Counted from the stretch's first letter, positions 1 through 64,000 are shown. The stretch is DNA of 64,000 bases from Lytechinus pictus (GCF_037042905.1 NC_087245.1:10604001-10668000), one strand, 5' to 3'. Notes: generated by a model from the sequence alone, not told the origin. Numbers and translations are program-made.

Positions 1-52
1 CATAAAGGGCGTTCTTGCACCAATGCTATGAAATGTACCTTGCTCCATTCTG

Positions 53-186
53 GGGCCTGTTGCAGAGTTGAATTCAACTAAACATTGGATCGCAAGTCCT
101 AAAGATGTGCTTCTGATTGGTTGAAAATCAAGATGTGATTGATGTTTGGGAGTTGTGTTTGATTGCATCTATTTCTGCAACAGGCC
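53..186. mobile_element. Degenerate Harbinger-type MITE
   Basis: GGCCTGTTGCAGA ... TCTGCAACAGGCC inverted ends. Confidence 0.55.
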
Positions 187-517
187 TGGACATGAGGTCA
201 TTGCTGAAAAAGATACTGTTCAAATTTAGTGGGATTTCTTAAGTAAAAAGAAACATTGCACTTTGAAAAATGATAATTGTATAAAGTAATAATTTTTATT
301 ATGCACAATATTACCACATGAATAATCTTTATACATTCCATACAATAAATACAAAATAGATCAGTCCTATATCAGACCAATATTCATGCCTTAATTCATA
401 ATATACAGATCTATTACACAAGACTTATCCAAACTATTCAAACCTAATATGAAATAAAACAAATATCTCCTGCACATAAATTAATATTTTAATTCCTGCA
501 CATAAATTAATATTTTT

Positions 518-556
518 GCCTCCGACGAAGATTCTGCTAGGATCGAAAGCTTAGGC
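518..556 (+). ncRNA. Variant minimal hammerhead-like motif (CCGACGA core)
   Basis: GCCU-CCGACGA-A-GAUUCU(GCU)AGGAUC-GAAA-GCUU-AGGC; same architecture as 51137-51174 with a U4-to-C core change. Confidence 0.55.
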
Positions 557-1729
557 CCCTTTTTGACTTTATAATAAATTAATATTGACGATATCAATCT
601 ACATCTTATGCTCCCTACAAGTACTTCTAAGTATGATTGACTTTTATATGATTGAACATATACTTCTTCATTTTTGAAAATATCATTAGCCCTACAAATT
701 ATCAATACAAGAAATCAATAAAAACGGTGCAATTTACACCATGTAATGTATCTGTGCGCTTTTCTTTGATTTCAACATCGAGATTTCTTGAATGGACTGA
801 GATCTAATACAAAATGTTAAACCGGATGCAGTAGTAGAGCACCCGCCGCTTGAACAGGTGGCGGGTTTGATGCAAGGCCGAGTGATACCAGACACAAAGG
901 ACCTTCTGCCTTCTTATCAGGTGCACGATATGTATAGAATGGAGAAGTAATAATAATGTTATGTTATGCAGGGCCCGCTGGGAGAACATATTAAGAGATT
1001 TAATTATACTTAGGTCGGTAGTAGGAAATACATAGGGCATTTGATCTTTTATTTTTCATTTTAACAAATATAATCTCAAACTATGGTATACATGCAAGTT
1101 CTGAATACAACATGATTAGACTGATTATGACTGTTTTATTTTTAAAGCCGTTAATTTATACAAATAAATGACAAATATCATACTTATGTTGCATTCTCTT
1201 CTTCAAACTTCTTATTCATTTTAATCTATTCTGTCCATCTATCAACAAGTTAAAAAAGGAGGATAAACTCGAGTTCTAATGACAGTTAATGCTTTGAACA
1301 TAGAATTGATTTTGAGGGTAAATAAATGCAAACATTTATTTGATAACTACAGGTACATGTTTATATGGCACTTAATACATTAGAACAATGTATCTAAATA
1401 TATTGGATATACCTTATTATCCCAAGAGGTGATTGTAAGTAATCAAATACAGACAAGCACTGTATCATACCTCTTAAAACTCAAACATATCATTCTCAAT
1501 ATGAATACACAGGAGAATGGTTGCATTTATCCATGTCAATAACATTCCTATTTTTCAACGTTTGTAAGTTCTGAAAACATTTACTTTGTGTATCTTGACA
1601 CTACAAATTCATTCATATTATCCTCATTACAATTAATGCACTTATCTGGTACTTAAATATTTTACCTTATTACCATATTTGATCACCACCTCCCATGATT
1701 TTCCACTTTGGGAGTGCTAAATCTGTACT

Positions 1730-1830
1730 TTAGAGCAATATCTGGTTCTTGAAGCTGGACGAGAGTTGTTTATCTGGTAGCAAAATTGCATTCAGCACCA
1801 CTACTTCTGGAGGAATGCTCACATTGGTAC
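1730..1830 (-). CDS. GMPPA: GMPPA terminal exon 11b, distal duplicate (TNVSIPPEVVVLNAILLPDKQLSSSFKNQILL*)
   Basis: TTTTTTTGTCTATGTCTAG acceptor; phase-1 compatible; 101 nt ending in TAA; 20/32 aa identical to exon 11a. Minus-strand AATAAA at 1335-1340 and 1135-1140. Confidence 0.88.
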
Positions 1831-2906
1831 CTAGACATAGACAAAAAAAGTTTATAAAGTATATTAGCTCTGGTATGCTGTATAAACAGAGAATTAATGA
1901 TATCATTCTGCATTTTTACATGGCAAATCATAAAACAGCAAAGGAGCTTATTCTTCTTTCTTTTCTGGAGAAAACAAATATTCTACAAGATTATTTGTAC
2001 ATTTTCTTAATTGACTCTGAAAAGAAACAACAATAAATGAAATAAGGTAACTTTTGCTAAGTTGGCAAAAAGATGAATTCAGATTGCATGCCAAATTTCA
2101 TGACATCAAAGAAAACATAGCATCATCATCATGTATCATCTAATGTTCATACACATTCAAGATCATTCAAATGATTTTATTGAAACTGACATACTGATAT
2201 TTACATCTCCACATAAAAAAATCACCAGAACATATCTATGCAAGCTATTAGAAGATTCTGATGAGTTCATGTACCTGACATCCTAAGTTTATCCAACAAT
2301 AATTTTGATTGGTTATAAAGCTTTGCAAGTGTCTAGTAAAGAATTTGGAGGTGTTTGAATGTAGTGTATGGGAATGTAGGCCATGTTATAATACATGTAC
2401 TAATGAACTTGGTCATGTCAAATCTCTTAGGCAAGAGAAATCAGTCTCACCAAACCAAAGTTTGACTCAGAGGCAGTAAATAACACATGTTTTTGCACAA
2501 TAAGTCCTGGAATTCTTGTAACTAAAAGAGAAAATTTACTTCTAAAGCAGAATGAACTGTACATACATGTATGCAAATTTGCATTGGGTTAAACTGTTTC
2601 TTTTTGGAGAACTAGTATACATACATCAGGATACAGCTGATTGTAATGAATCATGCAAAAAGTGAAAGCTGGTTTATGCATGCATGTGATAATGGGATAA
2701 TGTCCAATGAGGTTAACATCAAATATTTAAAAAATAGTGTTACCATAAATGAACACAGGAAAAGAATTTGAACATGTCAGTTGTGTAAGTAGAGTGGCTC
2801 AGAACAAAAAATAAAGTGTACAATAATGTACATAGTTTATTATATTAAAAGAAAAATGTTAAGGCAAGCAAAGAGGAATGGGATTTACTACAAAGATAAG
2901 CTGGGA

Positions 2907-3085
2907 TCAATGCAGGTGAGATGAATGGGTACCCGGTAGGAAGAAATTCCTTGAATGCTTTGAGCGCCTAGGCAGCCCAGCTAAAGCCGGGGTAATAATA
3001 ATAGCAGGGCCCGCTGGGAGAACAGTTTTCGGAACTGAAGCGGCTTCCCTGGGTAAATATACCTGTATTATTATTATTATTATAA
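2907..3085 (+). mobile_element. SINE 3' half with LINE(L2-like)-derived tail and (TAT)n end
   Basis: Core GGTGAGATGAATGGGTACCCGG; tail GCAGGGCCCGCTGGGAGAACAGTTTTCGGAACTGAAGCGGCTTCCCTGGGTAAATATACC followed by (TAT)n. The tail start recurs at 968-988. Confidence 0.6.
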
Positions 3086-4530
3086 TGCACCTTCGGGAGG
3101 TGCAGAAGAGATGCACAACATTTGACAATTATTAAAGACCTTACAATATGAAAAGGTACATACACAGAAGAATTTAACAATTTTACAAAAAATAACTTTC
3201 AACACAATGAACAATTCATTCAATTAGTGACATCAAACATAAAATGCTGGGGCCGCGAAAGCGGGGGGTGGGGGTGTTGGGATGGCTTTTGACAAAAGAT
3301 TTTCTGCGTTAAAGAAAGTGTCGTCGTGGTGATTGCGGTTTTTCCAAAACCGTGAACACAAATTATGATTGTGATTTTTTGCATGGTCAGCCCCCCTCCA
3401 CTTTGAAAACTGTTTCACAGCCCCTGAAATGACCAGGGGTGGATGATAATATTGGACACTGGTGTTGTACACAGAATAGTAAACTACAGTAATACCAATA
3501 TATCAATCTGATACTACAAAGGCTGATTTCATAACAATGTTCACAAAGTTACCCTGGACTAAATTATGAAGTGCTGAAATGTAAGCACAATTTTTTTCCT
3601 GACATGTAAACAGAATCAGTAAAGTTAAAGTAGTTTTAGTTAAGATTTATTTTTAAAAAATACACTTTGCCCTTGTAATTTAGTGTTTAGTTTAATAATG
3701 TTAAGCACCTTAATTAGGTATCTTATTCCTTTGAGAGTGATTTAAGATAAAGATTTTAAAGATTGGACAATATTAAAGCTCTTCTGCTGTTACATGTAAC
3801 TAAAACTGAAAAACAAAATCTGAGAACAAAAAAGTAATTCACTCATTTTATTAATACAAACTCTCAATGATGCATGCTTTGCCACATAATACAAAATTCA
3901 AGAAAAAAAGCACAACACAATAAAAAAGCAATAAAACAATATGCAAAAACAGCATTTTCTAACTAAAGCAAGCAAAGCAAGTCTTCCATTTTACTTGAAG
4001 AATTCTGATTATGAATACAGCATTACTATTAAAGTTTAAGCTACATGAATTTGGAGTATTATTAGATAGAATTTATATTCCTTTGAGAATTATTCAAAAA
4101 TACAGAAGAAAACAAAGAAAGCTACTGTGTCATCAGATTTTCCTAAATGTTTACATTCCATCATGCAGCATCACAATGTGGATTCTCTATCCTAGTCAGA
4201 TAAAGTAACAACCACAAATTGCTCTTCAAAGATGATTTTTGAGCATTGTGAATAGAGTTTGAAATTTTTAGTAGCGTTTCTGGACATGATAATTTTGTTC
4301 CCGACGCTCTGGCGCTTCAGGTAAGCTCCTCGTCGCAACTAAAAATCTAATTATACATTCAATAACATATAACAAATAAATTCATACTTCATCATAAAAA
4401 TAAAACAATAACTAAACAATGAAAACCTGGTGATATACGAGCTCAAAACCATAATAAAGACTATAATGACCGATACATCCAGATTGTAATAGTGCAGAGC
4501 TTTGACAGCATACCTACATGTAAATGTATG

Positions 4531-4631
4531 CTAGAGAAGGATCTGGTTTTTGATGCTGTATCCTAGCTCTTTATGAGGCAGGACTATGGAGTTGAGGATG
4601 ATAACCTCTGGTGGGATCACAACCTTTCCAC
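4531..4631 (-). CDS. GMPPA: GMPPA terminal exon 11a, proximal ([32 protein letters not shown])
   Basis: ATCTAG acceptor; phase-1 compatible; 101 nt ending in [14 protein letters not shown] motif. A minus-strand AATAAA lies downstream at 3847-3852. Confidence 0.93.
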
Positions 4632-4679
4632 CTAGATAATATCGGTAGTAGAGTGAGTAAGGTAAAAATAGCTACAAAG

Positions 4680-5252
4680 TATTATTAACCGTATCAGACA
4701 TCTGAGCAGGGCAACTTTGATACATTGTTGCCTGCTAAAGACTGGGAGCGAATGGCCGGTCAATAAATTTCCAATTGTTTATCTACGGGCCCAATTTATT
4801 GCCCGCTCAGAAAAGTCAATGAGAAAATGCGTGGAAATGCAGTGGGCAATAAAAGGCAGCGCTAACATCCGGGTATTCTACGCGTCCTTGAACCGCGCAG
4901 TGCTCACGTCACAATGTTCATCAAGTTGAGACAACGCTGGATACTGCGTCCCCAGGCCAGGGACGCGTCATTTCAATTACGTCACAATGGTTAAGTTCAG
5001 AGGCCCAGTCTGCTCAACGTGACAAAATAGATTCCCATTCTTAAACTCTAATAAATATCTAAATTTTCACGATTTTTGCTCTAGATGTCTGATTTGGTTA
5101 ATAATAGCAATATTGACTGGCCTGGGGGCGAAAGGACATATATCGCCCTCACTAAATTGATATCACCCTCGTCTACGACTCGGGCGATATAAATAGAGTT
5201 TGGGCGATATATGTCGTATCGCCCCGAGGCCAGTCAATATTGCTTTATTATC
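4680..5252. repeat. Double-inverted-repeat element, copy 1 (possibly Crypton-like non-autonomous)
   Basis: TATTATTAACCGTATCAGACATCT pairs with AGATGTCTGATTTGGTTAATAATA (~5083-5106); a second hairpin AATATTGACTGGCC...GGCCAGTCAATATT follows directly. Confidence 0.6.
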
Positions 5253-5590
5253 ATATCTTCTGAATGCATCAAGTCATTCAAGACATTGAGAGTAGTGGTA
5301 ATAATAATATCGACTTTTATATCCCTTCTATAAATATCCATGAGTATTTTAAATAAATAATTGGACATTTGGTACTTTTGTGATCCAAGATAAGTTTAAT
5401 ATATTCTATAGCATGCTCAGCTTTGCCCCCCAAAAAAACTATTTAGTGCTCTCGCCGAGCCTCAGGCACATCAAACAGCGGGTTGTTTCATGGACAGCCC
5501 TTGCAATGTAGCTGCGCAGAAAATGATCAGATTTTGCGTAGGACAAAATTACCAAGGTTTATGGTTCAAACTTAAAGGGATATAAAAAAA

Positions 5591-6160
5591 ATTATTAACC
5601 GTATCAGACATCTAAGCTGGTCATTTACAAAACCGTATTGCCCTAGATTTTCTGAATATCGGGAAGGACTAGGTATATTACCAGGGGTATTTGTATTTTG
5701 CTCGGTCTCTGTGCGCGTATTGACATTGCATGCAGAGACGACGCAAAATATACCTTTGTATTTTCCCTGGTCTCACATCCGGGTGGGTAGAAAGAGATAC
5801 GCGTAACGCGTCATATTGATCTGCGCAGCACAATACACGTCATAATGACAATCAAGATTAACAAACGCTGGATACTTCGACATTTCAAATACATCACAAT
5901 GGTAAAGCTTAGAGGCACAGCCTGCTCAACATGAAAAAATAGAATCACATTCTTACAGGGTAAAATATCTAAATTTTCATGATTCTGCTCTAGATGTCTG
6001 ATATGGATAATCATAAAAATATTGACTGGCTCTTCTTTCGGGAAACATCAAATATATTGCCCTTAAAAAGAGCCATATTGCCCTTGTCTAAAGACTCAGG
6101 CCAATATGATTCTATTGCGAGCAATATATTTGGTGTTCCCCTCAAGGCCAGTCAATATTA
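5591..6160. repeat. Double-inverted-repeat element, copy 2
   Basis: Same 5' motif, the AACGCTGGATACT block and the same terminal hairpin as 4680-5252; the middle has diverged. Confidence 0.6.
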
Positions 6161-7546
6161 TACAATTATACCCAGTGTTTCTTTTGATAATATTAGTAGC
6201 AATATTCACATATAAAATAGTACTTGCAAAACCAACCACAGATGAATAATTCCTTACTGTACTTTCTCAAAGCATAGTATATTTACATAGCACTGTCTTT
6301 CTAAAACTATTTTATTTTGCGGCACATGAGTAAAAATAACAAATGAGAATGTGGATTGGTGCACAAGACTGGAATTGTTAGAAATACAAGAATGAGATAT
6401 TGAAATCTCATATAACGGCATACCAATTCACTGGTAAATTACTTCCAATGAAGGTAATACATCTAAAATACTTCTTTGTCATGGAGAGGCAATATGTTCT
6501 ACTGAGGAGGACACAAGAAGCAGCATTTTGAAACTTGAAAAATATTTGAAAGTATAATGATTTAGTCCCTTTCGAATTTATTTCACAAATTCTTAGCTAC
6601 AGCATTATAAAGCAGACTACAGAATAAATCAACAATTATGATACAGGAATGGCGGTACTGTAGAAAAAAAAGAATTAATCAAAAGAAAATTAGATAGAAA
6701 CAATTTATTATATTATGAGAAAGAGAAAAGATTTTAGTATGTATTATATCAACTTGTTAAAACTTTCACTGAAAAATATGAGGATTCTAATAGGCCTACA
6801 CAATCAAAATGTACATATTGGTTGAGCTTTGAAACCAATGTGAGTATGAAGTGAATTATTAATCACACACAATGTGATAAAAACATACAGGAAAAGTATT
6901 CTATTTACCATAATAGGTATTCAATTTTTAAGGATTAAGATTTATTGAAAAATTGATATGATTTTTAGAATAAGACAAATCAAAACTTATAGGACGAATT
7001 AGCAGTCATTTACATTGTAGCAACAAAAAAAAAATCTTGAATAAATACATCATGCAATGACTTGCATGGCCCTATAATGAAATTACCTATAAAGCCCAAA
7101 AATGTATGCACATTTTATTCCTTGCCAGGAACATGATACGAATGATGATCGTAATACATGTATATGCAGGGTAAAATGAGCCATTTTCTTCATGAAAGTA
7201 TGCTGCATTAGCAAAATGGATTGACCTCTTGAAATGATTATCACTTTTCATGCACTTACAATGAAATGAAGTAAGAAAAATGGGTAATGTTTAATAATTA
7301 AATAGAGTTCTTTATTTGAACTAATTTGAACTTCCATGCATTTACAATACAAAGATTTTTTTTAATGAAATGCTTGCAATTGTGATTAAACCCACAATTT
7401 GATGGAACCTTGATAAATGAAACACAAAAAAGCTAATGAAAATAATATACATGTATAAGATGATTTCGAATCTTACCATGTGTTTATAGCAATTAGATGT
7501 ACTATGGACATTGGAGGGGCATAAAAATATGAACACTTAATCTTAC

Positions 7547-7718
7547 CCAAGATAGTAATAGATGGGTTGAGTCTTCCTTCTCCATTGAAGAGTGTACCAC
7601 TATCAATCTTGGCATGGTCTAAGTTGGGGTTAGGGTCATTGGGTGTACCCTCAACTCTTGACCACGCCCCAACCATGCTGTTCCATCCAATGATACTATG
7701 CAGGATGCAGCAGTGATC
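7547..7718 (-). CDS. GMPPA: GMPPA coding exon 10 ([32 protein letters not shown]...PSITIL/G)
   Basis: GATTAG acceptor, G|GTAAGA donor; 172 nt; contains the GMPPA-type [10 protein letters not shown] insertion. Confidence 0.95.
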
Positions 7719-8362
7719 CTAATCATATAACAAATAAGATACACATGATGATCTCATATCTTAAATTAAGTCCACTTAATAAATTCAAACTTTCCTTGTA
7801 GTGCATAGACATCACGTATAATGGTTTAGTGGTTTCATAAAGCCTCCAGAATTGGACAGGGCCATTTTGACAACTAAAAAGTGACAAAGTAGGCGGGGGG
7901 GGGGGGGGGTGTTGACTCAGTCTACCCAGTGATTTAATCTACCCAGACCTTGGTAATTCAATACCTAAAATCAATCAAGTTGGTACACATACAGCCTCCA
8001 TGTATCTACAATCTATGAGAATGCCTTGACATAGCTATATTGTTTAAAATCTTTCATAATTTATACACTCATGCATATACAGTGTATGCAAATTTCATGA
8101 AATTCTATTGCTTCTCATTTTCTTTCTTATTCTAAACATCAATTTCATCGCACTGCTATGTTGGATGTTCTTGAATACTGACCACTTATTAGATTTCAAG
8201 CAAATTTGAAAACCATAAAAATTTGTAAAGTGGTGCCAGAGAATATGAAAATAAACGGTATTTGTGACTTCCTTTCTTTAACAACAAACATACTGATTCA
8301 GTGTGTGTAGTAGATTCATACCAAATATCGGTTTTGATCTTAACTGCTTTGATTTGACTCAC

Positions 8363-8455
8363 TTGTAGTGTAGCACCTTCTAGAACAATAGATTCTCTGA
8401 CTCTGACCCCAGCTCCAATCGTTGCATTAGCTCCTATTGTTACGTTTGGACCAAG
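8363..8455 (-). CDS. GMPPA: GMPPA coding exon 9 ([31 protein letters not shown])
   Basis: TTTTAG acceptor, CAA|GTGAGT donor; 93 nt; hexapeptide repeats. Confidence 0.95.
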
Positions 8456-8898
8456 CTAAAAAAATACAAATGTAACAGAAAAATATGCAATAATAATTCA
8501 TAAATTCCAATCATATTACCATATAATATTGACTATATTAGAGTATATGTAAGTTAAGTTCTATTTCCCAATTATTCATAAATTTATATACATGTATAAA
8601 AAGCAAAATAAAAAAATAAATAACAAAGAGAAGAAAAAGAGAAGATAAATGAAAGAGCACCAAGAACAAAAAAAATGAACAAGGAGGAGGAGGAGGAAAA
8701 GGACGGACACACGGAAAAAAAGAGGAGGAACAACCATAACCCTGACCCCTGGTGCCTCAGAAATATTAATTGAATCAAAAGCACATTCAAAAGTGTTGAT
8801 CATAATTTTTATTGAGGAGAACATAGAAGATGGTGTATCAGATTAAAATATACCCCACAATAGCAGAAAATCTAACAGAAGAAGAGAAATAACCTTAC

Positions 8899-9046
8899 TG
8901 TAGCTGTTGGATCAACGGTAGCAGTAGGATGTATGTAGACATCTCCTCTAATCGATGGCCCTCTTTCTGATTTAGGATTAGATAATCTATCTGGATGTGT
9001 TTCATGGTACAGACTAAGATATAACCTGTTAGCATAGATTGCTGAC
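8899..9046 (-). CDS. GMPPA: GMPPA coding exon 8 ([13 protein letters not shown]...[16 protein letters not shown])
   Basis: Lies within ORF 8872..9072; CTATAG acceptor, ACA|GTAAGG donor; 148 nt; start of the left-handed beta-helix. Confidence 0.95.
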
Positions 9047-9791
9047 CTATAGCATAAAAGATAAGAATACAATGGTACATAGGCGCAGTGAGTTAGACCA
9101 ACGTCAAAACCAGTGATCTAGCTGTGGCAAGCCAATGTCAAATAATCTGTAACAATGAATATGGAATTTATCAGCATTTTCAGTACTGTATATGTGTTTA
9201 AACATGAGTTCAATAATAATACTTAATTTAATTTTGACTTGCCTTTTAAAGTGATACTAGTAAAACTTGCATTGTGTGATTTTTCATTTTAAAAATGATT
9301 CAAGTGGTATTGGTCAGAATTAGTTAGTCAGAATGGCAATTTTTTGTAAGTGTTTTTTAAAGAGAATACTTTTGAATACACTATAAAAATAGCTGTACAT
9401 AAAAATGGATGTACCAACAAAAGAAAAGATTGTTTTGATAGTGTAAATTCAACCTATTTTTTTCTTTATTACATTGAAATGTGTTCTTCCTGAAAACCAA
9501 AATATTCCCTTATTTTGAATTCAGATCAATTAAAAACTGGATAAACTCTTGTGTTAATACTTGATACTCTATATTCATGAACAGGATATGCCTACATAGT
9601 GTGTTCAACTTTGGAGCTAATTCGATTATCCCTTCTAGGATAGCTTTAAAGACTTTTAATCCTCTCTTTTCACCTTCACCCAATAGTGGGAGGGTAAATA
9701 AAGGCATGTCAATAGACTGGTAAACTTTAATCCCTTATTTCTAAAAAGTAGGATTCTATGGTGGAAAAAGAAAACATTCCTATCTATTTGA

Positions 9792-10396
9792 AAGACAAGT
9801 CCACCCCCAACACAAAGTTGACTTGAATAAAAAGAGAAAAATCCAACTAGCATAACACTGAAAATTTCATCTAAATCGGATGTGAAATAAGAAAGTTATG
9901 ACATTTGTAAGTTTCGCTTAATTTCACAAAACAGTTACATTCACATCCCGGTTGGTATGCAAATGAAGGGACTGATGATATCACTCACTCACTATTTCTT
10001 TTCTATTTTATTATATGAAATATGAAATATTACAATTTTCTCCCTGTTGTCCTATGAAACAAAGTTTCATTCCTCCCTGAACATGTGGTATTACCATTGT
10101 TTTAACATTTTATGGTTCAGTTGAGTTGGTCCTTATTGTCAAGTCTGTAAAAATTGAAATATTGTATAATTCAAACAGTAAAAAGCAAAAGAAATAGTGA
10201 GTGAGTGACATCATCGACTCTCTCATTTCCATGTCACTGAGTTGTGCATATAACTGTTTTGTGAAAAATAAGCGAAACTTTAAATTGTCGTAACTTTCTT
10301 ATTTTACGTCCGATTTTGATGAAATTTTCAGCGTTATGCTTGTTTGACTTTTCTCTATTGATTAAAATTAATATTTTTCTGGGTTGAACCTGACCT
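9792..10396. mobile_element. Kolobok-type MITE, family A copy (opposite orientation)
   Basis: GACAAGTCCACCCC ... GGGTTGAACCTGACCT; shares CACTCACTATTTCTTTT and AAGTTTCGCTT blocks with the other copies. Confidence 0.8.
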
Positions 10397-10628
10397 TATA
10401 TAAGGGTTAGGATTTTCCAATATTCTGTAGGCAAGTTATATATCGTTTTAAACCTGAGATCTCCTTTTTCCTGGTGACTGGTTTGCCATGCCTGGTTACC
10501 TATTTGACTTCAGATTCAGTAAACTACGATGCATCATATCATTTTCAAAATATAATTGCAGTAGTCTCCCTGGCCACAACAAACAAATCATGTATCATTT
10601 AGAGATCTCAATTAAATTTGTTTCTTAC

Positions 10629-10757
10629 CCTGCAGATTTAATTTGGCTCCAGAAGTTATTTGTCTTGAATGTGAAGAGTTTTCCTGTGCTTGCTAGCGGT
10701 GCTAAGATGTCTTGTTCAAGGCGTATCGTGTCCTTTGATGGGAATAATGGGTCTCCA
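10629..10757 (-). CDS. GMPPA: GMPPA coding exon 7 (GDPLFPSKDTIRLEQDIL...FWSQIKSA/G)
   Basis: TAACAG acceptor, GG|GTAAGA donor; 129 nt; IRLEQD and WSQIKSAG motifs. Confidence 0.95.
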
Positions 10758-11563
10758 CTGTTAACGAAAGACAAAGAAATTAAAGAACCATAATCAAAGC
10801 AGGTATGGGTAACATATTTTCGAAGAAATATTCTTTATGGCATTGGGAGCAATTGTAAAACAAATATTGCTGATAGTAAAATATATTGATGCTTGGTACA
10901 AATATACATAATTCTTGTGTGAAAAGAATTTTTTCACAAAATCCATTCACCAATCAGAAAAAATATTTTCAGGACATCAAAGAAAAGCATTAAAAAAAAA
11001 TAACTTGAGAATGAGAGCTGGAGTAAGAACAATCTCAAGATGAATTCCACCCAAATATGAGATGAAGTTCACTCAAAAGATCAAACAAGTGACTCATCTT
11101 ATATGTCATCAAAACTTAGGGTTAAATCAGGTTTTTACTCATACACTTTAGAAATCAATCAATTTGAAATATAGAAATTACCATTTAAATGAGATTCTAA
11201 ATTGTATATCATGTCATGAATCAAAGAGCCAAGAAATTGATTTTAGACTCTACATTGGATGTACATTTTGCATAGAAAACAAGTTTTGTAGGTAAAACTT
11301 TACGCCCACAACAAGGTATGTATAGAATTTGCACTTAAAATTAAATTTTTGAGCATTCATTCACCTAACTTGCAAGCATAAATTGATGTATTACTTTAGA
11401 ACAAAGAACCTGGATGTCACAGATTCAAACTTTAAAGATGCACACGATTTATTCTTAAAATTTTCTTTACACTAGTCTAGACAACCACGCTGAGATGTCT
11501 GTTTTCTTTTTCCCAAAATGTGGTAGGTATGCTATCTCATTATTGGAACTAAGATGAACCTAC

Positions 11564-11694
11564 TTGAGTACTTCATCCTGGTTTTGCTGGAAAGCTTTTC
11601 CAATATGCTGAAAGATCTCTGGAGGAAAGACGTATAGTCCACAATTGATCACAGTGCTAACAAACGTCTGGGGCTTCTCCACATAATGCATGAC
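11564..11694 (-). CDS. GMPPA: GMPPA coding exon 6 (VMHYVEKPQTFVSTVINCGLYVF...DEVL/N)
   Basis: TTCTAG acceptor, AA|GTAGGT donor; 131 nt; conserved EKP and INCGxY motifs. Confidence 0.95.
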
Positions 11695-12243
11695 CTAGAA
11701 AAACATGGAAAGGAATATGTGATCCTTAGAATAAGAATCATTTACATAAATGTATCACTTTATAAAACTTAGTACAGATCCGCTATAATTGATATTTATA
11801 TTGTTCATTATTAGACTTGGGCAATAAGCGCTCTGATTCAATCCCGTAATGGGATAATCACATACCGGTAAATAAAGTTCAAACACACAAGAGATTACTG
11901 TTTATTCCACATTCACTGGTGCCTCTTGCATGTCTCTTGGACATAGAACAGATTAGAAACTTAAGGAATGCAAGTCGAATCATATACATGTACTCTTTTC
12001 ACAGCTGACATTGAAATCAAAATCTATACCACAAGGCCACACAAACCATAAAGGAAAGAAAATAAACAAATAATTTTGAGGGCTGTCTTAATTAAAATAA
12101 TAAGATTTGTAATGTAATCTGACAAAGGGTCTAAAAAATATTATTGAATCTTACAGAATATTAGCACTAAAATCCATTATAAATCTAAGATCTAGTCTAC
12201 AATTGTGAAGTAAATGTTGGATAATGGAAATACTTTCACAAAC

Positions 12244-12303
12244 CTCATGTGTATTCTCATTCTCCACCAAACATCCATATGAAAGACTTTGATCCCTTGT
12301 TGC
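12244..12303 (-). CDS. GMPPA: GMPPA coding exon 5 (ATRDQSLSYGCLVENENTHE)
   Basis: CCATAG acceptor, GAG|GTTTGT donor; 60 nt. Confidence 0.92.
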
Positions 12304-12672
12304 CTATGGAGAAAAAGAAAAGAAAAAAAAAGTCCATGAAACTGAACTTCTAACACTGAAATGGCTTTCAAACAGACAATGATCGAATACAAATCTAGAC
12401 CTGTCAACCATGAAAGATATGAAATTGGGAAAAAACATGCAAGGTTTGGGGAGGGCATATGAGAGAATGCCCTTGTAAAAATATACTCATTTTTCATTGC
12501 ACCCCCTTCGAACTTTACGCCATCACCTCTTGGAATAATCATGTCCCAATAGCAGTTGGCAGGTACAGTATGCTTACATCCGAAAGGGGGAGATTATCCA
12601 ACTGGTTGAATACTTTCAAATAGTGTACATTTGACATACAAATTTGAGCGTCTATCGTCTTCATAAACTTAC

Positions 12673-12865
12673 CTCGGTTGACAGCATTGTATAGTGAACA
12701 TCTTGTGACACCTTTTCATGGAAGTCCCACAGGTCAGCCAGAGGGAACTTGCAGCACACGTCACCATTGAAGACTAAGAACCCTTTGGGCTGTCCACTCA
12801 GTATCTGGTCTCTAAAATGGTAGAGCCCTCCTGCAGTTCCGAGAGCTGTATACTCCTGAAGGTAT
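12673..12865 (-). CDS. GMPPA: GMPPA coding exon 4 (YLQEYTALGTAGGLYHFRDQIL...YTMLSTE)
   Basis: Lies within ORF 12661..12876; ATCAG acceptor, GAG|GTAAGT donor; 193 nt; LGTAGGL motif. Confidence 0.96.
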
Positions 12866-13169
12866 CTGATGATCAAGAATGTCCATACTGTAATATGGTA
12901 CTGGTATTCTACTCCGATTAATCATACCTAATTGTTAGGTTGTATTCCCATTAGATTTTTATGATAGGGAGGATAACAGAATGATATTTGCAAATTTTTG
13001 GCATTCAATACTTGCTGGTTACCACAGTGATAAAAAGATTACTGTTATAATATGTTGGTTTAATGTTGGAACTAATTCTTCGTGAATCACAGAGTAGAAA
13101 AGATTACATTCTTTCTTTTATAACAATCAACTTTTCTGAACATGGACTGAATAACAAGTGTAGTATTAC

Positions 13170-13273
13170 CTGATGTTAAACTTGAACTCTCTCTGTGTTG
13201 ATGTGATGAATCTGTTGAGAGAGTCACTAGGCTGATATGTTCCAATCAACAGAACATCTTGGATATCTGGAAG
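13170..13273 (-). CDS. GMPPA: GMPPA coding exon 3 (LPDIQDVLLIGTYQPSDSLNRFITSTQREFKFNI/R)
   Basis: TTTGTAG acceptor, AG|GTAATA donor; 104 nt; in frame. Confidence 0.93.
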
Positions 13274-13850
13274 CTACAAAAAAGAGGAAAAAATCGAAAG
13301 ATATCACAGAACTGTTTATTCAACTTAAAAAAAAATGTATCCACCTCTATACATATTGTAGATTTATCAACAATCGTAGCTTTGCATAAATTAAAAGTAG
13401 GGCATTAAAAATGTTGATTGGATGAGCAAAATTGACATGATGAAAATAACTGATTCCTTTTAACTACGGTACAGTAGGATCCATATCAGAAAGGGAATTT
13501 CCTGAGCAATTCAAACTTGGAATGAAATAATGCTTATGAACAAAAAGGAAAATGTATGGATGCTCAAAATAAATTATTTGGTGGGTCTCAAGAAGTCAAT
13601 TATTTACTAACTTACATGCATGGCTGGGTATTCAACATTTTGTGATCAAATGCAACTACCCAAATAAACACAATCTTTATTTTTTTTCATTTTCGATTTC
13701 CATATACACTTATTGACAGAGGCATGTATTTCATACTTGCACATGATTGTAAAATTTGTTGGAAATCACTTTATTCACAAAACTGGTCTAGACCACGTAT
13801 TGACAAAATATTGCTAAATGTCTTTAGAACAGACACAAAAAATATTTTAC

Positions 13851-13948
13851 CTTGCTGCATGCTTCTATGTGATGATAGATGATGGGGAATCCAGCAACTG
13901 GAAACAAAGGTTTTGGAAGCTCTAGGGACAGAGGTCGAAAGCGAGTAC
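13851..13948 (-). CDS. GMPPA: GMPPA coding exon 2 ([32 protein letters not shown])
   Basis: TTTCAG acceptor, AAG|GTAAAA donor; 98 nt; NTP-transferase N-terminal motif. Confidence 0.95.
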
Positions 13949-14106
13949 CTGAAATTGAAGGTGATTTCATGAAAAGAATCTTTTCTACGTACAACTACAA
14001 ACCTACATGTACAAAATCAAAGTGTGATATTACATAATTCAGGCCATTATTAAAGGTCAATAAAGCTCACTCATTAGCTTTATGTAAAAATCTATTACAT
14101 AAGTGA

Positions 14107-14152
<46 letters not shown>

Positions 14153-17100
14153 GAATTTTTGCTTGCTTGCTCACTCACTAGCAAATTTGTGATAAATTTT
14201 GCCCAATACGCCGTACTATCTAGCCCCCTCAAATTTTTTAGCTCGTTACGCCACCTGACTACCCTTAGTGCTAATACTTTACCATGAGAAAGGGAAATTA
14301 TAAGATATTGAAATGACAAAAAATGGCGGGAAATGGAAAGAAGGGGCATACAGAAGCGAGAAAGGAAGGGAGAAGGGAATGGGCCAAAAGCTATTGGAAA
14401 ATAAACTTATAACAGACAATGAAAAAGACGGATTCAATAACAAAACCGGGTTTCCGAAGATTGAAAATAAAGAACGAGAAGAAAGATAAATTGCGTTATA
14501 GAAATGTGTTTATTATTATAAGCTTGCTAAATTTTATGCAATAATTAACAGTCGCAACCAGGACAAAAGGTCCTTATACGACCAAGGGCCCGGGAAGGGG
14601 GGCTACTCAGATAATAACATAATTGGCCCTACCTATATGTGCCACACCAAATTCGAAAATAGGCCTTGATGGTCTGGAACTAAATCTTGGTCTCTTGGAT
14701 CAACGATTGCTATTTAAACTAAAAATGCCCTGGAACTGACACATTAAAAAAATGAGGGTCTCTGGAACTCACATCGTATATGGTAGCGGCAATGGGACAA
14801 GAAACCAGGTACATTGTATTGAGGGTCTCAATCTAGAACTATTTAATCTACTACTTGATTAAATTTTCATCTAAAAATTATTATTTTCTGGCTCGCTTCG
14901 CTCTCTGGCAACTTTTTACAATTTTTTTCAAATCTATATCACCCATGATTTGATTAGAAAATCTGCCATCTGTAAGGATTAAATTGGATTAATTAATATC
15001 CAGAGGTCCCAGGGCTACCAGTATACATGTAGCGCGGGGGTAACAAGGGTTTGGCCCATGGTGCCGAAATGTTCTAGGAGGAAAGGAAAAAATGTAAGAT
15101 CATTGTCAAAATCTCAAAGTTAGATTTTCATGAGAAGTCTTTTTCTCGCTCGCTTTGCTCACTCGGGACTTACATTACGTAACTTTTATCTTCCACACGC
15201 GGCATGTGCTGTGCCCCCTCTTATAAACCCCAGTTACGGCCCTGTACAGACTCACTCACACAAGCATTCGAGGTTAGCTATACTAACCTCGCACAACGCA
15301 TGTGATTTGACAATGAATTTTTACGTTTTCATTCATCACACGAATGTGAGGGAATAAAACATGCCAAAATCTTCTACATCTATTCACTTCATGAATTTCA
15401 ATCTTATCAACTAACTTAATTTGAAAAATATGGTCGAAATTATTTATAAAAATGATTTTTTAACGTTTACCTCCAAACTCAGCCGTCCGAAGATCCCTAA
15501 TACTATGGTGGAAATTACGCAAACAACAATTGAAATGCGAATTTTCCTATCGAACACTCTCGATTCAAGTCGTCGGCGCTGATGGCGCTACATCATAAAA
15601 TACCGCTGAACAGCGAAAAAAACAGACAAAGAAAAAAAATGCTGAGCACCTAGAACGCAACCAGCAGTACAGCTGATCCGACGTAAACAAGCAAGTTTAT
15701 TAAATAATATTGCCCGCCCTCTCTATGCGTATTCCGGATCAGGCAATTTAATCCATGCCTTCTTCGACTTCAAGAAAAATCATCGATATAAATTACCATA
15801 AAGACAAAGAAGAAATGAAATTGACTTCATATCGTCACTCATTCAATGAACAAGGTTATGAATATATAACCTTGTTCTCAGTTATATCTCCATGTGCAGC
15901 AAAATAAGGGTGGCAATGTTTGGCTTATTTTCTCTTTTTCTTTGGGACAAATGCTTGATTTTTTTATACTGACAGTTTCCATTACACCGATTTGTCATAC
16001 AACTTGGCTCTTAAGTAAATTTGATTCTTTAAATTATTTTTTTCTTAATTAAAATTAGAGATCAAAAATGAAAATTTTCTTGCCATATTACTTTCCACCA
16101 CAAAAATATGCCAAAAAATCAAGTTTTTGAGTGCTCTGGTGAATACAAAAATTATTCCCAAGTTACTAATGAATAAGAAATTGTAACTGTATGGAAATTT
16201 GTAATTTTGGTCACAAAAGTGACATTTTAATGATTTTTTAAAGTGTGTGCTCTGTACAACATTGGCATACCATAGTCCTACCTGTAGATTCCCCACAGGC
16301 AGGATGGTTGCAGTGAACAAGTGCATATCGTTTGGTAGACCAAAAGCTTCAGTCTCTGTATTTTGGTTGTTCCGCTGAACTGCGTTGGCTCACTCACCAA
16401 TACATAGACTGAAGAGCTTGGAGGCCCGTACGTACAGACAACGTATAAGCAGTAACGTTAGATCTAACATTCTGCAGAAACCCGATTTTCGGATCGTTTT
16501 TTGTACATAAAATGACACATTATAAAAAAGGAATTACATCCAAATTGACGAAAAAATATATAAAATTCAGAAATATTATACCTTAGTCCGCAGTTACTGC
16601 TAATTCCTTTCAAATGATGATCAAAACATAGTCATCTTCGATCCTATCGTTGGTCAACGTAAGTTGTCATCTTGGATGACGTCATCATCATTACAGATGT
16701 ATTTACCAGTCGCTATATATTTTGCGATTTGTGCCGCTGCTTTGCGCTTGTAGATGTGCGTTCAGAACTTGTCGCTCGCATTTATTCGGCAGGATATCGA
16801 AAATTCTAATAGAAAAGCCTTGATAAAAGCACAACTCGTCGAACGTAGAGGGCAGCAACACACGGCTGCCATTTTTTCCTATCCTGCAGAAAAATTCAAA
16901 AATAAGGAATAAATCATTGGTAACGTATATTTTCTTGCAATATGTATAGTAGCAAAAGAAAGATTAGAGTCTAACAAAAATAGTGGGCATTCGTTCAAGA
17001 TATGTCATTTAGAATAAAAAATAAAATAAAAATCTAGACAAAACCCGGTCGCCCGAATTGGAAGAAATGAATACACATGGAGGCTCGCACTAACACACTA

Positions 17101-19956
17101 CCGTCGGTGAATGGGGATGATAGTAAAATGTCAGAAATTGTTAAATAAAACCCCAGAAACGATGGTTATTCCTGTCTAATCGTTTGGGAGGTTGGGAGGT
17201 TTCATATCAAAAGCTTATCTGATTTAAAATCTCTCTTCTATTATTACTAATTTAAAAAAAATTCCCCTGAAAATGTTCCATGTGCCATGCCAGTGGTTTT
17301 CCTGTGCACTAAATGCACCCATAGGTTGCACAGACACGTCTACATTGATTTCGATATAAATAATATAAGTAACTAAGCATCATTATATTTATAAAACAAA
17401 AAGGACGCCTTGAATAAATTAAAGGCCAATAAAAGGCAATAAGCCTAGACTAGAGACTCACGTCATGTGACGACTCGCCCTGGATTTGCATGTACACGAT
17501 CCTATCGTGACAACAGCTGTCACAAGAGGGGATGAAAACACCAAATTTTGAAAGAAAAGAACCAGTGAGTCATGGCTCATGCCCATTGACATTGTCATGA
17601 TTGTAAAATTTGTATTTTGTACATTAATTCATCACTGTTCATTAATCACTCTAAGCACCAATGCTATTAATTACTGTGTTTAAAAAGTGAGTGCACGCGA
17701 ATTAAATGTTGGACTTAAATTACTAGATCTTACCATGGAGCTCCATGACGAAATCTATTCTTAAATTAGACTCTAGATATTACTAAATTGAAAAAAATGT
17801 ATAAATAGTACTCGCCTGGTCTTTTCTTGGGGTATTGAAGCCTCTTTGTCCAGAACTTGCTCAACTTTTGCGGCAAATTTTGTCGCCATAGGGTTGTGCA
17901 CATTCTCGTTTAATACTGGTTGTCACGTGACACGGCAATGTCGTTAGGCTGTTTGGCCTGTATTCAAGGCGTTCTATCCGTTATGATTTTATATTGAATG
18001 AAGCAAATTCCATCAGGTATAGGCCCCTATCAAGTCAATATCGATACAGGGATCGAGAGGGGGGGGGGGGGTGGAGCCAAAAATTTCCCAGTCACATGGT
18101 ATAAAAATGATATTTTTTATGATTGTCCACGATCATTAGGGCAAACCCGTGTGTGGCAGTACGGTAGCGTGATGAGTAAAAAAAAATAAAATAAAAGAAA
18201 GAAAGAGGGCCAATGTAGGCATACATGGCGCGTGGGAATAAAGTTGCTTTATATGTTCCAAGCGAGTGAAGCAAGCGAGAAATTTTTTTTTCGTGCAAAT
18301 CTAAATTTGAGATAGATATCTTAACTTACACTTTTCCTTTTCTTTTCATTAATTCCCTTCATTTCTTTTTTATCTTGGTTGTAGAACTTTCGGGGGCCCC
18401 TAGGCCTAACCCTTCCATCGTGTACCCCCAGTGCAATATCAGCAGGTGGGTCTCGATAACTCTGGATATTTAGCAATTAGACCTATTTATAGAAAAACAT
18501 AACGTTAATGTTTTGACCCCTTCCCCCCAAAAAAAGGAAAAACAATTATCAACTAAGTTATATACATCCCCCTTTTCTCATTTCGCTTTTTATTTTCTCT
18601 ATTCCCTCCTTATATTTTTTTGGGGGGAGGGACCTTTTCGGGGGGCACCGCCCCTAGCTACGCGCCTACCAGATGAAGAGGCGAGCGAGCAAAACCTTTG
18701 TCACTTTTATTACAAATATCAATTTTGCAATAGATTTTGACATAACATTCGGAATTATTCTCGCATGCATTTTTCTTTCCTTTTGCTTTTTTATGGCCTT
18801 TTATTTCTCTTCCCTTTCTCTTTCTGTTTTTCTTTCTTTCTTTCTTTTCCTTCCTTCATTCCTTTTCTCTTATCCCGTTTTTTTTTGTGTGAAATCCACT
18901 GGACCAGGGATCAAGGGCCAGCCTGCATGCCCCCGGCGGTTTACGCCTCTGCCGTGGATGTAAGCTATATATACGCATGATCTTAATCTTCATTATGATT
19001 CAAACTATATAGAGGCGCATCCAAGATTTTCCAAATTAAGTAGGGGGGGGGGGCGGGGTGAATTTTCTCAAGTAAAATTTGACAACTCCCAAAAAAGGTT
19101 CTTACTAAAAAAAAAAAAACGGTCATTATATTGTCTCGTGTAAAGTTTGACAAGTTAAAAAAAAATGGTCACTCAAAGTGAAAGTCATTTTGTCCGCGTA
19201 ATATTCGGCAAGCCCCCCCCCCACAAAAATAAGAAAAGGGAAAGTCATTTTGTCCACGTGATATTTGGCAACCCCCCCCCCCCAAAAAAAAAAAAAAAAA
19301 AAAAAAAGGTTTTAACTATAGGCCTAGCAATGATCGAAGGTCATTTTGTCTCGCGTAAAATTTGACAATTTTTTTATAAAGTTGTCACTAAAAAGAAGGT
19401 AATTTTTTCCACCATTGATTATATTTGGCAAGCCCCCAACCCCCACCCCCATAAAAAAGTTTGTCCCTATAAGTGATGTATAGAAAGTCATATTGTTAAT
19501 TTGTTCCCAGTAAAATTTTGAATTTGGCAATAAAAAAAAAAGGCCAAAATGAGAAAAGAATATGAACGAAATATCCCCATTACAAATAATGCTGTACGTG
19601 ATTCTCATGAGGGGGGGGGGCACATAACTAGTATTAACAACATATTTAATTCCAAAATGTTTACTATAAATCTCAAAAGGGGGAACGGGCAGAAATGCTC
19701 ACCCCTCCCCCCCTCCCCCCCCCCCCCGCCACTGATTCCAATCAATACTGACTTTTCTCTGCAATACTAATGCTTTGAAATCAAGATACTGAAGATTGAT
19801 ACGCTTAACATAAATTATGAACGTCTGACAAAAAGATAACCAACCGATCACCTGACCAGTACGCGTATCACTTCGGAGTTGATCACTCGTCGCAGGTGGA
19901 ACGCTCACCGAAAATCAACAAAAAGGGCCTGAAATGTAAGTTTAACAATAATCCAG

Positions 19957-20267
19957 GGGCCGATTGCACGAAAGGGTCTTTCCAAGGACCGTCTTTCGTG
20001 TCAACCATCTTTTATGATACGCCATGTGAAACGCATTTCAAATAAATTATCTGCAAATATATTTTATTTGTCCGTTAAAATAAACAAAATATTTGTTTAT
20101 AAAATGATGTGATATCTCATGAAATCGTATAAAATTTGATTTAAAAGCAAGCTTACGAATTTTATTTGTTTATCATAAATTTCAGAAACACCCCGCTTAT
20201 AGCGCATCATAAAAGATGGGCGACACGAAAGACGGTCCTTGGAAAGACCCTTTCGTGCAATCGGCCC
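19957..20267. mobile_element. PIF/Harbinger-type MITE (~310 bp)
   Basis: Perfect ~46-bp TIR GGGCCGATTGCACGAAAGGGTCTTTCCAAGGACCGTCTTTCGTGTC; flanks CAG/CAC. Confidence 0.8.
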
Positions 20268-20757
20268 CACTTTAATTTCAACTAGGCTAGGGCCTAGGCT
20301 AGTATATTTAGAACTTTCTCAATTAAATGCGACCAAATAAAAGTTATATCTTAACACTGCAACTTGTATTAATGCGTACATTTACCAAAGTCTTTGGTTG
20401 GAAATCAGAACAGCATTGTCCAACCCATAATTTGGGTAATGTCGCCTATGAGGTCCATACATGTTAATGTTTGGACCTCATTGGACAATTGGTACTACTA
20501 CTAGGAGTGTTCATTAATAATAATTAATATTAAAAAAAGACGTTAGACCTAAATTTGGGCCGTAATTTAGAGGACTTGGGTCTCATTTAAACCCACACCC
20601 GTTTGGACTATGAATAGGCGTGTTGCCTAGAACTTAGAAGAGTGTCTAACGTTGGGCCTAAATTACAACCGTATGCCTACACTACAACAAGAAAAACATG
20701 TGGGACTGAACAAAAAGTAGACCTTCTGGCTTCATTGAAACAGTCTAGTATGATTAC

Positions 20758-20797
20758 CTTTTTGCGGCCCTCCAATTAATATCACAGCCTTCAGCAT
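20758..20797 (-). CDS. GMPPA: GMPPA coding exon 1 (MLKAVILIGGPQK/G)
   Basis: ATG at 20797-20795; 40 nt; donor G|GTAATC; carries the GMPPA-type GGPQKG signature. Confidence 0.95.
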
Positions 20798-21224
20798 CTC
20801 GAATACGTTTCCTTTCAACAGATCAAAATAAAATTTCTTCTCATCTAACTAATATAGTTAACTTTAGTCTCTTAACATAAAGATATCTGTTGACGTGGAT
20901 TGTCAACAATTTGAAGTGAGAGACTTGAATAGACTTGTAAAAATATCAGGACTGGCACTAAGGTGTCGTCAAACAGACAATTTGGTGATCAAATCGGTTC
21001 ACAAATTCATATTGTAAGGTCTGCCTATCAGTTCCTCTGTGCATGGCATAGGCGTCAGCACAAAGAATTATCCCCGGGGACTATCCTTTATTCAGCTCAA
21101 GGGGGGGGGGGGGAATGGGGACATCTGCGCTGATGCTCATCTTATTTTCACCATTGCATTGACCACTCCTCCCCCCCAAAAAACCATCAAAATTCCAAAA
21201 AGAAGAACAATAACATTATATCAA

Positions 21225-21845
21225 TGGTCGAGTCCATCCCACAAAAAAGGTTGATTTGAATAAATAGAGAAAATCAAATTAGCATAACGCTAAAAATTTC
21301 ATCAAAATCGGATATAAATTAAGAGAGTTATAAGTTATAACATTATAAAGTTTCGCTTATTTTTCACAAAACAGTGATATGCACAACTCAGTGACATGCA
21401 AATGAGACAGTTGTTGATGGCCCTCACTCACTATTTCTTTTGTTGTTTATTGTTTGAATTATGCAATATTTCTTTTTTTATACAGATTTGACAATAAAGA
21501 CCAACTTGACTGAACCATATGGTATTAAACAATACTATTTCCACATGTTCAGGGAAGAATTAATCGTTGTTTCACTTGATAATGAGGAAAATACTAGTAT
21601 TAGAATATTTCATATTTTATACAATAAAATACAAAAGAAATAGTGAGTGGATGACGTCATCGGCCTCTTCATTTGTATACCGACCAGGATTGTTTTGTGG
21701 ATTAAGCAAAATTTTAAAATATAAATTTCTTATTTTACATCCGATTTTGACGAAATTTTCAGTGTTATGCTTGTTGGAATTTCTTTTTTATTCCATGGAC
21801 CTATAGGTCCATGTTTATTCCAATCAACTTTTTGTTGGGTTAAAC
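21225..21845. mobile_element. Kolobok-type MITE, family A degenerate copy
   Basis: GGTCGAGTCCATCCC start and the same internal blocks; right end degraded. Confidence 0.75.
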
Positions 21846-22188
21846 CTAGATCTAAACGATCAAAATAGAGAAAGTGTCAATAGTAATTCCTTTTCGTGAG
21901 AAAGTACTTTTAATAGGAAATGATCTCTATCTAATTGCATCTGGAATAGCATATCCACATGTCATTGTAAAGTATGCTAACAATTATCTGATGTAATGGG
22001 GTAGCTCATTGATCTGGTTTATATGTCATGCCCGCCCCATGGTTATTGCTTTATTATATTTGCTTTGTTTTTGTTGGAAATGATGGATATAAGTTTTTGC
22101 ACGGCGCACCGTAGTGCATGGTGAAACAGCCATATCTGAAAATAAAGAAAAATGGGTGGAAACAGTGCAGCAGCACCGTTCTTGTTAA

Positions 22189-22791
22189 AGGTCAAGTCCA
22201 CCCTAGAATAAAGTTGATTTAATAAAATAGAGAAAAATAAAACATGAATAACGCTGAAAACTTCACCAAAATCGGATGTAAAATAAGAAAGTTATGACAA
22301 TTTAAAGTTTCGCTTATTTTCCACAAAACAGTTCTATGCTCAACTCAGTGATATGCAAATGAGAGAGTCGATGAGGTCACTCACTCACTATTTCTTTTGT
22401 TTTTTATTGTTTGAATTATACAATATTTCAATTTTTACGAATTTGACAAATAGGATCTCCTTGCTTGAATCACAAAATGTTAAAATAATGGAATTTCACA
22501 TGGTCAGGAAGGAATGAAACTTTGTTTCACATGACAATGACGAGAAAATCAAAATATTTCATATTTCATATAATAAAATACAAAAGAAATAGTGAGTGGG
22601 TGATGTAATCAGTACACTCATTTGCATACTGAACAGGATGTGCATATAACTGTTTTGTGAAATTAAGCGAAACTTTAAAATGTTATAACTTTCTTATTTT
22701 ACATCCGATTTTGATGAAATTTTCAGTGTTATGCTTGTTTGAATTTTCTCTTTCTATTCAAATCAGCATTTTGTCGGGGTGGACTTGTCCT
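22189..22791. mobile_element. Kolobok-type MITE, family A (603 bp, TTAA TSD)
   Basis: TTAA|AGGTCAAGTCCACCCT ... GGGGTGGACTTGTCCT|TTAA; long imperfect palindrome. Confidence 0.85.
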
Positions 22792-24349
22792 TTAAGAATG
22801 GGATAAAAGACGGGCTTCTATATATACACTATATATTCACGCGACTGCATGCTTGTCAAGTTCAATGACTTTGTAAATGAAAAGTGCAGCAAAACGATGA
22901 AAAGCAATTAATAAAATAAAGTCGAAAATGTTGATTTGATTTCTATTTTGTATTTACATTTTATTAATATGATTTACGTACTTATTTATTTATTTGTTAT
23001 TCATTGATTAATTTATGTAACAAAGTTTGATTAATTGATTATTGATTAATGATCTATTAATTGATTTATTTATTCATCTATTTTTCATTTTTATTTTTAC
23101 CTATTTTATTCATTTAATTATTCATTTTTATTAATTATTTAATTAATTAATTTTTTTACTTATTTATTTATCATTATCATCATCATTATCATTATTATTA
23201 TTTGTTATCATTATTATTTTTACTATTATTTTTTTGGGGGGCTATAAACATCCACACACAGTGGTGGACTCACTGGGGGGGGGGGGGGTGGTTAGGGGTT
23301 TGAACCTCCCGTGGTCCTGCCACGTAAAAATGTAATGACCTACATTTTGGAGCCAACCCAAAATTACCTTCATTATTATTATAGTGACCCCGTTTTTTGC
23401 TTGCCAAAAAAAAATCTCGGTACCAAAATGACCTCCATTTAGTAGTGAAAGCCATTTTTTGCTTGTCAAATTTCTCGGTCAAATTAACGGACCCCTCCTG
23501 TTAGATTCGCCCCACAAAGGCATACATAAATGATTATGCGTCTTTGGGGGAACCATGATATCAGTCATACGCTATACTACCTCCTACCAAAGTAAACAGA
23601 ACAACCATCTTTTTTTGGCTATAGTAAGTATATTATTTCAGGGAGGGCATACATCATTTCATCCCAAAGTCCCTGGTGATTGCTTGACCCCCTTAGTAAT
23701 AGTGTTGACTTAAAAAATTAATTGCATTTGTTCGGTATCTGTAGTGCTTGTATCCTACCTATAGCCTAGGACGTAATGATGGAGTGGCACCTGAATTCAA
23801 CTACGTTCATGTTGGTAACCCGCCAAGAGCCTCTACTAATTTACGTTACAAAAAAAAGGGCTTGTCACTGAAAGGACCGAAATATTGCAGCTACAATTCA
23901 TTCAATTCTAAGTCAATAACATGGATTATATTGTCATATTAATCTCCGACCAAACTGAATGAAAGAAATCTCTTTGAAATTTATTCTTAGAAAAAATATC
24001 CCAATTAATTCTTTCCTTGTTTTCATACGTCTCGACAATTTTATTTTTATTGCGAGTGCTCACTTGACCTTACCATGTAACGTTCTATTCTAGAGTTGCA
24101 TTATGTTCGAATAATTCAGCATTGCATGTTCGTGTTAATAGTCTAATTTTATAGACATTTTCAAATTATAGAAATCAACCATCAAGAATAAAATAAAAAT
24201 ATGTATGTGTTTCTCATTTCTTGCATGCAGTTTCTCAGTCTGGTCAATAAAAATATCCAATTTATACCATATCTTCCCCCACTTGTTTTATATCCACTGA
24301 TTATTTTGTTTTAACTACTAATTGAAACTTTTCGGGCCTACTAACAACA

Positions 24350-24763
24350 TTATACCGCGTACCGGTACGGTACGTAGACTATTCGCGACAGGCGATCGAT
24401 TGCTAATATGCATTGAATCAACATTCCCAGCGCGGCTGGTGCAAAACTTCTAAACTCTGACTAAGTTCTAACTTTAAACTACTTTGTATTTCTGATATTT
24501 TGACACAGAGAGTTTGTTTGTAATCATTTAACGGACTTCATATATTTTTTTTCTGACTGACCTGAGCAGTGAACGCAATTTTCAAGGCGTAAGATAGGCC
24601 TTCTCGTCTGACGCGGATAGCGGTTGCTACGTGAGCAGAAAGCCTTAACTTTGGCGGTGAGCCTGTGCGAGCTTCAGTGCAATCTTCAGTACCGGATCGT
24701 ACGCGGACAGGGTAGTCTACCGTACCGGTAAACAACGAACGAGTTTCCGACGCTTTCTTCATC
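24350..24763. promoter_or_regulatory. Putative bidirectional promoter / CpG-rich region shared by GMPPA (-) and the CCDC200-like gene (+), including a probable non-coding first exon of GMPPA
   Basis: CpG-rich patch in an AT-rich background. Minus-strand donor CAG|GTCAGT with the exon ending at 24562; candidate acceptor TTTTATTTTGATCTGTTGAAAG| just upstream of the GMPPA ATG (exon start 20811); plus-strand ATG at 24764. Confidence 0.55.
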
Positions 24764-24841
24764 ATGTCTTCACTTCATTGGGAGGCTGTTCGAAGACAAC
24801 GTGTCTTTGATAAAAAGCAAGAGGCATTAAGAAGAACAGAG
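24764..24841 (+). CDS. CCDC200-like small coiled-coil protein, exon 1 (MSSLHWEAVRRQRVFDKKQEALRRTE)
   Basis: ATCATGT start context; 78 nt; GAG|GTGAGT donor. HWEAxRRQ resembles the N-terminus of human CCDC200 (HWEARRRQ, recalled). Confidence 0.8.
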
Positions 24842-24950
24842 GTGAGTGAAATGACTCGAGACAACTGACAAATCAACTCTAGTCGAGAGTCTAGTAAATC
24901 TAATGTCTAAATCTCTAATGACAAGTCAGAAGTCCTTCATTTCCGTATGT

Positions 24951-25190
24951 ACCCAGTGGTTGTGTGTCCGGACGGGTTGGGTGTCCGGACACATGACTTT
25001 TACTCTCAATTTTGAAAAGTTTACAAGCAATGTCTTTAATTCTTTTTAGCACAGAATATAAGAAAATATTGTAAAGAACAAATATTGATGGTGAAAAAAA
25101 ACTATTCAACCTATATTTTTGGTTTATTCCTGAGATAAGAACAAGGCTTCATTTCTGTTACGTGTCCGGACACCCAACCCCCCATCCTAC
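24951..25190. repeat. ~240-bp interspersed repeat with GTGTCCGGACAC palindromes, copy 1
   Basis: CCCAGTGGTTGTGTGTCCGGAC...GTGTCCGGACACCCAACCCCCCATCC; reverse-oriented relative at 62904-63140. Confidence 0.65.
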
Positions 25191-26199
25191 TATGTGATGT
25201 GACGACTACATAAATTCTTGTCATTGTTACTGTTACTAAAGCTAAGTAACAGTAACAATGACAAGAATTTGTAGAAAAAGTCTACTATGCAGTCTCCAGT
25301 GACTGAGACTGAGTGAGTCCAAACTTTGCGTGTGTCCATAGTTAGGGCATAGGCCCTAACAATATTTGTTAATCCACTTTTCTTTTCAACGGAAAGAAAA
25401 ATTGTTCCTCTAACAGATTTTTAAGTTGCAGAAAATCTAAATTGATGGAATGATGCTGAATGAAGGAAATATCCCCGAAAAGAGGAAGGGTACTTTTCAG
25501 CCAAGTATTTGGTCACATGACATTTGCTTTATTTTTGTTCAATAAAACTTTTTATATCGTAAAATTATTTAATAATTTATTATGTGTAAAAAGGCAAAGA
25601 CTACTAAAATAAACTGAAAAAAAAAGGTAAGAGGAAAAAGTTGCGTTTAAAAGAAATTTTACATTGAAAAGAATGTCCCCAGATAAGGAGCAAAATATCT
25701 GTGTCAATAATTAACATAAGTACATGCACACAAAATACTTGGACGACCGAATACTGGGCGAGTGTCACCACATGGCAAGGATAATGTGTGACACCTTGTA
25801 TTTCTTTAGTGAAGACACCTTTGCATTTCAGCTGCAGTAAAGTGAACATGTAAGAAGTAAGACACACATATTAAATTCATTCTACCAGCAGCCACAATTG
25901 ACATTTCCATGTGCCTTAATCATGGCTATAAATAATAATTGTGATATCTTGTTGAGCGCACACACCATCCAGAGACGCTCATGGCGCTAGCCCAGCAACA
26001 TATATTTCTTTGCACAAATGCTAAGAAAATCAAGAAGTAAATACATGTAACTGTGATGACACTGACCACTTAAGTCAATTTGACCAATTTCAAAAGTGAA
26101 CATTTATCAAGGTGGTGATACATGTTTAGATCTCTGAAATATCAAAGTTTGGTGGCTTTTAGATTATATCTGCATTTGCAACAGCCATCATATATTTAA

Positions 26200-26797
26200 A
26201 GTTCAAGTCCATCCCAGGAAAATGTTGATTTGAATAGAGAAAAATCAAACTAGCAGAATGCAGAAAATTTCATCAAAATCAGATGTAGAATAAGAAAGTT
26301 ATGGCATTTTAAAGTTTCCCTTTTTTTCACAAAACAGTGATATGCACAACTCGGTGACATGCAGATGAGTCGGTCGATGATGTCCATCACTCACTATTTC
26401 TTTTGTTTTTTATTGTTTGAATTATACAATATTTCATTTTTTACAGATTTGAAAATAAGGACCAACTTGACAGAACCATATATTATTAAATAATGCTGAT
26501 TCCACATGTTCAGGGAGGAATTAATCGTTGTTTCACTTGACAATGAGGGGAAAATTAGAATATTTCATATTTCATATAATAAAGTACAAAAGAAATAGTG
26601 AGTGGGTGACGTCATCAGCCTCCTCATTTGCATACTGACCAGGATGTGCATATAACTATTCTGTGAAATTAAGCGAAACTTTAAAATGTCATCACTTTCT
26701 TATTTTACATCCGATTTTGATGAAATTTTTAGTGTTATGTTTGTTGGATTTTTCTCTTTTAATTCAAATCAAATTTTTGTTGGGGTGGACTTTTCCT
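26200..26797. mobile_element. Kolobok-type MITE, family A copy
   Basis: TTAA|AGTTCAAGTCCATCCC ... GGGGTGGACTTTTCCT|TTAG; internal sequence matches 22189-22791. Confidence 0.82.
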
Positions 26798-27388
26798 TTA
26801 GATAAAAACTGAACAAATGCTGGGCATGTTTGTTTAATACCTGACTCAGAACCATGTCCCCCCAAAAAGGAGGGCAAAGGCAGGCCCAAGCCAAGGCATA
26901 ATAAAGTTCAACATAAGTTCAACGATTAGAATTTTAAGTAGTTGGCTTATTTTTTTTAGAGTTTTGCATAGTTTTAGGTAAGAAGCCAAGCAATGGTAAG
27001 ACAACTTGGTCCTCACTTTATAAGGAGAAACATGCATCAGTGATTTGTTTTGGAAGAACTGAGGACATGAAGATTCCTTCAAATGTGCTTTAATCATTTG
27101 AGCTTACCAAGGAATTCAATTATTGATCAGTGGGTTATTGTGTGAATTTGTCTGCATTGTGTACTCAACAAGTCCTTTTGTATTGTCATGAGGCAAATGA
27201 ATCCAGGAGAGACTACCTTAATGCGTTTTTGTGAGAGAATGCAGACTTGCAGAGTAGAGAGACTAAAGATGAATAAAGATTACAATGACAGTTCCTTAAC
27301 CTCTTAAACTATAACTAACGTGTATTACTTTATTGTGAGGTTAAATCATTTAAAATGTTCTTTTTACTTTTTGAAATTTCTATTCTAG

Positions 27389-27598
27389 GAACAGAAAAAA
27401 GAACTTGCTGAAAAGAATCGCAAGCAGCAGGAGGAACTTGCAAAAGGCAGTCAGTCAGAATCATACCACCGTCAATTGCTGGCCACTAGAGGGCAGACTG
27501 CAGAGACGTGTAATCACCTTACATTGGATGAACAGAGAAGACTAGAGCATCAAGAGATTGTTAAAGAGCACTTTCTTAGGTCAAGATTACGCTACAAT
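27389..27598 (+). CDS. CCDC200-like protein, exon 2 (EQKKELAEKNRKQQEEL...HFLRSRLRYN)
   Basis: TATTCTAG acceptor, AAT|GTAAGT donor; 210 nt, phase 0-0; E/K/Q/R-rich coiled-coil composition; overlaps ORF 27476..27670. Confidence 0.8.
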
Positions 27599-28461
27599 GT
27601 AAGTCAAATAGTGAATACTTGTTTTTTTCATGTGGTTAAAGTTGGAATTAATTTCTTATGGGAAGCCTAGAAATAAATTTAAAGAAAGTCGCTGGGTGTA
27701 TAAAAAAAAAAAAACCTTAGTATAATGCTATTTGTTTCTGCAGGTTCAAAAGGAATAGCAGCACTTGTTACAATACAAGCAAAATAATAGATCACAGACC
27801 AGACATTGTGACAGTCTTTTAATCTCTGTTGGAAAGTAAAGAATTTTATGCTCTTTTGACAGTCACATTATTCATGCTTGCTCAGAAAAAAAAAACAGCT
27901 GAAAATTTTAATCATGCTCGTTATTCAGGGCAAGGGGCATAGTTTGTATAAATTGACAAGTCCACTTTTGGCAATCGGATGGAGAACTACATGTAGATTA
28001 TTCAACTTTCTTATAAGAAGGATCACTTGTACCTCTGATATTTCACAAATGTAGGTGCACATCATTACTATAAATAAACTTTTTTTCTTTAGAAATGTGG
28101 TATGGTTTACAGTCAAATAAAATATTGTCAATAATAGTGAATCCGCTATTTGCAAAAGATTTATTGGATAAATTACAGTATTCTAGATTTCTATATTTTG
28201 AAGGAATATCGGTATGACAGACAATGAATGGATCTTTACTTCGGCCTATGGTGGTTATGCTTCTTTGCATTTATGTTGTTTTTAAATGGGTCTTTTGCAG
28301 GCCTGGTCTTTTGCCATGTTCAGGTTGCCATACATTAACATTTATTTTAAGACTTGTGCTAGACACTGTTATTAATGGAAAATATTTCATTTTCCCTTGT
28401 CATTTGCCTTGAATTTCAGGAGTTGCATTTCATTGATGATTTCTTTTCTTTATTATTTCAG

Positions 28462-28488
28462 GATATTGACTGTGCTCAGCAGTGGTAG
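28462..28488 (+). CDS. CCDC200-like protein, exon 3 (DIDCAQQW*)
   Basis: Long pyrimidine tract and TTTCAG acceptor; in-frame TAG. The C-terminal QQW matches the recalled CCDC200 C-terminus (YIQQW). Confidence 0.72.
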   Translation, partial: DIDCAQQW

Positions 28489-31223
28489 ACAAGAATTCCA
28501 ACAACACAACTGAGAAAACTTTACAAACAACCTTTGATGTGGTACAAGTGATGAAAATGATAGGGAAGAATATGTTGCAACAGTGAAAGTAAATCAGTGC
28601 ATGTAATTGACTAAACGAGTGTAATAGTATTATTACAACATTTCATTTGCAGAATCTATGTACCACATTGAAATTATGCAGTGCCATAACCTACATGTAT
28701 AATGAGTCTAACTTTTCTGGACTAAATTTAGTCATTACCGGTACTAAAATATCCCAAATTGAACCTTGCTACTACATGATATGAACAGTAAGGGTTCTAA
28801 ACAATTTTGAATACAAAATTCAGAAAATGTTATGGAATAAGGAGAGGTTCTTATGGTTGCCAGTGCTTGATAATTTTTGGGATATTTTCAATAAATGGTT
28901 AGAACCCTTTTGATTTAAATCTCTTGTCAAGAGAAGCAAATAAATAAAGTTTAAACAGTTATTTAATTTTGAACTTGTGTTGTATCCAGTTTGCAAATCG
29001 TCTTGGAAATTGCATTTTATGCTAATGAAATATTTAGAATGTCCTATTAAAATTATTATTGACTGTGTTATTTTGCAATAATGTTGCATATTGATGATTA
29101 AAATTATTTTGATTATGTTTCATCTTCATTCACTTATCAATTTATTGTAATGTGGGATGTCATTCACATGTACAGTACATGTATTGTAAAATGCACCTCT
29201 TTACTGTCTATTGTTGGCATTGTATTTTTTTTTTCCAAGACAAAGGGGTCGTTAATAAAATATAAACATTTTGTATGTGTATGTATATGTGTGTGTATGT
29301 GTGTGTGTGTGTGTAGGGGGGTACTGCTGCTGGTGAATCTGTCAAGTGTTTGTGGTACATGCATTTAGTATTGTGGAATGATTTGGAGTAACTTTGATTC
29401 GTTTCTTATGTATCATATGATGGTTGGCCTGTTGGTAGTCAGGTATTGTGTTTATATATACATGTATACAATTCATAAGAGATTTAATTCAACACTTTTC
29501 AAGTGGACTTTTCAATCAATAATTTTACAGTAACATTTATTTTATACTTATTGAATTATAATCTTGAGGAATTATGTTTTCAATGTCTAAATCATGCAAT
29601 TTGTGCCATGTAGCTAGAACCCCAAACATTTAACATATTCATTAAATATGTGCATCAAAGTTGCTTTATTCAAACAAGATAAGAATGAAAAAATATTAAG
29701 AACGTGTTCATTTGAATGGTGAGTGCAATGGCAACATGTAAATTTCTCAATTACCTTGCGACTCTTAGGCCTCATAAATAATTTACAGATTATCAAGATG
29801 CTGTAGGTTTTTTTATCATAAAAATGGTAATGGATTACTCAAACACTAATCAATTAACACTAATTATTCCCTAGGCAACAGTACAATATAATCACAACCA
29901 AAATTTTGCTTCGTAATGTGGATGAATTTTAACCATATCAAAATGAGATTAAAAATGAATTGATGTTGTATATGGAGCTGTAAAATTGTATTTTTTTAAA
30001 TTGTCAAATTGCCACTTGTTTCGTCCATACCTGTATTAGTGCATTATTTGTCATGTGGTTACTTTCTTTTCCTTGTGAAATTGTACATCATTTGCATTTG
30101 GCATTATATCTTTTTATTCTCTGAATAATACAAAGTTGATGTCAAACTTATTGCTGAGTTGTTCAAGACATCACAATTTGGTCTTTTCGTTATGTAGGCT
30201 GATTTCTTTACTTTATACAAGTTAACTCAAATTATTTGCATTCCATAAAGGCCCTTTTCCTATTTGTAGCTATCCATCTATTCGTCCGTCCATCCATAGA
30301 TGTTCAGTAAAAAGTCACATTAATCTCATTTGTGTGTGTGTGTATGTGTGTGCACGGGGAGGGGTTTTTTCATTTGCTTTAGTACATCATGTACATGTAT
30401 GTTAAAAAAAAAGCTGATTGCTTTCTTGGTGCTTGCAAGAAAATGATGATAATCCCATTTTGTCCTTTTTCATAGTCGAAAGCTATTTTTACTATTTTTA
30501 TTGTCGATGCACAAACTATCATGTAATTTTCTTTTCAAATTCTCTGTAACTTTTAAATCATGATCTATGCAGTATAATAAATGTATTTGTGTAAGTAAAA
30601 AATGCAATATTTTATGTTATTGAAGTCGTCATATTTATTATTTTAGTTAAGAATTTAATGGAGATGGGTTGGGTCACCGTGGCAGTGCGCCTCGCCTGCG
30701 GAGATTTCGAATTAATTGAAGGTAAATAAGACAAGATATGATATTGATATGCATTTTCTCATTCCCATTTCCGCAAAATTATGGACGCACAGTTGAAGAA
30801 CAGTTTTCTGAATCTATAGTTGTCATGTTGTCATCTCGTGTTTAATAATATTAATGGAAGCTCCTTGATATACGCATGTATTACCATTGCCAATATTTGA
30901 ATCATTCTAGCAAATGTAATCAAATTCCGTTTTATAATAATAAGATAATTAGTGTACCTTTACTTTAGTAACGTTTATGACATGAAAGTTAGCAAATTAT
31001 TATGGCAGATTCTCGTAATCATTTTTTTTTTTTTTTTTTTTTTTTTGGGGGGGGGGGGGTAGGATCTAAAAGGAAAAACAAAGTAGTAACTTTAATTAAC
31101 ATTTCGTGGTATACCTTACCGGAGATAAAGAGTGAGAGAGACAAAGGGGAGGAAGAAAGAGGGAAAGTTGGAGAAAGGCGGGGTAAAAAAGGGATGATAG
31201 TGAGACAATGGGGGATAGAATGC

Positions 31224-31430
31224 GTTCCATGACATTTGCTTTGGCGACAATTGCTCCGATGAAAAATCTGCACATTAAGCAAAACATTAAATCTAACCTC
31301 CAAAACTAAATAAACCCTAATCCTAATCTTTACATTATTCTGAACCAAAAACTATTACAATCCTAACTCTAACCCTATGCCCTCTGAGATATTAAGACCG
31401 GAGCGAATGTCGCAGGAACAATTGTGTCAC
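31224..31430. repeat. ~200-bp interspersed inverted-repeat element with CTAACCCT-rich core, copy 1
   Basis: CCATGACATTTGCT..GGCGACAATTGCTCCG ... CCGGAGCGAATGTCGCAGGAACAATTGTGTCACC; near-identical copy at 56711-56923. Confidence 0.7.
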
Positions 31431-31944
31431 CATGGAATGGGCATTCATATTCATTTGAATTAATTTATATTCATTATTCCCCACCAACACAAAGTGGGGG
31501 GAGGGGGGTAGGTGGGTGGGATACGGAATTTGACCGGAATGTCGAAAACGTGTTTATCTTTGACACATTAATTTTTATTTTTCACGTCGGAAATTTTTTG
31601 AAGAAAAAAGTGGTATCGTTTTTGGACCCCCTCGGCTGGTAAATCCTAGATCCGGGGCAACTGCGTTTCCATGGAATTAGGCCTAAATGAGGGAAAACAA
31701 ATCTTGATAAGGGGAAGCCACTATTTTCACCCAGTGATCATGAGACTTGGCACCACTGGCATATGGATTTATTGGGGAGGGGGCTTGGGGAAACTGGACC
31801 AATTCCCCCGAAAATCCATGACTATATAGAAAGAAAGGGTTAAAAGAAAGAGAAAAGGGTGAAATTTCTTAAATTTTTGATATTACATTTTTTTCAATAG
31901 TAGGTCTATCAAATAAAAAATTGTATAAAAAAGATTGTCCTTTT

Positions 31945-32030
31945 ATTTATCTATCTATCTATCTATTATTAATCTATCTATCTATATATCTACCTATCTA
32001 CCTACCTACCTATCTATTTATATCTATCTA
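31945..32030. repeat. (CTAT)n/(CTAC)n microsatellite
   Basis: Direct reading of tetranucleotide runs. Confidence 0.85.
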
Positions 32031-34037
32031 GGCCTTTGTATCCATGTATGATCTACATGTAGTTTAAACCAACATAGTAAGTTGCGAGAAATAGAATCGA
32101 AGAAGCCCATTTTGATTCGTCGATAAACATGGGGGGGGGGGGGGGTGCAATTTAATTGCTTTCTTCCGTCCCATCGTTATCTTCACTCACAAAGAGGTAA
32201 ACATCGTCTCGGGGTGGGGATGAGGCCCTGATCAGTTGAAGCTGATTAAACTAATCAACTCTCTATACGATGAAGAATATCATGTGATGGAGCGATCGAG
32301 AATTCGTGTTTGGAAGCTTTGTCTTGTGTGTATCGATATAAAAGGGTGACTATGGTTTCGGTAAGATGATTATATTGATTTTCATGTTAATGCAAAAAAT
32401 GATAGCAAATTGTTGACTTTTTCTACAGCTGTTCTACCATTATATTAGTTTAAGTCTCCCCACTAATGCTCTTACAGTTGAGTGGTGTGCATTGTTTGAT
32501 GCATGGAATGTAGGGGAATGAGGGCAACGGCAAGTTGATAATGGGTTAGGTCGTATGTCAAATAAATGGAAAAAACACCACGTGTGAGACAGTTCTACAC
32601 ATTCGATGCTTCTATCTTGCAGGAATGCATATCTTCTCTCCGGCTGCTGTAACTTACTATAAAATGATACTTTTACAAGCAATCATCTGATAAGGATTTA
32701 ATCTCAGGTAAATTTATTTATTATTTTCTGTATTTTCATTTGTTTAGCCAGATTTCAAAAGTACACTTAATATATACAAAGTCATGTATGTTGTAAAATA
32801 GTGTTTTTGTTGACATTTGGGATGTATCTGATATGCAGATTATTTACTTCTTGGAAAATCATAATAAGCAGGAGGAATTCAGAACCATTTCAAGCGTTAC
32901 TGATACATTTTGAACTTAAATGATATAAAACGCGTCTTTTATGATTCACTCAGAGTCTCAAACGTCTGAAGATATAATTGCGACGTAATTAATGAGAAGC
33001 TTTCCAAGCCATTCTAAATTGTTATTTTCACAGAAATTCGATTTTTTTTTTCACCAATGAATTCAAGAGTCTTACCCATGAATCTAAATCCCATTAGTAA
33101 TATAGGCATATCATTCATGACTACAAAAAGGCACTTTGTGACATTCATTCGGGGAAGCAGCACATGCTTGTGACTTGCCAAATTGAAATTTCACAAATTT
33201 ATTACTCATTCCTTTAGACATTCAAAATTTATTGTCATGCACAAGGAAAAAAATATTACAAATGACATAAAAATCATAATCTGGCTATTGGTGTACACAA
33301 TCCTGATGGATTTGGCAAAACATTAATCGATACGTTTCATAATTTCCCTGCTTTCATTGAAACCATCATCAAATAACGATGTTATACCTCCTGAATTAAA
33401 TTTTAGATAATAAATCCAACAAGAAAAAAAAGTGATTGACCTAATTGTAAAAAAAATGAATTGAAAACAAACAAAGTAATAATTTTTTAAAATTGTTTTA
33501 TATTTCAGATTTTACTCTGTGATTTAAATAGATTTGAACTGACAGTAGACTATCCCTTTAGAAGTACTTTTGATTGGTGTTTGAAACAAAATGGAATATT
33601 TCCCTCCGAGCTTCTGAAACTTAACACCGAAAATATGTGATATTTTCTTTCACCTTGATGCAAAATTGATAGACGACATGGATCACTATTTAAAAGCAAA
33701 TAATAATTATTAGTATGCGATTATCTTTACCTGATACTAAACTGAATGCAAAGTGACAAAATGAGAACAATGATGGAAATTAGACCTATTATGAAGACAT
33801 AACAGGAAAAAAACCCTATCTATATAGCAGGGAAAAGAGAACATTTAATGTAAAATAAAAATGGGCCTATTGACATAATCACAAAAATTGAAGAAAAAAA
33901 ATGACAAATAGAAAAATATATAAACAAAAGAGAAGAAACTTGAATCCATAACCCATGAAATATCATACAAAACACATACGTACTTTTTTTTATAGATTTC
34001 ATTTGAAACAGTGAACGTTTCTCTTCAAGTTGGTGAA

Positions 34038-34113
34038 ATGGAAAACATGGCAGTCTTAATCAGTCTACTCGCCTTAGTAGTTTTGGTATACTCGGTGGAT
34101 TCGGCACCTATAT
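34038..34113 (+). CDS. CUB/mucin protein exon 1: signal peptide (MENMAVLISLLALVVLVYSVDSAPI)
   Basis: Hydrophobic core plus VDS-AP cleavage-like site; T|GTAAGT phase-1 donor; 76 nt. Confidence 0.8.
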
Positions 34114-35014
34114 GTAAGTATAGGCCCCTATAGTGTTTTAACTATGACATGTTTATTGATAGGTACGAAGGCTTTTAATAATTGGATAATGATACCTAAA
34201 AATGTTTTCAATCTGTGCAACTATATTTGTCCTTTTGTTCAAGGACTTTAAAAGTTCTGTGTGTTGAACCCATGATATCTTTAAGTATTTTTTTTTTTGA
34301 AAAAAAAATCCATCGATTTAAATTTGATTGTTTTTTACTATAGCAATAGTGGTTGGGTGACGTACAAATGAGTATTAAGAATGTTATAATGATCTTCAAA
34401 AGGATAAAATAATTATTGGCAAAGAAGCCATGGTTATTTACTTAATGTTAACACAGCTATTTCCTATAAAACGCAAGAAAAGGTATTCTATCATTATCAT
34501 GTTATGTGCATTTTCAAGAGGGATGGTATGGGGAGGGGATGCACCGATCCAGTACAAGCTTATCCGGACTTTTCGCATTTACTACGGAAACACTCTACAA
34601 CGCACCAATTCCTTTTAAAATTTAAGTCAAATCACAACGGAGAGCTGAGAGGCTTTTGTCGAAAGTTGGTGGACCGAGACAGCATCGGAATCTCTTGACT
34701 CTGCATGGACAAAGGAATCGATGCGTTGTAGAAAGTTTCCCCGTAGTACATGCGAAAACTCTCTATTAAATCACGAAAGACGGCGTGTTATTCCTGGTAA
34801 TATATTGCTAGTGATGGTCACATTACTGAATAATACTGACGAATACTTATCAGTGAGCAACAAGGGTACCGACCATTTAAGAATCTCTTCTATGCAGTAT
34901 ATTATTTTCATTGAATGCAAGCAAACACCAATTCTTCTGAATACTCCGCCGTATGACCTTCTGGGTCTGCAACGTTGTTTTTAAAGACATTTTCTGATGT
35001 CTTTATCTCTTCAG

Positions 35015-35171
35015 TGGTGAACATAACCTTAGCATCAGGAAGTACAAAACTCATACAGTCATTGAATTACCCATCTAACTACACTAATTATATGGATTAT
35101 ACTTGGAAAGTCAGTGCCCCTGATGACCAGTCAGTTGAGGTCATATTCATAGACTTTGCACTGGAAGAAGG
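35015..35171 (+). CDS. CUB/mucin protein exon 2: CUB1 N-half
   Basis: IQSLNYPSNY...YTWKVSAP...FIDFALEEG; TTCAG acceptor, GG|GTAAGT donor; 157 nt. Confidence 0.9.
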
Positions 35172-35413
35172 GTAAGTTATCCGAGAGACTTAACTATTAA
35201 AAAAGCTCTTATTTGTAACATTATTCATAGACTTTGAACCGGATTAAGAAGAAGTTATCGAGAAAAAAGACAATATCTCATTCATAGTTCTACTATTCAA
35301 AGAAAAAAAAAGTAAATGTGAAAATCTATCGGAGAAATAATAATGTACATACACAAAATTGTAATCATTCCTGCCATAATTATTCGCTAAACTGGATTGT
35401 GCAGAATAGTATA

Positions 35414-36231
35414 CAGTGCGTCCCACAAAAAAACGAAACCGAGATTTATCGATGATTTATCATAACTTAATCAAAAATACAATAGACAAATGACCTACCA
35501 TTGTAAAGCTTAGAATCTCCTCTTTCATCTAAAATTACTTAGATTATTTCTCATTCACGCATGGGTGAGCAAAACAATTTGAAGAGGGGATACCAAAAAG
35601 TCATTTGGCGGGCTGTATCTGGGTTTCAAAAAGAAAACCACAATTTTAAAAAGTTCAATATCTGCTCTTTAATTTGATACCTCAATTACAGAAAATGGTC
35701 AAGAAATAACAAAGTTCTTGTTATTTGAAATAAGGCTTGAATTTCAATAATTTCAAAAATGAAGAGGTTTTACAGGCTAGCGTTCAAACTCACTCGACAC
35801 TCCGTTTTGTTGACGATCAGCCATGCATTAATTATTTTGTTACAGTGCGATAGCTTCAGTGGGAAACCGGTGAAAACACGTTTATTTAATGAAATTATGG
35901 AAATACAAGCATTGTTTCGAGGGATCATAACTTTTTTACTACTTGACCATTTTCTGTGATTTAGGTATCAAAGAAAAGAGAAGATATCGAACTTTTTAGT
36001 CATGTGATTTTCTTTTTGAAATTCAGATACCCCCCGCCAAATGAGTTTTTGGCATCCTTTCTTCGAATTGTTTTTGCTCAATCATGCGTGAATGAGGAAT
36101 AATCTAAGTAATACCAGATGAAAGAGGAGATTCCAAGCTTTACATTGGTAGGTCATTTGTCTATTTCATTTATGATTAAGTTATGATAAATCATCGCTAA
36201 ATCTCGGTTTCGTTTTTTCTGGGACGCACTG
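35414..36231. mobile_element. Tc1/mariner-type MITE (818 bp, TA TSD, very long inverted arms)
   Basis: TA|CAGTGCGTCCCACAAAAAAACGAAACCGAG ... CTCGGTTTCGTTTTTTCTGGGACGCACTG|TA; arms stay complementary for ~300 bp. Confidence 0.88.
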
Positions 36232-36388
36232 TATAGTACCAGAGAGCAAAGTAAAAAAAAAGTTAATTCGTCATTACAACCTCTTTTCAAGAGCTGCGAT
36301 TTGTGTCAAATATGCAAAGAATTGTTGACAACGCGTGCTTAATAAAATGAATGCTTTCATGAACCTCCTTTTTTCTCAATTATAATAG

Positions 36389-36582
36389 TTACGACTTTCT
36401 TTCGGTTGAGTATAATCATTCAGAAAGGAGTGGACAAGGCATCCTCCTGGCGAACCTGACAGGCTCAACGTATCCTACAAAACTGACCTCTCCTGTTAAC
36501 AATCTATGGGTTCGATTCACATCGGACTACAGCATTACAGCCCCTGGGTTTTCTATTAAAGTTAAGGCAGTTCCCTTGACAG
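36389..36582 (+). CDS. CUB/mucin protein exon 3: CUB1 C-half
   Basis: YDFLSVEY...NLTGS...NNLWVRFTSDYSITAPGFSI; AATAG acceptor, CAG|GTGATG donor; 194 nt. Confidence 0.9.
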
Positions 36583-37144
36583 GTGATGTCACTTACTTTT
36601 TTTTATACAATGAATCAAGTTTTGTTTAAATATTGAGGTTTCATGTATAAATGATATTCAACCTTATAGCACTCACGATGATTACTAGATAATGTGAAAT
36701 AGAATGTTAAACTTCTTTGATTTTTTTAACAATGTCACGTTGGACTACGCTCTATTACATTATTATTGTCAAAAAAAATTGGTTGCCTAAAACCGATTAG
36801 TTGTATGAACAACGAAACTAGATCACTAAAAGAAGATTTCACAGTTTAACTTTCCTTAGAAAGCTACGAATCTGTATATGAAATGACATGATAGGTTATT
36901 CATGTCGTAGATCTTAATGAAATAAACTGTACTTAATGGTCAATTGACACATTTTATGTTGTCTCTTAAGTGGGTTATATCAAATGCATTCTTATAGAAT
37001 CAGGGAAAAGTCTCTTGTACAGGATGACGACGATCTTTTCAAAGTGAAAAAAATATCCGCGTTTATCACAATATAGTAGCAATAGCCTTATCAGTAAATG
37101 TAGTTTCTTAAAGGGGTTTTGTGTGTGATTACTCTAACTTTCAG

Positions 37145-38344
37145 ATGCAGTTACAACCGAAAACATCGCAACAACTTTAGAAACAGTATCCCAGTCAACA
37201 ACATCCCCATCCCTGTCGACATCTCATTATACAGACCCAACCGTTTCGTATTTATCTGAGGACCAAACTCTCTTGACAACAATGCAAACAGCATCAACTC
37301 GAGGTGTGTCAGGGAGTCAAGAAATGGTCGAACACTCTACTGGGTCAGTTCAAGAAAGTTCCGCTTCATCTTCATCAGATATGTTGTTTTCAACTGATAC
37401 AATAGACTTAACAACGATGGAAACAGCTCCCACATCAATGCAGCTGATGGACGATGCACACACAAGTGAACTGGTAACCACTGACACTATCCCTGCAACT
37501 TCACCCGTTGTTTCAAAGATTTCCGCGCACATGACATCCAAGGACACCACTTTTGAGATGATTGGCACAGTAACTCCTGAAGATTCATCTCAATATTCCA
37601 CACAGTCAAACCTACAAACGACTATTACTCCTTCATCAGGGTCCACTATTCCATTGACATCAAGTGACACAACCTCCCTACCATTGCAGACATTAACACT
37701 GACGACAGAGACAGACTCAAATAGACAGTCTGAGTCAACTCTAGAAACCACCACAGAGTCCACTGTTTCATTGAACCCAAGTGATACCAAGCTGACAACG
37801 GAGGAAACGAATGTTGTTACAACAGAAGTGAAAGATGAGGTCACTTCTGGAACGATCAAGATCACACACATGTACATGCAGACGTCGGGTAACCCAACAC
37901 AGGCCTCCTATGAAGACACAACCCTACCATACGATAGTTTTACTTCACTCACTTCAAGATTATCTTCAGACATATTTCATTTGACAAACATGGAAACATC
38001 ATCCAATCCATCAGACGCACCGGATGCACAAACCTCGCAAGAATGGGAAGAGCCCACAACATTTATTGCACAAACCCTACCAGAGATATCAGAGGACCCT
38101 GAAACGCCACCTTCATCAACATCGGCGATAGGTGCATCCATCCAATCGCAAACTCACGATGCCTCCACCACCCAAGGAATGATGAAGTCAGTCTCTATTA
38201 CCGCAACATCTTCAGATTCGAATACAGCACTAATCCCAGCTTCCGAAGCAACAATTAGAAGCACATCATACTCAACAATAGAACCAAACGTTGACACCAC
38301 AGAGTCCGAATCTACCCAGTTACCCGGCACAACCCATCCTGCAG
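37145..38344 (+). CDS. CUB/mucin protein exon 4: S/T-rich mucin-like stalk (~400 aa)
   Basis: TTTCAG acceptor, CAG|GTAATT donor; 1200 nt, phase 1-1; same frame as ORF 37273..38388. Confidence 0.9.
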
Positions 38345-38751
38345 GTAATTTCTTTTCTTTAACATGTTTAATCCAGTTCATACTTTAACAGTACACAGCC
38401 ACATTCGACCTATAGATGGAAACATGATTCTGTTACTAATAATTCAATACATTTACTATGATAAGATGTTTCGGAAAAAAAATGAATATTTTACACGTTC
38501 TATGAATAACAGCAAACGAAATAATATTTCTGGTCGCAATTAAACGAAAAACGTGAGTATTGAAAAACCAGATGATACACCTCTGATACAATTTTGATGA
38601 CTGTTTGTGTTCTTGTCATGAAATGTTACATGTTGCCCTTCCTGACATGCCTGACGAAGTTTCACAGGCCCACCACTCACCACTACTATAACAGTATGAT
38701 ATTTTTTTAAATTATATTCCCTTTCCCGATTTATTTTGCACGTTTCTCCAG

Positions 38752-38908
38752 ATATGGATATTAACCTGGAATCTGGAGATTCCAATACGGTGCAATCTCC
38801 GAACTATCCATCTAACTACGATAATAATCTTGACTATTCATGGTACATCACCGCCCCGCTTGACCATACAATTAACATTGAATTCCAGGAGTTGTATTTA
38901 GAAACAGG
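38752..38908 (+). CDS. CUB/mucin protein exon 5: CUB2 N-half
   Basis: VQSPNYPSNYDNNLDYSWYITAP...LETG; CTCCAG acceptor, GG|GTAAGA donor; 157 nt, same size as exon 2. Confidence 0.9.
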
Positions 38909-39264
38909 GTAAGATGATTAACTTAACTGTAGTAAAATGAGTCATTCGATCATATTGTCAAAAATATTATTTTGATGAGGACTTGTAGGATTGCTACTCC
39001 AGGTTAAATGTAATAAATAATTCTCTCACTCCCTTAAGTACAAATGCACTTACTTTCTAGTAGGTAAGGATGGACTTGATATTAAAGCCATATGAATTTG
39101 ACATTTTGAAAGTGTTATTTACTCTCATAGGTTTAATTTACACAAAGGTTAAGCAAAACATGAATGTTATAAGATTAAAAAGGAAAGTTTCTCTCACAAA
39201 GTATTTTCCATATTTCTTAAAGTCCTCATTTGCATATTCGCATCACATTTTTTCCTTCATGCAG

Positions 39265-39563
39265 GTATGACTTTCTTAGGTTCGAGTATGAATCCTCAGA
39301 TGGTTATAGTAGTCGTACATCAATAGCCAACATCACTGGAACATCCCATCCGTCTGTTCTTATATGCCCTGTCAACAACGTATGGATTCGATTCACGACA
39401 GATAGCTCCATAACTAAAATGGGGTTTTCAATAGTTGTTACTGCTGTTGCCACAACTGCAGTGCCAACCTCAGCTACTGCTTCCACATTACTATCATCCC
39501 CTACGTCACCACTCACTGAAACAGCTGGATCGTTACAACCATCATTATCGACAGCGGTTGCAG
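39265..39563 (+). CDS. CUB/mucin protein exon 6: CUB2 C-half plus short S/T linker
   Basis: YDFLRFEY...NNVWIRFTTDSSITKMGFSI; TGCAG acceptor, CAG|GTAGGT donor; 299 nt. Confidence 0.9.
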
Positions 39564-40146
39564 GTAGGTACCTCGTTGGATTTGAACAACTGCATGGCCT
39601 GTCCATTTAACTCCAGTCACATCTCATAAAATAACATAAAAATTATTTTGCTGGTAATGGAAATAAATTACCCTGTTCAGCAGTGTGCTCGATAATATTC
39701 GGGTACAAAAACAACTACAATATTAGGCATCTTTGCCCTCTTTTTCTTTTAGGGTGCAGAATTGCACCCCAAAATTGCTGCCATACTTGCAATTTTATGT
39801 GGATGCAAAAATACATCTTTATTTTAAATATTTGAAAAATAAACAAATAAATAGTGAAAACAGTGAGACAAGAACAATGTAGTTTCGTAAACTTGGTCTT
39901 ATACATTAGTACTCGGAATAGAAGACAACTTCCACATTTATTGCTACAATATCTATCGCTGAACTGCAAGTAGTTTAAATACAAAGTCTTCGGCTAACCC
40001 AAGACCTAAATCAGCCTATTTACTGACAATAACAGCAGGATTGTCTATAAAAAACGATTTATTTTCTACTATTTTATCACTTGTAAAGTAGTAGAGGATT
40101 AAACTGGAGTAATCCACATCCTTTTGAGAAATTGTTTTATTCACAG

Positions 40147-40303
40147 AAACATACGTTCACCTAACATCGGAAAATTCCCAGACGATCCATTCACGAAATT
40201 ACCCATCTAACTACGATAATGACATTGATTCTATCTGGTACATCACTGCTCCAGTGGACTATACGATCAGGGTAGACTTTGGAGATTTCAATCTTGAAAC
40301 AAA
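40147..40303 (+). CDS. CUB/mucin protein exon 7: CUB3 N-half
   Basis: IHSRNYPSNYDNDIDSIWYITAP...FGDFNLET; TCACAG acceptor, AA|GTAAGA donor; 157 nt. Confidence 0.9.
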
Positions 40304-40335
40304 GTAAGATGATTTTTGTTCCTCACAAGGTATAT

Positions 40336-43300
40336 TAGACGGGTCAATATATGGTTTGACCCGGAACAAATTGCAACAAATGATTTTTCAACGGTATTTT
40401 GTACTATTTGACCTCAGGAATAACATACTAAAAATCTACCAAAATCCGCATCCGGGAAAGTGGTTATTTTTAAGATGTCATCCAAGATGGCCGCCATTCA
40501 CTAAAAATTGATATAACTCACTCATTATCCACCCTAGAATCATATTTGGGTTCATATTCCATGGTCCAATGGGTAAAAGAATTTATTTATACTAGTTAGA
40601 GTGAATATTAGCACTCCAGGGTACCAGGAAAATCCAAGATGGCGCCCAAAATGGATGCCGTAGTCTAAAAACTCCACAATTCATCTATTACTTACTTAAG
40701 TGGCTTTAATTTGGTTTCCATCCGATTGTTTTAATGATGAAGTAGTACGTCGGGACAAGTTACAAGGACAGCCAGTGGTCTGGTGTGTCCAAAAATTCAA
40801 GATGGCTTCCAAAAATTGAGTTTAAAATGGCTGTTAATCCTTAAAATGGACATAGCTCATATCACATCAACCTGAGAGATATGATTTTGGTGTCTAGACC
40901 ATGGTTTCAATTGTCAAATAATACATTGGGACAAGTTACAAGGACAGTCAGTGGTCCAGTATGTTCAAAAATCCAAGATGGCTTCCAAAAATGGAGTAAA
41001 AAATGCTGTTGCTACTTAAAAAAAAACCAACAAAGTTTGTTCAATATTCGGGAATATGATTTTTTGTGCCTATACCATGGTTTAATGGGTCAAATAATAA
41101 ATTGGGATAAGTTACAAGAACGATTGGTGGTCAAGTATGTCCAAAAGTCCACGGTGGCTTAAAAAATAGTATCAATTAGCCGCGATGGTATTTAAAAATG
41201 GACATAGTTCATGTTTTATTCGTCAAGGGCATATGATTTTGTTGCCTATATCATGGTTTCAAAAGGCAGAAAATTAGTTACAAGGACAGTCAGTGGTCCA
41301 GTATGTCGAAAATACAAGATGGCTTCCAAAAATCGGAGTCTAAATGACTGCTGTTACTTTTAAAATGGACATAGTTCATTTAAAATCCACCTAGGAGATA
41401 TGATTTCGGTGTCCACACTATGGTTTCATGGTTAAAATAATACGTTTGGACTGGTTACATTGATATGCAGTTGTCCAGTTCGCCTAAAACACAAGAGGGT
41501 TTTTAAAGGAATCTAAAACGACTCATATCATTCAATAGTGGTCAGAGTTCTACAATATTCATCTGCAAGAAATAATGTTGGTGTCCAAATTGTGGTATGA
41601 AGGGTCAAATGATACATTCAGACAAGTAAACAGGATGGTTAGTACTCCATTTTGTCAAATAATCCATGATGGATTCTAAAATTTCATCAAAATGGGTGCT
41701 GTTACCAACTCATTAAACAATATGATAACTTGTCCCCATGCATTTAAGTGTAGGCACCAAGATTATTTCTAACAGGTAGATATTTTATGTAACAGTAGTC
41801 ACTTTAGAACCCATTTTTAAGCCAACTTGGATTTTAAGGCAAAATGGATAGCTGCATATCATGGTAACCAGTCCCAAAGTATTGTTTGGCCCTTGAAACC
41901 CTAGTGTAGACACCAAAATAATATCCCCATGGTGTATTTATAATGTTCTACATCCACTTTTAAGTAACAGCAGTCATTTAAGACCCCTATTTTTAAATCC
42001 ATCTTTGATTTTTGGACATACCTGACACCTGACTGTCCTTTCAACTTAACCCAAGGTATTGCTTGACCCTGTAAACTCTAGTATAGACAGCAAAATCATA
42101 CCTCCAAGGTGTATTTATAATAAACTATGCATACTTTTAAGTAGCAACAGTCAATTTACACCCCATTTTTTTGAAGTAATCTTGGATTTTTTTTTTAAAC
42201 AGACAACTGACTGGTCTTGTAACTTACCCTAGTGTATTACTTGACCCTTCTAAACAATGCTTTTAACACCAAACTCATATTCCCCAGACAGATATTAAAC
42301 AAACTATGTCCTTTTATAAGTAACATCAGACATATTTTTACTCCATTTTTGGAAGCCATCTTGTAATTTTTGACATACTAGACCACTGACTGCCATTGTC
42401 TTGTCCATTTATATAATTTGACCCTTGAAACCATAGTTTAGACACCGAAATCATATCTCACAGCGGATTGAAAATGAGCTATGCCACTTTAAAGTATCAA
42501 CAGCCATTTAAGAATCAAGTTTTGGAAGCCATATTGGATTTTTGGTCATACCAGACCACTGACTGGCCTTAAAACCTGTCTTAATGTATTATTTTGGCCC
42601 TTAAACCAGTGGTTTAGATACCAAAATTGCATCTCCCATGCCGATATGAAATAAGCTATGTCCGCTTTAAGTAGCAGCAGTCAATTTAGAATCAATTTTT
42701 GGAAGCCAACTTAGATTTTTTGACCGACCAGGCCACTGACTTTCCTTGTAACTTGCCCTAACGTATTAATTGATCCTTGAAACTAGTGGTTTAGACACCA
42801 AAATCACATTTCCAGGCCGATATGAAAGGAGCTTGATCCGCTTTAAGTATCAGCAGCATATTTCTAATACCATTTTTTGGACGCCATCTTCGATTTTTGG
42901 ACATACCATAGCATTGACTGTCCTTGTAACTTATCCTAATATATTATTTGACCCTTGAAACCAGTGGTTTATACATCAAAATCACATATCCAGGCCAAAA
43001 TGAAATGAGCTTTGTCCGCTTTAAGTATTAGCAGCCGTTTCAGAATCAATTTTTAGAATCCATCTAGGATTTTTGCACATACCAGACCACTGACTTTCCT
43101 TGTAACTTGCCCCAATGTATTATTTGACCCATTTAACCATGGTATAGACACAAAAATCATATTTCTGGACATTGAGCAAACTATGTCGGGTTTTTCTAAG
43201 TAGCAACAGCAATTTTCGACTCCATTTTTGGAAGCCATCTTTGATTTTTTAACATACTACTCCACTGACTGTCCTTGTAACTTATCCCAATGTCTTATTT

Positions 43301-43865
43301 GACCATTGAAATCATGGTCTAGACACCAAAATCATTATGTCCCAGGCGGATATAAAATGAACTATGTCCATTTTAATTATCAACAGCCATTTTAAACTCA
43401 TTTTTTGGAAGCCTTCTTGGATTTTTGGACACACTCGACCACTGGCTGTCCTTGTAACTTGTTTCAATGTACTATTTCACCTTTAAAACCATTAAATAAA
43501 AAACTAATTTAGATTAATTGTGGATTTTCAGCCTACGGCAGCCATTTTGGGCGCCATCTTGGATTTGCCTGGTACACTGGAGGGCTCATAATGCATCCTA
43601 GCCTAAATCAATGTTTGTACCCCAGACCATGGAATATGAACCGAAATAGTATTCTAGGGTGGATAATGTGTCAGTTGTATCCATTTTCAGTGAATGGCGG
43701 CCATTTTGGACGCCATCTTGAAAATAACCACTTTCCCGGATGCGGATTTTGGTAGATTTTTAGTATGTTATTCCTGAGGTCAAATAGTACAAAATACCGT
43801 TGCAAAATCATTTGTTGCAATTTGTTCCGGGTAAGGCTATTTTTGGTCGTATATTGACCCGTCTA
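40336..43865. mobile_element. Foldback-type non-autonomous DNA transposon, copy 1 (3.5 kb; arms of ~176-bp tandem units; TAG...CTA termini, possibly Academ-like)
   Basis: Termini TAGACGGGTCAATAT / ATATTGACCCGTCTA; long inverted arms; GGA(C/T)AAGTTACAAG recurs at ~40753, 40929 and 41105; no transposase ORF. Confidence 0.88.
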
Positions 43866-44001
43866 TAAACAGACCATCAGTGTTGGTGTCACGATTCTTG
43901 TCTTATAGTCAAACAGACAAAAGATAATATAGCTTTTGAATATCAATTGCGTAAAGACTTACTTGGACGTAATGAAGATAAATGAAATTCACTAGATTGT
44001 T

Positions 44002-45399
44002 TTATTTTATTTATTTTATTTTTTTTATTTCTGTTTTTATTATAACAAATTGAAATAAATCACAAAATTTACAAACGATTATTAGGTGATTGCAAATCAC
44101 ATAAACACAAGTTAGTTACACAAAAAAGACAAAATAACAACCATAATAATAAAAAAAAACCTACCCACTTATCCTCCCCCACCCCCAAAAAAGGAATGTG
44201 GCAAAGTGATGACTTAATATCAGTGTTATCTAAACAAAGATAGGTGATTTGGTAAATAAAGTAGACAAAACAAAATATACAAGCTATGATTATAAAATGG
44301 TGACCCAACAACTATTGATAGGATTTATAAACGCAACTGGTTATCCAAGACGACATAATTATGGAGGTTTTTAAACGAACAAGTATATCAAGGAAACTGA
44401 GATACAAGTTGCATGAAAAAATGGGATCTGATGTCTACAACCATATAACCAATACAGTGCAGTATTATTTTAAAAAATGGGGCACTAAGCCTGTTATACA
44501 AAATATACATTGTTAGTTATCATGTAACCTGTTGCCATTTTTGAGAAACCAAATTATAAGGTGAATCGCCACTTCTTAAAGTGAGCGGGCAACTTATTTT
44601 TTTTCTTAGCTATCAAATATTCCAAGTCCTGTTGTTTTATAACAAATGTTTTAAAAAGAGCAGAACTTGGAGGATTATTTTTAAATTTACATGTATGAAT
44701 ATAATACTTCAAAAGTAAGAAAAGGTATGAAATGAACTTATCAGCTGGGAATCCGAACATTTTTTTTCAAAATTAGAACCATTTATTTGAACATTTATGA
44801 TTTTGGGAAATTTTTGTTAAAAGGGATTGCCAAATAATAATTACCCTTTCACATTCGCAAAACAGGTGGACTATTGTTTCCTCACTTTTATCACAGAAAA
44901 CACAATTGGGTGAATCCTTAGATTTAATCTTATATATAAAATCATTTAATGCTACGGCTTTATGAAAAATCTTAAAATAGAATGATCTTAATTTAGTATC
45001 AATGGTACAAGAAAAAATTGTGTAGTGTACCTTTTCCCAATCGATATATACTGGTATTGGTAAACGTTCATCCCAATAAGAGTATCTTTTGTCAGGTGTG
45101 TGTGATCCCCTAAATAAAATGTATGAATATCTAGGGACTTTTTTATAACTCAACAATTTATGTACAATTGTTTCATGAACACCAATAATATCAGGGTCAA
45201 AACTCACCAACCATTCTTCCGGGATGCACTTAATTAAAAAAATATATTTCCTTCTGTCTGTTTGGGGGATTCCAAAATCTAACACAAGCTCTTCAAAGAG
45301 TTTGTGACCTAAAAGAGGAGGATTAAATAAGTCTGACATCATTAAGACATTTCTCTCATGCCACATTGGATAATTAAGATACTGTTTAGTTTTTGAACG
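44002..45399 (-). mobile_element. 5'-truncated L1/Tx1-type non-LTR retrotransposon (ORF2 C-terminus with zinc-binding motif, 3' UTR, A-rich tail)
   Basis: CVFCDKSEETIVHLFCEC motif; frameshift near 44765 into ...YYIHTCKF...HFKKW. T-rich tail on + at ~44002-44040. 21-bp TSD AATGAAATTCACTAGATTGTT at 43981-44001 and 45400-45420. Confidence 0.92.
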
Positions 45400-45600
45400 A
45401 ATGAAATTCACTAGATTGTTAATACATTCATAAACTTCATGTCGATTTTTCAAAACCTCTCTACCATTCCTACGATGCCTATTGCTATTCCGAATTAATA
45501 CGTTGGATATACCATAGTTAATAAAGTAAGATAATATATACATGACATAAAGTATAAAATTAGTTGATTTAGAGTCAGAACACAGTACATGTATAGCTTG

Positions 45601-45891
45601 CCTTAAGGGAAATAACACAGTGTTCCACAGTGTGTTCACAGTGTGGAACACAGTGTGAAATTACCTTCACTCTTTTAGAATTTGAGCACTTCAACAGTGT
45701 GAATCACATATTCACATTGTCTACCATGTGAACACACTGTGAACAGTCACACTGTCGAGTTGTCCACAGTGTGGAAATATCTTCATACTGTTTAATTTGA
45801 GCATTTTAACAGTGTGAAAATTATTTTCACATGTCCACACTGTGAACACACTGTGATCACACTGTGTGACACTGTAGTATTTCCAGCAGGG
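45601..45891. mobile_element. MITE with subterminal CACAGTGTG / CACACTGTG arrays (CACTA/EnSpm-like organisation)
   Basis: GGAAATAACACAGTGT ... ACACTGTAGTATTTCCAGCAGGG; many inverted short motifs. Confidence 0.55.
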
Positions 45892-45948
45892 TGAATTAGT
45901 TCCTCACTTTTAGTATCAATCTCTTATCTCTGTATTTTGTTCTTTCAG

Positions 45949-48248
45949 CTATGACTTTCTTGTGTTCGAGTATGAACCCTTCCCTGGTTCTAGTAGCCAT
46001 ATCACACTAGCAAATCTTACTGGAACTTCTTATCCGTCGTCTTTGGAATCTCCTTCAAATAATTTAAGGATACACTTTATCACAGACTATAGCATCACCA
46101 AAACAGGGTTTTCGATTGGAGTCACCGCAATATCAACGACTGGTATGTTATTATCAACTGGTGCTACATCAACATCACAGACAGCTTCTCTCACATCCAT
46201 TGTAAACGCATCGCCCGTCGAAGATACCTCATATATTTCTACCTCTACTGATGGTGCATTAAGTTCTAAAGTGATGACTATGTCAACACCTGTACATTCT
46301 ACAACGTCATCCGATACAATGGAATCGCTTAACTCTGGTAGTTCTGCAGACATGGAAAGAACGACCAGTCCTGAAGACTTTAATTTAACTGAGAATTTTA
46401 CTGAGTCGAGACCAGATGTCACTAAATCTGATGATTTAGCTGTTGCCACTACCTCAACATCCTTCACAGCAAACATGGCAAAGGAAATTACGTCTGGCAC
46501 AACTCAGCAAAAAGACGTTTTGAGCGAAGAGTCGACCGAAACAACAAAACATTTTGGTTCATCACATTCATTCATGTCAGTAATCTCAGAGTTTCTTAGT
46601 ACGACGGAACCTACAACCACCTCGTCACCGGCTGTCGATGTACAGACGACTCCTCTTGTTTCGCGAATGATAACACCAAACACCGCTACCACGTCACTGA
46701 CATCTCAATCACATTCTCCTACAAGGCCTATGTCAACATTTACAGAACAAACCTCGGATACTCAACAAACAATAGAAGAAATTTTGACTTCTTTGACTCC
46801 GACAACTTCTGACATGTTAGAGGCTGCAGCTGCAGGATTAACATCTGAACCACCCAGCTCTATATATTCATCTTTTTCAATAATGACAACGATACCCATT
46901 AATTTTCAGACATCTGTTTTACAGACTGATGGAGCTTTGGTCTCGAATATCATCACCGAACGATCTGAGACAGTTGCGCCGGTGAGTCAAGAGTACGTTT
47001 CCACGGAATTATCATCTATCGCATCTCAAACGACACCAAACGCAGGCACTACTGCTGACTCCGAATATGGGACCGGGTCATCCTCGAATATCATCACCGA
47101 ACGATCTGAGACAGTTAATCCAGTGAGTCAAGAGTACGTTTCCACGGAATTATCATGTATCTCATCTCAAGCGACACCAAACGCAGGGACTACTGCTGAC
47201 TCCGAAGATGGGGCCGGGTCATCCTCGAATATCATCACCGAACGATCTGAGACAGTTAATCAAGTGAGTCAAGAGTACGTTTCCACGGAATTATCATCTA
47301 TCTCATCTCAAACGACACCAAACGCAGGCACTACTGCTGACTCCGAAGATGGGACCGGGTCAACCTCGAATATCATCACCGAACGATCTGAGACAGTTGC
47401 GCTGGTGAGTCAAGAGTACGTTTCCACGGAATTATCATATATCTTATCTCAAACGACACCAAACGCAGGGACTACTGCTGACTCCGAATATGGGACCGGG
47501 TCATCCTCGAATATCATCACCGAACGATCTGAGACAGTTAATCCAGTGAGTCAAGAGTACGTTTCCACGGAATTATCATCTACTAGTATCTCATCTCAAA
47601 CGACACCAAACGCAGGCACTACTGCTGACTCCGAAGATGGGACCGGGTCATCCTCGAATATCATCACCGAACGGTCTGAGACAGTTAATCCAGTGAGTCA
47701 AGAGTACGTTTCTACGGAATTATCATCTATCTCATCTCAAACGACACCAAACGCAGGGACTACTGCTGACTCCGAAGATGGGACCGGGTCATCCTCGAAT
47801 ATCATCACCGAACGGTCTGAGACAGTTAATCCAGTGAGTCAAGAGTACGTTTCCACGGAATCATCATCTATCGCATCTCAAACGACACCAAACATAGGGA
47901 CTACTGCTGACTCCGAAGATGGGACCGGGTCATCCTCGAATATCATCACCGAACGATCTGAGACAGTTAATCCAGAGAGTCAAGAGTTCGTTAGCACTGT
48001 AACTTCATCCATCTTATTGCAATCGACATCTGCAGGGAATCCCGAAGTTTCGATTGAGTCAACCTCGAAGGTCGCTTACACAAGTTCTGAATCACTATTA
48101 GGCCTATTAGTTAACTCAGAATATGCAACCGGAAGTACACCATTGACATCTAAGACAACTGGTATACCAAATCTGGGAGAAGTAACCTATTTGAGCTCGA
48201 GAGTCCCTACTAGACCACCAACATTGAATACAGATTCTGCTCTATACG
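45949..48248 (+). CDS. CUB/mucin protein exon 8: CUB3 C-half, long S/T tract and 47-aa tandem repeats
   Basis: TTTCAG acceptor; YDFLVFEY...NNLRIHFITDYSITKTGFSI; ORF 45962..48253; G|GTTAGT donor; 2300 nt. Confidence 0.92.
46943..47990 (+). repeat. Coding tandem repeat, 141 bp (47 aa) x7 plus a partial unit
   Basis: Units start TCGAATATCATCACCGAAC at 46943, 47084, 47225, 47366, 47507, 47654, 47795, 47936. Unit 5 has an in-frame 6-nt insertion. Confidence 0.97.
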
Positions 48249-49389
48249 GTTAGTGTTTAAATATATTCATTAGGATAATGAGTTTGCATGGCACATTTAC
48301 GTCTATATCTGATATTGATATGTTGTACATCTTAGAAAATATTGTTTAAATGTCGTCCCCGAATTCTCTTTCGATACCTGTCATCGATTCTACTGACACC
48401 GTATCCACCTTTCGAAACGAACAAAATGATTTCCAATTTACCTTACTGCATTTACTGCAAAATAATGATATTTAAAGCTACATGAAATATATCTAATTAC
48501 ATCAGGGCAGTACATATACATGTCACATTCATTTCAAATTTGTGAAGGCATGCAAATTAAAGAGGTGTATGTGTACTGCGTAGAGAAGAATACCAACAGA
48601 AATCGAGTAAAGTGTTCACTTGATTCGCAGGATCACTCTCATTTTTAATGACGCCACCAACGGTTTCAGAAACAATCCCTTCTGCAACGGAGAATATTTT
48701 GAAACAATTCATCTGCCCAATTCTTATCAATGGAGACTACATGACCCGTATCATCAGAATGTGAATTCTGATTCAACTTAATCAGCGGTTTTACTACAGT
48801 ATTCAAAATGGGACTCAACATTTCTAAAAGTAGATCGATTTTTCAGCGTATCGTTTGGCACTCAAGCTATTACCATGGTTATGCCTTCAGTTCATCTGGA
48901 AATCAAAATACATTTCCTCACCAAAACAATACTAAAAAGTAGTACAGTAATAAGAAAAATAAAATGTTTCAACATGATTTAACACAGTTGTATACCTTGG
49001 ATTTATTTATTCCCGAGTTAAAATCAGGGCCCTACGAGTAACGACGGTATTAACTGATGTGGCCAACATGGCTAATGTGATTGTTTACCAACTTGAAATT
49101 TCGTTGCGTATGCTGCCTTTAAAGGTTGTTTGTGTGAACGTGGGTACAAGTGAGTGCTGAATCAGAAATAATAAAAAAAGGAAAGGGACAAGGAAAGTTT
49201 ATAACGTACGTAACGAAAACCAGATTGATAAATATTATGTATAAATATTAACATACTAAAATAGTGTAAAATGTACGTTCAATTAAACATAACTATAAGT
49301 AGTATAATTCTAGAAATACTGTTAAGATTGAAGAATCTGAGAGTATTGAAGATGTAATTCATACATTTATGTAATATTCAATTCAACAG

Positions 49390-49673
49390 ATGATACACCG
49401 TTTACCAGTACACCTTTGTATTCGATTAGGACTTCAATGTTCACACTTCAGTACACAAACCGAACCATGATGAAGGAGTACAGCTTATCAACTTACCAAA
49501 ACGCCACGACTGTAAAATGTGGCAAGGAATGTTTAACACATCCAATCTGCGACTCGTTTGCTATCAACAAGCAAATGAATAAGTGCATCCTCGGCCTACA
49601 TACCGCTGTCGTTGGACACATTTATGAAGAAATTAATTCATTCATTTACGTAGCAACCATCAAGTATTCATGA
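49390..49673 (+). CDS. CUB/mucin protein exon 9: C-terminal PAN/apple-like domain and stop
   Basis: CAACAG acceptor, phase 1; CGKECLTHPICDSFAINKQMNKCIL has the C-x3-C-x5-C-x-S-F...C-x-L spacing of PAN domains; TGA at 49671-49673. Confidence 0.8.
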
Positions 49674-50019
49674 GAGTGTAATGTTTTTGTTTTGATGATA
49701 TATTTCAGTCTGGAGCGTCATGGTATTATTTATTTTCAGGAAATTATACGACAGTTTGTGTGAGGTTAATATATTGGGCCAGTGGGAGTGGACGTGCATG
49801 TTGGGGGGGAGGGGGTAGCTTGAGATAATGATGATAATTATGAAATGCACATCGCAAGTATTTTTTGTGAGGCAGGGGAATATAAAGCAAGTGAAATTAT
49901 ACATGAATACAATGGTTTAAACTATATAAAGTAGGTGCACACACACACACACACAAACACATACACACACCCTCTCTCTCTCTCTCACTCAAACACACCC
50001 TCACACCCACACATATATA

Positions 50020-50969
50020 CAGTGCGTATCAAAAAAAAGTTTACACTTAGAAAAAATCCTGTAAAATCATATATTTGTAATATCCTGAAGATTTTACCAC
50101 ATTTTAACATTGGTACAGATCCATTTAAGCAAATGACGATATAACTGTCGAAAAATATTTCCGCTTGAGTGAGCACCACTTACTTTTGAAAAGTTAGTGA
50201 AATATGATTTGCGCAGAACTTTGAAATAGTTATGCGAATAAAAGTAGACCTCTATCATGACGAACACGTGGAATTTAGCTAGTAAAATTGATTTGAAGAT
50301 ATATTTTACCTTTTTTTTTATTGTTTCCTTGCCCAAAACACTTCGAAGAGTGCATTGTGCCCCACCCCACTCCCCCACACACTGAGGCCATCTTGACGAT
50401 TTTTCTTTACCATGAGCTGTGATTTACATGAAATGGCTTAGGCTTGACTTTCATTTTTTTAATTATTGTTAAGCTTGGGAAATGTGTGGAGAAACAAGTA
50501 TTAAATGAAAAATGAAATGTAAACCCACTTTAAATGATAAAAACTCAGTGAAAAAATGCTGGAGATGTCAGATATAAACTTTTGTTCAGATTCAGTTATG
50601 TCCCCAGATCCAGCTGAAATTTCAATTTGGGTGGCAAAATTGTTACAAAATGCTTGAATGTATCCGTTTTATTTCAATTGACTAAAAGTGCAAGGGAAAT
50701 GTATGAGAAATGTTTTGCAGGGTAAGTTTGATTTCGCCCTTTCCCCTTGACACAGCGTGAAAACAAGCATTTCTGCGCAAACAGATTTCTGCGAGCTTTA
50801 CAAAAATGGACAGTGCACACTCGAGTGTAATATTCTGTCAAAACTTTTGCTTTCATTGGATAGATGAGACCCAAACCCAAGATTATATGTGAAAAAATTA
50901 CCCACATGTTGTATATTTTTTAATTCCCACGGTTTTTTCAAAGTGTAAACTTTTTTTTGATACGCACTG
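50020..50969. mobile_element. Tc1/mariner-type MITE (950 bp, TA TSD)
   Basis: TA|CAGTGCGTATCAAAAAAAAGTTTACACTT ... AAGTGTAAACTTTTTTTTGATACGCACTG|TA; perfect 29-bp TIR. Confidence 0.88.
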
Positions 50970-51136
50970 TATATACATTTTTCTTAACTGTTACATAACA
51001 ATTTGATCATCACAAACATGACTATAGTATTATGACTATAGTTGTTTCTGTGAAGGGCGTGCATCTTCAGCCAGTCATCATAGCAACATCTGTCTGAGGT
51101 TGCGCTCTCTGATTGAACTGATACCACACTTTTGAA

Positions 51137-51174
51137 ACTCCTGAAGAAGACGGAGGACCGTCGAAAATTCGAGT
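51137..51174 (+). ncRNA. Minimal type-I hammerhead ribozyme motif (Penelope-like element type)
   Basis: ACUC-CUGAAGA-A-GACGG(AGGA)CCGUC-GAAA-AUUC-GAGU: stem I ACUC/GAGU, canonical core, 5-bp stem II, palindromic AAUU stem III, predicted cleavage after C51170. Confidence 0.72.
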
Positions 51175-52640
51175 GAACAAAGAAAAACTTTATTGGCAAT
51201 CGAAGCATTATCATCAGGATTATTTTGTTACCTTACTGAAGCCAATACGTGAAAGTTTAAGATATATATATATATATGAGGGTGCGTGTGTGTGTGTGTG
51301 TGTGTGAATCAAAGAAACAGAGATACATTCAGGCCTAAGGGATGTATGCAATAACGGGGATTTTCAGAGGATGATAAAAGCTGAACAATGGTAGCTCATT
51401 GCGAATCACTTTGCAGCATAAATAGATGCCTAAACCCATTAATATTAATGATATTTATTACTAAATGATTAGTAATTAGTCATTGAAATCAATTTTCGAT
51501 CATATGTTTATTTTTCATGACTGCTACAACCATTGCCGCGGCTGTGAATTCAGACTTTATCACCCTTGTTCCACTGGACGGCAAATATTATTTGTGCTTT
51601 ATAAAAGACCTCGTTATTTCCTTTTTTTCGAACTCTGGATCGTAGTATTAGAAGGTTATGAGGGCATTTTAGCAATCACTGCACAGACGCATTCTATAAC
51701 GCTTATAATCTTTTGTCTCTTCAAAACAAAGCATCCTTTTTCAAAAATCGGCGAATCAAAATATTTAAGACGATTTGTTGTCCAGTCCGCCAACTTTCTC
51801 CAATCTGTCATTGTGATTTGTAGGGCATTTTTAATAGATTCTCAACGGTTCAAAAAGCGTCTGCAAAGTGGATGATAAAATAAGTGAATGACTTCGACTG
51901 ACGCATGGTAATGGCCAGCGAGTAGGAGCAGCCCTGAGGCGACCCCCTACCTGAAAACATGATAGACTACCATTACTGCTTTAAGGAGCGATAGTTCTTT
52001 CTAGCCTTGTGACTCATAATCTATACATTTACATGAAATAAGACATTGCACATGATGCAGGTACCCCAACTCCAATAATTGTGTTAGCCAGGGTTGGATG
52101 GCACAGCCATTGCTATCGTATTGCTCATGTCCAGACTGGGATGAGCCTGCCTTGAAATGTGCCGCAATCCCTGACAAAAAAAAAATCGCGTTCAGGAGTT
52201 TGCTTGCCTTGAGCAAATACTCGATCTCTCTGTTTCAATAAAATCAGTGACAGTAGGGCAAACAAAATCAAAGGCACGTTTCAGCTTCAATCGACACACG
52301 TTACATGCCTCAACTCTCCAGCTAAATTAACAAGCTTCATATCAAACAACTTTCAGATAACAAATTGTGCTGTTAACTTATTTTCTATGTCAAATTCATG
52401 TTAATACTGGTATGTTGAGTTCTTCTGAGCGGGATATTCCTACTTGAAGGGTACAATTCTTTAATTTGTCATGCAGCAGGTTTGCAAATTAATATACTAA
52501 GAATAATGCAGATTTCCGAGCACATACAAGTAACCTTTTCTTGAAAAATGAAATTCTGAAAATTATTATTGTATACTTTTCAACTTGGAGAGGTTCAAGC
52601 TTAATACTAAACAGCTGCCTTTGCCTTATATTGATATATT

Positions 52641-53800
52641 TAGGGGCGGCAATCCTGGGGGGGGGGGGGGGCAGTTTGGCACAGTGCCCCCACTTTTTGA
52701 AGCATTGAAAAAGTGTCCCTTTTATGCAAGAAAAATGCCTCCCTCACGAACGTGTACAGTGGCTCTTTCATCGGAAGAGGATCCGTTTAAGGTTTTTCCA
52801 AATGCCCTTTCTCGTATAAGTGCCATTTCCCCCCGAAATCCCTTTATGGACGTGTTCTGTGCCCTTTTAACCTAAAAAGGACCCGTTTTATGTGTTAACA
52901 TGTGCCATATATCTCGTATCAGTGCCAAATTTTACCAAAAAATTCCCTCTCACGATCGTGTTCTGAACCCCTTTCACCTGAGAAGGACCCGATCTATGCC
53001 GTTAGCAAGTGCCCCTTTGCCTTCTTATATACGTGCCCTTTCTCTTATCGGAGCCCCTTTTTACCCAAGAAAAGTGCCCCTCACGAACATGTCCTGTGCC
53101 CCTTTCATCTGAGAAGGATCCGATTTATGCCGTTAGCAAGTGCCCCTTTGCCTTCTTATATACGTGCCCTTTCTCGTATCGGTGCCCCTTTTTACCTAAG
53201 AAAAGTGTCCCGGACGTGTTCTATGTCCCTTTCACCTGAGAAGGGCCTGTTTTATGTATTAGCGAGTGTCCCTTTGCCTTCTCATAGGTGCCTGTTCTTC
53301 ATATCAGTTAAGTTGTCCTGAAAAACCACTCTTTCCGATGATACCCGGTTTCTTTATTGAGCGCCGTTCTGCTTCCTTTTGAAAGTGCATAATGAATGAA
53401 AAAACTTGTAAAAACAATCCTACGTGCCTTAAGTTTCTTAATTTATGTGAGTGGGGGTAGATAAGCAATTTTTTCATTGATTTAAGATCATGGCCGTAAG
53501 CTGCTGGGGGGGGGGGCAGTTGCCCCCTCCCCCCAAAATTGGGAAAAATCACATTTTTTACTGCAGATTTTCACAAAAATCACCAAAAATATGCACAATA
53601 TCCCAACAATTTCACTTAACAAAATGCAAAAGCGCCTCAATAATAAGCTCGGTCGCTTAGCTCCTTCACTTTTGAATTTTTCAAAAAAGTTTACGTGTGC
53701 TGCCCCCTAGCAAAAAAAATTATGCATACGGCCATGTTTAAGATAGTGCCCTTTTCGAAAGAAAAGGTGCCCCTTTTTTCCCTGTGCCCCCCACTTTCAA
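52641..53800. mobile_element. Older hAT-like non-autonomous element with internal ~100-130-bp tandem repeats rich in GTGCCC(T)n
   Basis: TAGGGGCGGCAATCC + G-run start; CTTTCA(C/T)CTGAGAAGG units at ~52971, 53102 and 53230; right end truncated. Confidence 0.6.
53489..53736. mobile_element. hAT-type MITE (248 bp, 8-bp TSD TTTAAGAT), nested in an older element
   Basis: TTTAAGAT|CATGGCCGTA ... TACGGCCATG|TTTAAGAT. Confidence 0.85.
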
Positions 53801-54000
53801 CTGGATATATTGAAAAAAATTATTTGATTCGTAGTCGCTTTACTCGTCGGGCAAACTCTTCTCATTTACCACAGAATAGGACATCTCTTGCTCAAGACGT
53901 TTGTTTTTATGGGTCCTAAGCTATGGAAATCTTTTACAAGTGACATAAAACTATAGGTTATTCTATACACATTAAAAAGCATTTCTTTTGAATAATTACT
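53798..54000 (+). mobile_element. Degenerate 3' fragment of a CR1/L2-group LINE ORF2
   Basis: Translates ...NYLIRSRFTRRANSSHLPQNRTSLAQ/(fs)TFVFMGPKLW..., resembling the C-terminal motif of CR1/L2-group RTs. Confidence 0.55.
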
Positions 54001-54058
54001 AGATTAGTTAATACATCAATGATAAATTAAGGTACACGTATATATATATATATATATA

Positions 54059-54178
54059 TAAAGAAATGGATGAAGAGAACAATAGTAGGCGTAGCTTAAA
54101 TCAAGGTTCCCCAGAGATAGCTCTGGGGAACCTTGATTTAAGCTACGCCTACCATTGTTCTCTTCATCCATTTCTTTA
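54059..54178. repeat. Near-perfect palindrome: 58-bp arms, 1 mismatch, 4-nt loop
   Basis: TAAAGAAATGG...TTCCCCAGAG-ATAG-CTCTGGGGAA...CCATTTCTTTA. Confidence 0.95.
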
Positions 54179-54232
54179 CAATATTTAAATAAAAAGAGTT
54201 GCCAAAGCTGTTGTACATGTATAACTTTACAC

Positions 54233-54269
<37 letters not shown>

Positions 54270-54270
<1 letters not shown>

Positions 54271-54650
54271 CAATTCAATTCTTTTTTCCATTTCAATTCA
54301 AAACATAATGCAAAGTATAATATGAAGTAATATAAATCAATTACAATTTTACAGACGAGCATTCTTACTTCGTAAAACAAAAAAAAAAACAGTATAATAT
54401 TGAGCATAAATGGAAATGAGGGGGTCCACTAAAAGCAAAGCTTGTAAAGCGTAGATCCCCCTTGGAAATGAAGAAAATATTATCGACTTATTCATATATG
54501 CGTATATATACAGGAAAGAAAAAAGAGAAGGAAAAAAGGTCGAAATCATATTAATGTAAACATAATTACTGACCAAATGCAAAGCTACTCACACAATGTA
54601 TATACTATTTGGGAAAGCTTTATTTATTTGTAAACACTATGAATTTTGTA
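54270..54650 (-). mobile_element. LINE 3' UTR remnant with (GAATT)n tail
   Basis: Minus strand reads ...GGGGGATCTACGCTTTACAAGCTTTGCTTTTAGTGGACCCCCTCATTTCC... and ends in GAATTGAATTGAA next to a (TA)n run. Confidence 0.45.
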
Positions 54651-54735
54651 TATATCATTATTTCACTTCAATTCAGATACGATACAAACACAAAATTAGG
54701 CCTACTCTTACAGAGGGCCTGTTACAACCGATAAT

Positions 54736-56460
54736 CCCGACCTTTCGTTGGAGAACGCGAACGCTTATTTGCGACGTTAGTTGATTTTGGAAGAGACTTT
54801 TGGGCCCGTCGTCATGGTCGTAAAACTCTGTCCTGCAATGCATATCGTGTGACATGAGATTTTTTTTCGTTTCGCATCTGGAACGGAAACATTCAATTTG
54901 CGTTTCGTGTGCAAAATTCTGGTTGCTACTACGGTAACAACGATATATCTGATTTAGGACGACTTTTCAAAGCCACATTTGGTTCCTCCCAGAGCTCGAA
55001 AGGCCGCCCAGGTGCCCCACTTCCATTGAAGAGTGGATACCAGGCGCGACCACGCGTAAAAAGGGAAAGAGTGGGCAAGTACGTTACGTATAGGCCTATG
55101 TAACGTTATAAGGGTGTCAAAAACGTTGTTTAAAAAACTGAAAAAGGAGGATATGTTTTCAATACTTGTAGGGTTTCACAAGCTAAATACTTGTTAAGAG
55201 ATGCATTTTCATAATCTGGAAAAGCCTTGCTTCCCTTGTTTAGGGTGCTTTTCGAAACTGCATGGTCGTGCCTGGTATCCACTCATCAATGGAAGTGGTC
55301 CCCCGGGAATTCGAATCTAATCCCCCATTTATGTGGAAAGTAAAGCATAATGCCTATTACATTGTGTGCTAGGGGCATATCGTTTGTGTAGGAGTAAACA
55401 AAAGAAAAAAAACCGTGTTCAGACGTATACATGCTGTGTACATAATCAACGCATGCGAAATGGTTTCGGCTGGAGAGGTGATTTGACCCATGGAATCAAT
55501 TGCCAGAGATCCACCAATAATCCACATTAAATGCAATAATGATCTATATCAAAGCCTTAATTCAGTAAGTTTTTCCTCACTCAATATGTACTCGATTTGT
55601 TTGAAAAACCACTTTCTTATCCATGTCATTATCTTTTTTAGGTCCTGCATTTCGAATATCTCCAGCCATCAGTCGTAATGTACATGCATGTATGGTGCGG
55701 GTGTCGCGGGACAGAATTTTGCACACGAAAAGCAGATCTGTAGGGCCTGTAACCCCCCCTGTAACACAAAGCTTAACATTGATTGTAGAGCAGTTTTCTA
55801 CGTTTGATTCTATTGACTATAATGTACAATCAATCTTAAAAATCAAGTGTATGATTAAGCGTTAACTTTTGTGTTAGGGGACCCTAATATTAGCGTCCGT
55901 GAGGATTGTGAAAGGTGGCAACTGTCGCAGCAACGTATAATGTCACACCAACGCATAATGTCGCAGATTGCGACATTCCGGACCTTTCGTTGGAGAACGC
56001 GAACGCTTATTTACGACGTTAGTTGATTTTGGAAGAGACTTTTTGGGCCCGTCGTCATGGTCGTAAAACTCTTTCCTGCAATGCAAATTGTGTGACATGA
56101 GATTTTTTTTTTCATTTCGCATCTGTAACGGAAACATTCAATATGCGTTTCGTGAGCAAAATTCTGGTTGCTACTATGGTAACAGCGATACATCCGATTT
56201 AGGACGACTTCCAAAGCCACATTTGGTTCCTCCCAGAGCTCGAGAGGCCGCCCGGGGGGCCGACATCCATTGATGAGTGCATAACAGGCGCGACCACGCG
56301 TAAAAGGGGACAGAGAGGGCAAGAACGTTACGTATAGGCCTATGTAACGTTATAAAATACTGAAAAAGGGATATGTTTCCAATACTTGTAGGGTTTCACA
56401 AGCCAAATACTTGTTAAGAGATGCATTTTTCATAATCTGGAAAAGACTTGCTTCCCGTCT
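54736..56460 (+). repeat. Local direct duplication of a ~480-bp composite repeat (54736-55235 and 55978-56455)
   Basis: Both copies start GACCTTTCGTTGGAGAACGCGAACGCTTATTT and run through CAGGCGCGACCACGCGTAAAAG to CATAATCTGGAAAAG. Confidence 0.85.
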
Positions 56461-56710
56461 TAGCTTAACGCTTGAGCAAATTTTTTTTTACAATGATAAA
56501 GTGAGGTGAAAATTTTGCGTGTCGTACGGGACGCAGAAATGACACGCTACATTTTCCCCTGTAATTTACCCATGAACAACACATGTGCTTGTTGTTATTT
56601 TTTCACATGGCTACCCAGTAGTACTTTATTAATACCAAATTCAATTGAAGTTCCTCATTTTGTTTGGACTGCAAAATTGAAAAAAAAAAATGAAAATGGC
56701 TATTTTTTCT

Positions 56711-56923
56711 GGTTCCATGACATTTGCTCCGGCGACAATTGCTCCGATTGAAAATCTACACAATAAGCAAAACATAAAACCTAACTTCCAAAACTAAATA
56801 AACCCTATTCGTAATCATTACAATATTCTGAACCAAAAACTCTATCACAATCCTAACTCTAATCCTATGCCTTCTGAAATATTAAGCCCGGAGCAATTGT
56901 CGCAGGAGCAAATGTCGTGTCAC
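56711..56923. repeat. ~200-bp interspersed inverted-repeat element, copy 2
   Basis: GGTTCCATGACATTTGCTCCGGCGACAATTGCTCCG ... CGGAGCAATTGTCGCAGGAGCAAATGTCGTGTCAC. Confidence 0.7.
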
Positions 56924-57275
56924 TATTTTTTCTAGCATGGAATCGCCCAATTGTGGGGAATTAAACAATTGAATTTAACTGAATTGAATGAATTTGGTTA
57001 TCTATGTTCTTACTTAATGGAATTCGAAAGCAAACACTTCCGTTTACGATATATCAATTGAAAAAAATGTCGTTAGAAAACTTCCTTTAAAAATATAAAC
57101 TTCGATCTTTGAGGATTTCTTTCTGTAAGGTATATGGGAAAATAGTTGGTTATGTTGAATGAAGCAAGAGCTTCCTATCGATTGTTTTTTATGTTCTGTA
57201 TACGGCTCATCAATTTAGCATTGCAATACCCTCCTAACATGCCAGCCAAAAGCTCTCTCTCACTCTATTTAATAT

Positions 57276-60200
57276 TAGACGGGTCAATATACGACCAAAA
57301 ATAGCCTTACCCGGAACAAATTGCAACAAATGATTTTTCAACGGTATTTTGTACTATTTGACCTCAGGAATAACATACTAAATATCTACCAAAATCCGCA
57401 TACGGGAAAGTGGTTATTTTCAAGATGGCGTCCAAGATGGCCGCCATTCACAAAAAAATGGATACAAATGACACATTATCCACCCTAGAATCCTAATTCG
57501 GTTCATATTCCACGGTCTGGGGGTAAAAAAAAAAGATTTAGGCTAGAATGAATTATAAGCCCTCCAGTGTACCAGGCAAATCCAAGATGGCGCCCAAAAT
57601 GGATGCCATAGGCTGAAAATCCACAATTCATCTAAATTTGTTTTTTATTCAATGGTTTTAAGGGTGAAATGGTACATTGAAACAAGTTACAAGGACAGCC
57701 AGTGGTCTGGTGTGTCCAAGAATCCAGGATGGCTTCCATGAATGGAGTTTAAAATGGCTGTTGATAATTAAAATGGACATAGTTCATTTCATATCCGCCT
57801 GGGACATAATGATTTTGGTGTCTAGACCATGATTTCAATGGTCAAATAAGACATTGGGACAAGTTACAAGGACAGTCAGTGGTGCAGTATGTTAAAAAAT
57901 CCAAGATGGTTTCCAAAAATGGAGTCGAAAATTGCTGTTGCTACTTAAAAAAATCCGACATAGTTTGCTCAATGTCCAGAAATATGATTTTTGTGTCTAT
58001 ACCATGGTTAAATGGGTCAAATAATACATTGGGATAAGTTACAAGGAAAGTCAATGGTCTGGTATGTCCAAAAATCGAAGTTGGCGTCCAAAAATTGATC
58101 TTAAGAATATGCTGCTGATACTTAAAGCGGACAAAGCTCATTTCATATCGGCCTGGGAATGTGATTTTGGTGTCTAAACCACTGGTTTGAGGGCCAAAAT
58201 AATACATTAGGACAAATTTTAAGGCCAGTCAGTGGTTTGGTATGACCAAAAATCCATTATGGCTTCCAAAACCTTATTTTAAAATGGCTGTTGATACTTT
58301 AAAGTGGCATATATCATTTTAAATCCGCCTGTGAGATATGATTTCGGTGTCTAAACTATGGTTTCAAGGGTCAAATTATATATTAGGACAAGACAATGGC
58401 AGTCAGTGGTCTAGTATGTCCAAAATTACAAGATGGCTTCCAAAAATGGAGTAAAAAAATGTCTGATGTTACTTATAAAAGGACATAGTTTGTTTAATAT
58501 CTGTCTGGGGAATATGAGTTTGGTGTTAAACCATGGTTTAAAAAGGTCAAGTAATACACTAGGGTCAGTTGCAAGACCAATCAGTTGTCTGTATGTTAAA
58601 AATCCAAGATTACTTTTAAAAAATGGGGTGTAAATTGACTGTTGCTACTTAAAAGTATGCATAGTTTATTATAAATACACCTTGGATGTATGATTTTGCT
58701 GTCTATGCTAGAGTTTACAGGGTCAAGCAATACATTGGGTTAAGTTGAAAGGACAGTCAGGTGTCAGGTATGTCCAAAAATCGAAGATGGCTTTAACAAT
58801 GGGGTCTTAAATGGCTGCTGTCACTTAAAAGTGGATGCAGAACATTATAAATACACCTTGGGGATATTATTTTGGTGTCTACACAAGGGTTTCAAGGGTC
58901 AAACAATACTTTGGGACTGGTTACCATGATATGCAGCTATCCATTTTGCCTCAAAATCCAAGTTGGCTTAAAACATGGGTTCTAAAGTGACTACTGTTAC
59001 GTAAAATATCTGCCTGTTAGAAATAATCTAGGTTCCTACACTTAAATGCATGGGGACAAGTTATTATTGTTTCATGAGTTGTTAACAGCACCCATTTTGA
59101 TGAAATTTTAGAATCCATCATAGATTCTTTGACAACATTGAGTACTAACCATCCTTGTTATTTGTCCGATTGTATTATTTGACCCTTCGTACCACAATTT
59201 GGACACCAACATTATTTCTTACAGGTGAATATTGTAGAACTCTGACCACTATTGAATATGAGTCGTTTTAGATTCCCTTTTTAGAAACCCTCTTGTGTTT
59301 TAGGCAAACTGGACAACTGCATATCGATGTAACCAGTCCAAACGTATTGTTTTAACCATGAAACCATAGTGTGGACACCGAAATCATATCTCCTTGGTGG
59401 ATAATGAACTATGTCCATTTTAAAAGTAACAGCAGTCATTTTAGACTCCGATTTTTGGAAGCTTTCTTAGATTTTCGACATACTGGACCACTGACTGTCC
59501 TTGTAACTAATTTTCTTCCTTTTGAAACCATGATATAGGCAACAAAATCATATGCCCTTGACGAATATAACATGAACAATGTCCATTTTTAAATACCATC
59601 GCGGCTAATTGATACTATTTTTAAAGCCACCGTGGACTTTTGGACATACTTGACCACCCATCGTCCTTGTAACTTATCCCAATTCATTATTTGACCCATT
59701 TAACCATGGTATAGGCACAAAAATCATATTCCCGGATATTGAACAAACTATGTTGGGTTTTATTTAAGTAGTAACAGCATTTTTTACTCCATTTTTGGAA
59801 GCCATCTTGGATTTGTTAACATACCGGACCACTGACTGTCCTTGTAACTTGTCACAATGTATTATTTGACCATTGAAACCATGAGCTATGCCCATTTTAA
59901 GGATAAACAGCCATTTTAAACTCAATTTTTGGAAGCCGTCTTGTATTTTTGGACACACCAGACCACTGGCTGTCCTTGTAACTTGTCCCGATGTACTACT
60001 TCATCATCAAAACAATCGAATGGAAACCAAATTAAAGCCACTTAAGTAAGTAATATATGAATTGTGGATTTTTTAGACTACGGCAGCCATTTTTGGCGCC
60101 ATCTTGGATTTTCCTGGTACCCTGGAGTGCTAAAATTCACTCTAACTTGTATAAATAAATTCGTTTACCCATTGGACCATGGAATATGAACCCAAATAGG

Positions 60201-60405
60201 ATTCTAGGGTGGATAATGAGTGAGTTATATCCATTTATAGTGAATGGCGGCCATCTTGGACGCCATCTTGAAAATAACCACTTTCCTGGATGCGGATTTT
60301 GGTAGATTCTTAGTATGTTATTCCTGAGGTCAAATACTGCCAGAAACAGTTGAAAAATCATTTGTTGCAATTTGTTCCGGGTCAAACCATATATTGACCC
60401 GTCTA
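57276..60405. mobile_element. Foldback-type non-autonomous DNA transposon, copy 2 (3.1 kb, inverted relative to copy 1)
   Basis: Same termini; TAT flanks both ends; colinear with the reverse complement of 40336-43865 but ~400 bp shorter. Confidence 0.88.
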
Positions 60406-60420
60406 TATATATATTTTAAT

Positions 60421-60537
60421 CAGTGGCGGACCGTGACCCGGAGGAGACAAAGCATTGGAGGGGCACAGCATTGTTCACAAACAATACAGTGCCCCTCCAA
60501 CAATGCTTTCTCTCCTCCGGGTCACGGTCCGCTACTG
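60421..60537. mobile_element. hAT-type hairpin MITE (117 bp, 8-bp TSD ATTTTAAT)
   Basis: ATTTTAAT|CAGTGGCGGACCGTGACCCGGAGGAGA ... TCTCCTCCGGGTCACGGTCCGCTACTG|ATTTTAAT. Confidence 0.88.
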
Positions 60538-61871
60538 ATTTTAATATATATATATATATATATATACAGTATCGACTAATGATATTGACTTTACGTTGTC
60601 TAGTATCTATACCATTTAATCGATGATATTGTATTATATCATTATCCCTCCATTATTTCAATTAATAATACCTTCATAATTGCATTCACCGTGAGAGTAT
60701 GCAGGATGCGTCAAAATGAGTCGTTATATTATTCCATTAAGGACACTTTTGTAGTGGAATGGAAACTCCAAAAGCGGAAAAAAAATTGTGATGTAAGAAT
60801 CGTTACAACTCGTTCTTGTATTATCATTATCTGTTCTCATCGTAATCGGACGTGATTCGGTCAGAATCTTCAAATAATCCATCATTTAATCAGCTCATAA
60901 AATGCCTAACAAATTACATAAATTACAATTCATATATGTACATGCATACTACGTAAAGAGAAGAGACCTTGAAATGTAAGTATTCTTTAGAAATTGAAAT
61001 GAGAATTGTTCTTCAGTAAGTTTACACACACACACCCCACACTAATCCTTGCACACATACACTCTCTCTTACACACGCCCTATACACCTTCACATATACA
61101 CACACCAGCGCACAAGTGAGGACGCTTAACTTCAATCGTCTGCAGCATTTCTTTTCCTTTTCTACACATATACTGAATTATTTTAAGTCTCTTTGAGATA
61201 ACGATACAATCGATGACATCAATATATAATATCAGCTAAAATCTTGCTTATAATTTTATCAATGATTTGAGTATATCAAATATTTCTGTGTCTAATGTAG
61301 TAGGTTTTACGGTACACCGTGTATCTTTTTTTGGGGGCAACTGTTGGTCCTGAAGAGGACCACCCAATCTCTGTGTTTATTTCATATCTTATTTGTGTGC
61401 TTTTGAGCATCTCTAACGGGATGGATATGGCGCCTTATACATTGCATTTTCATTTATTATTGTCACCAGATATACCAACACAAAAAAGAAATTACGAACT
61501 TTATCTAGCGGAAGTATCATCAGGAGTAAAGGTCACAGTGAAATTGAGTGAATGTGGTTATATTGTTTGCATAAAAGAGCGCAAATTTAATCAAGTGAAT
61601 GTTTATTGCAATCAATAATTTTCAGAGATGCGAGATGAGAGTCGCAATCCAGTGATCAATATAGTGACCAGACGTGGGGCAAATTTGTTTTCCCATCACC
61701 ACATATACACAGCAGGGAGTATATTTATCTTGCCAAAAATCGCTAACATTTTTTTATTAAAGGAAGGCTCACCTAATGTCTGTATAAGTTACAAAATCAC
61801 ACATAATTATATATTTTTTGCATTTATATGAGAATATACATGTAATTATTATCTGCGAACATGCCTATCAG

Positions 61872-62026
61872 GGGCCCGTTGCATAAAACGTTTTACCTGA
61901 GAAAACTCAGGTTGTTTTTACCGGAGTTTTTGCCCTGTGTTAAAGTCAATGGCAGAAATTAGACAAACCTTAGTTTTCAGTTTTTACCAGAGTTTTCTCA
62001 GGTAAAAAGTTTTATGCAACAGGCCC
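61872..62026. mobile_element. PIF/Harbinger-type MITE (155 bp, CAG TSD)
   Basis: CAG|GGGCCCGTTGCATAAAAC...TTTACCTGAGAAAACTC ... GAGTTTTCTCAGGTAAAAAGTTTTATGCAACAGGCCC|CAG. Confidence 0.8.
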
Positions 62027-62082
62027 CAGATATATGAAGGCCTGGGCCCGTATTCCATAAACAAGATAAGCTTTTTGCTTAA

Positions 62083-62666
62083 AGGAGAATGAAACCCTTG
62101 AAACCAGCTGAATCCATATCAAAGAGAAATATCAAAGAAACATATTGTTGAAAGTTTGAGGAAGATTGAATGGATAATAAGAAAGTTATGAGCATTTGAA
62201 TATTGAGATCACTAATGCCATGTAGATCCTCCCATTGGCAATGCGACCAAGATCTGTGATGTCACACACGTACAACTCCCTCATTGCTTTAGTACTTATT
62301 TCACTTATATTCTCACTTTTATAGAATCTGTCACAAGGTGAGGTGTTCTCTTTATGAGAGGACAAGTACAGAGGTTTCACAACATTATATCATTGATGAA
62401 TCGTTTGTCATATGATTAGAATGAGCAAAAAGAGATGTTTTGGGGTATATTTTCAGTGTCCAAAAGGGGAGAGTTGTTCATCTGTGATATCATAGATCTT
62501 GGTTGCGTTGCCAATGGGAGGATCTCCATAGCATTAGTGATCTCGACATTCAAATGCTCATAACTCTTCTATTGCTAGTCCTATTTTACTCAAACTTTTG
62601 TTGATCTTATTCTTTGATTTTTCTACTTTCACAAAAGCTAACTTGCTCCAAGAGTTTCATTCTCCT
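62083..62666. mobile_element. Kolobok-type MITE, family B (584 bp, TTAA TSD)
   Basis: TTAA|AGGAGAATGAAAC ... GTTTCATTCTCCT|TTAA; inserted into an older GGGCCCGTATT-type element beginning ~62044. Confidence 0.85.
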
Positions 62667-62903
62667 TTAAGTCTTAGCAATTTGTCTTAGCATTTTGTTT
62701 GTCTAAGAAAACTTCCCTAACGATATTTTATAAACTTTAAGACATTTCTCAGGTCAGGCGATATGGCTAAGCCAAAGTCTCAAATTCTATGACCTTCAGC
62801 GACCTTCTCAATAATGAATTGCTGCAGGGGTGGCTGCAACAAACTTGCAAAAATGTCACTGAAGTTGTTTTTTCTTAAAAATCGGATTTTATTGAAACCA
62901 ATT

Positions 62904-63140
62904 AGGATGGGGGGTCGGGTGTCCGGACACTTTATATTTTTGAAGCCTTCTTTTTTGTCTTTGGATTACACTAAAAATGTGAATTCAATAGTTGTAATCA
63001 TCTACTATTTTGTTCTCTATAATATTTCCTAACATTTTGTACTAAAAATTGATGAAACTTCGCTTGTCATTTTTTCCGGATGACTTTCTAAAATTGATCG
63101 TCCGGACACACAACCTGTCCGGACACACAACAACTGGGTA
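62904..63140. repeat. ~240-bp interspersed repeat with GTGTCCGGACAC palindromes, copy 2
   Basis: GGATGGGGGGTCGGGTGTCCGGACAC ... TCCGGACACACAACAACTGGG. Confidence 0.65.
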
Positions 63141-64000
63141 TACAACGATTGTAGTAAGAGAAGAGCATTCATCAACCATATATGGTAAGAATTTTTTATT
63201 CAAATTATCTATATTTTTGTTAATCTCCAAAACATTTCAATCCCAAACCGAGTGACTTGCACAATTTTTTTGTGTATCAGTCCCATTTATTACTTTTCAT
63301 GTAGGCCTATTGTTTTGAAATATACATGTATATTGAATATATTCCTCTCGACATCTTTACTCTAACTTCAGTTTAAGTAGACCTAGGCCCCCAAAGGGAA
63401 AACCTTTTGAGACTAGTCTTGGGTCTAACATTAGGCCTAGATCTAGCCTAGGCCCAAGATCTATAATATCCGTCTGTTTGGAGGAGAATTTAACATTGTT
63501 TTGACTTTTTTATTTTCATGAAGGCTGCAAAACGTAACTTTGTTAGACTCTAGTGGCATGCCATATACATAGTGGAGCAACTATATCAATCTAGGTGTAC
63601 ATAGTAATAGGTCGAGATCTAGAGTAGAGACTTGTAGACTCTATCAAAATATAGATTTTAACGTTAGTTCTAAAAAATAAAATGTAGGCTAGTCTAGATC
63701 TATTCATCTAGGCCTGAAAAAGGAAGTAAGCTAGGGACCTAGCATTGGATTATGTCTAGGACTAAAGGATCTTGATTTAGGCTTACATCTAAAGCTAGGG
63801 GCTGTAGTTTGAGATCTAGAGGCCTAGCCCCTCCCCCCAAATATTAAAAACTAGAACCAAGCCCACAGCTACATGTAGTTCTCTATGTAGCCAAACAAAA
63901 GTTAGCATTGACCTTTGTCTTAATCTTATTTTGGCGTAGATGTTTGTAGTTACCATACAAACACATGTTTTGATGAATGAGAAAATGTGTCTTGCAGATT

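Follow-up and report, generated by a model that had tools for sequence, protein, structure and literature searches.

Organisation of the GMPPA locus

The window analysed here is a 64-kb stretch of Lytechinus pictus DNA, and all positions are counted from its first letter. The GMPPA gene occupies positions 1000-20797 on the minus strand, starting with an ATG at 20797 and comprising ten constitutive coding exons followed by two C-terminal exons, hereafter called A and B. The coding exons were recognised as open frames and by exon-by-exon matches. Coding exon 10 (7547-7718, minus strand), whose rank as the tenth coding exon, given by the first-pass annotation, follows from the start ATG at 20797, ends in phase 1 (TTGG/gtaaga) and carries the donor common to both C-terminal exons. 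Its translation was 100% identical to Lytechinus pictus GMPPA, with isoform X1 as the top match, and the junction between exons 9 and 10 (7718/8362) was covered by 8 reads in RNA run X20, 8 reads in run X21 and by assembled contigs. GMPPA was found once in the 811-Mb assembly (368 contigs), as were segment A and segment B. The sole further match in the assembly displayed 39% identity and lay on a different contig; it is probably GMPPB.

The urchin protein aligned with human GMPPA (7d72_A) over its full length (residues 1-422 to 1-420, E 2.5e-173, 579.9 bits). The alignment with human GMPPB (7d72_K) scored 168.7 bits and stopped at residue 356. By these alignments, the urchin protein is nearer to GMPPA than to GMPPB, the catalytic subunit. 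It shares the domain order of human GMPPA (PDB 7d72, 7d73, 7d74), and the C-terminal tails are similar. Profile searches matched the exon translations to PF00483 and PF00132, and the full-length matching proteins to PF00483, PF00132, PF25087 and PF25084; an Rfam search of the window returned no RNA family. Mammalian GMPPA is described as a protein devoid of catalytic activity that binds GDP-mannose and inhibits GMPPB (PMC11228364). By homology, urchin GMPPA is predicted to lack catalytic activity and to act as the regulatory subunit of mannose-1-phosphate guanylyltransferase that binds GDP-mannose.

Two homologous C-terminal exons follow exon 10

A first-pass annotation of the window had reported two 101-nt exons downstream of exon 10, with equal acceptor and phase and each with its own stop codon, and this description was confirmed by the sequence. 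Exon A (4518-4631, minus strand, 114 nt) follows a tctAG/GT acceptor, the AG of which lies at 4632-4633. Its coding segment of 101 nt (4631-4531) encodes the 32 residues of the A-type tail and ends with a TAG stop at 4533-4531. The exon continues for 13 nt after this stop up to a donor (CAT/GTAGGT, with the GT at 4516-4517) that joins A to B. Exon B follows an identical tctAG/GT acceptor (AG at 1831-1832, minus strand); its coding part of 101 nt (1730-1830) encodes the B-type tail TNVSIPPEVVVLNAILLPDKQLSSSFKNQILL and ends with a TAA stop at 1732-1730. Terminal exon B then runs into the shared 3' UTR (1000-1729, minus strand), the lower bound of which is approximate. The two exons are therefore adjacent, alike in acceptor and phase (phase 1), equal in coding length and clearly homologous, as expected for tandem-duplicated exons.

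Recomputing the translations gave exactly the figures of the earlier annotation: 20 of the 32 residues are identical between the A and B peptides, and 14 of these 20 are encoded by different codons. At the nucleotide level the two segments share 62 of 101 positions, with 21, 28 and 9 of 32 identical at codon positions 1, 2 and 3, respectively. Third codon positions thus seem close to random, or saturated, and second positions nearly fixed, a pattern that fits an old duplication maintained under purifying selection. The proposal of an old, diverged pair was borne out by these codon-position identities and by the conservation described below. The earlier annotation had also assigned a downstream AATAAA to each exon. 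AATAAA/ATTAAA hexamers lie after B at 1340, 1225, 1140, 1053 and 1004. The assignment is weaker for A, where the first such hexamer past the stop lies 678 nt downstream, at 3852.

Exon A is spliced to exon B

Splicing was analysed over positions 1400-9200 using four runs carrying the same species label: X20 and X21, two runs of raw RNA reads of which about 6% each was read, and X1 and X16, two contig runs, the kind of which was guessed. The junction between exon 10 and exon B (7547->1830) was found in 3 reads of X20, 2 reads of X21 and contigs with a depth of 169.2 in X1 and 30.3 in X16. The junction between exon 10 and exon A (7547->4631) was found in 1 read of X21, in none of X20, and in contigs with a depth of 25.6 (X1) and 22.5 (X16). 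Both of the junctions proposed by the first-pass annotation were therefore present, and both copies are used in mature RNA; each also corresponds to a RefSeq isoform.

A third junction, connecting A to B (4518->1830), was detected in 1 read of X21 (0 in X20) and in an X16 contig with a depth of 22.5, and was not listed in X1. This junction is a canonical GT..AG, and the X21 read has the same orientation as the remaining GMPPA junction reads; support amounts to this one raw read, with a shorter side of 21 nt, and one contig. The X16 depth was 22.5 on both sides of A, which fits a single contig running through exon 10, A and B. Downstream of the A donor, between 3488 and 4531, the depth did not exceed 0.1 in the raw runs, 6.5 in X1 (where the A contig has 25.6) and 3.2 in X16 (22.5), values that do not rise above the background of the intron at 1922-2704. 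Raw-read depth was low (around 2.5 on exons), and this loss of signal after A is convincing only in the contig runs.

The splicing of A to B and the near absence of RNA past the A donor make it most likely that A is a stop-carrying cassette exon comparable to that of KRAS 4A/4B; a terminal exon with a poly(A) site to itself is improbable. For the same reasons, the two mRNAs appear to share the B 3' UTR. Along this 3' UTR, RNA depth reached position 1400, the edge of the compared stretch, and one X16 contig extended 464 nt further. The occurrence of mRNAs containing both exons means that A and B are not strictly mutually exclusive, and no transcripts ending at a poly(A) site belonging to A were seen in the four runs. 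What was found, on thin read support, is a stop-bearing upstream copy spliced to the downstream copy, the arrangement of KRAS 4A/4B.

The A form was the minor one in the four runs. It accounted for 1 of the 6 raw reads spanning the exon-10 donor junction, and for about 13% (X1) and 43% (X16) when estimated from contig depth. The differing share in X1 and X16 is only a hint of regulation, and the sole one for the possible tissue- or stage-specific switch on GDP-mannose supply suggested by the first-pass annotation.

A and B tails are found across ambulacrarians

The A tail is identical, letter for letter, to the C-terminus of RefSeq XP_063951962.1 (L. pictus isoform X2), and the B tail to that of XP_063951956.1 (isoform X1). 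A search with exon 10 retrieved 209 relatives at E <= 0.001, the best 120 of which were listed. Comparing C-termini within protein clusters, A/B pairs of the same length were identified in 13 ambulacrarian species representing all five echinoderm classes and two hemichordates. The echinoids with a pair are L. pictus, L. variegatus, S. purpuratus and Diadema antillarum (two separate records); the other species are Amphiura, two crinoids, Apostichopus, Acanthaster, Patiria, Asterias amurensis, Saccoglossus and Ptychodera. Of the 12 isoform pairs compared, 11 show no difference ahead of the final 32 residues; the exception is Diadema, the two records of which come from different contigs. One tail type only was found in Asterias rubens (A), Diadema setosum (B) and Glandiceps (B; one record looked up). 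P0141, a JGI record of 56 residues in the Asterias cluster, was discarded because its sequence is unrelated to GMPPA.

No A/B pair was present in the non-ambulacrarian clusters examined (amphioxus, lamprey, mollusc and nemertean), each of which displayed a single tail. This was the case for the Branchiostoma (13 members), lamprey (11), octopod (8), Liolophura (4), scallop (9) and Lineus (2) clusters, and for the 15 members listed out of 61 in the oyster cluster, one of which is a truncated fragment and was not comparable. The vertebrate, amphioxus and lamprey records examined thus have a single C-terminus, in contrast to the two found in sea urchin. Isoforms within the non-ambulacrarian clusters differ in length elsewhere in the protein.

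These length differences are part of a second, independent type of GMPPA isoform variation seen in many animals, with variants of approximately 5 to 20 residues located elsewhere in the protein (423 versus 431 residues; 421 versus 429). They were seen in records P0155 and P0242-P0244 (Ptychodera) and in the mollusc, nemertean, amphioxus and lamprey clusters. In Ptychodera, an unrelated 8-residue length variant combines freely with the A and B tails, resulting in four isoforms.

The first-pass annotation knew of no description of the arrangement. Both proteins are, however, already in RefSeq as isoforms X1 and X2 in L. pictus, L. variegatus and S. purpuratus, and the pair is recorded in ten further ambulacrarians; the practical novelty of the protein pair is modest. 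In the literature, judged by titles and abstracts, we found no paper on GMPPA C-terminal isoforms and none on GMPPA in sea urchin.

Age and conservation of the two exons

A maximum-likelihood tree was built from 43 exon peptides aligned over 32 columns, of which 14 were of type A, 16 of type B and 13 from outgroups. All 14 A-type exons grouped in one clade with a support of 99/97, and the hemichordate A exons were placed inside it. The B exons did not form a single clade in the free tree; they fell into three groups among poorly resolved outgroups. Forcing the echinoid A and B exons into one clade was rejected (p-AU 0.0007). The equivalent constraint on hemichordate A and B exons was not rejected (p-AU 0.066), and constraints enforcing B as one clade (p 0.048) or A plus B as one clade (p 0.037) gave borderline values in the AU test. 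With 32 columns, the echinoid A/B rejection is the only firm result among the constraint tests.

Two positions discriminate between the tails with no overlap: position 24 is Y or F in A and non-aromatic in B, and position 26 is I or V in A and F, Y or C in B. The 13 outgroups are B-like at positions 24 and 26 and A-like at positions 14, 16 and 19; the human GMPPA tail likewise has H19, as in A, and an aromatic residue at position 26, as in B. The A end would be the derived state, its aromatic residue having moved from position 26 to 24. A derived signature, [YF]-S/G-[IV]-K-N-Q, is common to the 14 A-type tails, and no species shows a disrupted frame or an altered length.

Across 12 species, the A exons have a mean pairwise identity of 0.78 and the B exons one of 0.60, compared with 0.80 in the 57 constitutive residues that precede them. 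At the sequence level, A appears about as conserved as the preceding constitutive residues, and B less so. The A/B pairs in 13 ambulacrarian species, the A clade and these identities support the earlier suggestion that both copies have been maintained, and this over a very long period.

In Asterias amurensis isoform X2 (P0140), the B tail is altered at otherwise invariant positions (P6S, L12Q, F26C, K27C and N28D). A. rubens has an A-type record only, and B may be decaying or under relaxed constraint in the Asterias sea-star lineage.

Alternative explanations for the exon pair

The first-pass annotation had taken A and B for genuine alternative last exons that use separate poly(A) sites and therefore differ in 3' UTR. 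Both segments do contain a stop codon, an AATAAA/ATTAAA hexamer is present at 3852, 678 nt past the A stop, and a poly(A) site specific to A could serve elsewhere than in the four runs compared. This interpretation is nevertheless unlikely given the canonical A->B junction, recovered from two independent data sets, and the RNA depth between 3488 and 4531, which remained at intron background (at most 3.2 against 22.5 in X16 and 6.5 against 25.6 in X1). A second possibility is that exon A reflects splicing noise or an unproductive event with no protein function of its own, the B form alone being of consequence. The minor share of A, in reads as well as in contig depth, would be compatible with noise. 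The derived signature common to all 14 A tails from five echinoderm classes and two hemichordates is not, nor is conservation on a par with a neighbouring constitutive exon (0.78 versus 0.80), nor the combination of saturated third codon positions, retained second positions and a frame and length intact in every species. We therefore consider this possibility very remote.

It could also be argued that the hemichordate and echinoderm pairs arose by separate duplications followed by convergence, so that the pair would be younger than the ambulacrarian ancestor. The AU test leaves a hemichordate A plus B clade standing (p 0.066), the B exons are split in three groups and the alignment has 32 columns only. 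Against this, the free tree places the hemichordate A exons within the A clade with a support of 99/97, and these exons have the aromatic residue at position 24 together with I or V at position 26, a combination found in none of the 13 outgroups. Separate origins are thus quite improbable.

Proposed architecture of the switchable C-terminus

The architecture that we regard as likely is one in which A is a 114-nt stop-bearing cassette and B the shared terminal exon, the pair being a tandem duplicate of the last coding exon kept since the common ancestor of echinoderms and hemichordates, or earlier. According to this model, the coding part of the last exon would have been duplicated in tandem in or before that ancestor. 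The downstream copy B would have stayed the terminal exon with the 3' UTR, and the upstream copy A would have turned into the cassette. Skipping of A would join exon 10 to B and yield a protein ending in the B tail; inclusion of A would halt translation within A and leave the B coding part as 3' UTR. A and B would exclude each other only in translation, through the A stop codon. Both routes are expected to give proteins of equal length differing only in their last 32 residues, which correspond to the end of the left-handed beta-helix domain.

Nonsense-mediated decay usually follows a 50-55-nt rule. Since the stop of the A-containing mRNA lies 13 nt before the last junction, this mRNA should escape nonsense-mediated decay. 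Collectively, the data presented indicated that the switchable GMPPA C-terminus proposed by the first-pass annotation is real and ancient: both junctions, the RefSeq isoforms and the deep conservation bear it out. They also hold a lesson for annotation, as what look like two terminal exons can be a stop-bearing cassette and a shared terminal exon.

Comparison with known systems

Alternatively spliced tandem-duplicated (homologous) exons have reportedly been described by Kondrashov and Koonin in 2001, Letunic et al. in 2002 and Abascal et al. in 2015. Similarly to these, the GMPPA A and B exons are adjacent, homologous, equal in coding length and phase, and deeply conserved. Unlike exclusive exons of this type, A and B co-occur in mRNA, as indicated by the A->B junction, and are exclusive only in translation.

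The closest parallel is KRAS. Exon 4B is described as being present in both KRAS mRNAs, and as untranslated if exon 4A, with a stop at its 3' end, is included (PMC5945503). The KRAS splice forms are reported to be conserved over more than 450 million years, and exon 4A to derive from NRAS exon 4 by exon shuffling (PMC9882654). Like KRAS, GMPPA has a tandem of two homologous coding exons at its C-terminal end: the upstream member is a stop-bearing cassette, and the downstream member is part of both mRNAs. Unlike the exon-shuffled KRAS 4A, the GMPPA copy looks like the product of a local tandem duplication. The tails also differ in nature, the GMPPA tail ending the beta-helix of a metabolic regulator and the KRAS tail targeting the protein to the membrane, and in lineage, with the GMPPA pair found in ambulacrarians and the KRAS pair in jawed vertebrates. 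The GMPPA A/B exons are thus a new, well-conserved instance of a known splicing arrangement.

Possible role of the two tails

GMPPA sets the supply of GDP-mannose for glycosylation, and loss of human GMPPA is reported to cause a syndrome of alacrima, achalasia and mental retardation. The beta-helix domain is described as having a role in subunit contacts (PMC9168903, citing Zheng et al. 2021). We infer that the two tails could alter the packing of GMPPA against GMPPB or against other GMPPA subunits, and hence feedback inhibition. A tentative extension of this idea, which we would not put higher than a possibility, is that ambulacrarians have kept for roughly half a billion years a splice choice between two GMPPA beta-helix ends, and that this choice tunes GMPPA-GMPPB packing and GDP-mannose feedback via exon A. 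Among the chordate and protostome records examined, none showed a comparable splice lever.

Structure predictions using 29-row alignments gave a mean pLDDT of 71.5 for A and 75.7 for B, and the last 9 to 21 residues fell below 50 in both, so that the models are uninformative as to the tails. Two tails kept by selection in all echinoderm classes and in hemichordates point to the functional importance of the final beta-helix turns, and the A and B tails represent a natural pair of variants for probing these turns in the GMPPA-GMPPB assembly.

Other features of the window

Several repeat-like stretches were observed within or close to GMPPA. In the intron between A and B, positions 2705-3487 displayed a several hundred-fold RNA depth, mostly in the orientation opposite to GMPPA. 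Of the 3330 reads placed in X20, 3057 fitted only partly, and many molecules started at 3063. Local transcription seems a less likely source than an abundant expressed repeat family of which this stretch would be a fragment; Rfam gave no family for it. Positions 4680-5300 and 5576-5836 are also repeat-like: RNA reads occur there on both strands and differ from the window at many fixed sites. The former stretch starts only about 50 nt upstream of the exon A acceptor. A short interspersed element was found in both orientations at 9891-10025, 10110-10298, 22287-22517, 22559-22693 and 26565-26699, and its copies can be recognised among the stop-to-stop ORFs by open frames that are nearly identical (ESYD.LKFRL...THYFF..LL.E.Y).

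Further along the window, the plus strand carries what looks like a gene for a mucin-like protein (37138-38388, 39221-39610, 45914-48253 and 49350-49673). This region matched CUB pieces (PF00431, E 2e-06 and E 5.6e-04, the latter just under the cut-off) and PAN (PF00024, E 4.2e-05). It contains long Ser/Thr-rich open frames and about eight tandem copies of a unit of approximately 47 residues, SNIITERSETVNPVSQEYVSTELSSISSQTTPNAGTTADSEDGTGSS. Within the same region, a 295-residue open frame on the minus strand (44773-45660) matched the zinc-binding tail of reverse transcriptase (PF13966, E 7.1e-10), identifying it as a retroelement remnant.
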